Shown here piece by piece: positions 1-64,000 of a stretch of DNA of 64,000 bases. The notes beneath the pieces are model-generated. The model did no database searches and was not told the DNA's origin. It saw nothing but the letters and a program-made list of their open reading frames with translations. The DNA lies in the IMG/VR virus record IMGVR_UViG_3300018080_000098, positions 285,794 through 349,793 of that record; one strand, 5' to 3'. The first letter of the stretch is position 1, and each line of letters opens with the position of its first letter. A program made the translations under genes and the position numbers.

Positions 1-67
1 GTCTTGGGTTGTTCAATCAGTTTCTATCGGGGATTGATTCGACAGTCCAATTCAGGAGCTCCCAGTC

Positions 68-1195
68 ATGGCTCTGCACAAGAAAACACCGCTGAAAAAT
101 ATTACCTTCAAGGGCGCCAACTACAAGCTCGCAGACGGTGCAGATTTGCCTGTGCCAGAGTTCTCCCCCGAGCTGGCACCCTCCGAAGAAAACATCTACG
201 TCCGCATGTCCATGGACGACTACCAGCTACTGGCTTCCCTGCCTGAATCTACGTACGGTCCAGTCAAAAGACTTCTAAGCCGCTTCAATCGAAAGAAACT
301 CGAGTCTGGTCGTGCGGAAGTCATGGCAACAGAGACAGAAGTAGCCGATGTCATCGCGGCGTTAGAGGATTTCATCGACGAAGAGGAAGGGGCAGCAGCT
401 TCCACAGTGCACGCTCAGGACATGCTCGCCAAGTGGAAGCGCAACTACCTAATGCCTGATAAACCTCTTCCCAAACCGATGCCCAGCTACACCTCAGATC
501 TCCCCCGAAGCACCAACGTGCGTGTGTTCAACTACAAGGGTGCCAAATACGTTCTGGTAGAGGCGGACGATACTCCCCCCGATTACATGAAAAAGCGGGA
601 GTCGCCCACTTACGAGGAAGTAATCGATCAAGAAATCTTCAGCGACCTCGTCAAGAACATCAAGCCCTCTATCCGCGACAACATTCCCGTTTCGCAGCTG
701 AAGCGAAGTGTGGACGCTGTACAGCAAGCTGAAGGCTCTCTGCGGAAAGCGAGTGATGCGCTGAATAACGACCGACGTCCTGGTGTCCGCTGGCTCACTG
801 ATGCCTTTTTCTCTGGCAATCAAGGCATTCTCAACAAGCTCATGGAAGACCCGGAGCTCGTGCGCACTTCCATCAACCAATACATCGAGGACCTCCAGAC
901 TGCTCTTGCCGCCGCGCAGACCGCAGTAACTGTGATCACCGACATCTCCAACATGGTGGAAGAGAAAGACTGGGCTAGTAAGTGGACGATGAAGAAGCGA
1001 CGCAGTGAGCTCCGCAAAGAGATCCTCGAGAAAGCCTACGGCATGTCCGCCCAGGAAATCAAGGATTTCTTCAGCGAAGCGTACGCCATCAAACAGAAGC
1101 GCTCAGAGGAAAAGAAACCAGAGAAGCAAGCGACCGCTTCCACTGTACCACGCACCGTCAAATTCAAAGGCCACCCCTACGTTCTGGTTGCTTAG
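68..1195 (+). CDS. Probable virion/internal protein with 3 copies of the [IV]x[YFV]xGxxY motif
   Basis: 375-aa ORF; motifs ITFKGANY, FNYKGAKY, VKFKGHPY. Virion role is inference. Confidence 0.75.
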   Translation: MALHKKTPLKNITFKGANYKLADGADLPVPEFSPELAPSEENIYVRMSMDDYQLLASLPESTYGPVKRLLSRFNRKKLESGRAEVMATETEVADVIAALEDFIDEEEGAAASTVHAQDMLAKWKRNYLMPDKPLPKPMPSYTSDLPRSTNVRVFNYKGAKYVLVEADDTPPDYMKKRESPTYEEVIDQEIFSDLVKNIKPSIRDNIPVSQLKRSVDAVQQAEGSLRKASDALNNDRRPGVRWLTDAFFSGNQGILNKLMEDPELVRTSINQYIEDLQTALAAAQTAVTVITDISNMVEEKDWASKWTMKKRRSELRKEILEKAYGMSAQEIKDFFSEAYAIKQKRSEEKKPEKQATASTVPRTVKFKGHPYVLVA

Positions 1196-1197
1196 CG

Positions 1198-2175
1198 ATG
1201 CGGAAACGTGGATTCACCATCGAGGAAGCAGAACGGGTAGCTACAGAGCTTGGTCTTCTGTGGCCCGAAGTTCTATTCGGCGTCGAGCAATTCCGTAAAG
1301 GCATGGACGTCGAGCTCGAGCATGGCAAGCTGCACGCCGAGACAAACGTCACCAACGACGACCCGGTACTCACCGGAAAGATAGCGTGGGCCCACCTGAT
1401 GGAGCGCCCTGATTACTACGAGCTCTTGGAGCTGGTAGAGAGCGGTGCCATCAAGATGCAAGAGGGCCCCGAGATGACCACCAAGGAAATAGCGGACGCT
1501 GCGCAGGACTACGCACGCACCGTATCTTTTGCAGACTCCAACAACGGGGAGCGAGGAACCATGGAGCACCCGAATTTCATCAAGGTCGCAGGTCAACTGT
1601 ATCAGCTGGAGGAGACTCCTGAAGAGAAGCCGCTTCCCCAAGTCATCCGCGTAAACGGGTTCGAGTACGAACGCGCCGCAGAGGAGCCCGAATCCTCCCC
1701 TGAGTACATCCGTGTGAAGGGGATGCTGTTTAAGCGGGACGACGAGCTCACCCTTCACGAGGCTGCCAAGAAGAAGGGTAAAGGCAAAAAGGATGACGAA
1801 AAGGAGAAGGGGAAGAAGGGGAAGGGAAAGAAGAAGAAGGACGATAAAAAAGATACCAAGAAGGGTAAGGGCAGCAAGAAGAAAAAAGACGACAAGAAGG
1901 GGAAGGGAAAGTGGAGCACCCTTCCCAAAGGGTGGACCAAAAAGTCGGCTGAGTCGTTCTGGAATTCCATCGGTGGCTCTGTTACGAAGTGCAGAGAAAA
2001 GCTGAAGGATGCTAAAGAGATAGATGATACCGGGGCATTCTGCGCCTCATTAAAAGACTACGCCCAGGGGGAGGGTTGGCGTAAAGGCCCTCGTAAAAAG
2101 AAGACCAAGAAAAAGGCCTCCACTGCTCCACAATTCATCAATTACAAGGGCACTCGGTACGAGCTGGAGAGCTAA
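1198..2175 (+). CDS. DUF5661-like N-terminal domain + Lys-rich tract + 4 GxxY motifs
   Basis: N-terminus EQFRKGMDVELEHG...TNVTNDDPVLTGKIAWAHLMERPDYY recalls DUF5661; K/G/D low-complexity tract follows. Confidence 0.75.
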   Translation: MRKRGFTIEEAERVATELGLLWPEVLFGVEQFRKGMDVELEHGKLHAETNVTNDDPVLTGKIAWAHLMERPDYYELLELVESGAIKMQEGPEMTTKEIADAAQDYARTVSFADSNNGERGTMEHPNFIKVAGQLYQLEETPEEKPLPQVIRVNGFEYERAAEEPESSPEYIRVKGMLFKRDDELTLHEAAKKKGKGKKDDEKEKGKKGKGKKKKDDKKDTKKGKGSKKKKDDKKGKGKWSTLPKGWTKKSAESFWNSIGGSVTKCREKLKDAKEIDDTGAFCASLKDYAQGEGWRKGPRKKKTKKKASTAPQFINYKGTRYELES

Positions 2176-2176
2176 A

Positions 2177-2629
2177 ATGTCTGCACCGGACACCATCACC
2201 TACCAAGGCCGCGAGTACGTTCGAGTAGCTGGAGCGGGCACGCCTGAGGAGTTGCGGCAGCAGTCCATCGTTCTCCACGAGCTCGCACAGCAGCTTCGGC
2301 CCAGCATCGCGAGCTCGGATATCGCGGGCGAGCTCAGTTCCATACGGGAAGCGTTGACCAACATGGTACGCGCCAACAATTTCCTGCTGGGCGAATCTCA
2401 CTTGCTACCCAACAGTGTTCCTGGTAACAGCGAACGCATATTCGCTTTGGCTACAGCGGCTGCTGATGAGGTTACCAACCTGGGCGACCGGTTGCAGAAG
2501 TTGGCGGCTCGTTTGGGAACGTGGGCACTCAAAATCGATGAGCTCGTGAAGGAAAAGGCAGCTCGAGAAGACGTGCCCACGAAGGTGGTCAAGCAGCAAG
2601 AGTCGAAACAGTTTAGTCACCTTTGGTAG
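2177..2629 (+). CDS. Hypothetical protein with N-terminal GxxY motif
   Basis: TAAAATG coupling to upstream gene; PDTITYQGREY. Confidence 0.75.
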   Translation: MSAPDTITYQGREYVRVAGAGTPEELRQQSIVLHELAQQLRPSIASSDIAGELSSIREALTNMVRANNFLLGESHLLPNSVPGNSERIFALATAAADEVTNLGDRLQKLAARLGTWALKIDELVKEKAAREDVPTKVVKQQESKQFSHLW

Positions 2630-2639
2630 GAGTTGACCG

Positions 2640-3044
2640 ATGAGCCATCCTCAATACATAGAGTTGGACGGAAACATCTACCGCTTGGTGGAAGCTGCGG
2701 AGGAGCAGCGAGCTCCCGTTTCCTACGGGGACGCAATGCGCGCTCTCAAAGCGGTGTACTTTCGGTTCTTCGAGAAAGCCGACCCGGATCCGGCGCTCCA
2801 CGCCATCCTGGATGTGCTGAACTTCGCTCACGCAGCAGCGAAGGATGTGGAGAAGCAGCTGCCCGATGCCGCGCGTCCCAGTAAGTGGAGTGTGTCCGAC
2901 GAGTTTCGGGATACGTTCAATCAGCTTGAGAGAACGTACAAGAAGCTGGACCAGGCATTCCGTGCGGCGGACCGTCGGAAGGCTCTGCAGAAGTTCCTGA
3001 TGGCTCGTGGCATTCACGTTCCGGAAGCGGAGCGCATCGACTAA
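2640..3044 (+). CDS. Hypothetical protein with N-terminal GxxY motif
   Basis: GGAG RBS; PQYIELDGNIY. Confidence 0.75.
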   Translation: MSHPQYIELDGNIYRLVEAAEEQRAPVSYGDAMRALKAVYFRFFEKADPDPALHAILDVLNFAHAAAKDVEKQLPDAARPSKWSVSDEFRDTFNQLERTYKKLDQAFRAADRRKALQKFLMARGIHVPEAERID

Positions 3045-3045
3045 A

Positions 3046-4827
3046 ATGTCTTTCCGTCGGACAGCGATCCTCAAGAAGTGTCGTGACCAGGATAAAAAGC
3101 CTGGACGCAAGTATCCTGTGAGCGAGCAGGAGTATTGCTTGTGGGACACTGAGGAAAAGAAGATTTTGATGGCGGGTCCGAAAGCAGCGGTCAAGAAGCA
3201 AGAGAAAGCCGTTCAGTACTACAAGCGGCAAGGGGCTCCCGTCCCGGAGTGCACTGAAATGCAGCAAGCCAGCACTATTAGATACAAAGGCGCTTCTTAC
3301 GTAGCTCTGCGGGCAGGCCGTCGTTTGGTTACGGCGCAAGGTCCCTCAGAGCGTGTTAAGGAAGAGCTCCGGATTATGTCTCCCGAGCTTCGCGGTGACC
3401 TTGACGAGTTGGTCCGCGAGCTAGGTATCCCCGCGTGGCGTATTGTGATGGACGCGCAGGACCGTGGGATGTCGGTCTTCAAGGAGATTCAAGAGCTCCG
3501 TGGTGACCCCGAGAGCGCTTCGGAACTGAAGCAGTTGGTGGAGCTCGAGCAAGGCTACATTCAGGAGCACGGCGTAGAAAAAGAGTACGAAGGCGTGGAG
3601 TGGGAGCCGAAGGTTCCAAAGAAAACTGCCCCTCCTGTTCCTGCTATAGAGTTGGTATCTCCTGAGGAGCAACGAGAACTCGGCCCTGCGAAGGACGTCA
3701 TAAAAGAACGCATCGAAGAACGGGCTCGGAAAAGACGGCGCAGACAACCAGAAAAGCTTGCTCCTGCGAAGGACGTAATAAAACAACGCATCGAAGAGCG
3801 AAAAGAGCGGTCTCAGCAGAAGCAATTCCAGCGAAAAGAAAAGAAGCTGTCGCCGCAAAGGGAACTCGTCAAGACTGTTGAGGTCGTCGACCTTCCTTAC
3901 GAGGTCGAGGAACGGTTCTCCGAGAAGGCTCGTCGTGAGAAACTTCGTCGGGAGATCATGGCTCTCGAGTCCCGGCTCGACTTCAAAAATCTATTCCCAA
4001 AAGAGCTCACAGAAGACGACATTGAGTTCGCGTTGCCCTACTATCGGAAGCTCAAACAGAAGCACAACGAAGGGGGTAAACGGCGTGCGAATGTTGTAAA
4101 ATATAAGGGAGCCTACTACACCCCAGTAGAAGCGCTTAAACAAGAAGTCGACCCTTCCAAAAGGCTTCCTCAACAACAGGGCATCAACGAATTCGTTTCC
4201 ACACAAATTCACATGCACCGTTTGGATACAGCGCTTCAGAACGCGGAGAAAGTGTTCGATACTCTAGTAGCTTCTCCCGGGCTGGAGAAGTACGACGACA
4301 AGCGACAGCAGATAGACGCACAGCTGAGTGAGGTACGTCGGAACGTTGAGGTAGTAAAATCTCTGACCCAATGCATGGGTGACACTATCGAAGCCCAACA
4401 GGAAACTATTGGGCGTTTTCAAGATGCCTTACAGCAACTACAAGAACAACGCACGTCGAGTGCACAAGGAACTAGCGGAATGGCTACCCAAGAAGAAACT
4501 CCCCAGATGGTAAAGTACGCCGGTCACTTCTACGTGCTCGCGGAAGACGAGGACAAGGAGCCAGAAGAGGTAGAGGAGCTCGAGGAAGAGGTCGAGGAGC
4601 ACCTGGAGGAGGAAGCTGAAGAGATGGAGCTCCTGGATGCGCTGAAGTCGCACTGGCAGACCATCCTCGACAAGCTTCCGGACGACCTCGAGGTGGACGA
4701 CGAGTTCGAGGCTGCTCTCAACGGCATTGATGAAGTCATCTCCGTGATGGACAAAATCCACGCGGAGTACGCCGAGGAGCCTCCGGGTGAAGAGGAAGGT
4801 CTACCGGAAGAACCTGAAGCTGAGTGA
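3046..4827 (+). CDS. Coiled-coil, acidic-tailed probable virion protein with 3 GxxY motifs
   Basis: Start moved to ATG 3046 (TAAAATG); IRYKGASY, VKYKGAYY, VKYAGHFY; Glu-rich C-terminus. Confidence 0.75.
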   Translation: MSFRRTAILKKCRDQDKKPGRKYPVSEQEYCLWDTEEKKILMAGPKAAVKKQEKAVQYYKRQGAPVPECTEMQQASTIRYKGASYVALRAGRRLVTAQGPSERVKEELRIMSPELRGDLDELVRELGIPAWRIVMDAQDRGMSVFKEIQELRGDPESASELKQLVELEQGYIQEHGVEKEYEGVEWEPKVPKKTAPPVPAIELVSPEEQRELGPAKDVIKERIEERARKRRRRQPEKLAPAKDVIKQRIEERKERSQQKQFQRKEKKLSPQRELVKTVEVVDLPYEVEERFSEKARREKLRREIMALESRLDFKNLFPKELTEDDIEFALPYYRKLKQKHNEGGKRRANVVKYKGAYYTPVEALKQEVDPSKRLPQQQGINEFVSTQIHMHRLDTALQNAEKVFDTLVASPGLEKYDDKRQQIDAQLSEVRRNVEVVKSLTQCMGDTIEAQQETIGRFQDALQQLQEQRTSSAQGTSGMATQEETPQMVKYAGHFYVLAEDEDKEPEEVEELEEEVEEHLEEEAEEMELLDALKSHWQTILDKLPDDLEVDDEFEAALNGIDEVISVMDKIHAEYAEEPPGEEEGLPEEPEAE

Positions 4828-5176
4828 CCCTTTGCTTAAGGAAGCCAGGATAGCTACCGAGGACCAGAAGCTTCCGGAGCTACTGAAGGAGCTTCCTCGG
4901 CAACTGCGCAGCGATGCACGAGTGGAAGAGTTGCTCGTGCGCGCTATCGTCCTGGCCTTCATTCTTCCGTTGCAGGGTAAAGCTTTGCAATCGCGACCTG
5001 GGATGGCTCTTGTTTACCAGAAGCTTTTCGGGAACGCGTGGAGTGCTGCAGCAGCGATGGTACGTAGGATCCGTCCTGGGGTGCTGGCAGAAACCCGGAA
5101 GTTACTCCGAGTGGGCCCCGAAGCGTACACCAATACGGCGCTTCGTGAAATAAGCGAGCTTTTCAAGGCGAGCTAA
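4787..5176 (+). CDS. Hypothetical protein (start uncertain)
   Basis: Fills gap between neighbours; stop overlaps next ATG; true start probably near 4820-4835. Confidence 0.5.
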   Translation: MKRKVYRKNLKLSDPLLKEARIATEDQKLPELLKELPRQLRSDARVEELLVRAIVLAFILPLQGKALQSRPGMALVYQKLFGNAWSAAAAMVRRIRPGVLAETRKLLRVGPEAYTNTALREISELFKAS

Positions 5177-5478
5177 TGTCCAACAAGGCACCGAACTACA
5201 TCAGAGTCAACGGGCGCGTCTACAAACGGGCGAAGGTTTGGCAACTTTCTCCAGAAGACAAAACCGTATTCGAGCGCTTGATGTACGAGTGGTTGGATGG
5301 TGAGGGTTGGCGCAGCCTTTTCACTTACGATTTTGGCCATTGGCCTGCAGAGCGCCTTGGAGACCGAATGGCTGAAGAGTTTGGCGCCTACCTTGGTAGT
5401 CTAGCAGAAGAAGCTCTTCCGTGGAAAGAGTACGCGATGGAGCTCAAGCGTGCAAAGAATCAAAAGAAGGAACGATAA
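5176..5478 (+). CDS. Hypothetical protein with N-terminal GxxY motif
   Basis: TAATG overlap; PNYIRVNGRVY. Confidence 0.75.
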   Translation: MSNKAPNYIRVNGRVYKRAKVWQLSPEDKTVFERLMYEWLDGEGWRSLFTYDFGHWPAERLGDRMAEEFGAYLGSLAEEALPWKEYAMELKRAKNQKKER

Positions 5479-5479
5479 A

Positions 5480-5851
5480 ATGTCTGAACGCCATCCAGAG
5501 TTCATCATGGTCCGCGGGCGCAAGTACCGCTTGGCTGCCAAGAAAACGGTCACGCCTGAAGATGTCAAAGAAAGCATCTCCCAAGCGGCGGACAAAGCGG
5601 CCATCGAGAACATCATCAGCAACCTCGTGGTACACGCGGGCCACATCCAAGAAGCGGCACCCCGCATCCTCGAGATGCTGGAGGGTCCAAAATCCAAAGC
5701 GGACAAGGCGGTCGACCAACTGAAGGCACACTGTTCTGTCCTCCAAGAATTCTTGGGGCAACTCATGCCGACCTATAACCGGTACAGCCAGAAACATCCT
5801 CCTCGTAAGAAAAAGAACAAGGAAGAAGAAACTCCGGCTGCTGAGGAGTAG
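5480..5851 (+). CDS. Hypothetical protein with N-terminal GxxY motif
   Basis: Start moved to ATG 5480 (TAAAATG); PEFIMVRGRKY. Confidence 0.75.
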   Translation: MSERHPEFIMVRGRKYRLAAKKTVTPEDVKESISQAADKAAIENIISNLVVHAGHIQEAAPRILEMLEGPKSKADKAVDQLKAHCSVLQEFLGQLMPTYNRYSQKHPPRKKKNKEEETPAAEE

Positions 5852-5857
5852 AGTTTC

Positions 5858-7210
5858 GTGGATCGCGACGCAGACGGAAAAGTCGAAGTCTCCGACGATG
5901 AGACTTTCGACCTGCTCCAAATCGGGCAGCACGTTGAAACACCCCTCGGTCCTGGCGTGATCTCGCGCATTGGTCTGCAAGCTGCTCGTTACGGTGACCG
6001 CATCGAGCTCGAGCCTCCGGTGGTTACAGTGGAGCTGGATGACCCTGAACCTGGACAGCCAGACGAAGTTAATGTCTGTATGTGTAGGTTGGGGCTCGAG
6101 GACCCGAAACACGAAGCGATCATTAGTAAAGAATTCGCTCGACTGTGGCCCCCTATTGAAGAAGAAGTGCCGGAGGATGTGCACATGCTTATGGACGTAA
6201 AGAAAAACGAAGAGGACATGGAAAAAGTCCGGTCCCGCTTCGACCAGCAGACCATGACTGCGCACCGTGTGGCCTCTGTAGCCCTTCGGCACCGTCGCCA
6301 GCGCCGCATCTACCAAGACTTCGTTACGTTGGCTATGCACCTAGCAGAGCCCGCCATCGATGAGACCAGCATTCTCGAACCTGGAACGGTGGTTACGGGA
6401 GTGGAGGGTGTGGACCTGGGGGAAGCTGGTGTCGTCGTCAAGAAAATGAAACTAAAGGGGAGAGATGGAGAGGACGCTGGACAGGTCTATGTAGTTCTGT
6501 ATAACCCCGACTCTGACACCCTTCGCCAGCTGACTGTTCCGGAAGACTCCAAATTCATGGGCCACGATGGTGTAGGTGCCACAGATATGATGCCGACGGT
6601 GTACGATCCGCAGGCGTTGGACAGCCCAGAGCTCCACCCGATTCGGATTTTGCCCAACACGTACCTTCCACAGAACCCGAACTACCCGAGCTCTATTACG
6701 GATACCGTGTGGAGGCCGACGATTCGCCAGACGCCAATCCGCTACTACAAGGTCCGCGAGGCTGGAGGTTTCCAGCGGCGCCCCGATTACAAGGACCCAC
6801 AGGAGTGGCCACCCACCAGTACGGTGAACTACCCTACCCCGGACACTGTGAACCCTCCGGGTAAGCAGCGTACACGGAAGCGTGGGAAGGATGCGTACGA
6901 CCCTCACGATCAAACTCCGGACATGGATGAGAAGGTCAACCAGAAGATGGAGGACCTGGCCATGAAGTTCTGGGGTGATTATCAGCGGTATCGGGAGCAG
7001 AAGATCCCTGGCAAGGGAAGCACGCTCGACATTCACATCGAGGACTTTGCAGACGTGTTCCAGGGTCGCACTGAGATGAGCGACGATGACATGCTCAACC
7101 TGTTCAACTATCTGGTGCAGATTGGGATGATGGACGAATCGATGCTCCACAAGTACCTCATGCGCCAGGACGAGAAGTTCCGCCAGGTGAACCTCCGCAC
7201 TCACTACTAG
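5858..7210 (+). CDS. Hypothetical protein, possibly with SH3/KOW-like beta segments
   Basis: 450-aa ORF, GTG start; LQIGQHVETPLGPGVI and LEPGTVV...GVVVKK segments. Confidence 0.65.
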   Translation: MDRDADGKVEVSDDETFDLLQIGQHVETPLGPGVISRIGLQAARYGDRIELEPPVVTVELDDPEPGQPDEVNVCMCRLGLEDPKHEAIISKEFARLWPPIEEEVPEDVHMLMDVKKNEEDMEKVRSRFDQQTMTAHRVASVALRHRRQRRIYQDFVTLAMHLAEPAIDETSILEPGTVVTGVEGVDLGEAGVVVKKMKLKGRDGEDAGQVYVVLYNPDSDTLRQLTVPEDSKFMGHDGVGATDMMPTVYDPQALDSPELHPIRILPNTYLPQNPNYPSSITDTVWRPTIRQTPIRYYKVREAGGFQRRPDYKDPQEWPPTSTVNYPTPDTVNPPGKQRTRKRGKDAYDPHDQTPDMDEKVNQKMEDLAMKFWGDYQRYREQKIPGKGSTLDIHIEDFADVFQGRTEMSDDDMLNLFNYLVQIGMMDESMLHKYLMRQDEKFRQVNLRTHY

Positions 7211-7218
7211 GTGCGCCT

Positions 7219-8733
7219 ATGGTTAAACAGCCACCCAGCAAAACTCTGTTGTACAAAGGGGCTACCTACGATGCTGTAGAGCTGCCGAAGGCTCTTTTGT
7301 ACCGAGGGGCTGCGTACGAGTTGGTGACAGCTGCTGAGGATGATAAAGAAACCGGACGCGCGGTAAAAGATGTTCTGCAAACACTGAAAGAGAAAGCGCC
7401 ACAGCTTAACGATGCAGAAGAAACTTCGATGGAAGAACGTCTTGCGCCCATTACCGTAGAGGAGGAGAAGGTAGTTGAGGAGAAAGCTCCTCCAGAAAAG
7501 GAAGAAGTTCCTCTTCTGTTTGGAAAGGAGCTGCTTAATTCTTTGGAGCCCTTCGTTGCGGAATTACGTAAAGATGTACAAGGGTGGTTGTCCAAATATG
7601 GTATTGATGCCTCAGGAGAAATTGCAGTAGAGGCAGATGAAGCCGACGGTATCGATATGGGGGTGCCAATAGCTACTAAGAATTTCTCTGCACTTCCTAA
7701 TACGAGCCTCTCCTTTGACTACTACATCAGGCTACCCGAAGAGGATTTGGAGGCGTTGCGCGCACGTGGACTCACCGATATAGAAAAAGAAGGTTTTGCC
7801 GGGCGTATTCTTCGGAACATCAAAAACTTGGTAGGTAGCAACAACAAGTTGCAAGAGGTCGTGCTCCACTTCTGCAACCACGGTTTTGTAGGCACAGGGA
7901 ATACAGTCGGAGAGCTCCTGGATACTGTAGGATTTCTGCAAAAGAAAACACAAGTACGCCCCGGTGAGCTTTTGGAGGTACCTGAAGAGGAGGCTTCCGA
8001 AGAGAATATTAAAGAGTGGGTGTCTGAAGTCTTTAAGCAAATTATTGAAAACGAGATGCACCACCATGCAGGAGTAGACATCTTCCGCAAGTCACAGTGG
8101 GGCGACATCGGAAAAATGAAGGAAGTCCTCAAAGGATTGCAAGCTAAAAACATTCTTGGCGGTGACCAGGTAAGCGTGTTGATGAAATTTTTAGGGGGGT
8201 TGAAACCTACTGAGTACGCTTCCATGATCCGCGATATTCTTACACCTACAAGAGCCACAGAAAAATACAGTCTGCGCAAGGTGGTCGAAGCAAAGATTGC
8301 TGAGCTTACCAAGCACGAACAGTACAAAGGGGAAGTGAAATTCGGAATAGCCGATGATGGTAATATTGTAGCAGCTATTGATGCACCTTACCCATTTCAG
8401 TACATACTCAAACAGCGCACTGGAGGGAAGATAGAGCTTCTTCACGCAGACACAGAAATCTGTGACTTCAGTTTTATTGTGGATACGGAGCAGGCCGCGA
8501 AGGATTTGTTGACTGCAAGCTTGAATATGGCGGATGCGTACAAGCGTGCAGTGAACCCCTCTGTGAGCCAGAACAGAAAAGAGCGAGAAAAGGAGGAGCT
8601 CTTTTTGAAGATCCACGATCTTTCCAAGAAGCTTCATGAGCAAGAAGGGTTGGAAGTGGAACATCCTACAGAAGAGGAATCTGTGGGCGCCCAGCAAATG
8701 CCGGGGTACGAGTCCACACGTGTGCAGGAATAA
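7219..8733 (+). CDS. Acidic probable virion protein with 2 tandem GxxY motifs
   Basis: 504 aa; LLYKGATY and LLYRGAAY at N-terminus; last gene before a promoter-containing gap. Confidence 0.75.
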   Translation: MVKQPPSKTLLYKGATYDAVELPKALLYRGAAYELVTAAEDDKETGRAVKDVLQTLKEKAPQLNDAEETSMEERLAPITVEEEKVVEEKAPPEKEEVPLLFGKELLNSLEPFVAELRKDVQGWLSKYGIDASGEIAVEADEADGIDMGVPIATKNFSALPNTSLSFDYYIRLPEEDLEALRARGLTDIEKEGFAGRILRNIKNLVGSNNKLQEVVLHFCNHGFVGTGNTVGELLDTVGFLQKKTQVRPGELLEVPEEEASEENIKEWVSEVFKQIIENEMHHHAGVDIFRKSQWGDIGKMKEVLKGLQAKNILGGDQVSVLMKFLGGLKPTEYASMIRDILTPTRATEKYSLRKVVEAKIAELTKHEQYKGEVKFGIADDGNIVAAIDAPYPFQYILKQRTGGKIELLHADTEICDFSFIVDTEQAAKDLLTASLNMADAYKRAVNPSVSQNRKEREKEELFLKIHDLSKKLHEQEGLEVEHPTEEESVGAQQMPGYESTRVQE

Positions 8734-8861
8734 CGGCACCTGCATCGAGTGATCTCCCTCCCACCACTCCACCAACTTTTTCCGGTTGGCAAATCACAAC
8801 CCTCCCGCTAACATCCCAAAAACATTACTGTTCTTCCTGTAAGCTGCCTTCCACAAAAAAC

Positions 8862-8889
8862 TTGACTCCCTCGAACTCGCTGGTATACT
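8862..8889 (+). promoter_or_regulatory. sigma70-type promoter
   Basis: TTGACT-N16-TATACT with TGn extended -10, upstream of ATG 8920. Confidence 0.7.
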
Positions 8890-8919
8890 TGCTTCTTGTC
8901 CAAGGGAAGCAGGTACACA

Positions 8920-10278
8920 ATGCTGGGAACGATCCGAGTACGTCTCACCTCCGTGCTAGAGCGGGCACGTATCCTTTCAAAGATCCAAGATTTAGCAAGA
9001 GTTTTGGCACGTTACGTATGCCGACTCATAGGAGCGCGAATATTCAGGCACGAGATCCGGGGGATACTTTCAGAGTATGACAATGCTCAGAAAGAGGTCC
9101 TTGATCTGAAGGAAGACCTGGACAATTCGGTACGGAAGAACCGGTTGTTCAGGGCTATACACGAGCTAGCTGGAACGGTATTTTCCTCGCCTTCTGAAGT
9201 AGTTAGCACAGCAACTCGATATGGTGTAGATGGGGATGACGTGTGGTTTCTTTACGCAGCGTTATCAGAGGATGATGTTAGTGAGATAGCGTCGTTTGTT
9301 CTATCGGAGAGCGACTACTCGGACGAAGAAGTTCTACAAATATTGAAGGATACGTCGTACTTGGCGCGGCGTTTAGTACATCGGAAGTTGTGGTTTATTT
9401 TGGCTCACGATCCGATGTTTGAGAGTGCGGAGGATCTGGTTGGGGAGCTGCATGTAGCGGTGTTGCGAGTGATCCGGGAGTACGAGGTACAGTGCACAAC
9501 AAGTGCGCACATGACAGCTAGGGTAGCGAAGTCTGTGAAGAACGAAGCTATCAATCTGGTGGAAAAGCATGGACGGGAGAAACGTCGGGTGGTGGGGCGT
9601 GTACGGGAAAGTCGAGCTCAGCGGGTGTTGTACCATTTGGATGTGCAGAGTGGGGTGGTAACGGAGGTGGAGGTATTTGCGCATCGGGAGCTTCGGCAGG
9701 TACGGGGTGGAAACGTATTGGTAGCGGTGCGAAATTTGACAACGCGTGAGTGGATGGTGGTGCACCACAAGCGGCTGTACGAATCGATGGAGGAGGCGGA
9801 ACACGCGCGTTCTTTGCGGCTAGCTGGTAGGCGCAGCAAGCGGGCACGGTACGCAGACCTGGCTCCTCAGGACATTGACGACTTCCAGCTGAACGTGTTA
9901 TCTATCGATGTGATGGACGAACGTCAAGGAGCTCGTCCTTTCGCGGAGACGTGTGCAGCGGAGGAGCGTACGTGGAAGCTGGACGACGGGCAGCGGCGGG
10001 AAGACATTCTGAAGAGCATCAGTCCGCGCAGCCGTCCATTCGTGGAGCTCGTGTTCGAGTCTGCGGTGGACGAGCTTTTCGACGCGTGGTGTGAGGACCA
10101 CGGGTACAATACGGCTACCTTCGACCTGGCGAAAATGGGCCGCGTAGCATGTCGGTACTTACGTGTGACGAAGCAGCAGCTGCGGAAAGACCTAGCCGAT
10201 ACTCCGGCTGCACTGTGGAGCGATCAGCAGATTGACTTGATTCTAGACCACACTTCTGGTACAACGGTTGACAACTAA
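8920..10278 (+). CDS. Sigma-factor-like protein (region 2-like segment)
   Basis: AEDLVGELHVAVLRVIREYE...VAKSVKNEAINLVEKH resembles sigma region 2; C-terminal helical segment may be an HTH. Start moved to ATG 8920. Confidence 0.5.
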   Translation: MLGTIRVRLTSVLERARILSKIQDLARVLARYVCRLIGARIFRHEIRGILSEYDNAQKEVLDLKEDLDNSVRKNRLFRAIHELAGTVFSSPSEVVSTATRYGVDGDDVWFLYAALSEDDVSEIASFVLSESDYSDEEVLQILKDTSYLARRLVHRKLWFILAHDPMFESAEDLVGELHVAVLRVIREYEVQCTTSAHMTARVAKSVKNEAINLVEKHGREKRRVVGRVRESRAQRVLYHLDVQSGVVTEVEVFAHRELRQVRGGNVLVAVRNLTTREWMVVHHKRLYESMEEAEHARSLRLAGRRSKRARYADLAPQDIDDFQLNVLSIDVMDERQGARPFAETCAAEERTWKLDDGQRREDILKSISPRSRPFVELVFESAVDELFDAWCEDHGYNTATFDLAKMGRVACRYLRVTKQQLRKDLADTPAALWSDQQIDLILDHTSGTTVDN

Positions 10279-11179
10279 AGCACCGAGAATTCACCGACGC
10301 CTTTGCGAATGGTGTAACAGATTCTACAGCGGCCCTACGGGTACACGGTGCACCTGTGGAAGCATGGGACGGATTTTTACCCGCCCTTTCGGCTCAGCTA
10401 AACGGGACAGACTTATGGATCACATACCTTTCAACCACACCTTTTTCCACATCGCTACGGTGACTCCTAATTGGGAACCCTACGACCCGAACGACCCAGG
10501 TTTTCCTCACCCCGTGCACCATCAACCTATAGGTGCTAGCCTTCTTCGCTTGACCAAGGAGAAGGACGAAGATGGGGAAGCCCAAGTTGCGGTCACCATC
10601 ACCTCGAAGGTCATCAAGAACCTCGAGCAGGAGGAGCGAGGTCTGGTAGCTGCCTTCTTCGAGAAAGTACCAGGGGAAACCTCCTTCCTGGTGTCGTTCA
10701 ACGGGCGCTCCTTCGCCCTTCCTGTGATGGTCTACCGAGCTCTGAGGCACGGTGTGAACGCGTCCAAGTACCTCCAGGAACAGGAAGTGTTCACCGCGCG
10801 CTACTCGTCGCAACACGTCGACTTGGCGGACTTCCTCTCGGGCTACGGAACACTCGCCCAAGATGGGGCGTCTCTATCCCTCTACGCGCAGATGCTCGGG
10901 CTTGCCAAGCGCCCCTACCTCAAGGTAGAGGAAGCCTTCCAGAAGGGTCAAACAGACGCCATTAAGGAACGTTTGGAGGTGGACGTCCTGATTATGGCAG
11001 CCATCTTCTTCCGGCTCCTACTTTCACAAGGGCGCCTTACTCTGGATAGCTTTCGAGCTGTATCCAAACTCACTCTGCGTAAATATTTCGATCAGAACGA
11101 TCTGGCTGCCAAGTACCTCGAAGACTCAAACATTACTGAGTACTTCCGAGGTGGCGTACCAGCTGAGAAGAAAAAATGA
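10268..11179 (+). CDS. PolB-type 3'-5' exonuclease-like protein (DNA_pol_B_exo2-like), likely inactive, with N-terminal Cys cluster
   Basis: LVSFNGRSFALPVMVYRALRHGV and RYSSQHVDLADFLSGYG match the family as I recall it; acidic Exo I/II residues are replaced. Confidence 0.7.
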   Translation: MTTKAPRIHRRLCEWCNRFYSGPTGTRCTCGSMGRIFTRPFGSAKRDRLMDHIPFNHTFFHIATVTPNWEPYDPNDPGFPHPVHHQPIGASLLRLTKEKDEDGEAQVAVTITSKVIKNLEQEERGLVAAFFEKVPGETSFLVSFNGRSFALPVMVYRALRHGVNASKYLQEQEVFTARYSSQHVDLADFLSGYGTLAQDGASLSLYAQMLGLAKRPYLKVEEAFQKGQTDAIKERLEVDVLIMAAIFFRLLLSQGRLTLDSFRAVSKLTLRKYFDQNDLAAKYLEDSNITEYFRGGVPAEKKK

Positions 11180-11418
11180 CCCCAGACAACGCACCTGCTA
11201 CTGAACCACGAGCAGCCGCGAAATCCTCCACTCGGAAGAGGAAGTCTACTCGTAAGTCGCTCAAAATTTCGCACGACCCAGAAGAGTGCAGTCACACCAT
11301 CTTTCGCTACACACCCAAACGAGCTCGTCAAATCTGTGTATCCTGCAAGTCCGTGCGTCGTATTAGCATCAAAGCAGACAACACCGCCACCGTAGGTCCG
11401 TGGCGCCCACCTGCGTAG
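11176..11418 (+). CDS. Small basic protein, possible Zn ribbon
   Basis: ATGA overlap; CSH...CVSC. Confidence 0.55.
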   Translation: MTPDNAPATEPRAAAKSSTRKRKSTRKSLKISHDPEECSHTIFRYTPKRARQICVSCKSVRRISIKADNTATVGPWRPPA

Positions 11419-11445
11419 AATTGCTGTTGTAAGAAGGAGGGGGAT

Positions 11446-11961
11446 TTAGCGCAGGTCTGCGTTGGCGCAGCTCTGCTCGAACTCGCGGGCTGTCGTCCAG
11501 TGATCCAGACAGGCAGCGCACTGAACACTACCATCGGGCTGCTTGTCGAAGAGAGCTCCCGTTCTGCAGGTGGGGCACTCGAGGCAATCCTGGCAGATAG
11601 CGGGCTCGTCGGTGCCCAGTCTGCTCCAGGCGGTCCTGTGAGGATGGTACACGTCTTTACCGCACACCCGGCAAATGGGGGCAGCTTCCGCGTACGCTTT
11701 GTGGATAACCTCTCGGTCGAGCTCGAGGCGCGTGCGCCAACGAGCTTGACATTTCGTGCACCGTACCGCGGTCAGCTTCTGCTTCGTGGCCACACAGATG
11801 TAGGGTTCTGTCTGGAAGCACTCCTCAGCGGGGGTGCCACACTCAGGGCAGCTGTGGCAGCTGCGACAAACGGAGACGCTGTAGAAGCTGATACTGTGTA
11901 TCCGATGGCACACAGCGCATTCACCCTGGATTGATTCTTTGACTTGTCCGTAATCTTGCAT
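11446..11961 (-). CDS. Multi-CxxC zinc-finger protein
   Basis: At least 7 CxxC pairs in 171 aa. Confidence 0.7.
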   Translation of the reverse strand: MQDYGQVKESIQGECAVCHRIHSISFYSVSVCRSCHSCPECGTPAEECFQTEPYICVATKQKLTAVRCTKCQARWRTRLELDREVIHKAYAEAAPICRVCGKDVYHPHRTAWSRLGTDEPAICQDCLECPTCRTGALFDKQPDGSVQCAACLDHWTTAREFEQSCANADLR

Positions 11962-12019
11962 GAGTCACCTCCGCTACCGTCCCCTTCAATTTAACAACTC
12001 GGCTGTACTTTGTCAAGTA

Positions 12020-13414
12020 TTAGTTGAGATCTGACGAAGAGGGTGCGGAATTCCAGAGGGGTCTCCAGCCTGCCAGTTTTTGCTTCAGCATTTCTTCCTG
12101 AATATGATTCAGGCTCATTGTGAGTGCTTCGTGGAGCTCGGAGCGTCCTGTTGCGAAGGGCGCGGTGACGTCGTCCGTTTCCATGCTTTCCACCACTTCG
12201 AGGGACTCCTCGACGTAGCGTTTGGCGACTACCAGGTTGCCGTATCGATTCATGAGTACGGACATGTTGCTCAGCGCTGCCACGAGGCTGGATTTGTGTT
12301 GGTCGGATTGCTCTGCGAGTTTTCTGCTTCGTGTGATGGCACGTCGGAATGTTTCTTGCGCTTCTACAAGGTTGCCTTGCACGCCGTGTACGATACCCAG
12401 CTCGTTCATGTAATTGGTGTGTTGGTCCTGAAAGTAGGTGTTCAGAGGGACCTTATCCATTGCTACTGAGCACCACTTCATTGCGTAGTGGAAGTTTTCG
12501 CGGGCGTCGTCCCACGATTCCGCTACACTGTAAAGCTCTGCTTTCTTGTGGAAGGCTACGCTGGCAAGGAAGGCACCTTTGGCGGTGATTTTTCTTTTGG
12601 GGATGGTAGTGACCCGATGGATTGCTTCCTCCACCATTTGGATGCACTTTCTGTGTTTATCTCTCATCATGAGTACCTCGGCGTAACCGAGGAGCGCTGC
12701 TACGTGGTCAATTGAGTTAAGCTTGTGGCTTTTTACTAGTGTTGAATAGAGTTCGTCAGCCAGCCCAACAGCTGCTCCTACTCGTGGCTCATCTTCATCA
12801 TCGTGGAATATTCGTGCTAGTAGCCACGCACTAGGTGCAGCTCTTTTAGTGATTCGCAGTTCCACGTAATCAGGGTCGTCGGTTTCGTACGTCTTTTTGA
12901 ATGCTTCTACACCAGCGGCCACATCCAGGATGGAGATAAGGTTGTGTTGTGCAAACTTGTATTCCTTCATCGTGTTCAGTGCGAGAGCAATATGGAACAG
13001 GAAATCCAGGCCAGCCTCTACGTAATGGAAGGGTGCGTTATCTATGTCTGTATGTTTTTTCAATATTTGGAAGGCTCCTCCCAGCAGCGCGAGGGATGCC
13101 ATTGGGTCTTCATAGACCATCCCATAGCATTCCTTTTCTAGGAAGAGCTGTTTGATGAACAAAGAGTATTGTAGCTCATCCTCTTCACGAAGTCCTTCCG
13201 GCGGGTAGTTCGTGAATATGTAAAGGAGGTCGCTTGTTTGTTTGGACTGGCGCATCCCGGTTGAGATCTCTTCGAACTCGTTGAGTGTAGCTATCGCTAC
13301 TGAGACGTATTCCGCGTTGTAACCTTTGGGAAGGTTATCCCGCAGACCTACCAGGATAGAATGTACAAGGCGTGCGTTTGGCATTGGTGTTTGCATAACA
13401 GCAGTTATACTCAT
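12020..13414 (-). CDS. TPR-like alpha-helical repeat protein
   Basis: C-terminal helical repeats such as MNELGIVHGVQGNLVEAQETFRRA and LSNMSVLMNRYGNLVVAKRYVEESL. Confidence 0.7.
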   Translation of the reverse strand: MSITAVMQTPMPNARLVHSILVGLRDNLPKGYNAEYVSVAIATLNEFEEISTGMRQSKQTSDLLYIFTNYPPEGLREEDELQYSLFIKQLFLEKECYGMVYEDPMASLALLGGAFQILKKHTDIDNAPFHYVEAGLDFLFHIALALNTMKEYKFAQHNLISILDVAAGVEAFKKTYETDDPDYVELRITKRAAPSAWLLARIFHDDEDEPRVGAAVGLADELYSTLVKSHKLNSIDHVAALLGYAEVLMMRDKHRKCIQMVEEAIHRVTTIPKRKITAKGAFLASVAFHKKAELYSVAESWDDARENFHYAMKWCSVAMDKVPLNTYFQDQHTNYMNELGIVHGVQGNLVEAQETFRRAITRSRKLAEQSDQHKSSLVAALSNMSVLMNRYGNLVVAKRYVEESLEVVESMETDDVTAPFATGRSELHEALTMSLNHIQEEMLKQKLAGWRPLWNSAPSSSDLN

Positions 13415-13432
13415 AAGTAGCTAAGAAGTCAA

Positions 13433-14065
13433 CTACTTCGGCATCCATATCTTTTGTTTCCAGAGGATAGTGCTTTTCTTGTTTCGGTGCAGGACGTTCC
13501 AGAGCAGTGTACTATCTATGTCTAGTTGCAGTTTGTCTATAGGTATTTGGACGCCGCCTGTAAGTACCTGGACGCCACCTACAAGCTGTTTCTTATTCCA
13601 GTCTTCCTTGACGTTATTCAGCTGTATCCCATGACGGGTTGCGGCTGCTTTTACATTTTCCCACCCCTTCTTGGCGAGTGTAAGCGCTTCTTCTTTTGTG
13701 ACGTGTACCGCCAGTGACATGACCCCATTTTTACCTTGGAGCGCCCAAGATCCGTCTTCGATAGCGACGTATTCCTTCATCTGGATGATGACTGCTTCTC
13801 GTAGCAGGTTAACAGAATCTTGCGCGGTCTCTTTCGCGATGTCTTTGACGAGGCCCTGCTTGAGCGCTTTGTTCATGAGCGCTATCGTGGGAGGGGCCAT
13901 GTTGTCCACTGGTTTGAAGTTCGTTTCTATCCAGTACTGAGGATGGACAACAACTTCTACACCTGCATGTGAAGGATGTTCCTCTTCAAGGAGCGGAGAG
14001 GGGGATGCAGCATTCTGCTTTCCGCGCAATCGAGCTAATATATTTGAAAGTACTTTCCCAACCAT
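13433..14065 (-). CDS. Hypothetical protein
   Basis: 210-aa ORF in co-directional run. Confidence 0.65.
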   Translation of the reverse strand: MVGKVLSNILARLRGKQNAASPSPLLEEEHPSHAGVEVVVHPQYWIETNFKPVDNMAPPTIALMNKALKQGLVKDIAKETAQDSVNLLREAVIIQMKEYVAIEDGSWALQGKNGVMSLAVHVTKEEALTLAKKGWENVKAAATRHGIQLNNVKEDWNKKQLVGGVQVLTGGVQIPIDKLQLDIDSTLLWNVLHRNKKSTILWKQKIWMPK

Positions 14066-14068
14066 CAG

Positions 14069-14449
14069 CTACACACGATAACCTTTGCCAGTAGTCTTCT
14101 CTTCAATATTATTCAGAATGCTTTCGCACGTATCACTGATGAACACGTCGATGGCTTCCTTTAGCGACAGTGCTGGTCGCATACGTTCTGCGAGCACCTT
14201 CATCTTTTCTGGGCTAGCTTCCTGCTTTTTCATCACCTGAAGAGACATCATGATTGCGGTCGAGTGGTTCGCCAACTTCTCTGCAATCTCCAGGATGGGA
14301 GCGAGCTCCTGCAGGTCAGCTATCAACGCTTTGATGTTGTGGCACTTGGGGTCAATTTTCGTTTGCCACTTTGTTGTCTTCTCGGGAGGAGGCCCAAGGG
14401 GGTTGTCAACACTTCCAGGTTCAGCTGCACTTCGTTTGTCGTTTGCCAT
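14069..14449 (-). CDS. Hypothetical protein
   Basis: GAGG RBS before ATG; packed against next gene. Confidence 0.65.
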   Translation of the reverse strand: MANDKRSAAEPGSVDNPLGPPPEKTTKWQTKIDPKCHNIKALIADLQELAPILEIAEKLANHSTAIMMSLQVMKKQEASPEKMKVLAERMRPALSLKEAIDVFISDTCESILNNIEEKTTGKGYRV

Positions 14450-14506
14450 GATTTCACCTCTCTACGTATTTTACAAGATACGGATTGGGGGATACACGGG
14501 GGTAGA

Positions 14507-15178
14507 TTAGTCGGAACTTTCTATTGTTCTGGCATCGATTAGCTTCTCTAAACGGTCACATTCATTGAGTAATTTTATATCGTCGTCTTTGTGGCGGTCC
14601 AGATACGCTCGAGCTTCCTCCAGCATTTCTTTGAGGTTTTCGATAGTTCCAGTGTTCTGTTTGAGCGTCCACCCTACTAAGAAAATAAGTACGTTTGCTG
14701 CGTCACGATACTTCTCTATGACCTTGAATGCGTCGATAGCAGCTTGCATGTACCATCCAGCTTCCTGCACGTTCATTTCAGTGGAGTAGCTGTCGAGTGC
14801 GTTGATGTACTGTCTTCCTTCTCGGTACAACGTTAACGCGATTCCAGGCATTGCTTTCCGAATAGCTTCTTCTCGGAGCTCATCTACGCGCTGCTTCACT
14901 CGGGTCCGTGCTCGTGCGGAAGGAGACTCCTTTGGGGGAGCTCGCTTCTTCACCCTTTGGGCTACAGCGCGTCTGCGCTGTTTAGCCTTTTGAGCTCGGG
15001 GGCGTCTTGGAGGGCCCACTCGAGGCTTCACTGCTGGTACCAGGTCTTCCACTTCTTCCCCGTCGGAGTTTCCTTCTTCGATTAGAGAGGGCTCGTCTGA
15101 TGTGACAATACCACCGAGGAAGGCCAAACGGTTACCCCAAGCGGCTTCTTGGGGGTCTTTTTTACGCTTCTTCGTCAC
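14507..15178 (-). CDS. Hypothetical protein with basic N-terminal half
   Basis: 223-aa ORF, GTG start overlapping upstream stop. Confidence 0.6.
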   Translation of the reverse strand: MTKKRKKDPQEAAWGNRLAFLGGIVTSDEPSLIEEGNSDGEEVEDLVPAVKPRVGPPRRPRAQKAKQRRRAVAQRVKKRAPPKESPSARARTRVKQRVDELREEAIRKAMPGIALTLYREGRQYINALDSYSTEMNVQEAGWYMQAAIDAFKVIEKYRDAANVLIFLVGWTLKQNTGTIENLKEMLEEARAYLDRHKDDDIKLLNECDRLEKLIDARTIESSD

Positions 15179-15755
15179 TGTACGGAATGGTGCTAAGGAG
15201 GTGGAAGGGTTTCTTTACCTGGTGGTCGTACTGGGCTGCGGTTTCCAAAGCGGTAAGCATAGGTTCCGCTGGACTGGGGAGGTTAGGTGCAGTTCTAGCT
15301 TTCTCTAGGATGGTGAGCGCTCCTTGTGCTACCCAGCCGCCGGACCCGATGGCGACGACTTGCGGCTCCGCTACTTCGAGCCAGCAATCCTTGTCGACGA
15401 TGAGGTACATGCTTCCGTTCATCCCTACCAAGATAGCGCTTCCGTCGTCGGAGTGGCGGTTGAAACTTTTCCACAGACTAGCTTTTTCCAGGATACTGGT
15501 AAGGAGCGTTTTAACGTACGAGAATGTGACCGACTTCTCGAGTGTTTCTTCAGCCAGCTCATCGTGAAGTGTGCATAGTACTGCAGCGTCTCCGGTAACT
15601 CCGATGAGGACTTGCTCATCGTTGCCTTCGATAGGAACGGTGATGATTTTTCTGGGGGACTTGGCTTCCCAGACAGCTCCGTCGGACAGGGTGAAGGCAG
15701 AGTCACACCCCATGTAAACGACGCCATTGTTCTGCAATGCTACGATACAGCTCAA
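15162..15755 (-). CDS. HslV/proteasome-beta-like Ntn peptidase
   Basis: MSCIVAL...MGCDSA N-terminus, a K33-like Lys (PRKII) and AIGSGG motif; TTG start with GAGG RBS. Confidence 0.7.
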   Translation of the reverse strand: MSCIVALQNNGVVYMGCDSAFTLSDGAVWEAKSPRKIITVPIEGNDEQVLIGVTGDAAVLCTLHDELAEETLEKSVTFSYVKTLLTSILEKASLWKSFNRHSDDGSAILVGMNGSMYLIVDKDCWLEVAEPQVVAIGSGGWVAQGALTILEKARTAPNLPSPAEPMLTALETAAQYDHQVKKPFHLLSTIPYSDEEA

Positions 15756-16324
15756 TCGAGCACCTCCTCTTGTGTTTGCCGGGCCTCTCGAAGGCCACCA
15801 ATTTTGTCCATTACCACTTCTTCTACCATCTTGTGAACTCGCTGGTAGCTGTCATCTGCTACGCTTTTCCGCCATTCATTCACAATATGCGGAAGCATGT
15901 GTAGTAGCACGTATTTGTTGTGTACGTCAAGATCAGATGGTGAAGCCATTCTTGCAGTACTGAGTGGGGGCGACTCCTCCAAATGGATGTTTATTTGTGG
16001 CGCACCTTTGCTGTCGAAAGTAAATGACATACATTTAATCTCGTTGAAGAACCTGGATTGCCGATGAAGGTTTCGATGTAAAGATTGGTCGGCGGGCGCT
16101 GCGGCTAGTGCATCCAGTACTTCATCTGAATTCGTTGGGACGATCGCTCGAGCTTTCTTCCCTTCAGCTTGCATCTCTTCGTGCACCTCGTTGAGCGCTT
16201 CGTTCAGCTCTTTCGAGATGATTTGGGAGAGTGTAGGGGACGTATTCAGCGTTGTCACGAGGATAGTCGCTGAGAATTTCTTGATGAAGCGAGCTTCGAG
16301 GTCGACGTTTTTATTTTTGGCCAC
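15752..16324 (-). CDS. Hypothetical protein
   Basis: 190-aa ORF, coupled overlaps at both ends. Confidence 0.6.
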   Translation of the reverse strand: MAKNKNVDLEARFIKKFSATILVTTLNTSPTLSQIISKELNEALNEVHEEMQAEGKKARAIVPTNSDEVLDALAAAPADQSLHRNLHRQSRFFNEIKCMSFTFDSKGAPQINIHLEESPPLSTARMASPSDLDVHNKYVLLHMLPHIVNEWRKSVADDSYQRVHKMVEEVVMDKIGGLREARQTQEEVLD

Positions 16325-16670
16325 GATCGACGATCTCCTTGCATGATAGGTAGCCGATAGCTTCCATCATAGCGATTAGCCGCACAGCTTCTGAGGCGAT
16401 GCTTACCGCTACCTGGTTGTCTTCGTGGCTTTTGAGGATCTCGGCCACTTCGAGGAGGATATCTTTCCCGAGGAGGTCGTGGAGCGCTTGCCCCATGGTG
16501 ACCACTCCAAAGAGGAAAGAGTTGTCTTGTGCAGCGAGCAGTGTCTGCAGCTCCTTTGGAATAAGGGGAAGGAGTTGTTGGACACGTTCCAGGTTGGGTG
16601 CTTCCTTGACGACCTGTTGTGCGTACTCGAGGTCGAGGGGAGGAAGATTATCTTGGGGTGTAGAATCCAT
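16311..16670 (-). CDS. Hypothetical protein
   Basis: Start moved to ATG 16670 (MDSTPQ). Confidence 0.6.
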   Translation of the reverse strand: MDSTPQDNLPPLDLEYAQQVVKEAPNLERVQQLLPLIPKELQTLLAAQDNSFLFGVVTMGQALHDLLGKDILLEVAEILKSHEDNQVAVSIASEAVRLIAMMEAIGYLSCKEIVDRGQK

Positions 16671-16680
16671 GGTTGTCCTA

Positions 16681-16920
16681 CTAATTTTGCTTGTGGTGTT
16701 TGTTCCATAGGAGAATTGGTGGAGTGCCAAGCAGCGCAAAGGTTGTTACGAACGCTGCAAAGCTGGCCAACATTCCTACACTTGCTGCTACGGGTTCAAG
16801 GTAGTAGTCTCCTACTAGCTGTGCTTTGATGTACGACTTGAGCGGCAGTGTGAGGAAGAGGCTCAGAAAGAGTGCGGCAGCTCCTCCAACGGCGCCCATG
16901 ATGGAAGCCGTTCTACTCAT
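16681..16920 (-). CDS. Small two-TM membrane protein
   Basis: Two hydrophobic stretches. Confidence 0.55.
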   Translation of the reverse strand: MSRTASIMGAVGGAAALFLSLFLTLPLKSYIKAQLVGDYYLEPVAASVGMLASFAAFVTTFALLGTPPILLWNKHHKQN

Positions 16921-17377
16921 CAGAGCTTTCCTCTTTTTCTGCGTCCTCTCGGTCGGTCATGACGTTAGCCGCCATCCAACCTACACCTTCGACTACAGAG
17001 GAAACGGTGATGATGAGGCGGTCGGTGGGGTACTGTAGCTGTTCGCCGTTTATCTGGCTTCCGGGAGTGACCACACCTCTGGCTTGCTGTAGGGTAATGA
17101 GGCGTCTGCGGACATCGTCGAGTAGTGCTTTGAGACCGATGTCGTGGGCGCATTGAATGCCATTCAGAAAGCCCAGAACGAAGTCGTCGGGCTGCTCTTC
17201 CAGCATCTCTTTGATGCCTGTAGGCAGTTGGAGGATAATAGCTCGTGCTTGTGCTGTGTGATGCCATCCTTCAGCTACTTTACGGGCGAAGTCCATCCCG
17301 AGGGGCTGCATTTTTACCTTGGGTGGCTTTCCGTCTGCATCATCCGTCGCTGGTGCGGGTTTTTCATCTCCAGCCAT
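16913..17377 (-). CDS. Hypothetical protein
   Basis: Start moved to ATG 17377 (MAGDEKP), AAAGGA RBS. Confidence 0.6.
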   Translation of the reverse strand: MAGDEKPAPATDDADGKPPKVKMQPLGMDFARKVAEGWHHTAQARAIILQLPTGIKEMLEEQPDDFVLGFLNGIQCAHDIGLKALLDDVRRRLITLQQARGVVTPGSQINGEQLQYPTDRLIITVSSVVEGVGWMAANVMTDREDAEKEESSDE

Positions 17378-17402
17378 TGTGTTGTTCCTTTCACCTGTGA
17401 CT

Positions 17403-17750
17403 CTATCTTTTTTGCTTTCCAGTGTCAAGCTTGTTTGTCGACTTTTCTTTGCTAGCGTTAAGGAATCGTTTGAGTTTTTGCTTCAATTGCATCCATTTTA
17501 AAGGATTTCGTTTAGCTTGTGCTGCCCAGCGCCTGTAGTTTCGTGAAATATACGTGAGAATACCTATTCCGTTATCTTTTGGTAGTGTTTTTGTGTGCAT
17601 GATAGCTACTGCATCTTTTTGCTGTTGGGCAATGCGGTGAAGGTGATCTTTTTCACCCGCGTGCAGTTGCAGTAGACCGATTGCTGTGATAACAACCGTA
17701 ACCAGGATAAAGCTGCTCCTGAGAGCGAGCTCAAGCTTTCTTTTGGGCAT
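17403..17750 (-). CDS. Hypothetical protein with N-terminal TM helix
   Basis: SSFILVTVVITAIGLLQL segment. Confidence 0.55.
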   Translation of the reverse strand: MPKRKLELALRSSFILVTVVITAIGLLQLHAGEKDHLHRIAQQQKDAVAIMHTKTLPKDNGIGILTYISRNYRRWAAQAKRNPLKWMQLKQKLKRFLNASKEKSTNKLDTGKQKR

Positions 17751-17997
17751 CAGGAAGCAGCTGCGCGACTAGTTTAACGAAAACGGGAAGAGGAATCAGC
17801 CGACGGGAGCGCCCGGAGAGGCCACGAGATAGGTGGTCGATTTGGTCTTCTTCAATCTGCACCGAGACCAGGATTCTGGTTGGGTCTTCTTGGAATACTT
17901 CTTCTACTGTGACCACATTGCGCTCTATCAATGCGTCAAACGCGTCTGAGTGGACGACGATTAGCTCTGGAGAGGGTATTTTTGTGGAACCGGACAT
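17731..17997 (-). CDS. Hypothetical protein
   Basis: 88-aa ORF with RBS-like GAAGG. Confidence 0.55.
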   Translation of the reverse strand: MSGSTKIPSPELIVVHSDAFDALIERNVVTVEEVFQEDPTRILVSVQIEEDQIDHLSRGLSGRSRRLIPLPVFVKLVAQLLPDAQKKA

Positions 17998-18026
17998 GCG
18001 ACTACCTTCAAGCTGTTTGCGAAAAG

Positions 18027-18323
18027 CTAACTACTCTGCGAGTCTTCTTCTATTTTACAGTTTGACCTTCGGAAGTAGAGTTCGAGCACGGTGCCGACCG
18101 CGGCCACCGCGAGCACCGTAAAAAACCAACCTTCGGGGACAAACCAGGGATTGGTCGGGGTGAGCTTCGCGCACACCGCGAGAAACAGGAGGAACGCGAG
18201 GAGAACTCCGGCAGCGTACGCGGTAATGGCAACGCAAAGAAATCGAAGAACCGCTATCAAGGATAACAATCCATAGGGCAGATGGCGTAGACTTCCAGAC
18301 CGTCGCAGATACCGTTGCCGCAA
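18027..18323 (-). CDS. Small multi-TM membrane protein (start uncertain)
   Basis: Three hydrophobic segments; overlaps end of upstream gene. Confidence 0.45.
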   Translation of the reverse strand: MRQRYLRRSGSLRHLPYGLLSLIAVLRFLCVAITAYAAGVLLAFLLFLAVCAKLTPTNPWFVPEGWFFTVLAVAAVGTVLELYFRRSNCKIEEDSQSS

Positions 18324-19741
18324 GTAGAGAGGCAGTCAGGCGGACAATTGTTCATCGTTTCTCCCATATCGCACGAACCGTCACCGCAATTCTGAGCACA
18401 ATCGAGGCTACAGTTGCTATACGCTTCCCCATAACCAACTGCACAGATACCATCACCGCAGCTTCCGGGGCAATCCTGCTGGCAGGTCACCCAGGTTTCT
18501 GCGCCATCGCAAAGATTGTTTCCGCAGACACCAGCACCGCAATCAGCTGGGCAGCTACCCGCGTCCTCTCCATGAATAGCCAGGCACAATCCGTCACCGC
18601 AACTGGTGCCACAATCCATAGGACAGCTAATAGGGCCTTCGCTGCCTTCGCAAGTGCCGTTGCCGCAGACGTTGGGGGGACAGTCGAAGGAGCAGTTTAG
18701 AGAATTCTCCCCGAGAGAGATCTCGCAGGTACCGTTGCCACACAGCCCGGGTCCGCAATCCTGTGGGCAGCTTTGTACATCCTCAGTGGGTTCGCACAAG
18801 CTGTTACCGCAAACGTAGGTGGTTGGGCAGTCCTGCGGGCACGATATGGCGTTGTCGGCAAAGTTGGGATCGCAGACACCGTCACCGCAGATGGGCCACG
18901 TACAGTCTTCTCGGCACGCATCCGGTGTGGTGTCGCTATTGAAGACGCCGTTGTCGCACGCCTCGCCAGTTTCTTGAATGCCGTTACCGCAGACGGGGCT
19001 AGTGGGCTCGGTTTCGCAGACGGCGTTACAACCGTCCCCGTCGACGGTGTTTCCGTCGTCGCACTCTTCCCCAGTGTCCTGGACGCCGTCGCCACAGTAG
19101 GCCACCAAGCAATTCAGCCGACAAGCGTCGGGCTCGGTATCGGAGTTGTCGACTCCGTCGTCGCACTCTTCACCCGGTTCTTGAACTCCGTTACCGCAGA
19201 AGGGGTCGGTAGGTTCGGTTTCGCAGATGGAGCTACACCCGTCCCCGTCGACGGTGTTACCGTCGTCGCACTCTTCCCCGGTATCTTGGACACCGTCCCC
19301 GCAGAAGGGGACCTCGCAATCGAGGCGACATGCGTCGGGTTGCGAGTTGGAGTTGCTGGAGCCGTCGTCGCAGGCTTCCCCGACCTCTTGGATACCGTTG
19401 CCGCAGACGGGGTCCGCCTCCGTTTCGCAGGTACCGGAGCAACCGTCTCCGCTGGTGCTGTTGCCGTCGTCGCACTCTTCTCCGGTGTCCTGCACACCGT
19501 CTCCGCAGTAGAAGACGGTGCAGTCGAGGCGACACGCGTCCGGTTCCGTATCGGAGTTAGCCGCGCCGTCGTCGCACTCCTCGCCCCAGTTCTGAACTCC
19601 GTCCCCGCACTCTCCTGGGTTGTCGTTCTGGTTTATGTTGTTGGCGTTGGTGCCAGCGTCGTTACCGTTCGTGAAGGTGTCTCCACTCGTACCACAGGCA
19701 GCCAGCATCAGTACCATTAGCAGTGCAAAAATTCGTTCCAT
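18257..19741 (-). CDS. Myxobacterial-type cysteine-rich repeat lipoprotein (DUF4215/myxo_disulf_rpt-like)
   Basis: Start moved to ATG 19741 (GGAGG RBS); lipobox LAA/C; repeated CGDGVQDTGEECDDGN...DGC and CGNGxC...E...SCPxDC units. Confidence 0.85.
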   Translation of the reverse strand: MERIFALLMVLMLAACGTSGDTFTNGNDAGTNANNINQNDNPGECGDGVQNWGEECDDGAANSDTEPDACRLDCTVFYCGDGVQDTGEECDDGNSTSGDGCSGTCETEADPVCGNGIQEVGEACDDGSSNSNSQPDACRLDCEVPFCGDGVQDTGEECDDGNTVDGDGCSSICETEPTDPFCGNGVQEPGEECDDGVDNSDTEPDACRLNCLVAYCGDGVQDTGEECDDGNTVDGDGCNAVCETEPTSPVCGNGIQETGEACDNGVFNSDTTPDACREDCTWPICGDGVCDPNFADNAISCPQDCPTTYVCGNSLCEPTEDVQSCPQDCGPGLCGNGTCEISLGENSLNCSFDCPPNVCGNGTCEGSEGPISCPMDCGTSCGDGLCLAIHGEDAGSCPADCGAGVCGNNLCDGAETWVTCQQDCPGSCGDGICAVGYGEAYSNCSLDCAQNCGDGSCDMGETMNNCPPDCLSTCGNGICDGLEVYAICPMDCYP

Positions 19742-19797
19742 GGTAAAATCCTCCCAAAAAATCAATGTCCCCAGTATTGACGATGTCAAGAAAGATG

Positions 19798-20292
19798 TCA
19801 AGAAAATTGTGGTGAGGTTGCACGAGTAATGAGCCAAAGAAGCATATACACTTCCTCGCTTCTATCGAGTTCCACGGAGAATTGTTTCTTGTTGTCAGCG
19901 TACGCACCGAAAACGCGCTCATCCGGAAAACCCTCGAAGTATACACCATGAATGGATTCTTCCGCATATTTCCCGAAAAGATCGTGAAAATCCACGTCGA
20001 TTTCCACTGGTGAGTCAACCGACACTTTGTAGTCGTGAAAATTGTCGCGAATAGTGAAAACGACCCCTCCTGGGGTACGTAGTTCCACGACGGGTAGTCT
20101 AATAGACTTAGAAGTGTGGGTGCTGATTACTATAGGCTTCAGTGTCTTATACACCTTATAATCTGCGCCTGGGGGACAAACTGCCCACGTCAAACGGTGG
20201 AAGAAGTCGAATTGCACGTGTGCAGCTTTCTTCCACACCATTTCATCTGCAGGAACATTCTCCTTGCACCACTCTTCGAGCGTAATGGTCAT
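19798..20292 (-). CDS. Hypothetical phage protein
   Basis: Start moved to ATG 20292 (MTITLEEW); GGAGG RBS supplied by the pentamer tract. Confidence 0.7.
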   Translation of the reverse strand: MTITLEEWCKENVPADEMVWKKAAHVQFDFFHRLTWAVCPPGADYKVYKTLKPIVISTHTSKSIRLPVVELRTPGGVVFTIRDNFHDYKVSVDSPVEIDVDFHDLFGKYAEESIHGVYFEGFPDERVFGAYADNKKQFSVELDRSEEVYMLLWLITRATSPQFS

Positions 20293-20297
20293 CGTAA

Positions 20298-20377
20298 CCT
20301 CCTTGGATTGCCTTACCAGGCGTGGCCAAGCCAAGCCATACCGTGCTCCACGGTACCAAGCACCACGCAGCCACGCC
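20298..20377 (-). repeat. 5-nt periodic (N)GY-NN tract T1, candidate guide RNA directly 3' of the RAMP-like gene
   Basis: Minus strand: GGCgt GGCtg CGTgg TGCtt GGTac CGTgg AGCac GGTat GGCtt GGCtt GGCca CGCct GGTaa GGCaa TCCaa GGAgg; first 14 units all NGY. Confidence 0.9.
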
Positions 20378-20386
20378 CGGTAAAAT

Positions 20387-20974
20387 CTACGCCACCGCTT
20401 CAGCGTCGTCCTCGACCACCTCCCATCCAGTCACCTGGAACTTCCCGAAGGTTCCCTTCTTCGTAGGCCGGTAGTCGCCCAGCCCCACACGCTTCCCCGC
20501 AGCCTCCACGATGTCGTGAATGAGGTTTACATCGAACACATCCTCGTCCACCTCGAGCGTGAACTTCAGCTTCCACTTGTCCAGGCGTGCCCGGTGGCGC
20601 AGCACCGCACCCTTCGTGGAGGGATTCACCACCCGGCGGCTGTCCACCTCGAACTTCTTCGTGCCAAACGAGCACGTGAGCTCCTCTACCGTCACGCCTC
20701 CCGTGAGCAGCGTCCCACTCGTTGTGGTTACCTTGTTCTTTCCCAGCTTGAAGAACTTCCCGGCCTCGATGAGACACGCCAGGATGTTGGTCCCCGGGAA
20801 GTGGAGCATTCCCTTGTTGTCCATGTAGGCGCTCCGTTCCGCTTCCTCCCGTGGCGCGAGCTTCTTCTTGCGCGTCGGGCGGTGCCCCGCCGAGAGCTCC
20901 ATCTCCGCCGCGTCGGTGAACCGGTTCATGAGTAGGGGGGTTTTTCCTTCGATTTGCACTTTCACAATGGCCAT
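20387..20974 (-). CDS. Solitary Cas7/RAMP-like RNA-binding protein (Vipr-like)
   Basis: RAMP-like motifs: VQIEGKTPLLM, FPGTNILACL, and C-terminal G-rich loop GLGDYRPTKKGTFGKF; no other cas gene in window; pentamer tract immediately downstream. Confidence 0.75.
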   Translation of the reverse strand: MAIVKVQIEGKTPLLMNRFTDAAEMELSAGHRPTRKKKLAPREEAERSAYMDNKGMLHFPGTNILACLIEAGKFFKLGKNKVTTTSGTLLTGGVTVEELTCSFGTKKFEVDSRRVVNPSTKGAVLRHRARLDKWKLKFTLEVDEDVFDVNLIHDIVEAAGKRVGLGDYRPTKKGTFGKFQVTGWEVVEDDAEAVA

Positions 20975-21076
20975 GGCGTCTGTTCCTTTCTGTTCTGTGA
21001 TCTATTCCTCGCCTAACAATACCCCGTCCCAATGGCCACTAATCAAAGGGGACGGGCTTCGCGCAACATTGCGCGC

Positions 21077-21286
21077 CTAATCAATGCTTCTACTTCGCTG
21101 CCACGCGAAACAGCCCTCCGCGCCCACGCACCCCAGCCACAACACCCACACCCACCAGGGCAGCACAAACAATGCCAGGTAATCGTTGAACGCTACCGCT
21201 AACGCTACCAGGAAGAGCACCGGTCCCATTCCTAGCACGGCGACAGTAACGGTAAACACCCTAAATATTTTTATCAAGAAGGTCAC
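21077..21286 (-). CDS. Small membrane protein
   Basis: 69 aa, almost entirely hydrophobic. Confidence 0.55.
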   Translation of the reverse strand: MTFLIKIFRVFTVTVAVLGMGPVLFLVALAVAFNDYLALFVLPWWVWVLWLGCVGAEGCFAWQRSRSID

Positions 21287-22067
21287 CTGATGCCCAGAAA
21301 CCTGCGTCCTTCAAGATAGCTTCACACTCCTGCCGATAGCCCTTCTTGAGCTCGATTACGTTCACACCCGGGTGGCGCATCAACCACAAACCGAACACGG
21401 AATTGGTAGCCACAATAAACTGCACTTTCCCAGAGCACCCCTCACGCTGCACCCACTGCCACAACGGGAGTTTGGTAGGCCAGTCCAGAACAGCGTCAGG
21501 CTCGTCGAGAAGAACTGTTGGAGGCCCCTTTTCAATAACAGGCTCGAGCAGCTCTTGCGCCATCTTGATTCTGTGCGCCCATACGTCGTTCACGTTGTTC
21601 GGGGTAATTCTCCAATTGATGCTTTCTTCCTGCGAGCGCTGTACTAGACGCATAAAGCGTCCTGCAACCTGCTGCCCTGCAGATCCCTTGTCGGTTGCAT
21701 TTATGACACCCTCCATCCCAAAATCCCAATCGAATCCACCTCCCACTAGCCCCACTTGTACAGAAGGGTCAAAGTACATCACAGACTTTCCATCAGACTT
21801 GATGGACATGTTCTTCCTGGGGGTATTTCGGAAACCGAACCCAAAGAGCTCATCAATTGACTGCTGGGTAACTGTAGAAGTTCCTCCCTGTTCGCAGTGC
21901 GTGATCCGCGCCAGCGCTTTTATTACCGTGGACTTCCCCGACCCATTCGGGCCCCAGAGCACGTTGACACACGGCTCAAAGTTGAACGTACGCCGTTTAG
22001 GGAACGGTTTCGACCACCACGTAATGGGTGGCTTGTCTCGATTTATTACCTTCAGCTGCTCGATCAT
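21261..22067 (-). CDS. ABC/SMC-like ATPase (AAA_21-like)
   Basis: Walker A GPNGSGKS, degenerate signature SAGQQ, Walker B LLDEPD. Confidence 0.8.
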   Translation of the reverse strand: MIEQLKVINRDKPPITWWSKPFPKRRTFNFEPCVNVLWGPNGSGKSTVIKALARITHCEQGGTSTVTQQSIDELFGFGFRNTPRKNMSIKSDGKSVMYFDPSVQVGLVGGGFDWDFGMEGVINATDKGSAGQQVAGRFMRLVQRSQEESINWRITPNNVNDVWAHRIKMAQELLEPVIEKGPPTVLLDEPDAVLDWPTKLPLWQWVQREGCSGKVQFIVATNSVFGLWLMRHPGVNVIELKKGYRQECEAILKDAGFWASGDLLDKNI

Positions 22068-22876
22068 CAGTCCACCGCACAGTAGTATCCAGGCATCGGA
22101 CGCTGCAGGTTGCCCTTTTTAAGCTGACGCTGCAGGTACTTCGAGATGGCGTTGTTGGTGGGAATCGCTTTGCGGGGAACGCTCTTGTTTGCCTCCAAAA
22201 GCGCTCGCAAGTCCGTCACCGCGAGCATCTCGTACTCCGCTAGCAGCTTGTCCGCTGGGTCCATCCAAGCTGTCCGAGGCTTACCACCACGGACATTTTT
22301 CTTCCGCTTGGACGCGTTCTTACCGTTGCCCTTCTTCGCCCTAGCAACAGCTTTCTTCTCTACCTTTTTGTTCATGAACGGAGACTTGGCTCCATCCCGC
22401 CATCGGTAAGCGCCCTTCGCTACTTTGACAAGCTTCTTCTCCTTGGCAAGCTTGTCGATGTAGTACCACACCAACCCGTAAGTGATGTCATTGTACATGG
22501 GCGACAGCTCCATGGTCAGATAGGTGACAATGTCCACTACCGAGTGCGCTTTTTTGGTACTGAAGAACTTGCGCGCAATGGCTTTCTTCGCGTCCTTAAA
22601 AGAATGCTCAGGAGGAGATTGAGGACGTTTGACCGCTGCCTTCATCTTTTCTACCCGTTGCTTCCCCTCCTCGAGCTCCTCCATGTCTTTCAGCTTTTCC
22701 AGTGCTTGTGTTACTGCAGTGTACACGCCACCTGTTTTTACAAGCTCGCGCTGAGCCTGCTCAAGTATGCGCTTCTGCTCCACCATCAGTTTCTGGAGCT
22801 CCTCACTCTGCTTGATGAGGAGAGCCCTCGTGTGGACGATCGCTTCCGGTTCTGCTGCCTTCTTTTTTCGAGACAT
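22067..22876 (-). CDS. Coiled-coil protein with two winged-helix-like DNA-binding segments
   Basis: N-terminal coiled coil; LAKEKKLVKVAKGAYRW and LKKGNLQRPMPGYY resemble wHTH wings. Confidence 0.6.
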   Translation of the reverse strand: MSRKKKAAEPEAIVHTRALLIKQSEELQKLMVEQKRILEQAQRELVKTGGVYTAVTQALEKLKDMEELEEGKQRVEKMKAAVKRPQSPPEHSFKDAKKAIARKFFSTKKAHSVVDIVTYLTMELSPMYNDITYGLVWYYIDKLAKEKKLVKVAKGAYRWRDGAKSPFMNKKVEKKAVARAKKGNGKNASKRKKNVRGGKPRTAWMDPADKLLAEYEMLAVTDLRALLEANKSVPRKAIPTNNAISKYLQRQLKKGNLQRPMPGYYCAVD

Positions 22877-22905
22877 TAATAATCACCTCCGAGAATTGTT
22901 TCTCA

Positions 22906-22934
22906 GTGATACCAACCCCCACTTACGTTGTCAA
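22906..22934 (-). promoter_or_regulatory. sigma70-type promoter
   Basis: TTGACA-N17-TATCAC on minus strand upstream of 22876. Confidence 0.55.
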
Positions 22935-22953
22935 GAAAATAATAGGAGGGAAT

Positions 22954-23008
22954 AAGCCTTGCGTTGCACCGCCCAGGCTGACAGTGCTACGGTGCACCAT
23001 AGCGCACG
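22954..23008 (-). repeat. (N)GY-NN pentamer tract T2
   Basis: CGTgc GCTat GGTgc ACCgt AGCac TGTca GCCtg GGCgg TGCaa CGCaa GGCtt. Confidence 0.7.
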
Positions 23009-23011
23009 TGG

Positions 23012-24169
23012 CTACCGTTTCGCTACACGTTCCGTCTTTTCCCATACACGCCACCGAAGATGAACGCCGTCCACCATCTCCATCCGAGCCCAGTGTACCC
23101 GCTTTTTCGGACCTTCCTTCCAACCGGTGACCCACTCCTTCTCCGCTTTCTTGATCCACGTCGGCAGCGTCGGAGACATCGGACCCGTTTCTCCCTTCAG
23201 CCACACCAGGCACTGGTCTGCCGGGATGTGCTTCTGCACAGCCGTCGTCCAGAAGGAATACTCGGTGCAGCGAGTCAAGAAACGAAGCTGCTCGATGAAA
23301 CCGGTGAGACGGCTCTTCAACGACCGCGCAGCCTTGAAGTCCTCCTGCGTAGCCTCGTAAGGCGTGTACTCTCCCTCGAGCTCCACACCGTCCACTTTCG
23401 CCTCGAAGGCCCACACCTTGATAGCCTCGTCCTCACCTACCTTCTCACTCTTCGGCCACTCCGGCGGCTTAATGTCGAGCTCCTCCCGCAACCGCTTCAC
23501 CTCCGCGCGCAAAAATCGAAGCTCGTCCTCCAACCGCGAAATAGCAGCCTTCGCCACCAGATAGTACACCCCGTAGAAAGAAGGCCACCGCATCGGGTGT
23601 ACCAGGTACTGGAACCGCAACTCGTTCGCCGCACCGCTCAGCTTCTCGAACACGTCGTTCGGCAAGCCCGTCGGCATGATGTCCACCGATTCCCAACCCT
23701 TGTACCACTTCCCCGTCACGTCCTGCAGCAGCATCGCCCGGTAAGCTCCCACCTCAGCATCCGTCGTCCCGTCTTCCTTGGTTTTCGCTTGGATAACATT
23801 CATATCCTCAATACGAATACCGAATGAGAATGCTGCTTTGTTGGAGGTGAGCCCACTCAAACGACCGTGCCGGTTCTCCTTCGACGTGACCCACTCACCC
23901 TCACGTTTCGTGGACGCGCGGCGCGATTGGTACTTTGGCAGATTCACTACCACCCGGTTCTCTACCAGCGGCGTGAGAAAAGCTGCCAGGTCCAGGTCGG
24001 TTACCGGAACACCATCCGGGTCTACCCAGGCTACTCCGGGCTTCCGCTTGTCGAGGTTGTACCCCCACGCATCCAGTAGCCGTTTGCAGAGGACGCGCAT
24101 GTCCTCCTGTCTGTTCTTGACGATGTCCAGGTCCCGAGCGTCGATTGTTTTTCTTTCTGACGTTACCAT
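23012..24169 (-). CDS. Hypothetical phage protein
   Basis: Start moved to ATG 24169 (MVTSERK; AGGAG RBS); the ORF-track extension runs through pentamer tracts. Confidence 0.75.
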   Translation of the reverse strand: MVTSERKTIDARDLDIVKNRQEDMRVLCKRLLDAWGYNLDKRKPGVAWVDPDGVPVTDLDLAAFLTPLVENRVVVNLPKYQSRRASTKREGEWVTSKENRHGRLSGLTSNKAAFSFGIRIEDMNVIQAKTKEDGTTDAEVGAYRAMLLQDVTGKWYKGWESVDIMPTGLPNDVFEKLSGAANELRFQYLVHPMRWPSFYGVYYLVAKAAISRLEDELRFLRAEVKRLREELDIKPPEWPKSEKVGEDEAIKVWAFEAKVDGVELEGEYTPYEATQEDFKAARSLKSRLTGFIEQLRFLTRCTEYSFWTTAVQKHIPADQCLVWLKGETGPMSPTLPTWIKKAEKEWVTGWKEGPKKRVHWARMEMVDGVHLRWRVWEKTERVAKR

Positions 24170-24189
24170 GTTCTCTGTCTCCTGTTGAC

Positions 24190-24249
24190 TATCCTTGCAA
24201 TGCCTTAGTGGGCATAGGCTCGCTTTGCCACTCCCAGCCTGAGCACACT
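24190..24249 (-). repeat. (N)GY-NN pentamer tract T3
   Basis: AGTgt GCTca GGCtg GGAgt GGCaa AGCga GCCta TGCcc ACTaa GGCat TGCaa GGAta. Confidence 0.7.
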
Positions 24250-24272
24250 TCGTATTACTATCTTTACAAGAT

Positions 24273-24377
24273 GAACCTTGGACTACGATACGCTGCCACG
24301 CATTAGACGCCATCGCAATATATTGCGCTACGATGCCTTGCACTACTTGGCGTCACCACACTCTGCAACACTCAACC
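24273..24377 (-). repeat. (N)GY-NN pentamer tract T4 (21 units, possibly two fused tracts)
   Basis: GGTtg AGTgt TGCag AGTgt GGTga CGCca AGTag TGCaa GGCat CGTag CGCaa TATat TGCga TGGcg TCTaa TGCgt GGCag CGTat CGTag TCCaa GGTtc. Confidence 0.8.
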
Positions 24378-24383
24378 AAGAAA

Positions 24384-24770
24384 CTACTCTTCTTCAATGC
24401 GCTCCGGCAAAGCGTACGTGTGCTGCGCCCAGATGTAAGGCTTCAGCAAACTGGCTACTCGTATGTACTCAGGATTTTCCTGCGCCCACTTTTTAGCTCG
24501 TTTGGTTGCCTGCTCGAAAATGCTTTGCGCTTGCCTGTATGTAAAAGTGAGTAGGACTTCGTCGTCACCATCGTGATCGATTGCTTTTTGTGCTTCCTCC
24601 AGAACAATTAAGCAATCCAGGCAGATAGGTGAAACCAGATACGCACCACTGAACTTGGTGGTACTTTCGTTGAAACGTCTGTCACATTGGGAACAAGTCA
24701 GACCGTTCACTGAAGGGAACCGTTGCTCTCGTGGGACCTCTTCCTTCCGTTCGTAGCTCCATTTGTACAT
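24384..24770 (-). CDS. Hypothetical protein with Zn-finger-like CxxC pairs
   Basis: CSQC...CLDC; RBS supplied by tract T5. Confidence 0.65.
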   Translation of the reverse strand: MYKWSYERKEEVPREQRFPSVNGLTCSQCDRRFNESTTKFSGAYLVSPICLDCLIVLEEAQKAIDHDGDDEVLLTFTYRQAQSIFEQATKRAKKWAQENPEYIRVASLLKPYIWAQHTYALPERIEEE

Positions 24771-24775
24771 AACAA

Positions 24776-24855
24776 ACTCCTTGCAGCGCTTTACTCCACT
24801 TCACACTAGCTAGCCACACACCGCCGAGCTCCACAGTACTTCGCCGGGCGACGCC
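24776..24855 (-). repeat. (N)GY-NN pentamer tract T5
   Basis: GGCgt CGCcc GGCga AGTac TGTgg AGCtc GGCgg TGTgt GGCta GCTag TGTga AGTgg AGTaa AGCgc TGCaa GGAgt. Confidence 0.85.
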
Positions 24856-24858
24856 AGG

Positions 24859-25146
24859 TCAGTCTTTCGACAACTCCAACGGAACACACGTGTCCACACA
24901 CTGCTCAAAGCACTTCTTGTGCTTCTGCAGCACCTTTTCTTTGTAGCGATCTTTCAGTACGGATTCGGTAGGGAGGTCGAAATAGTAAAGCGCACTGATC
25001 ACGACAGCCGAGCACAGGATTTCGAGGAAAATAACACGCCAGCCTATCCCGCCCTTCTCGCTGAACCAGTTGTTCAGCAGAGCTGAAAGCACGATTACGC
25101 CCATGCAGATACTGACACCCATCACGATGATTTCGTTGTGCGTCAA
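24859..25146 (-). CDS. Small two-TM membrane protein
   Basis: TTG start after GGAG; two hydrophobic helices. Confidence 0.6.
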   Translation of the reverse strand: MTHNEIIVMGVSICMGVIVLSALLNNWFSEKGGIGWRVIFLEILCSAVVISALYYFDLPTESVLKDRYKEKVLQKHKKCFEQCVDTCVPLELSKD

Positions 25147-25152
25147 AACAGA

Positions 25153-25221
25153 CTCCTTGCCTCACCGGTCCACGCTCCACCGAAGCTTGCCCCACGCAGC
25201 CCCGCCACTCCGGGCGATGCC
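25153..25221 (-). repeat. (N)GY-NN pentamer tract T6
   Basis: GGCat CGCcc GGAgt GGCgg GGCtg CGTgg GGCaa GCTtc GGTgg AGCgt GGAcc GGTga GGCaa GGAg. Confidence 0.8.
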
Positions 25222-25232
25222 TGGTGCGTTTA

Positions 25233-25302
25233 TTTCCTTGCCAAACCATACGTGACCATACCATTCCGCGGGTTGCGGTTCCGAGACGAGCGGCGCCACT
25301 CC
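25233..25302 (-). repeat. (N)GY-NN pentamer tract T7
   Basis: GGAgt GGCgc CGCtc GTCtc GGAac CGCaa CCCgc GGAat GGTat GGTca CGTat GGTtt GGCaa GGAaa. Confidence 0.75.
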
Positions 25303-25306
25303 GGGC

Positions 25307-25864
25307 CTAGTGATTGCTGATCCGCTTGTGGGGAAGGTTCTGGAAAACGTTTCCGTGCTCGAGTGTTGTGGACACGTCACCATCGTTGTCACTGTACGCG
25401 AACCGAAGGATAACCTTTCCTTCATTCTCCTCCAAAAATTTTCGCGCAGCTTCTTCTTGATTTGCATAGATTTCTTTTTCTTCTTCCTCGCGCGCTTTGT
25501 CCCTTTCGGGACCTTTTTCTTTGTACTTCTCCCAATAGTGCTTTCTGTACTGCCTACTGGTGTAGCACCCTGGTATTCCGGGGATCTCCTTTTCGATGTA
25601 GAACATGTCCCAGTACACGAGGTTGTGCAGATCGTCCGCGATGGTCTCGAGAGAGTAGGGAAGCTTGTGCAGCTGCGCTTGTATGTCATTCCACACGACT
25701 TGCGCGAGTGTTTTCGTGGGGACTGGGTCACCGTAAACATCCAGCTCTTGTGTGTCTCCAAACAGAAGCTCCTGCAGGGCGTCAGCACTTTCAGGGATCT
25801 CGTCGAACGCCACAATGAAAGAGGAGCTCGAGCTGTTACTCACGAATCCGTTACGAATTTTCAT
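25307..25864 (-). CDS. MKIRxGFVSNSSSSSF-motif protein 1
   Basis: Start moved to ATG 25864 (AGGAGG RBS); begins MKIRNGFVSNSSSSSF. Confidence 0.8.
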   Translation of the reverse strand: MKIRNGFVSNSSSSSFIVAFDEIPESADALQELLFGDTQELDVYGDPVPTKTLAQVVWNDIQAQLHKLPYSLETIADDLHNLVYWDMFYIEKEIPGIPGCYTSRQYRKHYWEKYKEKGPERDKAREEEEKEIYANQEEAARKFLEENEGKVILRFAYSDNDGDVSTTLEHGNVFQNLPHKRISNH

Positions 25865-26216
25865 TTTGGTCCTCCTTCTTTTTCGGCACCCAAAAGATTC
25901 CCACCCGCTCATACTCCACCCCTTCAGCTTCCTCTTTCGCGCGTTTCTCTGCACGCTTCTGTGCTCGTTTCGCAGCTTCTGCTTTAAGCTTTGCCGTTGT
26001 CTCTTGCGTGGCTTCCATCATACGCGCTGTAGCGTCTGTGAGTTTCTCTTCGTCGAGCGACATGAGGATGATCTGAATAATCTCGTCACGGCCTAGAACC
26101 TCTTCATTCGCTAAAGGTTCACAGCACCTAGGGCATCCGTAGGCCGCACCTGCATCTTTCGCTCTCTTTTTGAGCTCCTCGTCAGCGAACGCTTCGATAA
26201 GCTCAGGCCGCGTCAT
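25851..26216 (-). CDS. Hypothetical protein with CxxC and coiled coil
   Basis: Start moved to ATG 26216 (MTRPEL). Confidence 0.6.
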   Translation of the reverse strand: MTRPELIEAFADEELKKRAKDAGAAYGCPRCCEPLANEEVLGRDEIIQIILMSLDEEKLTDATARMMEATQETTAKLKAEAAKRAQKRAEKRAKEEAEGVEYERVGIFWVPKKKEDQNENS

Positions 26217-26288
26217 CGCTGGCTGCTCCTTGTTAGAAAGGCAGCGTCCGCACAATTTCAGAGGGAAAAAGTCAAACATAGAAACCTC

Positions 26289-26684
26289 CTAACCCATCCT
26301 CGTTCCCACGAACAGCTTGATGGGAGCTTCCTCTTTCGACAAGCCCAATCTCTCCCGAGCTTCCCCGGCCGACGCCAGCAGTTCTACCACATCGAACTCA
26401 TACTGGTCTGGAGGACTCGTGTCACTCCAACCAGCTACCTCGACACCAACCAAGTCTTTGCCGGGAGGAGCTCCGTTCTCCTCGTGATCACATACTGTGT
26501 ACTTCCCGTTGTGCATCAAGTCGTGGAACTCGTCCTCCCCCTCTTCAATGGAGTTCCAGGTGTGCACGTCGTAGAGGTGCTGTAGGTAATACTGCCACGA
26601 GAACTTCTCACGGGGTACCGTGAAGCCCATGATGACGAAGCTGCTGGTAGAACTGTTGCTTACGAAACCTGTGCGGATTTTCAT
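26289..26684 (-). CDS. MKIRxGFVSNSS-motif protein 2
   Basis: Begins MKIRTGFVSNSSTSSF. Confidence 0.8.
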   Translation of the reverse strand: MKIRTGFVSNSSTSSFVIMGFTVPREKFSWQYYLQHLYDVHTWNSIEEGEDEFHDLMHNGKYTVCDHEENGAPPGKDLVGVEVAGWSDTSPPDQYEFDVVELLASAGEARERLGLSKEEAPIKLFVGTRMG

Positions 26685-26685
26685 C

Positions 26686-27234
26686 TTATGACTCCATGAC
26701 TACCACGAAGGGTAGGTGCTCGAGAAAATCGAAGTTGTTGAACATCTCCTGCTCCACGGGACCACATCCGGAACCGTAGCCCAGCAGGTAGACTTCTTTC
26801 GTGTCGTGGGGAGGGAAGCAGCGCATCGAGGCACCGTAGCTTCTAGCTTTCTCTACCATTAATTCGATGACCGCTTTGCCAAACGCTGCTGGATCCTGCT
26901 CCTCCAGATCGAACAGCTTCTCCTGTTCTTCCTTGGGAACGTTCATGGTTTGGAGTGCGTCCTCCACATCGCGGATATAGTACCGCTCTCGGCACATAAA
27001 CACAAGCCTACTAATAACGTCATCAATCTGACGCTGCTCCTGAATATCCTTCCATAGCTGCTCCGCTAACATGCGTGCAGTGATGGTGTCCTCTTCATCA
27101 TCCCAAGCTCGGGACTCGTAGCCTTCTGGGAAAAAGATTTCCTCCACATCCTCTACCGACTCCGGGCGCGATGGAAGAATGACCACGAAGCTCGAGGAAC
27201 TCGAATTGCTAACGAAACCGGTGCGGATTTTCAT
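26686..27234 (-). CDS. MKIRxGFVSNSS-motif protein 3
   Basis: Begins MKIRTGFVSNSSSSSF. Confidence 0.8.
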   Translation of the reverse strand: MKIRTGFVSNSSSSSFVVILPSRPESVEDVEEIFFPEGYESRAWDDEEDTITARMLAEQLWKDIQEQRQIDDVISRLVFMCRERYYIRDVEDALQTMNVPKEEQEKLFDLEEQDPAAFGKAVIELMVEKARSYGASMRCFPPHDTKEVYLLGYGSGCGPVEQEMFNNFDFLEHLPFVVVMES

Positions 27235-27551
27235 AGCTCACCCCACTCGTGCCAGGTGGCGTAGTTGTCGTCGACTTCCACGTGGTCCAGCGATACGCCG
27301 ATCGCTTCCAGGAAAGCTTCCATGTCGATGTTGTCCATGATGGTGCTACCCTCGACTGTAGTGTCCGTTTCGTGGATCGCCCACTCATCACTGTCCCGAG
27401 GTTTGTAGCGCTGCCCGTATTTCGCGGGGTCTTTTTTGATTTTGTGCAGGTGGCTCTTGATGAGCTTGATTTGGGCAGGGCTTATCCACTCCTTCTGAAT
27501 TACGAAGGATGAGCTCGAGCTATTGCTCACGAAGCCTACTCGGACTTTCAT
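27231..27551 (-). CDS. MKIRxGFVSNSS-motif protein 4
   Basis: Begins MKVRVGFVSNSSSSSF. Confidence 0.8.
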   Translation of the reverse strand: MKVRVGFVSNSSSSSFVIQKEWISPAQIKLIKSHLHKIKKDPAKYGQRYKPRDSDEWAIHETDTTVEGSTIMDNIDMEAFLEAIGVSLDHVEVDDNYATWHEWGEL

Positions 27552-27560
27552 CGTCTGCTC

Positions 27561-27914
27561 CTACCAATACATCTGTAACCCTGCCGCCTCGTCACCAGCG
27601 GCCAGTATTTTCTTTTTGACTTCTTCCCAAGCGTCGTAAATTTTGTCGTGCAAGTCGTCGTCGAATGCGCACTCGTCGGGGAAGTCTGCATGATCCATCG
27701 CCATCTCTACCCACGACATTCCACCATCACCGTAAGTGGCGAACGCCATGAAAGTACGCCCAAGAAGTTTGATGTTCCCCTGCTCAAAGAAGTCCGCGAT
27801 AGCATCCTCCAACGGAGTTAGCGTCGGCTTTACCTTCTCCCATGTTTCCGTTGTTGCAAGCAACAGGAAGCTTGCAGAGCTCGAGTTGCTAACGAAACCT
27901 GTGCGGATTTTCAT
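27561..27914 (-). CDS. MKIRxGFVSNSS-motif protein 5
   Basis: Start moved to ATG 27914; begins MKIRTGFVSNSSSASF. Confidence 0.8.
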   Translation of the reverse strand: MKIRTGFVSNSSSASFLLLATTETWEKVKPTLTPLEDAIADFFEQGNIKLLGRTFMAFATYGDGGMSWVEMAMDHADFPDECAFDDDLHDKIYDAWEEVKKKILAAGDEAAGLQMYW

Positions 27915-27928
27915 GCCCGTCTCCTTTA

Positions 27929-28279
27929 CTACCAATCGTCTCCGTTGGTAGTCACCAGGTCTGGATTCTCCATCAGCTTATGCGCCGTGTCCGACCACGC
28001 TCTGTGGACGTCCGTACCGAAACGTTCAGAAGGAGGGCCATCGTAGTTATGCGTATCCTCTTCCTCCATCCACGTGGACCAACTCGTAGAGTGGCTACTC
28101 CACGTAGAGAAGGACACGATGTCGATACCGCAGAAGTTGTCCTTTTGCATGATGGCTTCCGCTACCGCGATTTGAAAAGGTTCGAGCCCTCTTTTCACCT
28201 TCTCCCAGTTCTCCGCTGTCGTCGTGAGAACGAAAGAGGAAGAGCTCGAGTTGCTAACGAAACCAGTGCGAATTTTCAT
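27929..28279 (-). CDS. MKIRxGFVSNSS-motif protein 6
   Basis: Begins MKIRTGFVSNSSSSSF. Confidence 0.8.
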   Translation of the reverse strand: MKIRTGFVSNSSSSSFVLTTTAENWEKVKRGLEPFQIAVAEAIMQKDNFCGIDIVSFSTWSSHSTSWSTWMEEEDTHNYDGPPSERFGTDVHRAWSDTAHKLMENPDLVTTNGDDW

Positions 28280-28357
28280 AATACTTTCCTCCTACGTCCA
28301 TTCCCGGTGGGTGAGCACCGAACCATTCAGATACGTGAGCGATTGGTGTACGTTCTC

Positions 28358-29152
28358 CTAAAACTCAAAGGTGGCCCCTTTCCCTACGAAGCCCCAAAAG
28401 CCTGCTTCTACAGCTTTTTCTTGCCACTCTTCCCATTCTTTAATGATGTTGTCATGATAATGAACGAGCCTCATTTTTCCCTTCGTATCCGAATTGAGCT
28501 CACAGAGCTCCTCAAAGTGGGCGTGTACCCCCGATTTAAAGGGAAGTGTTTCTACATCATGAAAAATGATTGCTGCTTCGTTGTAGAAGTCGCGGATCTG
28601 GTTGGGCGCATGCTGGGTATCTGTCGTCAGAAAAACTTTTTCATCTGTGGAAGCTCTGAACATGAGTCCGAAAGATGGCTCAAATGTGAACGCATTCACA
28701 AAATGGATCATTTGTATGAGGCGGAAGTTTGGGCAGCTGGCTTCGGAGGGGATCACGAAAGATTGGTTGCGCTCGATAACATGGACATCGAAGTACGTAT
28801 CGAGCGTGGCGCGTTTCACTTGGAGGGAAGCGAGTCCAGCACTCAGACCGCGTTCCCATAGGGCGTCCACCATGAACTCAGAGATGAACATGTCGGGACG
28901 CCCTTTGTACCGGGGGTCGAAGTAGGAGGAAAACGCCAAGTATTCCAGGCCACCGATGTGGTCCGCATGCAGATGCGAAATGTACACTCCGTTGATGTCT
29001 AGGTAACTAAGTCCTTGAGCTGCGAGGGAGAAACGTATGTCACCACCGCAGTCGATGAGGAGCTTGTAGCCACGGTCGAATTCGATGAGTGCGTTCGTCT
29101 GGAAGTTTTCCAGAGTAAAAGCGTTGCCGGTTCCGAGCCAGGTAATTTTCAT
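28358..29152 (-). CDS. MBL-fold metallo-hydrolase, Apyc1-like cyclic-nucleotide phosphodiesterase
   Basis: GTGNAF, LLIDCG, HLHADHIGGLE (HxHxDH), TTDT, FHD...GVHA, HYHDN; start moved to ATG 29152. Confidence 0.8.
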   Translation of the reverse strand: MKITWLGTGNAFTLENFQTNALIEFDRGYKLLIDCGGDIRFSLAAQGLSYLDINGVYISHLHADHIGGLEYLAFSSYFDPRYKGRPDMFISEFMVDALWERGLSAGLASLQVKRATLDTYFDVHVIERNQSFVIPSEASCPNFRLIQMIHFVNAFTFEPSFGLMFRASTDEKVFLTTDTQHAPNQIRDFYNEAAIIFHDVETLPFKSGVHAHFEELCELNSDTKGKMRLVHYHDNIIKEWEEWQEKAVEAGFWGFVGKGATFEF

Positions 29153-29472
29153 GGTACACTCCATGTTCTTTTGGGTTCGTCTGTAGGAACCTCGAACGGT
29201 GAAAAACCGTACTCTTCTTCAAACACGTACCATACCATCCCGAAGGTCCAGGTACGAAAAATGCTGTCCCGCATACGCTTGCAAGACATACACGTCTTCG
29301 CTTCAAACCACGACCCATCGCAGCAACCCTTTACGTGCTCGTAGTGCTCACCGGGACAAATGAGCTCCCAACACTCTCCGCAGCGGTGCTTTTTGCGCGC
29401 CTTGCGGATGGTGATTGTACACGGGTCGACAGGTTCCGCGTCGTAACCACCGTCTATGCAGCTCTCGTACAC
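29149..29472 (-). CDS. Cys-rich phage protein
   Basis: RKARKKHRCGEC...CMSC. Confidence 0.65.
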   Translation of the reverse strand: MYESCIDGGYDAEPVDPCTITIRKARKKHRCGECWELICPGEHYEHVKGCCDGSWFEAKTCMSCKRMRDSIFRTWTFGMVWYVFEEEYGFSPFEVPTDEPKRTWSVP

Positions 29473-29484
29473 AGGAAGAATTCC

Positions 29485-30894
29485 TCAGAACTTGATTTGG
29501 ATAGTCCCAAATGGGTCCGTGTCGCTACCGAAGATGGTGCTAGTACCATCTCGGAAGAAGTCTTTCCTATGAAGGTAAGCGTACCCTCCGCTAACCCTCT
29601 CGATTTTCACCCATTTGCTGTTTGCAAACTCCAGTTTCAGCTTCGTTTTTCCATCGGGCGCGAGTACCCAGTAGCTCCCCTCACTCACCCGAGAGATGTC
29701 GAGGACGGTGATAAACATTTCGTGGTCGGTCGCGTGGGTGTAAAAACGGAACCGGTCCAGCGGACCGTTCACGAACCCCTTTCCGATGAACAATTGCAGC
29801 CTCTCTTTCAGAGTGTCTACAAAAGTGGTCAGCTCCTTCAAGGAGCCGTCGGGGTTAGGCTGCAAATGGTGCCACATCCATTCACGGAGCTGGGTACGCA
29901 CTTCATCGTCCCATTCCATTTTGGAAAGAGAGTGTGGGCTGGAGGTGATGTGACGCTGAGCGATACGTTTGATGCTACCAGGAACTGTTACTTCTTCCTC
30001 TTCCTTTTCAGAGTAGACTTCGTCCCACGTTTTTTGAAGGGTAGTGGGGAAGTCCGCCTTGGTTGGCGCCACGTTAGCAGGAGGGGATGCTGTGTCAAAT
30101 CCAGCTTCCTTTCTTCTTGAATATGGCCAGAGATGCTCCGGGATCCCGAAAGCTGTCAATTTCGCTTGTGTAAGCTCACCGTATTCATCTGCGTAGCTCC
30201 AAATCTTTGTTGGGGGCCCCGAAGTTGTTGTAGGTGTCCACAAGTGCCCACACGATGCGTTCTCAGCGTCGCAGATGGCACACGTACCCTTCTCCACAAG
30301 AGCTCCCATCGAGTGGCCTTTGCTGGGCGTTTTTTCTGGCTCCTGTCGCTCGTAGAAGAAACCTTGGTACTTCAGTGACTTCGGCGGCTTGAGCTCCTTG
30401 GGCTCGTTGGTACCCCTGATTGCCACCCTTTCCATCATGTGGGCGTGATCTTGTTCACCCGCTGCGATAAAGGTATTCTTGATCGTCTCCCACTTCATCT
30501 CCACAGGCTCGTCGAAAATAAACTTTATCTTCGGTCGCTCCAGCAAATCCACCACGAGCTGCGCGGGCAGCCGCATTTTCTCGAAGCCCTCTTCTTGACA
30601 AAGAGCAAACTCGCGCTGTACCTGCAAGAGGTCCCATGCTTTTTTGTTCCACCATCTCCCGCGCCTCAACACCTCCTCAACCAAGGATAAGGGAAGCACT
30701 ATACTTCCGTCTTTCGTAGTCCGGTCGTGACGGTACTTTTTCTGAACGTGCGTATGCCAAGTTACTACCTGCTTAGCCCGAACCAGTAGGTCCTGAAGCT
30801 CCTCCGTCAACTTTCCGGGCCAGACGGACTTGTCTCGCGCTTTGATGGAAAACTTGAAGCTGGGAAATTCGTCGTTGTTTTTGTTCGCTGGCAT
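29485..30894 (-). CDS. Hypothetical protein
   Basis: 469-aa ORF, GAGGAG RBS, internal CAIC...C..H. Confidence 0.7.
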   Translation of the reverse strand: MPANKNNDEFPSFKFSIKARDKSVWPGKLTEELQDLLVRAKQVVTWHTHVQKKYRHDRTTKDGSIVLPLSLVEEVLRRGRWWNKKAWDLLQVQREFALCQEEGFEKMRLPAQLVVDLLERPKIKFIFDEPVEMKWETIKNTFIAAGEQDHAHMMERVAIRGTNEPKELKPPKSLKYQGFFYERQEPEKTPSKGHSMGALVEKGTCAICDAENASCGHLWTPTTTSGPPTKIWSYADEYGELTQAKLTAFGIPEHLWPYSRRKEAGFDTASPPANVAPTKADFPTTLQKTWDEVYSEKEEEEVTVPGSIKRIAQRHITSSPHSLSKMEWDDEVRTQLREWMWHHLQPNPDGSLKELTTFVDTLKERLQLFIGKGFVNGPLDRFRFYTHATDHEMFITVLDISRVSEGSYWVLAPDGKTKLKLEFANSKWVKIERVSGGYAYLHRKDFFRDGTSTIFGSDTDPFGTIQIKF

Positions 30895-30904
30895 TAGCTT
30901 CTCC

Positions 30905-32026
30905 TCAATAAATGTCGAACTCCGGACACTGCCGACAACCCGACACCAAACACTTCTTACCCTTCGCCGTTGCCAGGAGCTCCTCGCGCCACTTCACCGT
31001 CCGCGGATGATACCACACGTCCCGCAGAAAGTCCTCTGCCTCGATCACGTCGATACCCTCGAAGCCGCTTTCTTCGAGGAAAGAACAGGGAAACATACGA
31101 CCTCTTACATCCACGTAAACCGAGAACAGCGTGGACTCGCAGGGCTCTGCCAACATCTCGTACTGTTCGTAGTTTTCCGAATCCTCCACCGACTTGAGAA
31201 ATAGGGGTGCGGAGCAGCTGTCGAAGCCGATGCCAACACCCTTGTCCATGGCTGTCTGCACGAGCTTCTGGTACTTAGCAGCGCTTCGGAGTGGTGTAAA
31301 GGACTTACCACGCCCAGCGGGTTTGAGGGCGAGGAAGACGATGGCCCTGAGCCCCTTCAGACGCGGGTCGTTCTTGGCGTCCTCGAGGAGCTCGAAGCAA
31401 GAGTCGTACGTTTCCTCGCAGAGCAGCTGGTGAATGTTGACCTGCTCGAGACCAGCTTTCGACAGTTGCTCTACGGCGTCGTAGCACACGTCCTTCGGGT
31501 CGTACCGGGACACCGCGACCGCGCCACACAGGTTCGCCAGCGCAGCGTACTTGTCGTCGTCCATCCGCGCGCCGTTGATGGTCACGTTTGGGATGACGCC
31601 GTTTTCTCGGCAGTGGCTGAAGATGGCCCACAGGTCGGGGTTGGCGTCGATGGAGCCGATGCCAAAGGCGATCTGAGTTAGTGGTTTTGGGAGTTTCTCG
31701 AAGACCTTTTTGAAGGTTTCGAGGGACATGTTTTCCCCAGTTGGGCGGTTGGACTTGTAGCAGAATTTGCACGGGGTCCCAGTGATGCCGTCACAGACAG
31801 TGGACAGCTCGATATCTGCGAGCTCGGGGCCCCAGGGTGCCATTTCCGGGTCATCCTTTTTGGTGGCCCCCCACCGAGCGAAGAAACCATCGTCCTTCCG
31901 AAAAATGTAGTTGTAGTTTTCGGACGCGAGGGCTTTCAGGTGTGAAGACTCTTGGATTCTACAAGTGGGAATGCTTTCTAGGAAGGCCAAGCGGTTTTCA
32001 AACGTGGGGTCTGATTTTGTGGTCAT
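30905..32026 (-). CDS. Radical SAM enzyme with SPASM/twitch-like C-terminus
   Basis: CX7CX2C motif (CDGITGTPCKFC), PNVTING, C-terminal CES...FPCSF...CLVSGCRQC. Confidence 0.85.
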   Translation of the reverse strand: MTTKSDPTFENRLAFLESIPTCRIQESSHLKALASENYNYIFRKDDGFFARWGATKKDDPEMAPWGPELADIELSTVCDGITGTPCKFCYKSNRPTGENMSLETFKKVFEKLPKPLTQIAFGIGSIDANPDLWAIFSHCRENGVIPNVTINGARMDDDKYAALANLCGAVAVSRYDPKDVCYDAVEQLSKAGLEQVNIHQLLCEETYDSCFELLEDAKNDPRLKGLRAIVFLALKPAGRGKSFTPLRSAAKYQKLVQTAMDKGVGIGFDSCSAPLFLKSVEDSENYEQYEMLAEPCESTLFSVYVDVRGRMFPCSFLEESGFEGIDVIEAEDFLRDVWYHPRTVKWREELLATAKGKKCLVSGCRQCPEFDIY

Positions 32027-32049
32027 AGTAATGTTGCTCCTCGTAATAA

Positions 32050-32114
32050 TTGCCTTGCATTACCAAACAGTGCCTAGCCCAACTCGACGTGAGCACGCCG
32101 TACTGAGCGCGGCA
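32050..32114 (-). repeat. (N)GY-NN pentamer tract T8
   Basis: TGCcg CGCtc AGTac GGCgt GCTca CGTcg AGTtg GGCta GGCac TGTtt GGTaa TGCaa GGCaa. Confidence 0.85.
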
Positions 32115-32122
32115 GAGTATTT

Positions 32123-32151
32123 AAGCTACCAGCTCTATTTTACTGCGTCAA
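32123..32151 (-). promoter_or_regulatory. sigma70-type promoter driving tract T8 and the radical SAM operon
   Basis: TTGACG-N17-TAGCTT; tract begins 8 nt downstream of the -10 box. Confidence 0.65.
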
Positions 32152-32159
32152 GAAAATAA

Positions 32160-32783
32160 TCAGCCATCCAGCTGCGGAATCAGGAAGCTCACGAAGCACA
32201 CGCCGACGAGAACAGTACCGAATTTGTCGTCCACGACGAGGTCTTTGATGTGGTACTGCTGGTTGGCCATGAAATAGTGCTTGTTGCCTACGATGTGGCT
32301 AGACTGACTAGCCGGTCCGTAGCGACGCTCGAACAGACCGTTCATCGACTGGGTGAGCATCTTCCGAGCCTTCTCCGTAGAGCCACACCCTTCGTACTCA
32401 CAGGCGAAGCCGCCCACAAGTTCGTCAGAACGCTCTTCAGCAGGAAATGTCTTGTACACATCAAACGTGGCCACCCCCGCACAGAGGTGCTGCCCTTCTT
32501 CGCCGTTCATCTGGGCCATAATGCACTCGAGCACCATCCCGTGGTGCATGAGGCCCTGCTCCTGTGCGTCCTGGAGGGTGATCTGCTCCGCTTCCTTCGG
32601 AATCACACTCGTGTATTTTACGATGTTGCAGTTCTCGATGCCACCCTCGAGCAACGCGATGTCGTAGTCGGTCGTCTCCCACGGATCCGACCCGGGGCCG
32701 AAGTTGCTCTGCCCGGCGCCCGCGACGACGATGTATTTCTCGGGAATGCAGCTGGCTGTTCGGATCAGCTTGTGCTCACTCAT
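32160..32783 (-). CDS. pdaD: Pyruvoyl-dependent arginine decarboxylase
   Basis: ALLEGGIENCNIVKYTSVIP with Thr-Ser self-cleavage site as in chlamydial AaxB; G..LECIMA and GFACEY motifs. Confidence 0.8.
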   Translation of the reverse strand: MSEHKLIRTASCIPEKYIVVAGAGQSNFGPGSDPWETTDYDIALLEGGIENCNIVKYTSVIPKEAEQITLQDAQEQGLMHHGMVLECIMAQMNGEEGQHLCAGVATFDVYKTFPAEERSDELVGGFACEYEGCGSTEKARKMLTQSMNGLFERRYGPASQSSHIVGNKHYFMANQQYHIKDLVVDDKFGTVLVGVCFVSFLIPQLDG

Positions 32784-33366
32784 TCTCGTCTCCTATAATT
32801 CTCGGATTCCCGACAGCGTAGCCATGCTTGTCGTACTCCGTGGGCCAACGTTGCAGCGCGAGTATCTGAACTCGCTTCTCATTGGTAATTTTGAGAGCGT
32901 GCTGCTCATCTCTGGCTAGCACACCATTCAATACCATGAACTCTGTGCTGTTTAAGCGCTCCTCTACTTCCTTGCTTTCACCGTTGGCCCAAAAGCGTTT
33001 GTGCGAGGACTTCCAACCTTTGGAGTCGGGGACGGGCGGACCGTAAAAGGAAACTTTATTTCTGGCTTTGAGAGCGTCTGCGAGTGATTTGCGACGGACC
33101 GCGGAAGTCTCACCATCCTTCGACATAAAGACATAGAAGCCGTACTTATCTTTTGGCACCTCCGGGAAGGCTGCGTCAACTTCCCAAGTTTCGACACGGT
33201 AATCCGGAGTGTACCGGTAGCTACCATCCTCGTTACAAACGTTTTCACCGTCTTCCTTTTCGGTGTTGTGGAGTTTGCAGAACTCGTGTGCTTTTTCTTT
33301 GGTGGAGAACATGGCGGCGATTCCGTAGTCAGAATACTCACCACATGTTACTACATATACTTCCAT
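32776..33366 (-). CDS. Hypothetical phage protein
   Basis: MEVYVVTCGEYSDYGIAAMFSTKEKA; follows tract T9. Confidence 0.7.
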   Translation of the reverse strand: MEVYVVTCGEYSDYGIAAMFSTKEKAHEFCKLHNTEKEDGENVCNEDGSYRYTPDYRVETWEVDAAFPEVPKDKYGFYVFMSKDGETSAVRRKSLADALKARNKVSFYGPPVPDSKGWKSSHKRFWANGESKEVEERLNSTEFMVLNGVLARDEQHALKITNEKRVQILALQRWPTEYDKHGYAVGNPRIIGDENE

Positions 33367-33369
33367 GGG

Positions 33370-33439
33370 TTACCTAACCTTGCATCACGTGGGCGTGCTG
33401 TGCGCAACCGCGCATGAGCTTGCAGCACTCGGCCGCTCC
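33370..33439 (-). repeat. (N)GY-NN pentamer tract T9
   Basis: GGAgc GGCcg AGTgc TGCaa GCTca TGCgc GGTtg CGCac AGCac GCCca CGTga TGCaa GGTta GGTaa. Confidence 0.8.
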
Positions 33440-33448
33440 TCGAGACGT

Positions 33449-33726
33449 TTATGGGCGTTTGTTGATTTTACGTACTTCGTCGATCGCTTCCAGCACAAAC
33501 TGCAAGCGCTTCTCGTCTTTAGCTACCAAGCGATTGCGCTCAGCAATCGCTACTTGACGATCACACACGGAGTTTGGGTAGTGCTTGATCCACCCTTCGT
33601 GTGTAGTCAGACGTCGAAGTGTGTTCTTGTTGTCACATTTGTACACTCGGTACTCTGTGACAAAAACACCAGCGTCTACTCCCTCAAAACTAAGATGCGC
33701 CCTGTATTTGAAAAAATGTTGTACAT
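33449..33726 (-). pseudogene. Hypothetical gene with apparent frameshift at a T6 run
   Basis: RBS-backed ATG 33726 frame stops after 16 codons; adding one T joins it to the open frame ending at 33449. Confidence 0.45.
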
Positions 33727-33731
33727 CGTAA

Positions 33732-33796
33732 TCTCCTTGCGTTGCCTTACTGCACAGCTCCCTACCTTTCCAGACCAGGCGTTGCTCCGCTCTGCA
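33732..33796 (-). repeat. (N)GY-NN pentamer tract T10
   Basis: TGCag AGCgg AGCaa CGCct GGTct GGAaa GGTag GGAgc TGTgc AGTaa GGCaa CGCaa GGAga. Confidence 0.8.
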
Positions 33797-33809
33797 GTAG
33801 AATACCTCG

Positions 33810-34001
33810 TTAAAGCTCGTCGGCTCTCATGCTCTTCTTCCAAACGACCGCTCCGTTCTCGTCGAGAATGCGGAGCTCCGCTTGGACAGCTTTGTCAACT
33901 CGAGGAATTTCGTCGTCGCTGGAAGCCCACGAAAAATGGGATGCCAGGGCCTCCGCTACTTGCCGTAGCCTGCTTACCAAGTGCCTACGTTCTTCTGACA
34001 T
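33810..34001 (-). CDS. Hypothetical protein
   Basis: Start moved to ATG 34001 (MSEERR) behind tract T11. Confidence 0.6.
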   Translation of the reverse strand: MSEERRHLVSRLRQVAEALASHFSWASSDDEIPRVDKAVQAELRILDENGAVVWKKSMRADEL

Positions 34002-34002
34002 C

Positions 34003-34057
34003 TCGCCTTTCCTTGCACCGCCCGGCCCGACTGTGCTACGCCAAGCCACCTATAGCC
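34003..34057 (-). repeat. (N)GY-NN pentamer tract T11
   Basis: GGCta TAGgt GGCtt GGCgt AGCac AGTcg GGCcg GGCgg TGCaa GGAaa GGCga. Confidence 0.75.
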
Positions 34058-34085
34058 TCTATTTTACAATACACCGCGAGTTACT

Positions 34086-34631
34086 TTAATGGGTCTGTGG
34101 TGAAACCCGTTTTGGTACCCACTTTAACTTGGTAGAAGGCACCCTCCAGACAATATCCGCGCGAACACCATCTACCCGGTAGGATAGTCTACCATTGGGA
34201 TCATCGAGTAGATCTTGGACCCGAAGGACGCAGGCGTTCGCTTTCGCGTGCCATAGTTGGCGGTACGCAGGCGCATACTTGCTGATAGGTCTCCCTGTGA
34301 TGTAGGAACAGTTGTACGGAACGACCCCGTCGCCAGGAAAGCCGCCACGTATGGCAACGTTCCAATCGTTGTCTGTTCCCATTGGATGACAGTCGCTCAT
34401 CGCAAGCTCGTACTTCCTGCAGTAACACTTTTCACAAACGTTGTCTTGCTTCTCCTCGAAGTGCTTAACCCTTTCCGAAAGCTTGCGAATCAGCTTGCGC
34501 TGCGTAGCCTTCTGCATCTGCAGACGTGCTACCTGCTGCTTGAGCGCACACGCTTGGCCGCAGGGCTGCATTTCTGTAGCACCGCCAGTGCAGCTACTTA
34601 GCAAAAACAACCATACAATGATGTACCTCAT
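34086..34631 (-). CDS. Probable secreted lipoprotein
   Basis: Start moved to ATG 34631; MRYIIVWLFLLSS/C lipobox-like N-terminus. Confidence 0.65.
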   Translation of the reverse strand: MRYIIVWLFLLSSCTGGATEMQPCGQACALKQQVARLQMQKATQRKLIRKLSERVKHFEEKQDNVCEKCYCRKYELAMSDCHPMGTDNDWNVAIRGGFPGDGVVPYNCSYITGRPISKYAPAYRQLWHAKANACVLRVQDLLDDPNGRLSYRVDGVRADIVWRVPSTKLKWVPKRVSPQTH

Positions 34632-34640
34632 ACTATACGA

Positions 34641-34670
34641 ACTCCTTGCATTGCCGGGCCTTGACATGCC
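34641..34670 (-). repeat. Degenerate (N)GY-NN tract T12
   Basis: GGCat GTCaa GGCcc GGCaa TGCaa GGAgt; phase is disrupted further upstream. Confidence 0.5.
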
Positions 34671-34740
34671 CACGCAAACCCACCCAGTGCTTCTATGGCA
34701 GACCAGTACTCGAGCTCAGTCGTCGGATGTTTTTTCAGCA

Positions 34741-35205
34741 TTAGCGTAATCCCTTCAGTAATGCCTCCACGCGATCGGGGGCTAGTTGCTGCAGCCGTTG
34801 CTCCGCTCGTTCATAAAAAGCGGGCGGACGTCCTGCTGCAGTAATAGTTAGTACCGCAAGTAGAAGGCTGATGGACAGCCGTTCCAGGTCAACGAGACAA
34901 AGAAGCTCATCTACGCACACAAACCTCCCAGCCAACAGCTGATTATCTACCCTGCGGAACAGCATATCGATAGCTGAATCGGTTTCCTCTGCACAACGGT
35001 ACCAGTCAAGCAGCCAAAGACTGTTCGTGAACTCTCCGTGCTCCACCCAGTAGGCGTACTCTCCCCACGTCATCCCCAGGAAGTCGTGGAGCTCTTTTCC
35101 GGACCCTCCCTTGTGCCACTCGTCGATGTAGGCGTCGATTTCTTCGGCGCGCACGAGCCCCTTCAAATATTTGGCTGTGAAACTCTTTGGAGGTCTTACC
35201 TGCAT
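34741..35205 (-). CDS. Hypothetical protein
   Basis: Start moved to ATG 35205 (MQVRPP; GGAG RBS). Confidence 0.6.
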   Translation of the reverse strand: MQVRPPKSFTAKYLKGLVRAEEIDAYIDEWHKGGSGKELHDFLGMTWGEYAYWVEHGEFTNSLWLLDWYRCAEETDSAIDMLFRRVDNQLLAGRFVCVDELLCLVDLERLSISLLLAVLTITAAGRPPAFYERAEQRLQQLAPDRVEALLKGLR

Positions 35206-35231
35206 TGGCGCTCCACGTAAGACGCTAGGAG

Positions 35232-35546
35232 CTACCCATTGGGGCGCTTGAAAATACACTCGTAGCCCCAAGTGTTCTTCTCGTTGCGCGCTCGACGGCA
35301 GTGGACAAGCTCCCACCCCTTTTCGCCCAGGTCGTTGAACTTGTCGGTCAGCTTGCTGTCGGTGGCGAAATCACCGCCGTACTCCCACTTCTGGGTCTGG
35401 GCTTTCGTGGGAACCCCTCCCAGCAGAGTCACCGCGAAGTTGGCCGTGAATACGATAGCGATGATCATCAGCCAGACCCACGTCCAACTCTTTTTGGGAG
35501 GGGGCGGGGGTGGCTGCATAGCGTTGTTTTGAGGCATTCCTTGCAT
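35232..35546 (-). CDS. Membrane-anchored DUF4177-like protein
   Basis: TM helix then QKWEY...FNDLGEKGWELV. Confidence 0.7.
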   Translation of the reverse strand: MQGMPQNNAMQPPPPPPKKSWTWVWLMIIAIVFTANFAVTLLGGVPTKAQTQKWEYGGDFATDSKLTDKFNDLGEKGWELVHCRRARNEKNTWGYECIFKRPNG

Positions 35547-35623
35547 GTTGTCTCTCCTTTATGAAGTTCTATACCCAAACAACGTACAGAACGTAATTTA
35601 CGATGTCAAGAAAATAATCAGTA

Positions 35624-35678
35624 GTACCGCGCATTACATCTCCTGGCCGTACCCGGCATAAGATGACGCTGCCTTGCT
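35624..35678 (-). repeat. (N)GY-NN pentamer tract T13
   Basis: AGCaa GGCag CGTca TCTta TGCcg GGTac GGCca GGAga TGTaa TGCgc GGTac; lacks the usual GCAAGG end. Confidence 0.6.
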
Positions 35679-35919
35679 ACCACTCCCTGTTCGGGAAAGC
35701 CTTCTGCAAAACTTCGCGGAACACTTCCCGTACGAGGATCAATTTTCTGATGTCGTCCCGGTCCAGCTTATTGTTGGCCAGCGCAACGTCGATAGCAGTA
35801 CAGTTCGCGTGGATGTGCGCCACGGCGAACCTCGCGGTTAGAGTCTCGAGGTCCTCCTGGCTCATTTCCTCGAGCTCTGCTGCCGACAGTTTCTCGAAGT
35901 CTTTAATCACTCCATTCAT
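35677..35919 (-). CDS. Hypothetical protein
   Basis: Start moved to ATG 35919 (AAGGAG RBS). Confidence 0.6.
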   Translation of the reverse strand: MNGVIKDFEKLSAAELEEMSQEDLETLTARFAVAHIHANCTAIDVALANNKLDRDDIRKLILVREVFREVLQKAFPNREW

Positions 35920-36109
35920 CGTGATACACTCCTTCTCCCCCACATTTCACAGTCTTGGGATCCCCTCTAACGAAAATACCGCTCTGTGTGGGCTCCCCAC
36001 AGAAGCAGCACGGGAACGGCTTGAGTCGGACGGTGTAGCGCACAGGCTGCCTATCGCTACGTATCCGCCACCAACAATTCTCGCAGATAATGTGCGTCCA
36101 TCTGGACAT
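35903..36109 (-). CDS. Small Zn-finger-like protein
   Basis: CENC...CCFC; RBS from tract T14. Confidence 0.65.
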   Translation of the reverse strand: MSRWTHIICENCWWRIRSDRQPVRYTVRLKPFPCCFCGEPTQSGIFVRGDPKTVKCGGEGVYHDEWSD

Positions 36110-36115
36110 GCTATA

Positions 36116-36170
36116 TTTCCTTGCGTTGCGTTTCCTTAGTCAGCCACGCACTAACACGGGTGGCCCCACA
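36116..36170 (-). repeat. (N)GY-NN pentamer tract T14
   Basis: TGTgg GGCca CCCgt GTTag TGCgt GGCtg ACTaa GGAaa CGCaa CGCaa GGAaa. Confidence 0.6.
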
Positions 36171-36285
36171 ATAAGAGTAGTATCAACGTAAACACACCGC
36201 TCAGCACAATACCGAGCGCTGCCGACTCAAGTAAGAGATAGGCGTACGCAACAAGCAGCATCCCTGTGGGCGGCGCTCCTCGCAT
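36151..36285 (-). CDS. Possible 44-aa membrane peptide (below ORF-track cutoff)
   Basis: MRGAPPTGMLLVAYAYLLLESAALGIVLSGVFTLILLLLWGHPC; fills the gap. Confidence 0.4.
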   Translation of the reverse strand: MRGAPPTGMLLVAYAYLLLESAALGIVLSGVFTLILLLLWGHPC

Positions 36286-36288
36286 GGA

Positions 36289-36930
36289 TTACTTGTGCTC
36301 CTGATGCCACACAATGAGCACCTTGGTTGCGTCATCTATGTCGATCCCCAGGTTCAATATCCTGTCCGCTATCTCGAGGTACCGTTTACGTATAGCACAC
36401 GGACGCTCCCAGCTGCTGGTGTGCCAGCTACAGCACTCGTCGTCGCACAGCCTAGTGTGTAGCTGTTCCGCGCACTGCTGCAGGTACGCAGTCGTAGGCC
36501 GTAGCTCGTTCCTTCTTGTTATGAAATATTTGTCAGCTGCTTCTACGATAGGCCCACCATCTGGTTCGAACTCCACTCCCCTACGCACAGCGTTTATCAC
36601 GTCAGTGAGAATGTTACGTAGATCGGGGTCCTTTACCTTATGCAGCCGTTTAGCAGCTTTGCGTAGAAGGTCCCACGCTGAGTCTGGCCGCTCCATCTCA
36701 ACCGCTGTGTGATTATCCGCTTCGGTGTGGAGCCCACACTCCATCCCACAGTGACACACGCACTCTTCGTGCTCCTCCAGATGCACGAGGGGAATAGCTA
36801 CGTACTTCCGACCGGGGCTCGAGGCGTACACTGTAGGCAGCCAGTCCTCCTTCGGTGGACTCAGCGCGTTCAGTAAAATCGCGAGAGTGTTCCTGTAAAT
36901 CCAGACTTCTTTGAGAGGCTTGTCTGCCAT
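36289..36930 (-). CDS. Hypothetical protein with Cys/His clusters
   Basis: Start moved to ATG 36930 (MADKPL) behind tract T15. Confidence 0.65.
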   Translation of the reverse strand: MADKPLKEVWIYRNTLAILLNALSPPKEDWLPTVYASSPGRKYVAIPLVHLEEHEECVCHCGMECGLHTEADNHTAVEMERPDSAWDLLRKAAKRLHKVKDPDLRNILTDVINAVRRGVEFEPDGGPIVEAADKYFITRRNELRPTTAYLQQCAEQLHTRLCDDECCSWHTSSWERPCAIRKRYLEIADRILNLGIDIDDATKVLIVWHQEHK

Positions 36931-36934
36931 AAAA

Positions 36935-36999
36935 TCTCCTTGCATTACCGTTCCAGACACCGCCATGGCGCACATTGCGCCTCCAAGGCCAGCCGCACG
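36935..36999 (-). repeat. (N)GY-NN pentamer tract T15
   Basis: CGTgc GGCtg GCCtt GGAgg CGCaa TGTgc GCCat GGCgg TGTct GGAac GGTaa TGCaa GGAga. Confidence 0.75.
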
Positions 37000-37284
37000 T
37001 CAACTATCCTCGTCATCGTTTATTTCTACTACGTCGTCGGGATTCGTCACGTAATCCTCTAACGACGACAACACGATCGCCATCGTTTGTGTCAAAGTGG
37101 TACGTGTAGCGAGGTTAGCTCCCTTGTCCTGAAACTGCTTGAGCATCTTATTCATCCAATGGAGCTCTTTGAGCAGCAGTCCCTCGGTCTCGTCCGTGAT
37201 GTCACCCGACCGTTTCGTTTTAACATTGTGAGGCAACAGTGATGACATTACTACTTTCTTTTTATAGGTCCTCGGGTGACTCAC
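37000..37284 (-). CDS. Hypothetical protein
   Basis: Start moved to GTG 37284 behind tract T16. Confidence 0.55.
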   Translation of the reverse strand: MSHPRTYKKKVVMSSLLPHNVKTKRSGDITDETEGLLLKELHWMNKMLKQFQDKGANLATRTTLTQTMAIVLSSLEDYVTNPDDVVEINDDEDS

Positions 37285-37288
37285 AATA

Positions 37289-37348
37289 TTTCCTTGCGTT
37301 GCCCTACCGGGCCTTACTTCGCCCCGCTGGGCTTTGCCTGGCAGTGGA
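37289..37348 (-). repeat. (N)GY-NN pentamer tract T16 (overlaps 3' end of upstream CDS)
   Basis: TCCac TGCca GGCaa AGCcc AGCgg GGCga AGTaa GGCcc GGTag GGCaa CGCaa GGAaa. Confidence 0.8.
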
Positions 37349-37718
37349 CTGTATCCCAAGTTCGTTTTCTAAGTTGCTGCAAAGCGTTTTTATAGTCTTC
37401 CGGCGAATCGAGAGTCCAATCGTGGGTGGAAAGCTCGAAGAGCTCTAGGTCCCGGTTGAACGCTACGTCTAGAATTCGAACGGGCTCGCAAAAAGCGCGT
37501 TTACTGTGCAGAAGGATGTCTTTTGTGGGAACGAAGGGAAGGGTGAAGTATCTGTCCATCACTGTCTCCTCTTCGTAGGGCAAGCTCATCCACTTGTTGC
37601 GCTTAATGATTTCCACAGACATAAGGAAAGAGGAAGCGTCGGGAGGGGCTTTCCACTCGTCGGGCATGGGGTGCTTCCAGCCAACTTTTATACGGAGGCG
37701 ACAGTTGTACTCGGGCAT
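37314..37718 (-). CDS. Hypothetical protein
   Basis: ATG behind tract T17. Confidence 0.65.
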   Translation of the reverse strand: MPEYNCRLRIKVGWKHPMPDEWKAPPDASSFLMSVEIIKRNKWMSLPYEEETVMDRYFTLPFVPTKDILLHSKRAFCEPVRILDVAFNRDLELFELSTHDWTLDSPEDYKNALQQLRKRTWDTVHCQAKPSGAK

Positions 37719-37726
37719 CGTTCGTT

Positions 37727-37786
37727 ATTCCTTGCGTCACGTTGCCGCGCCCTACCCCGGTTTGCCAGTGCTAGCCGGGCGCGACC
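37727..37786 (-). repeat. (N)GY-NN pentamer tract T17
   Basis: GGTcg CGCcc GGCta GCAct GGCaa ACCgg GGTag GGCgc GGCaa CGTga CGCaa GGAat. Confidence 0.8.
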
Positions 37787-37901
37787 GGGTTTCGTTACTT
37801 GTTATCTTCCAAGCGTTCCCACAATTGTTTTACCATTTCAAGTAGCGCTAAATCAAAAGCGCGCCGATGTTGCTCCTCGTACGTCATCGAGATAGCTTTC
37901 T

Positions 37902-38144
37902 TTATTCTTTTGCTACCGACCACCCGCGCCGCCCGCGCTGGACACCTTCCAAGAAGGCAGCCAACTCGGGCAAGCCATTCGACTGGAAAAGGATATCCGA
38001 TTGGAGAAGAACGTCCCCTTCGGGAGGAACGTGCTCCTCAGCTATAACAGTGGCCCACGTTTCGCCCCACATAACCGCCAATCCGAGCTCTCGAGCAAGT
38101 GCACTGCATCGCACTGCCTCACCGTATTTCTCCATCTGTTTCAT
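37902..38144 (-). CDS. Hypothetical protein
   Basis: TAAATG coupling to upstream gene. Confidence 0.55.
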   Translation of the reverse strand: MKQMEKYGEAVRCSALARELGLAVMWGETWATVIAEEHVPPEGDVLLQSDILFQSNGLPELAAFLEGVQRGRRGWSVAKE

Positions 38145-38339
38145 TTACTTCTCCTCCAGTTTTGCCCAACGGCAATCCGGGCAAAGGTCTTCTCCGCCAG
38201 GGCGACCAACGCTCCACCCGAGTTTCCGAAGGTCATTACGCAATTGATGCACAGGTCTGCGTGTCGGTCCCCGGCTCCAACCGAATCGGGAGTGCACCTG
38301 GTTGCACCCGTCACAAATAATTCGTAGTTCAATGCTCAT
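38145..38339 (-). CDS. Small Zn-finger-like phage protein
   Basis: Start moved to ATG 38339; CDGC...GW...DLCPDC. Confidence 0.65.
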   Translation of the reverse strand: MSIELRIICDGCNQVHSRFGWSRGPTRRPVHQLRNDLRKLGWSVGRPGGEDLCPDCRWAKLEEK

Positions 38340-38343
38340 TAAA

Positions 38344-38388
38344 GCTCCTCGCGTTGCCGCACCCAGCGTTGCATAACCGTTCAACGCC
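38344..38388 (-). repeat. (N)GY-NN pentamer tract T18
   Basis: GGCgt TGAac GGTta TGCaa CGCtg GGTgc GGCaa CGCga GGAgc. Confidence 0.7.
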
Positions 38389-38391
38389 TAG

Positions 38392-38640
38392 CTAAGCATG
38401 TCGCCAATCAGGCTGCAACTCCTCGAACGCTTTACACTCCCAGGGACCATCCCGCCTCGGCACGTCCTTTAGGTATTTTACAGGGCCCTCTCGCCGCTCT
38501 CGAAACAATCGAGCTCGAGGTTCACCTTCTTCCCGACCGAACCACGCTTGCTGCTCTTGCAGATGACAATACTCGAAGGTCTTGTCACCGCGAGGACCAC
38601 CCCAGTGAACACAGCGTCGACACAAGCTATTCGCCATCAT
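38392..38640 (-). CDS. Small Cys-containing protein
   Basis: AAGGAGG RBS; CRRCVHW...C...C. Confidence 0.6.
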   Translation of the reverse strand: MMANSLCRRCVHWGGPRGDKTFEYCHLQEQQAWFGREEGEPRARLFRERREGPVKYLKDVPRRDGPWECKAFEELQPDWRHA

Positions 38641-38831
38641 CTTCCTCCTTCACGTAGCGTCCTCGGTCGCGGCCACCGTAGCCTCCATCAAGAAACTACG
38701 CGTAACGCCATGTTATCCCCTCGTGCTCAATAAGAGTAGGCACTAAACGGCTATCATTGCCCAAGTCCAACACGAGCTCGTCCTTCTCAACAGACAAAAC
38801 ACGGAAAAGTAATCTCGCGTAGGCTTTCGTT

Positions 38832-39041
38832 TTACTCGCCATCATCTTCCTCCCGGGCACGTCTAGCGAGCGCCCGCTTCAACATCCGCTCACCGCACTT
38901 TCTAGCTGCACCTCTACTCCTGTGGGCGTGTCGACACGTGGCCACCACTTTCCCGTCATCGTCGAGGACAACAGGATAACAGTACTTGGGCATCTCGTGT
39001 ACTTTAATCTTCATCACCACAACCCCGATCGCGCGCAACAA
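38832..39041 (-). CDS. Hypothetical protein
   Basis: CRHAH motif; overlaps upstream stop. Confidence 0.5.
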   Translation of the reverse strand: MLRAIGVVVMKIKVHEMPKYCYPVVLDDDGKVVATCRHAHRSRGAARKCGERMLKRALARRAREEDDGE

Positions 39042-40680
39042 GCTCAGCGAGCTCCTTCTTCAAGGCATCCCGCTCAGCCTCCACGCCCTTACGGTACTCG
39101 ATAGCCATTTCCATGCTCTCGTACAGAATAGCCTGGAACTCCTCGCGCGCCTCATCCAGCCTGGCGGCGTACTCTCCCTGCAGACGCGCAGCCACCGCCC
39201 CAGCAGCACAGGATGGACAGGGGTGCCGTACCTCGTTCCCCGAAAACCCGGTGCCCTGGCATTCCATGCAGCAACCCGTTTGCTCAGGAACACCGCGGAC
39301 GGGGAAACGATACCACTCCATCCCGCTTCGCCCATCCATCTCTGCCTGGTGGTGATCTGGTGGAGCGAAAGCTACGGCTCCAAGGGCTGGGGTTTTTCCG
39401 TTGGCTCGCGTTGGCAGCCTAACCCAAACCTCCCCCTGGTCTGCGATCGGCTTTTCCAGCTCTTTGTCCCGGGCTTTCCGCTCCTCCATTTCTGCCTTCA
39501 GCGCGTCCCTCGTGCTGCGAAGCTCGTTGACGCGAGCCAGAAGTGCCTCGCTCATCGGCAGGGACAACCGACACATGGCTGAGCTTAATTCCCCCTGTCC
39601 GCTCTCAAGGCGCTTTCGCATCAGTCCTACCGTTTCAATTATGTCTGCGATGTTAAATGTACTCATGTCTTCACATTCCTCCACCCCCTCCCTCTGCGGC
39701 GGGGCAGACCGGACTGCACAATGAATAAACCAGTCCATCCTGGGGATATCCCAATTAACGCACCCACACGGCGGGGGACCCGCTCCACACAGAGTTGGCC
39801 AACAGCCCCCGCACACGGGACAGAGCGGCGTTTTTTCGGGTAGGCGAATCGGTGCCTTTTCCCACGACTCCATTTCCAGGAGGCGGGTGTGTAGCGCATT
39901 CCGCTGCGCTTTCCAGTTCTGCTCCACCTTTTTGGCGTGGGCTTCAGCGGCTTCGGCGCGGGCTAGGGTTATCTGGAGTTGGTTACAAACCTCCACAATG
40001 TCATAGCCCAGATCGGCAGCCTGTTTGCATCCCTCACACTCCTGCGGTTTCTCGGCGCCGGTTACCTTAATCGGCCCCCACAGGTTGACAGTATTCAGGT
40101 CTTCTTTTGTTGTTCCGGCAACGAATGGGCCATTCTTGGTATCTCTGCCAATCCAAACAGTGGGTGGGGCCTGCTCACGTTCCCTTTCTCCTTGAAGTAG
40201 GGCTCCGTGAATAGGCACGCGGTAGAGATATAATCCGCAGTGGTCACCGTTGGGGTACTCGCTCCACACGCGCATGTTGTCGCAGTGATCGTGCTCTCCG
40301 TCGTCGCCATCTGGCAGGATGTGCTCGTTGCACTCTGGCGGCAACCCCACCCATACCTCCCCAACCCCCTGCGCCTCGGGTTCGCTAACACGCGGGGCTC
40401 CGTGAACGGGGACGCGTTTGTATTTCTGGACAGGTTCTGCCCACACGTCCAGCCAAACCGGGACAGTCTCCCCGTGGTGCTTGATGGTAAACAGCGTCCC
40501 GTTCCCTCGCTCTGATTCGTCACCGAACACGTGCACCCAAACATCCGAGGCGGTCTCCGTCTCCAATTCCTCTATCCTGTCCAGCGCGGCGCGGGTTATG
40601 GAAAGGAGCTCTATGTAGCACTCGCGGATATCCATCTTGGCCAACTTGTCCATCCGCTCTCTCAATTTCTTAGTGTCCAT
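39004..40680 (-). CDS. Mosaic hypothetical protein with internal repeats and coiled coils
   Basis: 558 aa; GEVWVGLP/GEVWVRLP and three RVPxHG-like segments; CxxC pairs. Confidence 0.7.
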   Translation of the reverse strand: MDTKKLRERMDKLAKMDIRECYIELLSITRAALDRIEELETETASDVWVHVFGDESERGNGTLFTIKHHGETVPVWLDVWAEPVQKYKRVPVHGAPRVSEPEAQGVGEVWVGLPPECNEHILPDGDDGEHDHCDNMRVWSEYPNGDHCGLYLYRVPIHGALLQGEREREQAPPTVWIGRDTKNGPFVAGTTKEDLNTVNLWGPIKVTGAEKPQECEGCKQAADLGYDIVEVCNQLQITLARAEAAEAHAKKVEQNWKAQRNALHTRLLEMESWEKAPIRLPEKTPLCPVCGGCWPTLCGAGPPPCGCVNWDIPRMDWFIHCAVRSAPPQREGVEECEDMSTFNIADIIETVGLMRKRLESGQGELSSAMCRLSLPMSEALLARVNELRSTRDALKAEMEERKARDKELEKPIADQGEVWVRLPTRANGKTPALGAVAFAPPDHHQAEMDGRSGMEWYRFPVRGVPEQTGCCMECQGTGFSGNEVRHPCPSCAAGAVAARLQGEYAARLDEAREEFQAILYESMEMAIEYRKGVEAERDALKKELAELVARDRGCGDED

Positions 40681-40694
40681 CGTCTTCTCCTTTA

Positions 40695-40904
40695 CTACTC
40701 GCTCCTCAACAAAGCTACCACTCCCCGCTTCCGTACCTCCCGACGCCGAAAATAAAACTCCCAGGACCCCGCCACCCTACGAAAGAAAGTCACCCACCGC
40801 CGCGCCACTACCAAATCCCCCACCCGCGTCTTCAACCACACCCCCTCCAGCTTCAGCCCACGACAAGAGTCGCAAACGTACAAACGAGCACTAGAGCAGC
40901 TCAT
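40695..40904 (-). CDS. Hypothetical protein
   Basis: Start moved to ATG 40904; region has strong strand compositional bias. Confidence 0.4.
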   Translation of the reverse strand: MSCSSARLYVCDSCRGLKLEGVWLKTRVGDLVVARRWVTFFRRVAGSWEFYFRRREVRKRGVVALLRSE

Positions 40905-40968
40905 ACTAAACAAGTTCCCCTGCTCCCAGGCTACCCGAGGCTCCTGCGACAACTCTCTCCACCTGTGT

Positions 40969-41181
40969 CTACACCGTTTCACTGTCGCCCTCCTTCGCAC
41001 ACCCCTCGCTCCGCCGATGACGCGCCCCACACCGAAAACACAACCGCACACCATCGAAGCGCCGCTTCACTTCTCCCGTAGCCCACGACGCACACCCCAA
41101 CACCCGAGCTCGAGCATTACAGGGACTGCCGTCGTTGTAGTACAAAGGTTTATCTACTGTGTCCCAGTAGGAACTACTCAT
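40969..41181 (-). CDS. Hypothetical protein
   Basis: Start moved to ATG 41181 (MSSSYW; GGAG RBS). Confidence 0.45.
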   Translation of the reverse strand: MSSSYWDTVDKPLYYNDGSPCNARARVLGCASWATGEVKRRFDGVRLCFRCGARHRRSEGCAKEGDSETV

Positions 41182-41365
41182 CGCTTCTCCTTCCACACTC
41201 ACAAGAAGGACCGTCCTCAGACCACCCCACGTGCGCCTCTCCTAGCAGGCGCCGCATGCACGTGGCTGTGCTGTCGCGCACCTCCACCAAGCCCCACGCT
41301 TCCGTGAACGCTCTCTCGCTAAAGAAACCCTGGTCAGCGAAAGCTAGTACCTCGTCGCGCGTCAT
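41174..41365 (-). CDS. Hypothetical protein
   Basis: ATGA-coupled to upstream gene. Confidence 0.5.
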   Translation of the reverse strand: MTRDEVLAFADQGFFSERAFTEAWGLVEVRDSTATCMRRLLGEAHVGWSEDGPSCECGRRSDE

Positions 41366-42117
41366 TTGTCACCCTCATCATCCCACAGAGTCAACTTCAC
41401 AGGAATTCTTTTATCCATCAAGTACTCCAAACGGCCACTCACCTCCATAGCTACCATGTCATCGGCAGGCAAACGGACAGACAAATCCACGCCAGCACTC
41501 TCGCCACCCCACGAAGGAAACTCCAGCCGCACAACCAACCCTTCCAATCCCTTCACACTCTCCGCGAAGTACACCAGAGGATACTTGCGTACACCCTTCC
41601 CGGGCAAAGGAGGCTCCGGTGGACCCGGCAACCCCAGAGACCCCTCGGCGCGCGAAAACTCCCCCTCTCCCTCTCCCTCCCCCACAACACTAGCACCCCC
41701 AATACACAGTCCATCAGCATCCTCGAAAGCAGGAAGACCCAGACACTCACGAATAGCAGCAACAGGGATACCCACGAGCTCCCCTCTAGAGTTGATACCC
41801 TGCTCACTGAACCCCTTACGCTGGTACTCCAGGATAGTGTAAGCACACAGGGCTACGACCTTCTTTATCTTCTCGAGAGCTTCGTTCCTCTCACACACGA
41901 GAGACTCTACCATGGCATCCTGCTTACGGGTAGTGTCGTCACCCCTCCTCCATTTACCCTCGTGCTCCTCCAACCACTCCTCGAACTCCCTACAGCTGGC
42001 TACACCGTGGCGTACCCTACGTTGGCACTCCTCCACAGATACAAGAGCATACTCAGAGTTGTGGTAGCACTCGTCACACGGGATAGGGGAACCCTTCTTC
42101 TCAATCTCACCGCTCAT
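41362..42117 (-). CDS. Hypothetical protein
   Basis: 251 aa; TAAATG coupling. Confidence 0.6.
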   Translation of the reverse strand: MSGEIEKKGSPIPCDECYHNSEYALVSVEECQRRVRHGVASCREFEEWLEEHEGKWRRGDDTTRKQDAMVESLVCERNEALEKIKKVVALCAYTILEYQRKGFSEQGINSRGELVGIPVAAIRECLGLPAFEDADGLCIGGASVVGEGEGEGEFSRAEGSLGLPGPPEPPLPGKGVRKYPLVYFAESVKGLEGLVVRLEFPSWGGESAGVDLSVRLPADDMVAMEVSGRLEYLMDKRIPVKLTLWDDEGDK

Positions 42118-42309
42118 TTATTCGTCTCCCAGCACTTCAGGTGCCACCGCAGCCTCACAACCACCACTTCTTCGCTCATGGTAACGCATAGCCTGCATGC
42201 GAGGCAATACTACACGACACCAACAGGAGGAACACACGTACTGAATAGTAGTAGCTCCACCAGAGTGAACAGAGACAGGTATTCCACAGTACGGACAGAT
42301 GCCTAGCAT
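42118..42309 (-). CDS. Small Zn-ribbon-like protein
   Basis: CPYC...CSSC; RBS from tract T19. Confidence 0.6.
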   Translation of the reverse strand: MLGICPYCGIPVSVHSGGATTIQYVCSSCWCRVVLPRMQAMRYHERRSGGCEAAVAPEVLGDE

Positions 42310-42315
42310 TTAAAC

Positions 42316-42400
42316 ACTCCTCGCTTTACCTTGCAGTGCAGTACACCGTCATGCCTCACCACACCCAGCGCCACGTCACCTTACGCCACCTCGCTTCGCA
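42316..42400 (-). repeat. (N)GY-NN pentamer tract T19
   Basis: TGCga AGCga GGTgg CGTaa GGTga CGTgg CGCtg GGTgt GGTga GGCat GACgg TGTac TGCac TGCaa GGTaa AGCga GGAgt. Confidence 0.85.
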
Positions 42401-42810
42401 ACGTTGGTGTAATAGATTTTGTCTTTTGCTGGAGCTTCGGGCGTTGCCCTCCGAGCCCGAAGCGGTTGGTTAAGAAGGCTCCGTAATACTCGAGTACCTG
42501 GAATTCCTGGCCCCATGGTAAAGAGTCCCAGGAACTACCAGCGTACCCCGGGTGGCCAGCGACCACCGATTAAATGGTGACCACTTTTTCATGCAACCGA
42601 GTGTAGGAGAGTTGCCAGCTAACTGTCAAGTTTTTTCTGGAGCTCCTGGGAGATTGTTTAGCAGTGACCTCTGGGATGAAGCGGAACCGAGGAATATTTT
42701 TTGTTGTGTGCTCTGAGAAAAGAAATAAATTTGGTGGAGAGACAGCTGTGAAGTAGAAACGTTTTTCTTCAAAAAGTGACAGAGGAGATGTGCAGAGGAA
42801 GTGAATAAAG

Positions 42811-43030
42811 TGGAACACAGGGACAGTGGAACATCGGGAACACCGTGGAACAGTATTGGAACATCCTGGAGCAGAGAAAGGAACAACCAGTACCAGCATG
42901 GAACATTTCAAGATGACAAATGTGGAACAATCAGTATCCAACTGGAACATCCTGGACCAACAAAAGGAACATCATGGTACACCAGGAATATACTGGAACA
43001 TGATGGAACAACCGCTAACCAGTTGGAACA
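42811..43030 (+). repeat. GGAACA direct-repeat cluster (iteron-like; candidate origin)
   Basis: 13 GGAACA copies (mostly TGGAACA) in about 220 bp, all on one strand, next to an AT-rich non-coding stretch (43200-43560). Confidence 0.7.
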
Positions 43031-43659
43031 TAGACCCAGAACAATACAACCCAAATGTAAAAACCCCAAACATAACCAGAATATACAAGAGAACACAAAC
43101 AGCGAAAATAACACCAAAAGAACAAGTGGGATACAGTGGGACAAAGTGGGGAGAAGAGGGGAACATTGGGTTCCAGCCCCCTATACCCCTATATACCTCC
43201 TAAAAACCGTGTATTTCCGTGTATTTAGCCTATATAGGGCCCTATATACCCCATATTACAGGCCTTTTTGGCGATCAGATCCCCTGTTTTCCGTGTCTAC
43301 AGACCCTATTAGTCCACTATTACCCGCTCCCAACCCCTACAGATCCCCTATTACGGGTAGACTTAGTCCTATTTCTGCACCCAGATCCCCAACAAAAAAC
43401 ATGCCAATAAAAAGTAATAAATGTTTTCCTTGGCACTTGACATTGTATTGTTTGATCTGTTTTGTGCTTGGGGATCTATTATTTCCATTAAATCATGGTA
43501 ACTTTACATTGTCAAGTAAAAAATAAATTCTTTTTTCTGCGTAAGTGTGTTGACAACGTAAAGATCGTTGTTACGCGTACCCTGGTCTAATGGTTTAACC
43601 GAATACCGTAGGGGAAGGGGCTCCGGGAATTCCCGGAGCCCTGGGGGAGGGGACGCGGG

Positions 43660-43965
43660 CTAGTTGAACTGGCGGACGGGCGGACCGGCGTTGACGCAGA
43701 TGTATCGGTCCTCCTCCGGGACCTTCACTCCGCGCTCTTCGAGCCAAACCGCCAGGGCGTGCACAATGAACTTGAACGTTTCCGTCATCACGTGCAGATC
43801 GTTGTGGGGGCCTTCGGGAATCTGCCGACGCTTGATGATCAGCTTGATGGCCCTTTCCGTGGCCTTCTGCATGCCCGGCCGCTTGAGAGCATCCCTGATC
43901 TCCTGATCCCCGGCGTGCGCCGCGACCATCTTCCGGATCTTCCGGCAACGTTGCTTCAGAGTCAT
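43660..43965 (-). CDS. Hypothetical early-cassette protein
   Basis: AAAGGA RBS; own promoter/leader upstream. Confidence 0.65.
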   Translation of the reverse strand: MTLKQRCRKIRKMVAAHAGDQEIRDALKRPGMQKATERAIKLIIKRRQIPEGPHNDLHVMTETFKFIVHALAVWLEERGVKVPEEDRYICVNAGPPVRQFN

Positions 43966-44548
43966 TCACGTTCCTTTCGTTGACTGCGGTTTCCGTCGAC
44001 ACACCAAATATAATAACGCACAGCTGCATCGGCAACCCATTAAATGAAATATTTTTGACACACCACCCCAGGGGACCTTAGACTAGAACTAATGGTTTAA
44101 CCGAATACCCAGGATATAAAAAATCCCCGGGTGGCGAGAGTAGACCACCCGAGGAGAGGTCAACGGGGTGAACTGGGGTCCTTTCTTTTCCTGCGAACCC
44201 GGGCCCACCTGAATCGCAATCCGCGAAGCACCACCAGTCTCCGTTGGCTACCGGTCCGACGCGGTAACCCTGGCAGCGTTTCGCGAGCAACAGAACCAGA
44301 CAGGGAACGCGGCCACCAAAGGCCAATTGATCGTCGTGTTTCCTCTCTGCTCCTGTTCCGTCCGACCACTCAAAGATAAGTCGCCACCCGAAAAACGCAA
44401 GAGGGAAAAATGAGATATTTTTGACGCGCCGAAACGCGCCATTCGATTTAATTGAACGCGCGCCCGCGCACACGCGAGATTAGGAGTATTGGTTAAACCA
44501 ACTAGACAAGGTGACAGCCCAGAGCTCGAGCCCTGGGTGCCCCTTTGT

Positions 44549-44722
44549 CTACTCCTCTTCCAGCTTGACGCAGATGGAGATGAGGGTATCCCGATGGGTC
44601 ACGAGGTACTCGACCCCGTTTCTCTCGGGCAGCGGGATGATCGCGCCGAGCAGGTAATCGTCGCGCTTCTCTTTGAAAAGGGTACGGACGCTTTCGATAA
44701 CGTCCTTCAGTGCTTGGTCCAT
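44549..44722 (-). CDS. 57-aa hypothetical protein (not in ORF track)
   Basis: AAAGGAGG RBS; MDQALKDVIESVRTLFKEKRDDYLLG...KLEEE. Confidence 0.65.
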   Translation of the reverse strand: MDQALKDVIESVRTLFKEKRDDYLLGAIIPLPERNGVEYLVTHRDTLISICVKLEEE

Positions 44723-44736
44723 GGGACCTCCTTTGT

Positions 44737-45132
44737 TTAGCAGTAGACCTGACGCTTCAGGGCGTGCCAGTAGTTACGGTGGGCGTCCGCGGGGCGCTGG
44801 TAGCCCTTGCCGTGGCAACGGAAGCAGATACCACCGGGCCCCTTGGGTTGGCCGTTCTCGACCATGGTGACAAACTGCCCCGTACCCGCGCACCGTTTGC
44901 AGTGCCAGGACACCCGACGCGCGTACTTCACCCAGTCCTGGGGAGTGGGCTCAGTGACCCCGGCCTTTTCCATGAGCTTGCGCACTGCGGCGTCGAATTT
45001 CTCATTGGTGGGGTACTCGGCGGAGCCGGAGTAGGACACCTTGACGGTGTACTTACGCGCGGCGCGGTACGCCTTACGGCAGCCTTCATCCGTGGTGAGA
45101 TCGTATCCCTCGAATTTCGGCATTCTCGACAT
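44737..45132 (-). CDS. DnaJ-type Zn-finger-like protein
   Basis: CKRCAGTG and CFRCHGKG (CxxCxGxG) motifs. Confidence 0.7.
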   Translation of the reverse strand: MSRMPKFEGYDLTTDEGCRKAYRAARKYTVKVSYSGSAEYPTNEKFDAAVRKLMEKAGVTEPTPQDWVKYARRVSWHCKRCAGTGQFVTMVENGQPKGPGGICFRCHGKGYQRPADAHRNYWHALKRQVYC

Positions 45133-45141
45133 GGGGTACTC

Positions 45142-45357
45142 CTACCGGCACAGCCGGTGCGGGTCGTCGTTCGCCCGGCAGTTGATCCAGTTGCGCGGGT
45201 CCTCGGGCCGCGAGCGCACGTTGAGGTCCTCGTCCAGCTGGGGGATCAGGTCGCGCAGGACGTCGTTGGTCCGCTCGCGGTGCCTGAGCCACACCAGGAC
45301 GACCAGCTCCCGCTTGGCCTCACGCTTCTCCTCGTCCGTCATGTTGGGGTAGTGCAT
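45142..45357 (-). CDS. Hypothetical early-cassette protein
   Basis: Start moved to ATG 45357 (GGAG RBS). Confidence 0.65.
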   Translation of the reverse strand: MHYPNMTDEEKREAKRELVVLVWLRHRERTNDVLRDLIPQLDEDLNVRSRPEDPRNWINCRANDDPHRLCR

Positions 45358-45448
45358 GTGTGTTTCTCCGCTGCTAGGTGTTTCCGTCCGACTGCACACA
45401 AGGTAAGCACGCGCATTACATTGTCAAGAAACTTTTTTCAAAAATATT

Positions 45449-45649
45449 TCACGCGCCATGGTTAGCACCCTCCAACCATTCCTCTATTATCAAACGGGAA
45501 TACCATTTTCTTTCCCGGTCTTGTCGGCACTCCCACATAAAAGCGATCTGTTCCTCTATACTCCTACGCTCTAACCAATGAGGGCACACCTCGCAAGCGA
45601 TATGGTTCTCACCTAGGGGAAGGTTGTACGGGCAGGTGTTACAGGTCAT
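45449..45649 (-). CDS. Small Cys-rich protein
   Basis: CNTC...CEVC; ATGA-coupled. Confidence 0.55.
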   Translation of the reverse strand: MTCNTCPYNLPLGENHIACEVCPHWLERRSIEEQIAFMWECRQDRERKWYSRLIIEEWLEGANHGA

Positions 45650-45813
45650 TCGACTTCACCCGTAAGCAGAGCTCTCAGGTCTGCTTGTAGTTCACTAGCT
45701 ATAACTAGGTGTCTCTCGGTGGCCTGGGTATCCCCTTTGATGCACGCTGCTAGCGCGCGGTCTAGCTGAATCCGAACATTATCACTGTACCAGCGAATCA
45801 GATTGTTCCACAT
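45646..45813 (-). CDS. 55-aa hypothetical protein (not in ORF track)
   Basis: AAGGAGG RBS; MWNNLIRWYSDNVRIQ...LLTGEVE. Confidence 0.6.
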   Translation of the reverse strand: MWNNLIRWYSDNVRIQLDRALAACIKGDTQATERHLVIASELQADLRALLTGEVE

Positions 45814-45916
45814 GTTGCGCCTCCTTCATAAGAAGAACGCGCGTATGCGAAAAACCTGACAAGAAAAATGCGTGCCGGGGAGGGCTACTGGTTAAACCGA
45901 ATGGTAAGGGGAAGGG

Positions 45917-46090
45917 CTAGGCTGGGTCCTGCTGGACCTTACCCCGGCAGGCTTTTTTGCGCTGGGCGTTGCGCTTGTTGGGGTGGCGACCCGCGCCACT
46001 GCGCCACGAGGCGATCAGCGCGTAGGGGTTACGCTTAGCCTTCGTGGCCTTGCGCACGCGCCGCTGTTTTTTCTTTCGCCTACGTGCCAT
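45917..46090 (-). CDS. Small very basic protein
   Basis: Start moved to ATG 46090 (MARRRKKK); RNPYA motif. Confidence 0.55.
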   Translation of the reverse strand: MARRRKKKQRRVRKATKAKRNPYALIASWRSGAGRHPNKRNAQRKKACRGKVQQDPA

Positions 46091-46234
46091 GCGTACAATG
46101 TAGCAACGATGCTTTACTGCGTCAAGCGGCAACTAAAATATTTTGCACAGGATGTTAGGTTAAACCAATAAACACAGACAAAGAAAACCCGGAGCCGTGG
46201 CCCCGGGTATTAGGGAGGATAGGTTGCTAGTAGG

Positions 46235-46678
46235 TTACTGCGCCGTCTGGAGCGCCAACGAGGGGTCGATGACGGCGGCGACGACGAGGTATTTCCCTTT
46301 GACGGTCCCGAAGGACAGCAGGCCCAGCTTGGGGCGGTAGCCCAGAATACTGGTCACAGCCTGCATGGCGTGGTCCCCGGCGATTTTGCCGCGCTTTTCC
46401 TGATTGAGTACAACGATGGAGACGGAGGTTGTACTCCGCGACATGCAGCCCCGCGTGACCACGACGTAGGCGTGGCTGGTCTTGGCTTTCCCGAGCACCT
46501 TGCAGCGGGAGCTGAGCTTGCTCGGCTGGGCGGTCTGCGTTTTCTTGGGCTTGTGCGCCGTGGGGTTGTGCGTCTGCGCCGCGCAACCCGTTCCGAAAAG
46601 CAGGGAAACGAGAACGGCGAACAGCGCGCCCGCCGCCATCAGGGAAACCACTTGGCCTGCCTCTTTCAAATTGTCCAT
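46235..46678 (-). CDS. Membrane-anchored/lipoprotein-like early protein
   Basis: GGAGG RBS; hydrophobic helix ending GTGC. Confidence 0.65.
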   Translation of the reverse strand: MDNLKEAGQVVSLMAAGALFAVLVSLLFGTGCAAQTHNPTAHKPKKTQTAQPSKLSSRCKVLGKAKTSHAYVVVTRGCMSRSTTSVSIVVLNQEKRGKIAGDHAMQAVTSILGYRPKLGLLSFGTVKGKYLVVAAVIDPSLALQTAQ

Positions 46679-46836
46679 TGTTGCCTCCGCTCGCTAGTTG
46701 TTTCCGTCCGACTGCGAAAAAGATAATCACGCAACTTGACGCGGTCAAGTGACAAAATGAAATATTTTTTACGTGCATCCCCAGGGGCAGGGCTATCGGT
46801 TTAACCGAGTAGAGTACGGGGGCGCACCCCGTGCAG

Positions 46837-47022
46837 CTAAAGCCTCCTCTCCCAACTCGCATTGGGGGTGAACCAGATGCTTTCGTTGCCGCACGCGTTT
46901 CGGCGTGCCTCGGCTTCCGTCGAATATTCGGCAGCCTGTTGACGGTCGCTTGTGTAGGACCGCTCAGAGCCGGGACGCGCTACGTACTTTCCGTCACTTG
47001 TCCGCTTGATTACGTAGACCAT
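46837..47022 (-). CDS. Hypothetical early-cassette protein
   Basis: Start moved to ATG 47022 (MVYVIKRTSDGKY). Confidence 0.6.
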   Translation of the reverse strand: MVYVIKRTSDGKYVARPGSERSYTSDRQQAAEYSTEAEARRNACGNESIWFTPNASWERRL

Positions 47023-47023
47023 C

Positions 47024-47413
47024 CTAGTAGCACTCCGTCCAGTGCTCACCCGTCTCCTCGCCCCACTGGGAACGGGGCGCCAGAGCCTGCCCGGACATGT
47101 TGTAGTCCGTCTCGCACTCGTAGCAGGTGTTCGTGAACCGGGACAGTTCCACCTCTTCCCCACAGCTACACCGACCCACGCGGGGATGGCGGTAGGTCCA
47201 CTCCCGCTTGATGACCCCGCGGCAAACTACGTCAACCTCGCCGCATAAACACTTGCCAAAATTCTCGCGCGCCGCTGGGTGCATGGCGTCGATGTCCACG
47301 TTCCCGTCTTCGTCACAGTCGAACGTGAAACCCCAACCCCGATGCCCTCGGTAATCGAAGTCCAGCGTGTAGTCCACACCCGTCTCTTCGTAAGACTCCC
47401 TGATGATCTTCAT
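47024..47413 (-). CDS. Hypothetical protein with Cys pairs
   Basis: 129 aa; coupled to neighbours. Confidence 0.7.
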   Translation of the reverse strand: MKIIRESYEETGVDYTLDFDYRGHRGWGFTFDCDEDGNVDIDAMHPAARENFGKCLCGEVDVVCRGVIKREWTYRHPRVGRCSCGEEVELSRFTNTCYECETDYNMSGQALAPRSQWGEETGEHWTECY

Positions 47414-47414
47414 C

Positions 47415-47795
47415 TTAATACCCCATCACGTCGTTGTACCCGTCGCACCCGAAGGCCATCCCCGCCTGCATGGCCATCTCGTTATCCCAATCGGAATAAT
47501 CGACGGGCTGCGGGCTGAAAGATTTGATTCGGATTTCCCGATGCACGTCGGGACCGTCGAGCACCACGTACTCCGTGTCCTTGTTGGAACAGTAACCACC
47601 CTGCACCCGCTTCCCCGACTCGAGCTCCTCGACCACCTCCTTGAGATACGCCTCCGCCTCCTCCCGCGTGGCGAAAGCCGCACCCGCCCAACAGTCGTCA
47701 TCGGTGAAGGGCTCACTGCCCCACAGGTCCACCGTGTAGTCGGTGGGCTGAACGGGCTTGTTGACGGCGTTACGATCTTCGCGATAGGTATTCAT
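47415..47795 (-). CDS. Hypothetical early-cassette protein
   Basis: First gene behind promoter/leader at ~47817. Confidence 0.7.
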   Translation of the reverse strand: MNTYREDRNAVNKPVQPTDYTVDLWGSEPFTDDDCWAGAAFATREEAEAYLKEVVEELESGKRVQGGYCSNKDTEYVVLDGPDVHREIRIKSFSPQPVDYSDWDNEMAMQAGMAFGCDGYNDVMGY

Positions 47796-47922
47796 GTGTG
47801 TGACTCCGTGTGCGTTGTCCGTCCGACAAAAACAAGATAACCATGCAGCTTGACGGCGTCAAGTTTTTCCGCAAAATATTTTTGCGCGCCTGGTAGGGTT
47901 GTCGGTTTAACCAATAGACCAG

Positions 47923-47995
47923 GGTGCATGACGGAACTCGAATCCGCAACCTCCGGGACCACAACCCGGCGCTCTACCGATTGAGCTACATGCAC
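47923..47995 (-). tRNA. trnH: tRNA-His (GTG)
   Basis: Cloverleaf: acceptor GTGCATG/CATGCAC, anticodon arm CCGGG-TTGTGGT-CCCGG, T loop TTCGAGT; discriminator C; CCA and G-1 not encoded. Confidence 0.85.
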
Positions 47996-47996
47996 A

Positions 47997-48084
47997 TGGC
48001 AGGGGTAGGATTCGAACCTACGGTGGTACTCGTGGAGTGACTAGATTTACAGTCTAGCGCCTTCAACCTCTCGGCCACCCTGCC
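47997..48084 (-). tRNA. trnY: tRNA-Tyr (GTA)
   Basis: GGCAGGG acceptor, CTAGA-CTGTAAA-TCTAG anticodon arm, long variable arm, GGTTCGAATCC; CCA not encoded. Confidence 0.9.
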
Positions 48085-48090
48085 GAAAGT

Positions 48091-48170
48091 GCTTCGGGTA
48101 GGACTGAGCCCTTTTGTTGTCCTGTGGGAAGCTATCTCCACAGCCCTGTCAATTCAGAGCTACCCGAAGC
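48091..48170 (-). ncRNA. Structured RNA with 11-bp closing stem and internal hairpins, upstream of the tRNAs
   Basis: GCTTCGGGTAG/CTACCCGAAGC closing stem; internal TGTGG/CCACA and GGAC/GTCC stems. Confidence 0.45.
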
Positions 48171-48335
48171 TGTAGGGTTAAGGGAAGCGCTTCATAGGTT
48201 TCCCTCCACGCGGCCCTCTGAGTGCCCTACGTCACTGCCTCGTTAGGTCGTGGCCACTCCCTGTTTTTTGCTGGGACCATCCAGCTTCTTCGTGGGGTGG
48301 CGTCCCCACTAGCCTGTGGTTAGCAGGCACGTTCG

Positions 48336-48509
48336 TTACATCGGGATGACCAGCACCCCGCGCTTCTCTTCGTCCTGGGGAACGTCCTCGCGCTGCCCTT
48401 CGAGGTACTCCAGATACCTCGGATCGTAGACCTCCACTCGGGGCTGCGGGCGCTCACGTTCCGCGATCTCCTGAACCAGCTTCTCACTACGTCGCCAATC
48501 GATCAACAT
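48336..48509 (-). CDS. 57-aa hypothetical protein (not in ORF track)
   Basis: GGAG RBS behind leader; MLIDWRRSEKLVQEIAE...VIPM. Confidence 0.6.
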   Translation of the reverse strand: MLIDWRRSEKLVQEIAERERPQPRVEVYDPRYLEYLEGQREDVPQDEEKRGVLVIPM

Positions 48510-48596
48510 GATTCATCTCCGTGTGCTGTTTCCGTCCGACGTGAAAAATATAACAACGCGTCTTTACGTTGTCAAGAAACTTTTTCGCGCCCGGCG

Positions 48597-48809
48597 TCAA
48601 TGCACCTCTCGGTGAGGCCTCGACAGATGAGCGATGAGCGTGGCACAGCATAGCATGTTGATATGAACCTCGTCCAGCTGCTTGGCCAGCACCTTACGGG
48701 TAGCATCCGACATAGTCTCGGTCTTCAGCTTAGTGGCCAGATGCTCCACCCAACGGGAAGCCTGCTTCCCTTCCTTCATCAACAGTTCGATTGCTTCTTT
48801 GTGCGACAT
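48597..48809 (-). CDS. Hypothetical early-cassette protein
   Basis: Start moved to ATG 48809 (MSHKEA). Confidence 0.65.
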   Translation of the reverse strand: MSHKEAIELLMKEGKQASRWVEHLATKLKTETMSDATRKVLAKQLDEVHINMLCCATLIAHLSRPHREVH

Positions 48810-48933
48810 GAAATTTCTCCGTTTCCGTCCGACGCACACAAGGTAAGCACGGCACTTTACGCGGTCAAGTATTTTTCTGCAAAATATTTCGCGCGCTATC
48901 CTACGTATCGGTTAAACCGAGTAGCTGAATAGC

Positions 48934-48968
48934 GAAGGGGATCCGTCCACACAAAACGGATCCCCTTC
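48934..48968 (-). terminator. Intrinsic terminator-like hairpin
   Basis: GAAGGGGATCCGT/ACGGATCCCCTTC stem. Confidence 0.65.
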
Positions 48969-49038
48969 TAGTAGTCTTGCCCACGGGAGTTACTTACTCT
49001 CCCTGCCTGATGTGGGCGCGTGTCGGCCAGGCGACGGA
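48969..49038 (-). ncRNA. Pseudoknot RNA candidate, copy 1
   Basis: GCCTG/CAGGC stem; loop GCCCAC pairs with downstream GTGGGC; nested GGGAG/CTCCC hairpin; homologous to 50345-50413. Confidence 0.5.
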
Positions 49039-49046
49039 GTCCTTAG

Positions 49047-49135
49047 TGCCCCATCCCGGATTTGAACCGGGAACCTCTTGGCCCGACTTTTTCACAGGTG
49101 CGGACCTGTTACTTCCTGTCGGAAGGGAACGGGGG
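49047..49135 (-). ncRNA. tRNA-like RNA with canonical T arm but non-canonical D/anticodon region
   Basis: CCCGG-TTCAAAT-CCGGG T arm; CCCCGT/ATGGGG acceptor-like stem; CTTCC/GGAAG and ACAGGT/ACCTGT hairpins; no 7-nt anticodon loop. Confidence 0.55.
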
Positions 49136-49506
49136 TATCGCCCTAGGCAATCTGTACCGCAATAAGATCACTTCATCTTTACAGACCTCCTAGGCGCTAG
49201 CCTTTCCATTCGACGGCTACCTTTCCGTCGTTGGGGCTTACGGGCGTTTCCGCCAGTGGATCTAACATAATCACGTTGCTTGACGGCGTCAAGTGAGAAA
49301 ATCGAACGCGCGTTTTCTTTTAATGAACGCGCGCACGCGCACGCGAGGTATACCATTCGGTTTAACCAGTAGACGTAGGCAAAAAGAAACGGCGTGCTTA
49401 CATCTCACACGCCGCTTCACTCAACCGTATTTAGTTTTTCTCGCTAGTCTGCTGTGTTCGGCCCCGGCCACCCACTGCTGAAGTGCCCTTTCGCAGATGG
49501 CCGGGG

Positions 49507-49707
49507 CTAGAGTAAACGAAGTCTCGGGTCTTTAGGATAGATGAGCTTGACTTTATTCCCAACACTGAAGGGCATCGGTACCACCCACCTGTCCACTGGC
49601 ATACCCCGTTGCTCGGCCGCACGCAGGGTTACCACCAGACTGCGCAGCCGCACACAACGCACCGTTGTCAATGCGACCAGCAGGATATGGAGGATACCGT
49701 TCAGCAT
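49507..49707 (-). CDS. Hypothetical protein
   Basis: 66 aa; followed by 10-bp GC hairpin. Confidence 0.5.
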   Translation of the reverse strand: MLNGILHILLVALTTVRCVRLRSLVVTLRAAEQRGMPVDRWVVPMPFSVGNKVKLIYPKDPRLRLL

Positions 49708-49714
49708 TCTAAAC

Positions 49715-49930
49715 CTAGTGGACCACGTCCCGAGGACGCATCAGGTGCCCCACCAGCAGAGCGCACACCATGACGTTTCGCCCCAGCTCCTCGATCTGAG
49801 CCCGGACCACCGCGGCCCCCGCCGACGACATGGGCTCGTTTTCCAGCACTTCCGCCAGATACTGCGCGTGCCGCAGCGATACCGCACCGTCTTCCCGAAG
49901 GGCCTCGACACTCTCGTAGACCATCGTCAT
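49715..49930 (-). CDS. Hypothetical early-cassette protein
   Basis: AAGG RBS; resembles 48597-48809 at the C-terminus (CALLVGHL vs CATLIAHL). Confidence 0.65.
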   Translation of the reverse strand: MTMVYESVEALREDGAVSLRHAQYLAEVLENEPMSSAGAAVVRAQIEELGRNVMVCALLVGHLMRPRDVVH

Positions 49931-49945
49931 CGCCTTACCCCTTTC

Positions 49946-50146
49946 CTAGCAGACCACCGCCCGCACCAGAGTCGAGTCGCTCCGGTACTCCGCGTACCGA
50001 TTGGTCGAAGCGAACCCCTCCACCGGAGCGTCCGGCATCAGGTATTGACGAATGGCCCAGAACGCCGACTTGGCCCGAAGGACCGTACTGTAGACCTTCG
50101 TCCGCTGCCCGTCCTTCTCCTCGAAATGATTGACCTGGAATCGCAT
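49946..50146 (-). CDS. Hypothetical early-cassette protein
   Basis: Start moved to ATG 50146 (MRFQVNH). Confidence 0.65.
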   Translation of the reverse strand: MRFQVNHFEEKDGQRTKVYSTVLRAKSAFWAIRQYLMPDAPVEGFASTNRYAEYRSDSTLVRAVVC

Positions 50147-50315
50147 TTTTCTCTCCGTGCGTTGTTTCCGTCCGACGAAACAAACATAAATCGCCGCAAG
50201 AAAAACGCAACCGAAAAAACGACACACGCACAAATTTTTTAATGGTCCACAGGAAAGACTCGAGCCCTACCCCTACCCTACACCTAATGGTTTAACCGAG
50301 TACCCCAATAGCGAA

Positions 50316-50341
50316 ACGGAGCCCCCACCCAAGGGCTCCGT
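50316..50341 (-). terminator. Intrinsic terminator-like hairpin
   Basis: ACGGAGCCC/GGGCTCCGT stem followed by TTCGCTATT on the minus strand, as for the hairpin at 48934. Confidence 0.6.
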
Positions 50342-50344
50342 CTC

Positions 50345-50413
50345 TAGTAGTTTCGCCCGCGGGAGTTACCTAGTCTCCCTGGCCAGCTACGGGCTTACTG
50401 GCCTGGCAACGGA
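50345..50413 (-). ncRNA. Pseudoknot RNA candidate, copy 2
   Basis: GGCCAG/CTGGCC stem; loop GCCCG pairs with CGGGC; nested GGGAG/CTCCC hairpin; ends ACTACTA as copy 1. Confidence 0.5.
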
Positions 50414-50452
50414 CATCGCCACCGTTTAGTCTAGTCGATAACAGCTACCGCG

Positions 50453-51016
50453 TCAATCGCTTTCCGCCTCGACCGCCTGGACGAGCGCCAGCATTTCCCG
50501 ACACTCCCCAGCTTTGCTCTCAGCCCACCGCGCCGCACACTCGGCCGACTCCAGACAGGCTTGGAGAATACCCTTGGACCTTGGGTGGCGCTTCCACCCC
50601 GACATCCGAGGCAGCCGACAGAAATGGACCGGGGGCAGGTAACCCAGGGCGACGAAAGCCCCGCAGATCTTCCACGTCAAATCCACCCCGCCACCCGTCA
50701 AGGCAAGCCCCGTTAACCCGTTCGAGAACTCCACGATACACAACGGGAAATCCGCGATTTTCTCCGCCGCACCCTCGCAGTCCTGAATGTCCACGGGATA
50801 CCAGTAGCTCATCATCGGACCCGTGTCGCCCTCGTACTCCGTGCCACACTCGGGGCAACAGGGGAATACCCCTACCCCCACGTACTCGTGACCACACTCG
50901 GGGCACTCCACCGCCTCGTAGACGACGTACCCTTCCAGATCCTCGCCCAGAGCCTTCCCCCAGTCGATGTCCTGGGGTGTGCTGTCCACCGCGTTACAGC
51001 TCAGCTTGTTACGCAT
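50453..51016 (-). CDS. Hypothetical phage protein with double Zn ribbon
   Basis: CPECG x2; GLALTGGGVDLTWKIC. Confidence 0.7.
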   Translation of the reverse strand: MRNKLSCNAVDSTPQDIDWGKALGEDLEGYVVYEAVECPECGHEYVGVGVFPCCPECGTEYEGDTGPMMSYWYPVDIQDCEGAAEKIADFPLCIVEFSNGLTGLALTGGGVDLTWKICGAFVALGYLPPVHFCRLPRMSGWKRHPRSKGILQACLESAECAARWAESKAGECREMLALVQAVEAESD

Positions 51017-51194
51017 GGGCCACCTCCCACCGCTCGAACGCCACCCGCGCCGACTCCTCCGCGTCCTTGTCCTTCGCCGTACCGAAGTCCGAACGAATGG
51101 ACATGAGCTCGTTGAACCCCTGCTCGTCCCCCTCCTCCGCCACCCGTTCCAGGTGACTCCACAGCTTGTCGTACCAGTGTTCTCCGAATTTCAT
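51009..51194 (-). CDS. Hypothetical early-cassette protein
   Basis: Start moved to ATG 51194 (AAGGAG RBS). Confidence 0.6.
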   Translation of the reverse strand: MKFGEHWYDKLWSHLERVAEEGDEQGFNELMSIRSDFGTAKDKDAEESARVAFERWEVAHA

Positions 51195-51385
51195 TTTGCA
51201 CTCCTTCGCAGTTTCCTTCCGACACACACAAGTTAAATCGCCGTGCGAAAAAAGCAACTGAAAAAATGAAATATTTTTGAGCGCCGCGGCGCAAGCTTAC
51301 CCTGGGGAGGCAGGGGCTATTGGTTTAACCGAATATCCTGGGGAGCCTTTCGGCTCGAGTCCCCCTATTCGGTTATGTCACTGGG

Positions 51386-51532
51386 CTAGGCGCCGACGAC
51401 GTCGATGGTCCAGCCCCGGCCGAAGGCCATGCGGTACTCCATGGCGAGGATCTCCGCCTCCTGCTTGGACTCGGCCTCGTCCACGACCTCGCTGTTGCCC
51501 TCGTAGTAACCGATAATCAGATACTTGCGCAT
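51386..51532 (-). CDS. 48-aa hypothetical protein (not in ORF track)
   Basis: AAAGGAG RBS; MRKYLIIGYYEGNSEVVDEAESKQEAE. Confidence 0.6.
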   Translation of the reverse strand: MRKYLIIGYYEGNSEVVDEAESKQEAEILAMEYRMAFGRGWTIDVVGA

Positions 51533-51545
51533 AGGGAATCTCCTT

Positions 51546-51986
51546 TCAACACCAGTAGAAACCGCACCCCTTCTCCTGGCAGTGCTCCACCAGTTCCATC
51601 AGGTCATCCAGACGACGGGTGACGTAATCGTCGTCCCGACCACAGTAGACCACCCGACACTGGCCAGTCCCCGGACCACCCGACTCGTAGGGCTCCGCCG
51701 TGGCGCCCGTGCGCACGCTGGCCACGTTGCGCGCTTTGATGATCGCGCGCCGGGTACGGGGAAGGTCCTCGACCTCGACGTGCCCGGAGTAGTCCAGGGA
51801 GCACCCCAGCAGTTCCATCATGGCGTAGGCATTGGCGTTGGCCATGTTGATCGTGGGGCAGTCGGGATCTTCCCGATAACCCGTGCAGAACGGATCGTCG
51901 TTGGTATCCGCATCACACACCTTGCAATAGGTGCAGGGACGCTTGACCATCTTATACTCGTAATCGGGATAGAAGGTGATCGACAT
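51546..51986 (-). CDS. Hypothetical early-cassette protein
   Basis: Start moved to ATG 51986; INMANANA motif. Confidence 0.7.
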   Translation of the reverse strand: MSITFYPDYEYKMVKRPCTYCKVCDADTNDDPFCTGYREDPDCPTINMANANAYAMMELLGCSLDYSGHVEVEDLPRTRRAIIKARNVASVRTGATAEPYESGGPGTGQCRVVYCGRDDDYVTRRLDDLMELVEHCQEKGCGFYWC

Positions 51987-52169
51987 GTTGTGTGCTCCAC
52001 TGTTTCCGTCCGACCAATCAAATATAAGTCGCCTCAATTTTCGCGCAACCCCACAAAAAATTATTTTTGCACGTCGCCTCCCCTCACCTACCGGTTTAAC
52101 CATTAACCCCAAACAAAGAAACGGGGAGAACCCGTAGGCCCTCCCCGCTCCCCTAACTCGTGTGCTCCC

Positions 52170-52409
52170 CTAGTCCGCGATCTCCTCCAGCGCCAGCAGA
52201 TCCCGAAGCAGCGCCCGCTCCGCCGCGCCGCCGGATCCGAAAGCACAGATCGTCACCCAACCACCCGCACCCTTCCGCAGCCAACACCCGTTCACACTCA
52301 CCGGAACCGAGCCCCCGCAGTGCTTGTCCTGCTCCCGCTCGATCGTCGCCAGCACTTCCCCCTTCACCTGCACCCGCGCCGCCGTGTCACTGATCATCTT
52401 GACTTTCAT
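52170..52409 (-). CDS. Hypothetical early-cassette protein
   Basis: Start moved to ATG 52409 (GAGGAG RBS). Confidence 0.6.
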   Translation of the reverse strand: MKVKMISDTAARVQVKGEVLATIEREQDKHCGGSVPVSVNGCWLRKGAGGWVTICAFGSGGAAERALLRDLLALEEIAD

Positions 52410-52586
52410 TTTTGATCTCCTCGCAAACTGTTTTTCCATCCGACCAATCAAATATAAATCGCCGCACAAAAAACACAAGTGACAAAATGAAATATTTTTG
52501 CGCGCAGTGCCCACGACCAGGACAACTCGGTTTAACCAAATATCGTAGGGAAGGGGGACAGGGCGCACCCTGTCCCGTGGGGTATG

Positions 52587-53159
52587 CTACTCGGCGGAGT
52601 GAATGAGGCGAGTCAACTCGTTGGACAACCGCAAAGCGTGCTCCATACCCAGGAACGTCTTGAGCAGGAACACGTTGGTCACCTTGAGCTCTCGGTCGTA
52701 GGGGTCATCCTTATGGTAGATGTCCACGTGAACGTAGTGGCCTTCGCTTCCTCCCTCGACGGCGAACACGGCGATGCGATGGACATTGTCGGGCCAGTGG
52801 GTCCACTCGCGAGTGTACCGCGCACCCGGCCCCACGTCGAAATATTCGTCGACGATCAGACCGGCGTCCTCCAGACGGCTCGACAATTTCTTGAGAATCT
52901 CCGACAGCGGGCGCCCGGACGCGCGCCGGATGTACCCCGTCTCCTCCCCCGTGGATTTCTCCACGACGGGAGCCCAGTCTTCGAGGACTAGCTCGTAGGG
53001 CTTTGTCTCGTTGGGCTCGCCCAGCACGTAGAGCTCTGCCAACTCGTCTTTGCTCAAGTTATACTTGAGGACGTGGTGACGCGCCCACGCATTTTCCGCA
53101 GCAGCGTAGGCACGCTGATCTGCCTCGTTCAATTTGTCCAAGTATTTCTTGGGGATCAT
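52587..53159 (-). CDS. Hypothetical early-cassette protein
   Basis: Start moved to ATG 53159 (AGGAG RBS). Confidence 0.7.
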   Translation of the reverse strand: MIPKKYLDKLNEADQRAYAAAENAWARHHVLKYNLSKDELAELYVLGEPNETKPYELVLEDWAPVVEKSTGEETGYIRRASGRPLSEILKKLSSRLEDAGLIVDEYFDVGPGARYTREWTHWPDNVHRIAVFAVEGGSEGHYVHVDIYHKDDPYDRELKVTNVFLLKTFLGMEHALRLSNELTRLIHSAE

Positions 53160-53374
53160 GTGTGCTCCTGTGTGTTTCCGTCCGATGCACAACAAGTTAA
53201 GGCGGCCCCACAAAAAGTCAACCAGATATTTTACAAACACCCAATTTTATTTCGATAAAATTCGACGGCGCGAAATGAATAATACCCTACGCCCTAACCC
53301 CTTCCCCCTCACCTACTGGTTTAACCATTAAACAGTGCCCCAGGACGGGGCAAGGAATGTGCTGGGCGTAGAGC

Positions 53375-53764
53375 CTAGGCGGGGTAAGGTAGGTCGTCCA
53401 CGTCTACCGAATACATCAGAGCATAATCGCCGCTGTACTCCATGTAGCCGAAGTAGACGGAACCCGGCAGATCAGCAGGCAATTTCGCATTGATCTGCTC
53501 GGCCAGTTTCTCTGTCCCTTCTTCGACGGCTTCGTTGCCGTCGTCATACTTGATGTCTTCGTCCGTGAGTACGATGTCCAGGACCTCCGCGACGTGGCGC
53601 GGGATGTAGATCCCCCGGCAGCAATCCGCGAGGATCTGCAAAGCGACCTCGCATCGATCGTCGTCGCAGTAATCCGCGAAATCGTCCGGGGTTTTCCACC
53701 CGTCCAACCAGCTACGGATCTCCGCCTCGATCCCTTCGACCATCGTTTCCGTGACCTCGATCAT
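53375..53764 (-). CDS. Acidic hypothetical early-cassette protein
   Basis: Start moved to ATG 53764 (AAGGAG RBS). Confidence 0.7.
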   Translation of the reverse strand: MIEVTETMVEGIEAEIRSWLDGWKTPDDFADYCDDDRCEVALQILADCCRGIYIPRHVAEVLDIVLTDEDIKYDDGNEAVEEGTEKLAEQINAKLPADLPGSVYFGYMEYSGDYALMYSVDVDDLPYPA

Positions 53765-53935
53765 TCTGTGTGCTCCTTTTCCGTCCGACGTGCAAAATAT
53801 AATGCGCCGCAATTCGCCGCGCAAGTGCAAAAACGACACGCACTGAATTTTTTTAATGGGCGTCCCCATACCCTATGCCCAGGGCGAGCTCGAGTAGGTT
53901 AAACCAAATAGCAAAGGGGAGAAGCTCCCCCTGGG

Positions 53936-54295
53936 CTAACAGCCCATCATCCTTTCCATCCGACACTCCTGCTCGTAGCACGCCTCGTACTCCAGGTATT
54001 GCTGGTACGCCTTACACGCTTCCGGGTTCTGCTCCTCGAACGTCTCCCAGTCCACCTCCAGCACCTTGCCCGTCGAGCGGCAAGCGGCGCACGGGCGGTC
54101 GTAACCACCCGACATGTAGTGCGCGAAGTCGTCGTGGTCCCAGTCCCGGTCCCGGTCTTCCTGCGTGATGGCTCCGAGGTAGGCCGACTCTTTACCCTCC
54201 CCGTTGCAGACGTAGCAGATCTGCCACTCCATAGGGATCTCCACACAGACTTCGTCGCCGTCGTCGTTCTCGTACTCGAAAAGTTTGCTCGGCAT
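53936..54295 (-). CDS. Acidic protein with CxxCxGxG zinc-finger motifs
   Basis: Start moved to ATG 54295; CYVCNGEG and CAACRSTG. Confidence 0.7.
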   Translation of the reverse strand: MPSKLFEYENDDGDEVCVEIPMEWQICYVCNGEGKESAYLGAITQEDRDRDWDHDDFAHYMSGGYDRPCAACRSTGKVLEVDWETFEEQNPEACKAYQQYLEYEACYEQECRMERMMGC

Positions 54296-54499
54296 CTTGC
54301 GCTCCTGATTCGGTTGTCCGTCCGACACACAAAAAGTAAACCGGCCACACAAAAAGTCAATCGAATATTTTGCAACGCACGGATTTTGTTGCAATAAAAC
54401 TTGACGACGTAAAGACGTGTACCCTAGGGGTATAGCAGCGGTGTTCGGTTAAACCAAAAGGTGAACGCCCCGGGAAGGGGCATCCCGTAGCCGAGGGGT

Positions 54500-54850
54500 C
54501 TACTCGTACCGGACACCCGGGCCGAAGCGCATCCCTGCCTCCGCTCGGCGCTCGGCTTCCTCCTCCGCCCTACACTCCCGGGCGTAGGCCAACTGCTGCT
54601 CCGTCTCCGGGTCCAGGATAGCAGCATCGCTCCAGTAGGGGCTGACCGTGAAGTGCTCGGCGCCCATCCCGCGATACTGGATCGCCCGGTTGACGTTCAC
54701 ACACAGCCGACCGAGACGCGCGGGGACACCCGGCTTGTCGGTCCATTCCGTGTGCTCGTGATACCAGCACCGATTGCTGACATGGTCCTTCACCACCAGC
54801 AAGCAAAGGGTTGCTTCTTCCAGCGGCCAAAGCTCAACGTGTGCGCGCAT
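54500..54850 (-). CDS. Hypothetical early-cassette protein
   Basis: Start moved to ATG 54850 (GGAG RBS). Confidence 0.65.
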   Translation of the reverse strand: MRAHVELWPLEEATLCLLVVKDHVSNRCWYHEHTEWTDKPGVPARLGRLCVNVNRAIQYRGMGAEHFTVSPYWSDAAILDPETEQQLAYARECRAEEEAERRAEAGMRFGPGVRYE

Positions 54851-55081
54851 TGTGTGTCTCCGTGTGCTGTTTCCGTCCGACGCACACAAGATAAATCTGG
54901 CAACCGGAAAGTCAACCAGATATTTCACAACGTCCGAATTTAATTGCGAAAAAACTTTACAACGTCAAGTGTCGTGCGCCCACCCTATCCCCAGGGGTAG
55001 GGCGTTAGGTTTAACCGAGTAATGGAAAAGAAAAAGCGCGCCCCCGAAGGGGCACGCCTTATCCGTGGCGTAGCCCACGGG

Positions 55082-55432
55082 CTACTTCTTCGCCGCCTTC
55101 TTGTCGGGCAGGATGTCGGCGTTCTCCTCGATGAACGCCTCCACCCGCTCCTTGTTCTCGAACAGACGCTTCCACTGGCTCTTGTAGAGGGACACGGGGA
55201 AGCGCATCAGACCGTACACGCAGACGCAGCCCTTCTGGCTGGCCTTGATCGTCAGCTCACCCTGAGCCCGGGTCTTCTTGGCCTGGAGGTTGGCGACCTC
55301 CCGCTTCATGGCCTCCAGCTCCGCGCGGAGGGCGTCGGCTTCGCTCTGCTCGTCGGTCTGGGCCTGAGCCTCGGGGGCGTCCTTGGTAGCGGCTTTTTTC
55401 GTGGGCTTACCGTTGATCGGGTTCTTTTTCAT
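55082..55432 (-). CDS. K[VA]SxKGxVxVYG..RFP-family small protein, copy 1
   Basis: Start moved to ATG 55432; paralogue of 55899-56240. Confidence 0.75.
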   Translation of the reverse strand: MKKNPINGKPTKKAATKDAPEAQAQTDEQSEADALRAELEAMKREVANLQAKKTRAQGELTIKASQKGCVCVYGLMRFPVSLYKSQWKRLFENKERVEAFIEENADILPDKKAAKK

Positions 55433-55725
55433 GCTGTCATCTCCGTGGGCATTGTGCCCGGCTGTTGATTGCGGCGGCTGCTGAATTGCTCCGTCCGACG
55501 CTGCAAAGATAGCAACGCGCGCCGCCCCGCACAAGTGCCAAATTGAATTTAATTTGCAAGGTGCGAATTTTTCAAACGAAAAACTTTACGCTGTCAAGTG
55601 CGGCGCCCCTTGTGCGCGGATAGCCTATCGCGCCACACCCCTAGGGGTACAGGGTATCCCCTGGGCCTCCCCGGAGGCGTTAGGTTTAACCGAATATCCA
55701 CCCCGTCCCCTTGTCATCGGTGTTA

Positions 55726-55840
55726 GGTTTAACCGGGACGGCTGCGGCGCCGCACCCTTTATAGACTATCCAGATCCCCCAGGGGTTATTCACTGACCAC
55801 CCTACCCAACTGGACCACCCACATTTTGTATAGAGAGAAC
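55726..55840. repeat. Long conserved intergenic element C, copy 1
   Basis: GGTTTAACC...GCTGCG...CCTTTATAGACTATCCAGATCCCC...TTTTGTATAGAGAGAAC. Confidence 0.75.
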
Positions 55841-55844
55841 ACCC

Positions 55845-55877
55845 CTTCCCCGGGTAGCACTACGCTACCCGGGGAAG
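55845..55877 (-). terminator. Intrinsic terminator-like hairpin
   Basis: CTTCCCCGGGTAGC/GCTACCCGGGGAAG stem just after stop at 55899. Confidence 0.65.
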
Positions 55878-55898
55878 CGCGGCTGCGTAGCAGCGTAG

Positions 55899-56240
55899 CT
55901 ACTTGGCAGCCTTGTCCTTCTTGTCCGGGAGCAGGTCCTCGTGCTCCTCGATGAACGCCTCGATGTCATCCTTCATGGCGAACAGCCTACGCCACTGCGA
56001 CTTGTAGAACGAGATGGGGAAGCGGCCCATACCGTACACGGACACGCAGCCCTTCTTGCTCACCTTGATGGTGTTCTTCGCCTTGCCCTGCGCGGCGGCA
56101 AGCTGCTGCTTGGCCTGCGCCAACTCCAGCTTGAGAGCGGCAAGCTCCGCCTCGTCTGCGCTCGGCTCGGGGGCCACCTCGGGCTTGCTGGGCTTGCGGG
56201 TTTTCTTTCCGGTGATCAGGTTCTTCTTCGCCATAGTCAT
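55899..56240 (-). CDS. K[VA]SxKGxVxVYG..RFP-family small protein, copy 2
   Basis: KVSKKGCVSVYGMGRFPISFYKSQW; paralogue of 55082-55432. Confidence 0.75.
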   Translation of the reverse strand: MTMAKKNLITGKKTRKPSKPEVAPEPSADEAELAALKLELAQAKQQLAAAQGKAKNTIKVSKKGCVSVYGMGRFPISFYKSQWRRLFAMKDDIEAFIEEHEDLLPDKKDKAAK

Positions 56241-56509
56241 CTCCGTTTGGCCTGTGGGCTGTGCGCCCTGGTTTGTTTGTGTCGGGTGCGTCCGACAGAA
56301 CCCACAGTATCAAAGCAGCATTACGTCGTCAAGTATTTAATCGAATATTTTACAAGCCCGTAAATTGATTTGGATTATGCAGCACCGCACAACACGCTGC
56401 ATCCCTTAGCGCGTACAGCCCATACTCCATCGGGTACAGGGTAGGGCCAGGACGTTCGGTTAAACCAAATGTCCAACGCGCATAGGGTAGGACGTATCCC
56501 ACGCCGTTA

Positions 56510-56634
56510 GGTTTAACCCGTACCCTGCTGCGCCGCGCTGCGTCGTGCAGCCTTTATAGTCTATCCAGATCCCCAGGCCCTCCCAGAATATACCAGAGTA
56601 ATATTTACCACCCCTCATTTTGTATAGAGAGAAC
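56510..56634. repeat. Long conserved intergenic element C, copy 2
   Basis: GGTTTAACC...GCTGCGCCGCGCTGCGTCG...CAGCCTTTATAGTCTATCCAGATCCCC...TTTTGTATAGAGAGAAC. Confidence 0.8.
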
Positions 56635-56641
56635 TACCCCC

Positions 56642-56836
56642 CTACCACCCCTGCCAACGCTTGGGCTTGCGCCACCCCACGCACTGCTCGTAGTGCTCCA
56701 ACGCACCAGACTGCCGCGGGTTGCAACAGTGACACACGTACATAATGATAGGCTTGCCGTCCGCATCATTACCTACCAACTGCGCCTCCATGTTCTGCGC
56801 GCACCGCGGGCAAATACTTTCCTCGGGTCTGCTCAT
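56642..56836 (-). CDS. Small Zn-finger-like protein
   Basis: Start moved to ATG 56836; CPRC...CHCC. Confidence 0.55.
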   Translation of the reverse strand: MSRPEESICPRCAQNMEAQLVGNDADGKPIIMYVCHCCNPRQSGALEHYEQCVGWRKPKRWQGW

Positions 56837-57045
56837 GATGCTTTCCCCTCCCGCCACTTCCGCATGGCCTGGTTATATCCCGAGTCCGGGTTGCACAGGA
56901 TACAGTCCCCGTGCCCGCAGTCCCGCACCCCGTTCGACTGCGCGGCATCCTGGCGCCGCTCCACCGCACCCACGCCCACCCGCTCCCGGTACTGCGTACA
57001 CACTACACAGGCGCAGTGTACCGCGTTGTGTCCTTTGGGCAGCAT
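56833..57045 (-). CDS. Small Cys-rich protein
   Basis: HCACVVC...CGHGDCILC. Confidence 0.55.
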   Translation of the reverse strand: MLPKGHNAVHCACVVCTQYRERVGVGAVERRQDAAQSNGVRDCGHGDCILCNPDSGYNQAMRKWREGKAS

Positions 57046-57047
57046 GA

Positions 57048-57218
57048 CTACTCCTCGTGCTCCAGCTTCACGAACTCCACTATCCTCGGAACCCCGTCCG
57101 TGCTGTACTCACTGTACCCATCGAACGTGTAGCCCCGCTCCGCAGCTTCCGCGAAACTCGCTTCACAGTTGGGCCGTACCAGATATTTCACGGCCTTGAG
57201 TTTCTTTTCTTTGTCCAT
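57048..57218 (-). CDS. Hypothetical protein
   Basis: Start moved to ATG 57218. Confidence 0.5.
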   Translation of the reverse strand: MDKEKKLKAVKYLVRPNCEASFAEAAERGYTFDGYSEYSTDGVPRIVEFVKLEHEE

Positions 57219-57228
57219 TGGAACCACC

Positions 57229-58119
57229 CTAGAACGCACTCGCCTTCAGCGGGCTACCGCAGATGGGGCAGTGGGGTACGCCGTCCTCGTCCACGTAGAT
57301 GTACCCGGCGCCCGGCTCGGGGTCCGACCCGTCCTCCATCTCCGCATCGTACTTGACGATCTCGCAGTCCTTCAGCGCCACGACGTCATTACCGTTCGGG
57401 TCACAGGCGTACTCCTCGTACCCGTTGCACAGCTCCCAGTGTGCGCCGCACGGACCACCGTCCGACCCACCATCCATCCGAAGCTGCTCGGGACGGTTCG
57501 CCGTGTCCTCACAGTAGATCGTCGCCCGCCCGTCGTCGAACATCGCGAGCTCACTGTTGCCGCTCACGTCGAAGGCCACCGCCCGGGTGTACCCACCGCG
57601 CACGTCCGCGCCGCCGTGAATTTGGAGCAGCACGTGACCACCGTCCTCGTCCTCCCAGTAACAATACTGGATGACCTGCGACAGCAGCGACTCGTGGTTG
57701 TAGGTGTTCACCGTCACCGGCGAACCCTCACCGTAGATGCCGCCGAACTCCGTGCCGTACTCCTCGGCCTCCATCTCCAGCAGCTTCATGAACTCCTCGA
57801 CACAGGCGAACCAGGACTCGTCCTCCATCTCGCCCGTCGTCGCGAAAGTGTGGAACCGCTTGTCCAACTCCTCGTTGTACTCCAGCCGGTCCTTCAGCCA
57901 GTGGTACAGGTTGAGCGTGATGTCCAGGTAGTCCCAGCTACCGTCCAGCACAGCCTCGGGCTCGTTCTCGAAAGCCCGACCCTGGTTACGTTGCCAGTGA
58001 CGACCACACGCCCCGCCACTGTCCATCATATGAATACCCGTCCGCTCGGTCAACATGTCGTGAATGACCTGAGCCGTCACGTCCTGAATGTCCTGGTCGT
58101 TGTCCTTGATGGCGTTCAT
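57229..58119 (-). CDS. Conserved-looking phage hypothetical protein
   Basis: Start moved to ATG 58119; TGIHMMDSGGACGRHWQRN, VNTYN, LLQIHGGADVRGGYT motifs. Confidence 0.75.
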   Translation of the reverse strand: MNAIKDNDQDIQDVTAQVIHDMLTERTGIHMMDSGGACGRHWQRNQGRAFENEPEAVLDGSWDYLDITLNLYHWLKDRLEYNEELDKRFHTFATTGEMEDESWFACVEEFMKLLEMEAEEYGTEFGGIYGEGSPVTVNTYNHESLLSQVIQYCYWEDEDGGHVLLQIHGGADVRGGYTRAVAFDVSGNSELAMFDDGRATIYCEDTANRPEQLRMDGGSDGGPCGAHWELCNGYEEYACDPNGNDVVALKDCEIVKYDAEMEDGSDPEPGAGYIYVDEDGVPHCPICGSPLKASAF

Positions 58120-58341
58120 TTCGCTTGCCTCCGATGCGGTTTGTTTTTTCCGTCCGACGAAACAAATATAAATTCGGCGCACAAAAAAGTCAATCAAATA
58201 TTTTTGACGCGCCGATTTTTTCGCGGGTATGCCTCCCTTCCCGCACGCACTCTATAATAGGTATACCCTACACTCTACCCCTCGAGCTCCCCGTTCGGTT
58301 TAACCATACGCCCTACCCCATACCCCTTGTCCACGTTGTTC

Positions 58342-58467
58342 GGTTTAACCAACAGACCTGCCGCGCCGCGCTGCGTCGAGCAGCCTTTATAGTCTATCCA
58401 GACCCGCCAGGAATATTTCGCACGCTGCCAAACGAATAGACTAAAGGGAATTTTGTATAGAGAGAAC
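58342..58467. repeat. Long conserved intergenic element C, copy 3
   Basis: Same blocks plus GGAATATTT.CACGCTGCC...GACTAAAGGGAA shared with copy 4. Confidence 0.8.
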
Positions 58468-58695
58468 CTACCCCTCCGGGTTGCTCCTATTACATCGACC
58501 GTTCATCGTCGAAGCCTCCCACCCCACCTCTTTGCGCTCGCGCCATTCTGCTACCGCTTTATCCACTTCGGCTTGTCGCTCCGGTGGAGGATCGGCATAG
58601 CGTTCCCTCGGTAGGATACAGTGGCACGTTGGCCCACAGCACCAACTGAATTTACACTGCTCGCAGTCATAGCGATAACGTGGTACGCGGTCCAT
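58468..58695 (-). CDS. Small Cys-rich protein
   Basis: CEQC...CCGPTCHC. Confidence 0.55.
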   Translation of the reverse strand: MDRVPRYRYDCEQCKFSWCCGPTCHCILPRERYADPPPERQAEVDKAVAEWRERKEVGWEASTMNGRCNRSNPEG

Positions 58696-58696
58696 T

Positions 58697-59179
58697 CTAC
58701 CACTCCCCCAGCCTACTTAGCTCCGTAGGATACACCCTGTCCTCCGGCAACGGGTAGTCCTCGTCCGACACGAACACGTAGCCCACCAGGCTAGTGTAGG
58801 GTGGGTTCCTGTCGTGGCTCCCGTCGTCCACCCACACTTCGTACAGTAGTACCTGCGGGTAGTCTTTCAACGGGCGCCGGGTCCTCGGCAGCACCACGTC
58901 GCCGCGTTCACTCTTGGGCTTGTCTAGTGGTCTGCTGTCCAACTCTAAGTCCAGGTCCCGAATGGTCCAGCCCTTGCCGTCGAACGCTCGCAGGTCCGTG
59001 GAAAATACACGAGCCACCCGGGGCGCCACGAGCGTAGGCTTTGTCACCGTGACCCGAGTAGGCAAGTACAGGTCCACAGGTAGCCGCATGAAAAACTGCG
59101 ACACCTTGGGGCACTGGAATTCCTCCAAGGGAATAAACTCTCCCAGCGTCACCGTGGGTTTGGGGTTGGGCTTCGGCAC
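58697..59179 (-). CDS. Hypothetical protein
   Basis: AAGGAG RBS; GTG start. Confidence 0.6.
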   Translation of the reverse strand: MPKPNPKPTVTLGEFIPLEEFQCPKVSQFFMRLPVDLYLPTRVTVTKPTLVAPRVARVFSTDLRAFDGKGWTIRDLDLELDSRPLDKPKSERGDVVLPRTRRPLKDYPQVLLYEVWVDDGSHDRNPPYTSLVGYVFVSDEDYPLPEDRVYPTELSRLGEW

Positions 59180-59189
59180 CGGCTACTCC

Positions 59190-59591
59190 TTATTTCAGTT
59201 CCGCCGTGGCACCCACGTTCTTGAGCGCCTTGACCAGCGCCAGCTTGCGACCACCCGAGAGCTTCTGGGTTCCCCGGAATTTGTTGTCCAGCTTTACCGG
59301 GGTACGTTCGGACAACTCCTTCGCCTCCTTCAGCCCAATCTCCAGGTGCTCACGCAGCGCCTTGATTACCTGGATTTTCTGTTGTCCGTGGTTTACCAGG
59401 ACAAGGCTTCCCATGATGGCGTTCTCTGCACCCTCCGGGTCCTTCACTGCTTCCGTGAACAGATGCAATACACAACGGCTCACCGTGATACCGTACATGT
59501 GATTCAGCGTACCTACCACCGCCATCGCTTCGCGCGGGGTTAGCGTGCTCAGTCCCTCGGCCAGCAGAGAAATCTTTTCCTTGTTTCGCAT
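59190..59591 (-). CDS. rplL: Ribosomal protein bL12 (L7/L12) homologue, copy 1
   Basis: NTD-like LSTLTPREAMAVV...YGITV; CTD QKIQVIKALREHLEIGLKEAKELSE; ends ALKNVGATAELK. Confidence 0.8.
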   Translation of the reverse strand: MRNKEKISLLAEGLSTLTPREAMAVVGTLNHMYGITVSRCVLHLFTEAVKDPEGAENAIMGSLVLVNHGQQKIQVIKALREHLEIGLKEAKELSERTPVKLDNKFRGTQKLSGGRKLALVKALKNVGATAELK

Positions 59592-59692
59592 TGTCTTTAG
59601 CTCCTGTGCGTTTTTCCGTCCGACGCAATCAAAAATATCAAACGCTCATTACGTTGTCAAGAAAAAAAAATCGGCGCGCGGCTTCGCCTTCA

Positions 59693-59715
59693 CTAGCTAG
59701 TTATTATCTAGCATC
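59693..59715 (+). promoter_or_regulatory. Conserved upstream motif of + strand gene (candidate phage-specific promoter), copy 1
   Basis: CTAGCTAGTTATTATCTAGCATC, near-identical to 63100-63122; both precede CAGGAG RBS and an MPAK start. Confidence 0.55.
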
Positions 59716-59739
59716 ACACCCACACAGGAGAACTCCCTT

Positions 59740-59989
59740 ATGCCTGCAAAAACGAATTAAAGTCAACGGGCAGACCTACATAGCTGCGGACGCCTACAGC
59801 CAGCAACTACTAGGAAACATCAAACAGACTATCAAGGAAGCACTCGACGCCTTCACTCTCTACAACGGGTATGCCTACGGGGCTCGAGCAGAGGAGCTAG
59901 ACGCAGGCCTTCGACAAGACCTGGAAGAAACCGAAAGCAACCTGCGCAATAAGCTAGACGCCCTCAAGAATCTCGCGGCTAGACTGTAG
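59740..59989 (+). pseudogene. GxxY-motif small gene interrupted by one extra A in an A5 run
   Basis: ATG CCT GCA AAA ACG AAT TAA; removing one A gives MPAKRIKVNGQTYIAAD..., parallel to 63146 MPAKHIQVNGHKY. Confidence 0.65.
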
Positions 59990-60013
59990 CCCTACCCCTT
60001 CCCCACGTTGTTC

Positions 60014-60137
60014 GGTTTAACCGTTCGTCCGGCTGCGCCGCGCTGCGTCGGGCAGCCTTTAGACTATCCAAACCCACAGGGAATATTTTTCACGCTGCCC
60101 AGCAGACAGACTAAAGGGAATTTTGTATAGAGAGAAG
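60014..60137. repeat. Long conserved intergenic element C, copy 4
   Basis: Near-identical to copy 3; lies where + and - genes converge. Confidence 0.8.
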
Positions 60138-60347
60138 CTGGTCTACCAACCTCTTCCAGTTCTCTATCCATTCTTTTTGTTCTTGCAGACATTCCTGACA
60201 GCGGTCCGTTTGGTCTATTTTCCCTCGACACAAAGGCTCACCGCACCTTGTTCCTCCGAGCAACTCAGGCAAAAATACCAGACGCCCAGCCTCGGGGACA
60301 AAGTCTTCGTACTTGAACCGCAGGTCCCTACCCCTTCTCCAGCCCAT
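60111..60347 (-). CDS. Hypothetical protein
   Basis: Start moved to ATG 60347; 3' end runs into element C. Confidence 0.45.
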   Translation of the reverse strand: MGWRRGRDLRFKYEDFVPEAGRLVFLPELLGGTRCGEPLCRGKIDQTDRCQECLQEQKEWIENWKRLVDQLLSIQNSL

Positions 60348-60597
60348 CGAGCAGCTTGTCCAGCACCACGTCGTGCATGAGCTTGCGGCGGATAGTGTAC
60401 CCCGAATCAAAACGAGTGTCCGCAAACTCTACCATGTTCACCATGCCCATGAACAACACCACGAAATCCTCGGTGGACATGCGCCGCAATACCCGGTCCA
60501 CGTACCAGTCCAGCCCGTAGTGGGAACTCTTCCCGTAACGCTCCTCGTCCTGAGCTTTGTCCTTCCGAGCCTGCTCTATGACTTCGCGGATAGTCAT
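60328..60597 (-). CDS. Hypothetical protein
   Basis: AGGA RBS; 89 aa. Confidence 0.6.
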   Translation of the reverse strand: MTIREVIEQARKDKAQDEERYGKSSHYGLDWYVDRVLRRMSTEDFVVLFMGMVNMVEFADTRFDSGYTIRRKLMHDVVLDKLLDGLEKG

Positions 60598-60609
60598 GGT
60601 TCCTACCTG

Positions 60610-60828
60610 CTACTCCTGCACGTGAAGACTACCCGCGAGCATCCCCCACAATTCGTCCAGCGTGACACCGGACTCCAAGATGTACTCCACTTGTTCGGTA
60701 AGCCCACCGTTGTTGATGGCGCTCGCTTCACCGGCTTTCAGGTCGTGGACAATCTCGTCCAGGTCCACAGACTCGCACCCGTCTGCCTCCAGCAGCTTGA
60801 CCACCCGGTCCAACTCTTTCGCGTCCAT
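60610..60828 (-). CDS. Hypothetical phage protein
   Basis: LDEIVHDLKAGEASAINNGGLTEQVEYI motif. Confidence 0.65.
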   Translation of the reverse strand: MDAKELDRVVKLLEADGCESVDLDEIVHDLKAGEASAINNGGLTEQVEYILESGVTLDELWGMLAGSLHVQE

Positions 60829-60831
60829 GAC

Positions 60832-60996
60832 TTACTCCTGCTCCTTTTTCTTTTGGAGCCCCACCCCTCCACACTTCGTGCAGCGGTCCACACCCTCCGG
60901 GTCTTTCAGACTCGAACCGTACCCGTCGCAGTGATCACAGAATTCGTACCCGTGAGCCTCGGGGTTCATCATTACGTCGAAGTCCAGAACTTTCAT
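60832..60996 (-). CDS. Small DnaJ-type Zn-finger-like protein
   Basis: Start moved to ATG 60996; CDHCDGYG and CTKCGGVG. Confidence 0.6.
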   Translation of the reverse strand: MKVLDFDVMMNPEAHGYEFCDHCDGYGSSLKDPEGVDRCTKCGGVGLQKKKEQE

Positions 60997-61077
60997 TTCC
61001 GTCTCTCCGTTTCGCAATTCGTGCGATCGAAAATATCAAACGCGCTTTACGCCGTCAAGAAAAAATTTCGCAAGCAG

Positions 61078-61518
61078 CTAAAAGTCGTGAACGTCCCCAC
61101 ACTCCGGACACGCCGCGCAAACCTCCGCACACACTATCCCGGTGTCCGGGTCGCAGTAGGGCAGCACTGTGTGCGCCGCTCCGCAACACTCGAACTCTCG
61201 ATACAACTCCGGTCCAGGTTCCGGGACCTCCCCGTAGCTGAACACAAACTGAGGGTTCACCACCGCGTACTCCCGACTGCCCCCGTCCTTCACCGAAGCG
61301 TGGGAACGGAAAGACTTGAGCGGACTCACCACCAACCGGCGTACCGTCCGGTTATACTCCCCCTCCTCGATCAGTGCCACGCGAGGTAAACTCGTCTCAC
61401 GCTCGTACCCCAGAACACACTCCCGACTGTACCCGTGAATAGTCGCGTGCCCATCCTCCCCCACCGTGAACGCTACCGTCCACACCGAATCAATCAGCCT
61501 CTTCGTTGCGTACCGCAT
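61078..61518 (-). CDS. Hypothetical protein
   Basis: AAGGAG RBS; C-terminal Cys cluster. Confidence 0.65.
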   Translation of the reverse strand: MRYATKRLIDSVWTVAFTVGEDGHATIHGYSRECVLGYERETSLPRVALIEEGEYNRTVRRLVVSPLKSFRSHASVKDGGSREYAVVNPQFVFSYGEVPEPGPELYREFECCGAAHTVLPYCDPDTGIVCAEVCAACPECGDVHDF

Positions 61519-61528
61519 CCGTCTCTCC

Positions 61529-61930
61529 TTACCTGAACTCCACCACCGCTCCTACACCCCGAAGCGCCTGCGCCAAAGCCAGCTTCCGCCGACCCGTCAA
61601 CTTCTCCCGATTCCGGTACTTGTTCCCCAGTACCACAGGGACCGCCTCCGACAAGTCCTTGGCTTCCTTCAGCCCGATCTCCAGATGCTCCCGCAGCACC
61701 TTGATCACCTGGATCTTCCGCTCCCCATACCCCACCAGCATCAGCTTCCCCACTACCGCCTCCGCTGACCCCTCCGGATCCTGCGCAGCCTCCCCCAGCA
61801 GATGCACCACACAACGACTCACCGTGAGCCCATACGTGTGGTTCATCGTTCCCACCACAGCCATCGCCTCGCGAGGCGTCAACGTGCTCAACGCCTCCGC
61901 CAACAAAGAAATCTTTTCGTGGTTACGCAT
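61529..61930 (-). CDS. rplL: Ribosomal protein bL12 (L7/L12) homologue, copy 2
   Basis: Paralogue of 59190-59591; RKIQVIKVLREHLEIGLKEAKDLSE; ends ALRGVGAVVEFR. Confidence 0.8.
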   Translation of the reverse strand: MRNHEKISLLAEALSTLTPREAMAVVGTMNHTYGLTVSRCVVHLLGEAAQDPEGSAEAVVGKLMLVGYGERKIQVIKVLREHLEIGLKEAKDLSEAVPVVLGNKYRNREKLTGRRKLALAQALRGVGAVVEFR

Positions 61931-62011
61931 CGCTCTAGCTCCTGTTGTTTCCGTCCGACGCGATCAAAAATATCAAATCAACTTGACGCTGTCAAGAAAA
62001 AATTTCGGCGG

Positions 62012-62533
62012 CTACTTCTCTTCTTTCCTTAACCGCAACACACCTTCTCCACCCGGGTCTACGCCCGCAGTGACACTCACCACAGACTCCACCCCTACCG
62101 TGTCCCCGTCCCAATACTCACAGTTGTCCGCGTGAGCTACCAGCGTAGCCCGAGTATCCTTGTCGAGAATATCCTGCACGCTATCAGCTTCCACGTAGAA
62201 CTCGACTTCCTCGACCACCGTCCGCTGCATCTTGACCAAGTAGACCTTGCGCTTGTCGTACTCCGTCCCGTCCGCGCAGACTACTTTCTCCAGAGTCTTC
62301 GACGTGCCTGCCCCTATCAGCTGCACCCCAACCTCCGGATTGTCCGCGTGTACCGAAATAGCAGACCCCTCCCGACCCGCTATCCTCTGTGCCAAACTGC
62401 GCGCAGTCTCCAGAGCTTCCACATGGGTAGGGATACTATCCTCGTACAGTTGCCACTCAGGCTTGTACGCTCGGTAAATACCCACCACCCAAAAAGACCC
62501 TCGGTGTTTTACGTGAACTTCCACAGCAGCCAT
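62012..62533 (-). CDS. Hypothetical protein
   Basis: AGGAG RBS; 173 aa. Confidence 0.65.
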   Translation of the reverse strand: MAAVEVHVKHRGSFWVVGIYRAYKPEWQLYEDSIPTHVEALETARSLAQRIAGREGSAISVHADNPEVGVQLIGAGTSKTLEKVVCADGTEYDKRKVYLVKMQRTVVEEVEFYVEADSVQDILDKDTRATLVAHADNCEYWDGDTVGVESVVSVTAGVDPGGEGVLRLRKEEK

Positions 62534-62542
62534 TGGCTTCTC

Positions 62543-62995
62543 CTACGCCCAAAGACTCTTGAGCTTCGTCTTCCGCGCCCGCAGGTACACCCCCCGCCCC
62601 ATGGCGAACCCGGAATAAATATCTCCCTCGAACTCGAAGCGAAGGTAGGTCCGCTCGCCCCCGAAGTTGTCGCGGCACTCGTTCAGAATGTTCACCCTGG
62701 CCGACAGTACCCCACCGGGCCAGTTGGTCACACTCTTCCCGTCACTCGACAGGTAAGCGAACACCCTACCCGTCTCCTGAATGTGAGCCTTCTCTCTTTC
62801 CGTTGCACACTCGTAGCAGAACGTCTCCCCCGTCTCCGGGTTCTCCCCGTACCCCGTGGTCATCGGCATACCGTGGGGATGCAGATGTCTCGGTGCGCTC
62901 GGCTTGTGTCCGCAGTCCAGCTTCCGCGCGTAGTACGCATCGGCAAAGTTCTGCGCGAACAGGCTACGTCTCTCTTCTTCACTCGTGTTGTGCAT
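62543..62995 (-). CDS. Hypothetical phage protein
   Basis: Start moved to ATG 62995; FCYECA, AYLSSDGKSVTNWPG motifs. Confidence 0.7.
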   Translation of the reverse strand: MHNTSEEERRSLFAQNFADAYYARKLDCGHKPSAPRHLHPHGMPMTTGYGENPETGETFCYECATEREKAHIQETGRVFAYLSSDGKSVTNWPGGVLSARVNILNECRDNFGGERTYLRFEFEGDIYSGFAMGRGVYLRARKTKLKSLWA

Positions 62996-63099
62996 TTTCT
63001 CGCTCCACTGTTTCCGTCCAACAAATCGAATATAAATCGCCGCGCCGCGTTTGTCAATCAAATATTTTTCACGCACCGATTTTTTGCGGCTCACCTTCC

Positions 63100-63122
63100 C
63101 TAGATAGTTATTCTCTAGCATC
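63100..63122 (+). promoter_or_regulatory. Conserved upstream motif of + strand gene, copy 2
   Basis: CTAGATAGTTATTCTCTAGCATC. Confidence 0.55.
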
Positions 63123-63145
63123 GTACACCAACAGGAGCATTTATC

Positions 63146-63409
63146 ATGCCTGCGAAACATATTCAGGTCAACGGCCACAAGTATCAACTCGTTACCGCAG
63201 ACCAGGACGAGCTAAACGCACTGCGCCAGCAATTAGAGCGCCACAAAAAACAGGCGAAAGAAATGTTCTTCGCCCTCGGCTACATCATATCGTGGATAGT
63301 AAAAGACGAGGTCGCCCCCAAGGTAGGAGAAGAAGTAGCGAAGGATATAAGGAGTAGGCTGGAGAGTATCAGAAACAACCTACGTTCATTAGGGTGGCCG
63401 TCCGGATAA
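63146..63409 (+). CDS. Small GxxY-motif protein on the + strand within the early region
   Basis: CAGGAG RBS; MPAKHIQVNGHKYQLVTA. Confidence 0.7.
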   Translation: MPAKHIQVNGHKYQLVTADQDELNALRQQLERHKKQAKEMFFALGYIISWIVKDEVAPKVGEEVAKDIRSRLESIRNNLRSLGWPSG

Positions 63410-63462
63410 CCCCTCAAGCTCCATCCCTACCCCCTGAGCGTACACCCACCTCCCCGTCGTTC

Positions 63463-63596
63463 GGTTTAACCATTCGTCCCGCTGCGCCGCGGCGCATCGA
63501 AGCAGCTCACCAACCCTTTAGACTATCCAGATGCGACAACAATATTTTTGAAGGTGCGAAGCGGTTAGACTATCCACAATTTTGTATAGAGAGAAC
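63463..63596. repeat. Long conserved intergenic element C, copy 5
   Basis: GGTTTAACC...GCTGCGCCGC...CCTTTAGACTATCCAGAT...TAGACTATCCA...TTTTGTATAGAGAGAAC. Confidence 0.75.
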
Positions 63597-63601
63597 CTAC
63601 C

Positions 63602-64000
63602 CTACCCACACTCAGGACACTCATCACCGTGCGTCAGAAGCGCCCCGCACTCAGCGCAAGCCGGAACTTCGATTACGTGATCCTTCAGCCACTGAGCCGC
63701 TAGGTCGATAAAGGCTTTGTACTCCTTCAGCTCCTCTTCAGAGTAGCCGTGAGACTCCCCGATCTCCCGGTAGTTCTTCAGCCAATACTCCACCGTATGT
63801 ACCTCACACCCCACGGCAATCTTGTCCGCGGCGGCTGTAGTCAGGAAATACCGAGAGCCCTGGATTTGCAGCGGCGAAATTTCCCAAGCACTCCCGTACA
63901 CCCGAGCATCCCCGTACACCCGAGCATCCCCGTACACCCGAGCATCCCCGTACACCCGAGCATCCCCGTACACCCGAGCATCCCCGTACACCCGAGCATC
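63602..64000 (-). CDS. Hexapeptide (VYGDAR) repeat protein, 5' end outside window
   Basis: 18-bp tandem repeat CCCGTACACCCGAGCATC (x6) at ~63893-64000 encodes VYGDAR; left-handed beta-helix-like; C-terminal CAEC...CPEC. Confidence 0.75.
   Translation of the reverse strand, partial: DARVYGDARVYGDARVYGDARVYGDARVYGDARVYGSAWEISPLQIQGSRYFLTTAAADKIAVGCEVHTVEYWLKNYREIGESHGYSEEELKEYKAFIDLAAQWLKDHVIEVPACAECGALLTHGDECPECG

What the first reader, a model, noticed from the sequence alone, without database searches (positions are those of the whole stretch)
59190..61930. Two full-length ribosomal protein bL12 paralogues as first genes of early cassettes
Seen: both 133-aa proteins have an NTD-like dimerisation segment, a non-Ala-rich linker and a CTD retaining the factor-binding KIQVIKxLR surface and GLKEAK, with an insertion before the last helix. 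Each is directly behind a strong promoter and leader. Established: bL12 forms the ribosomal stalk via uL10 and recruits IF2, EF-Tu and EF-G; phage bL12 homologues have been reported. Inference: early expression of two divergent copies could remodel or poison the host stalk, titrate GTPases, or protect against EF-targeting defences.
Basis: partly seen in the sequence, partly recalled or inferred. Interest (0 to 1): 0.65.

Follow-up and report, generated by a model that had tools for sequence, protein, structure and literature searches.

The report
Two basic phage bL12-like stalk proteins
A 350-kb uncultured phage carries two diverged copies of the ribosomal stalk protein bL12 that keep the surface that recruits translation factors but, unlike every cellular bL12 compared, are positively charged with a stiff-looking linker, so they probably alter the host ribosome stalk rather than simply top it up.

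Summary
Two 133-aa minus-strand ORFs (59190-59591 and 61529-61930) are 69% identical. Both pass the Pfam bL12 C-terminal domain cut-off and keep every invariant factor-binding residue. Each sits behind a TTGACA-17-TATTTT promoter-like site, a conserved leader and an AGGAG ribosome-binding site.

The N-terminal domain fails the Pfam model PF16320. With a deeper family alignment, an NTD-only profile-profile comparison to cellular bL12 NTDs is significant (P 4.5e-6; shuffles far lower). "Full-length bL12 homologue" is therefore supported.

New here: the proteins belong to a monophyletic clade of about 13 clusters, separated from cellular bL12 by a long branch. Its members lie in a shared, shuffled module on phage-like contigs related to this genome. 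The clade is basic (pI 8.8-10.1 in 11 of 13) whereas 113 cellular bL12 have pI 4.2-6.5. Its linker is hydrophobic and conserved rather than Ala/Gly/Pro-rich.

The duplication is specific to this sublineage. Both copies are under purifying selection (dN/dS 0.16; NTD 0.05). "First gene of a cassette" is not conserved in relatives, and "early" is inferred.

Phage bL12 genes are already known, so this is a new variant of a known kind. Ribosome binding remains untested.

The parts
59190..59591 (-). bL12-like paralogue 1 (133 aa, pI 9.7, net charge +7). It is the more derived copy.
   Evidence: ORF. PF00542 42 bits. Aligns over its full length with PDB bL12 chains. AF2 and Foldseek identify bL12. 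Charge. Longer stem in the tree.
59592..59667 (-). Promoter-like site (-35 TTGACA from 59660, -10 TATTTT ending at 59632, with TG), leader GTCGGACGGAAA (59624-59613) and AGGAG site upstream of paralogue 1.
   Evidence: repeat family D5.
61529..61930 (-). bL12-like paralogue 2 (133 aa, pI 9.6, net charge +5). It is closer to the rest of the family.
   Evidence: ORF. PF00542 42 bits. 83% identical to P0003. All relatives are closer to this copy than to copy 1.
61931..62002 (-). Promoter-like site (-35 TTGACA from 61995, -10 TATTTT ending at 61967, with TG), leader GTCGGACGGAAA (61959-61948) and AGGAG site upstream of paralogue 2.
   Evidence: The same promoter (97% identical) drives a different gene in L005.
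58697..59179 (-). 160-aa ORF 11 nt downstream of paralogue 1, probably co-transcribed; no family match.
   Evidence: An orthologue follows the bL12 gene in L005.
61078..61518 (-). 146-aa Cys-rich ORF 11 nt downstream of paralogue 2, probably co-transcribed; no family match.
59975..60160 (-). Conserved inter-cassette block at an operon end, between the two bL12 cassettes. One of at least 4 copies.
   Evidence: no Rfam match.

Best explanation
The two genes encode members of a distinct, basic subfamily of the ribosomal stalk protein bL12. The subfamily is conserved on phage-like contigs related to this uncultured 350-kb phage, and the gene was duplicated in this sublineage. Each protein keeps the bL12 plan: an N-terminal two-helix dimerisation and uL10-binding module, a linker of cellular length (23 residues), and a C-terminal domain with the complete helix-4/helix-5 face that cellular bL12 uses to recruit IF2, EF-Tu, EF-G and RF3.

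The most likely mechanism has three steps. The genes are transcribed by host RNA polymerase from strong sigma-70-type promoters, probably early in infection. The proteins dimerise through the NTD and exchange onto the uL10 helix of host ribosomes, in place of or alongside host bL12. They still recruit the host's translational GTPases, since the phage has no match to the translational-GTPase domain model PF00009. The positive charge and the conserved, hydrophobic linker would change how the stalk behaves, for example its mobility, its contact with rRNA, or its recognition by host factors that dock on bL12.

Shown here: homology, domain plan, conservation of the factor face, charge reversal, purifying selection, clade membership and promoter context. 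Inferred: early timing, dimerisation, uL10 binding, ribosome incorporation, and the consequence for translation or defence.
For: CTD identity. PF00542 is above cut-off. Foldseek top hits are bL12, with CTD TM 0.75-0.87. All cellular invariant residues are kept in both copies, and K72, I73, I76, K77, R80, L87, K88, A90 and K91 are invariant or nearly so across the 13-cluster family.

NTD homology. Alignment to PDB bL12 is co-linear over the full length. NTD-only hhalign gives P 4.5e-6 and score 27.9, against shuffles of 8.5 +/- 2.1 with a maximum of 15.7, and is in register. PF16320 gives sub-threshold, in-register hits in family members P0128 and P0133. Atlas feature and structure neighbours of residues 1-60 are PF16320 clusters. 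AF2 places two N-terminal helices at 4-15 and 19-33.

Constraint. dN/dS is 0.16 overall and 0.047 in the NTD, at a saturated dS of about 1.4. Linker length is 23 residues against a cellular mean of 24.4.

Clade. The family is monophyletic at 100/100 support and is shared among related phage-like contigs that also share an AAA ATPase and other genes with this genome.

Partner genes. The phage has no match to uL10 or to the translational-GTPase domain model, so any such partners must be host proteins.

Promoters.

Precedent. bL12 is an exchangeable ribosomal protein, and a phage bL12-domain protein was detected in purified E. coli 70S (PMC6375957).
Against: The Pfam NTD model does not recognise either window protein, even at E<=10. 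An NTD-only profile finds no bL12 in the PDB. The conserved charged NTD surface of cellular bL12 is replaced (E30N, E31H, K32M/T, K27G). A basic stalk protein with a hydrophobic, conserved linker departs from two near-universal bL12 traits, which could mean it no longer works on the ribosome. The affinity-purification attempt for a phage bL12 in PMC6375957 failed. The host is unknown, and there is no expression or binding evidence. The complex prediction with B. subtilis uL10 gave no verdict.
Confidence: 0.45

Rival explanations
1. Off-ribosome decoy or sponge. The proteins form soluble dimers that do not bind uL10. They display the conserved helix-4/5 face to capture proteins that normally dock on the stalk. 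These could be host translational GTPases, which would throttle host translation, or defence effectors that need bL12, such as stalk-captured CARF-RelE (Cami1-type) nucleases.
For: The factor face is invariant while the rest of the CTD and the NTD surface have diverged. The NTD fails PF16320. The linker is conserved and hydrophobic with a predicted third helix at 37-47. By analogy with the compact form of T. maritima L12 (my recollection of 1DD3, not tested here), that helix could fold back on the NTD. A Cami1-70S structure with a bL12 CTD chain is among the fold matches (8phj), and Cami1 is a common type III CRISPR effector (PMC11229360).
Against: A decoy needs only the CTD, and many phages carry CTD-only or fusion forms (PMC6375957). 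Here the NTD is the most constrained part (dN/dS 0.047) and the linker keeps cellular length. Single bL12 CTD-factor contacts are weak in cells (general knowledge), so titration would need very high protein levels. No defence link was tested.
Confidence: 0.27
2. Plain auxiliary supply. The genes act as ordinary bL12, raising stalk occupancy or copy number to speed translation during infection.
For: The architecture is full-length and the factor face is intact. There are strong promoters and two gene copies. This is the usual reading of viral ribosomal proteins (PMC6375957, PMC7162821, PMC11934525).
Against: A long branch (about 2.6 substitutions per site) separates the clade from cellular bL12 and from the canonical acidic bL12 of other huge phages (L111 and L116, pI 5.1). 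Charge reversal, an altered linker and an altered NTD surface are conserved across the clade. The two copies diverged to saturated dS and both persist, which is not a dosage pattern.
Confidence: 0.13
3. RNA-binding adaptor. The basic CTD binds RNA, for example the shared leader of the phage's promoter units or rRNA near the GTPase centre, and couples it to factor recruitment.
For: CTD net charge is +5 to +8, against a cellular mean of +0.7 and maximum of +3. A strictly conserved 12-nt leader follows about 24 promoters.
Against: No RNA-binding domain signature was found. The leader motif is absent from the more distant relatives that still carry the basic protein. No structured RNA family was detected.
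Confidence: 0.08
4. Decaying or non-functional captured genes.
For: They diverge from cellular bL12 and fail the Pfam NTD model.
Against: dN/dS is 0.16 (0.05 in the NTD) at saturated dS. The frames are intact with promoters and ribosome-binding sites. The family is conserved across a deep clade.
Confidence: 0.02

Closest known systems
Cellular ribosomal protein bL12 (RplL, L7/L12)
   Same: Same domain order and similar length. The CTD fold is the same (TM 0.75-0.87) and passes PF00542. All invariant helix-4/5 factor-binding residues are kept. The NTD is a two-helix hairpin with the hydrophobic skeleton and the [FY]-G-[VIL] motif in register. The linker is of cellular length.
   Different: pI 8.8-9.7 against 4.2-6.5. 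The linker is hydrophobic and conserved rather than Ala/Gly/Pro-rich. The NTD fails PF16320 and has lost the conserved acidic and basic surface residues. The last helix is basic instead of acidic. There is a 6-residue insertion before it. No uL10 gene is adjacent or anywhere else in the genome.
Phage 'bL12 domain' proteins (Mizuno et al. 2019, PMC6375957: Ralstonia RSB3, roseophages DSS3P2 and DFL12phi1, Salmonella FSL SP-058/076; also Curtobacterium phage Nonagon gp90)
   Same: They are phage-encoded, carry a PF00542 domain and keep the conserved factor-contact residues. Nonagon gp90 shares the motifs VIKVLR.HL.IGL.EAK and NVGAT with the window proteins.
   Different: Those are CTD-only proteins, or CTDs embedded in larger proteins with unrelated N-termini, in phages of 44-76 kb. 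Each genome has a single copy. Here a bL12-type NTD and linker are retained, the genome is 350 kb, and there are two paralogues.
Canonical full-length bL12 of other huge phages (Al-Shayeb et al. 2020, PMC7162821; IMG/VR loci L111 of 363 kb and L116 of 529 kb)
   Same: Full-length bL12 genes in genomes above 200 kb.
   Different: Those are acidic (pI 5.1), have cell-like NTDs and Ala/Pro linkers, and group with cellular bL12 in the tree. The window proteins lie on the other side of a 100/100 branch.
ClpS adaptor (same alpha/beta fold class as the bL12 CTD)
   Same: Weak structural resemblance to the CTD (Foldseek TM about 0.36-0.39).
   Different: There is no sequence signal, and the bL12-specific invariant residues are present. 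ClpS was rejected as an assignment.

Membership tests
bL12 / RplL (ribosomal stalk protein) | C-terminal domain matching PF00542 above the gathering score | tested here: met
   42 bits against a cut-off of 25.9 for both proteins. Fold match to bL12 CTDs at TM 0.75-0.87.
bL12 / RplL (ribosomal stalk protein) | Invariant factor-binding residues of helices 4 and 5 (E. coli K65, V66, I69, K70, R73, G79, L80, E82, A83, K84; the numbering is from my knowledge of the literature) | tested here: met
   K72 I73 I76 K77 R80 G86 L87 E89 A90 K91 are identical to columns that are 100% conserved in 113 cellular bL12.
bL12 / RplL (ribosomal stalk protein) | N-terminal dimerisation/uL10-binding domain matching PF16320 above the gathering score | tested here: not met
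   No hit at E<=10 for either window protein. Relatives P0128 and P0133 reach only 16.8 and 13.8 bits against a cut-off of 25.
bL12 / RplL (ribosomal stalk protein) | NTD homologous to the bL12 NTD by profile-profile comparison | tested here: met
   NTD-only hhalign gives probability 86.6%, P 4.5e-6 and score 27.9, against shuffles of 8.5 +/- 2.1 with a maximum of 15.7, and is in register. The 4-sequence version gave P 9e-4. Atlas neighbours of residues 1-60 are PF16320 clusters, which is lead-level evidence only.
bL12 / RplL (ribosomal stalk protein) | Flexible Ala/Gly/Pro-rich hinge | tested here: not met
   Ala+Gly+Pro fraction is 0.22-0.30 against a cellular mean of 0.49. Hydrophobic fraction is 0.26-0.35 against a mean of 0.14. 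12 of 23 linker residues are invariant among the four close sequences. Length (23 residues) is cellular.
bL12 / RplL (ribosomal stalk protein) | Acidic protein | tested here: not met
   pI 9.72 and 9.56, net charge +7 and +5. The 113 cellular bL12 have pI 4.17-6.49 and net charge -15 to 0.
bL12 / RplL (ribosomal stalk protein) | Binds uL10 helix alpha8 as dimers and is part of the 50S stalk | tested here: inconclusive
   The complex prediction with B. subtilis uL10 residues 120-166 gave no verdict, which counts neither for nor against. The host is unknown. A biochemical test is needed.
Phage-encoded bL12-domain proteins (Mizuno 2019) | Encoded in a phage genome, carrying a PF00542 domain with conserved factor-contact residues | tested here: met
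   The record is a 349,793-bp virus record with PolA, RNR, GyrA-like and UvrD-like genes. PF00542 and the conserved residues are covered.
Basic full-length bL12-like clade (delimited here) | Monophyly apart from cellular bL12; NTD motif MN.EK...LA.DL..LT..EA..V[VI]G; basic pI; location in a shared gene module on related phage-like contigs | tested here: met
   Clade support is 100/100. The motif is seen. pI is 8.8-10.1 in 11 of 13 members. Neighbouring genes are shared with this genome.

The most novel reading that the evidence does not exclude
The clade is a bL12 that phages have re-engineered. It is a positively charged stalk protein with a structured linker that still binds translational GTPases. 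It would act as a dominant modifier of the host ribosome or as an off-ribosome trap. For example, it could lock or shield the GTPase-associated centre, or intercept stalk-dependent defence nucleases. The two paralogues would have split these tasks, or would form a heterodimer. This would be a dedicated viral strategy aimed at the ribosomal stalk, rather than an auxiliary copy of a host gene.
Probability: 0.3. Interest if true: 0.75.

Novelty: new variant of a known kind. Interest (0 to 1): 0.55.

Why it matters
Viral ribosomal proteins are known, but almost nothing is known about what they do. Nearly all discussion treats viral bL12 as a spare part.

This clade keeps the exact factor-recruiting face and a constrained NTD, while inverting the charge and replacing the flexible hinge. 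Charge and hinge are two properties thought to underlie how the stalk works. That combination points to a changed function.

It also gives a compact, testable system of 133-aa proteins. The questions are whether a phage rewires the stalk, how much charge and hinge flexibility matter for factor recruitment, and whether stalk-dependent defences are being countered.

The duplicated, long-maintained pair adds a natural comparison of two variants within one genome.

Tried and rejected
- Complex prediction. Two copies of residues 1-50 were folded with B. subtilis uL10 residues 120-166. The result was no verdict (score 0.02, controls not run), so it is not used for or against binding. The uL10 choice was a guess, because the host is unknown.
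- AF2 on the four phage sequences alone. pLDDT was 44, too poor to use beyond helix positions.
- NTD-only hmmsearch against PDB sequences. No bL12 hit; the top hits were chance matches at E>1.
- PF16320 against the genome: nothing.
- Host inference. Megablast to phages found nothing. PolA is at most 27% identical to cultured phages. The UvrD-like helicase is nearest to Bacillota PcrA at 36-41%. Together with strong AGGAG sites this is only a weak hint, so no host is claimed.
- The viral-contig scan with the 4-sequence alignment found nothing. The wider alignment found only canonical or fusion forms.
- tblastn of a cellular bL12 against the phage collection mostly returned host-like fragments in poorly curated records.
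- A weak uS17 hit in the 173-aa neighbour (E 0.006) was not confirmed at genome level.
- ClpS was rejected as a fold assignment.
- Rfam found nothing in 56000-64000.
- Neighbouring cassette proteins and ten other small proteins of the region have no Pfam family. Ten large ORFs have no PHROG.
Full report
OBSERVATION. The window is the last 64 kb of a 349,793-bp virus record. They are 69% identical without gaps.

Both pass the Pfam bL12 C-terminal domain model (42 bits, cut-off 25.9). A six-frame search of the whole genome with that model finds exactly these two genes. phmmer against PDB sequences aligns the whole protein co-linearly with bL12 of several bacteria, with a best E of 1.6e-7.

An AF2 model built on a 117-sequence alignment has mean pLDDT 68. 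It shows helices at 4-15 and 19-33, a third helix followed by a low-confidence stretch (residues 38-59 below pLDDT 50), and then the beta-alpha-alpha-beta-alpha-beta CTD. Foldseek returns full-length bL12 (1rqu, 1dd3) and bL12 CTDs at TM 0.75-0.87.

Every column that is 100% conserved in 113 cellular bL12 is identical in both phage proteins. These are G69, K72, I73, I76, K77, R80, G86, L87, E89, A90, K91 and G127. From the literature as I know it, this is the helix-4/5 face that contacts IF2, EF-Tu, EF-G and RF3. The cellular comparison set was collected by shared words with the query, which may inflate conservation in helix 4. The Pfam model and the literature agree on these positions.

THE N-TERMINAL DOMAIN.

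- Against: PF16320 finds nothing in the proteins or the genome, even at E<=10. An NTD-only profile finds no bL12 in the PDB.
- For: an NTD-only profile-profile comparison (residues 1-46 of the four close sequences against 24 cellular NTDs) scores 18.8 with P 9e-4. It is in register, and 100 column-shuffled controls give 7.9 +/- 1.7 with a maximum of 13.2.
- For: after the exhaustive search supplied nine more family clusters, the same test gives probability 86.6%, P 4.5e-6 and score 27.9. Shuffles give 8.5 +/- 2.1 with a maximum of 15.7.
- For: two of those relatives receive sub-threshold PF16320 hits in register, at E 0.006 and 0.05.
- For, at lead level only: the ESM Atlas queried with residues 1-60 returns PF16320 clusters by features (score 0.84) and by structure (TM 0.53-0.59).

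What is retained is the hydrophobic skeleton, E21, V26 and the [FY]-G-[VIL] motif. What is lost is the conserved charged surface (E30N, E31H, K32M/T, K27G). I conclude that the NTD is a divergent bL12 NTD.

WHAT IS UNUSUAL. All four close sequences are basic, with pI 8.8-9.7 and net charge +2 to +7. All 113 cellular bL12 in the comparison are acidic to neutral, with pI 4.17-6.49 and net charge -15 to 0.

The charge shift lies mainly in the CTD (+5 to +8, against a cellular mean of +0.7 and maximum of +3). It is concentrated in the loop and last helix. The NTD contributes as well (0 or +1, against a mean of -3.2).

The linker has cellular length (23 residues against a mean of 24.4). However, it is poor in Ala/Gly/Pro (0.22-0.30 against 0.49) and rich in hydrophobic residues (0.26-0.35 against 0.14). 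Twelve of its 23 positions are invariant among the four close sequences. A 6-residue insertion precedes the last helix, but its length varies in the wider family.

A CLADE, NOT A PRIVATE ODDITY. The word-based search found only three close relatives. Because the claim of rarity rested on absence, I ran the exhaustive profile search.

It found nine further clusters of 125-144-aa proteins that align from residue 3 to about 130 at 65-117 bits, well above cellular bL12. They share the NTD motif MN.EK...LA.DL..LT..EA..V[VI]G and the linker motif AV.[DN]P[ED]EA. Eleven of the 13 family members have pI 8.8-10.1.

In a maximum-likelihood tree the 13 form one clade with 100/100 support. A long branch separates it from cellular bL12 and from the canonical bL12 of two other huge phages. 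Those two (L111 at 363 kb and L116 at 529 kb) are acidic, with pI 5.1.

The relatives lie on phage-like contigs made of long same-strand arrays of small unannotated ORFs with AAA ATPases and ParB_N. One is also recorded on a contig of 0.2-1 Mb. Their neighbours include homologues of genes at 8-22 kb and 346-348 kb of this genome, for example an AAA ATPase at 52% identity. The gene is therefore a conserved part of one shared module in a group of related phages.

THE DUPLICATION. Copy 1 with P0001 (98%), and copy 2 with P0003 (83%), make one subclade with 100/98 support. Relatives outside it show one copy within +/-8 kb. Copy 1 has the longer stem, and every outside relative is closer to copy 2.

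Between the copies dS is saturated (about 1.4) and dN/dS is 0.16. By region it is 0.047 in the NTD, 0.15 in the CTD core, 0.31 in the linker and 0.26 in the tail. Both copies are thus maintained by selection, and the NTD is the most constrained part.

The phage has no match to uL10, to the translational-GTPase domain model PF00009, to bS21 or to uS17.

GENOMIC SETTING. The 'direct terminal repeat' is 82 bp of an 18-nt tandem repeat, so the ends are an assembly junction.

About 24 units of TTGAC-17 nt-TAT.TT, the leader GTCGGACGGAAA and a Shine-Dalgarno site lie on the minus strand. They run from about 330 kb through the junction to about 16 kb. Both bL12 genes are the first gene behind such a unit.

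This arrangement is not conserved. In L005 (99% nucleotide identity for copy 1) a 79-aa gene lies between the promoter and the bL12 gene. There is no copy 2 between the 150-aa gene and copy 1. The promoter that drives copy 2 here (97% identical) drives another gene there. In L107, L110, L118 and L121 the gene is internal to operons. The leader motif occurs only in the closest relatives.

The picture is of cassettes shuffled at repeated promoter and terminator-like blocks. From memory, this resembles the promoter-stem-loop cassettes described for T4-type phages. 'Early' is inferred from the sigma-70-type promoters and the gene content, and no reads could be obtained.

MECHANISM. Three features fit a protein that still takes the bL12 position on uL10 and recruits host GTPases. 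These are the retention of a bL12-type NTD under the strongest constraint, a linker of unchanged length, and an invariant factor face. The lack of a uL10 or PF00009 (translational-GTPase) match in the phage points the same way.

The conserved charge reversal and the structured linker argue that it is not a mere spare part. I rank the explanations as follows:

- stalk replacement with altered properties, 0.45;
- off-ribosome decoy for GTPases or for stalk-dependent effectors such as Cami1 (8phj; PMC11229360), 0.27;
- plain supplementation, 0.13;
- RNA-binding adaptor, 0.08;
- decaying or non-functional captured genes, 0.02.

The only binding test available gave no verdict.

COMPARISON AND NOVELTY. 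Phage bL12 genes are established (PMC6375957, PMC7162821, PMC11934525; BFVD hits). Most cultured examples are CTD-only proteins or fusions (PMC6375957; Nonagon gp90), and some huge phages have canonical acidic copies.

I found no description of a basic, full-length, NTD-divergent clade, or of a maintained paralogue pair, in the papers searched. That search was limited. I therefore rate this a new variant of a known kind, with moderate-to-good interest.

Noticed in passing
window 63602-64000 (and genome start): An 18-nt tandem repeat (CCCGAGCATCCCCGTACA) encodes YGDARV repeats at the N-terminus of a 129-aa minus-strand ORF. It runs off the record end, and the record's 'direct terminal repeat' is just 82 bp of this repeat. 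The genome ends are therefore an assembly junction, and the repeat number is uncertain.
   Followed up: partly
window 44366-63022 and genome 2-16 kb, minus strand: There are about 24 units of a sigma-70-like promoter followed by the invariant leader GTCGGACGGAAA, a Shine-Dalgarno site and a start codon, roughly one per 1.5 kb. The leader motif is found only in the closest relatives (L005, L107). Its role is unknown; it could be the transcript 5' end, a processing site or a factor-binding site.
   Followed up: partly
window 56440-56660, 58255-58490, 59975-60160, 63425-63620: Conserved blocks of 160-230 nt lie at operon ends. They contain the invariant TTCTCTCTATACAAAAT, a GC-rich hairpin (GCTGC.CGACGCAGC) and GGTTAAACCGAAC. 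There is no Rfam match. They may be terminators, another promoter class or recombination sites for cassette shuffling.
   Followed up: partly
window 63146-63409 (+) and 59740-59989 (+): Two small plus-strand paralogous genes lie inside the minus-strand region. Each is preceded by a near-palindromic element (CTAG.TAGTTATT.TCTAGCATC) and AGGAG. The copy at 59740 reads MPAKTN-stop. One extra A in an A-run shifts it out of the frame that continues RIKVNGQTY, so it is a frameshift, a sequencing error or a pseudogene.
   Followed up: partly
L005, L107 versus window 57975-63100: Close relatives carry the same genes in a different order, with genes present or absent (79-aa gene, copy 2, 173-aa against 98-aa versions). 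The breakpoints lie at the repeated promoter and leader elements, which indicates modular cassette shuffling.
   Followed up: partly
window 62012-62533 (-): A 173-aa ORF just upstream of the copy-2 promoter has a weak Ribosomal_S17 hit (E 0.006, 17 bits, below cut-off). A genome-level search does not reproduce it, so it is probably chance or a generic OB-like fold.
   Followed up: yes
P0122-P0127, P0139, P0256; L124: Many long proteins in the metagenomic library carry 3-9 tandem canonical bL12 C-terminal domains, for example 7 in 593 aa and 8 in 692 aa. P0122 lies in a bacterial genome assembly (GCA_020073745.1), next to a sigma-54 activator and a Ser/Thr kinase. Their function is unknown.
   Followed up: partly
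ESM Atlas clusters: The Atlas lists viral clusters of about 60-aa proteins that consist only of the bL12 dimerisation domain (PF16320). Such NTD-only viral proteins would be natural candidates for stalk capping. This is a lead only.
   Followed up: no
genome 60096-63086 (L011): The phage DNA polymerase A (996 aa) has an N-terminal uracil-DNA-glycosylase-superfamily domain fused to the exonuclease and polymerase domains. Its nearest cultured relatives are at most 27% identical.
   Followed up: no
window 60832-61017 (-): A 61-aa ORF between the two bL12 cassettes has CxxC pairs. It gives weak DnaJ CXXCXGXG and zinc-ribbon hits that are below cut-off.
   Followed up: no
window 47922-48084 (-): Adjacent tRNA-His(GTG) and tRNA-Tyr(GTA) genes.
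   Followed up: no
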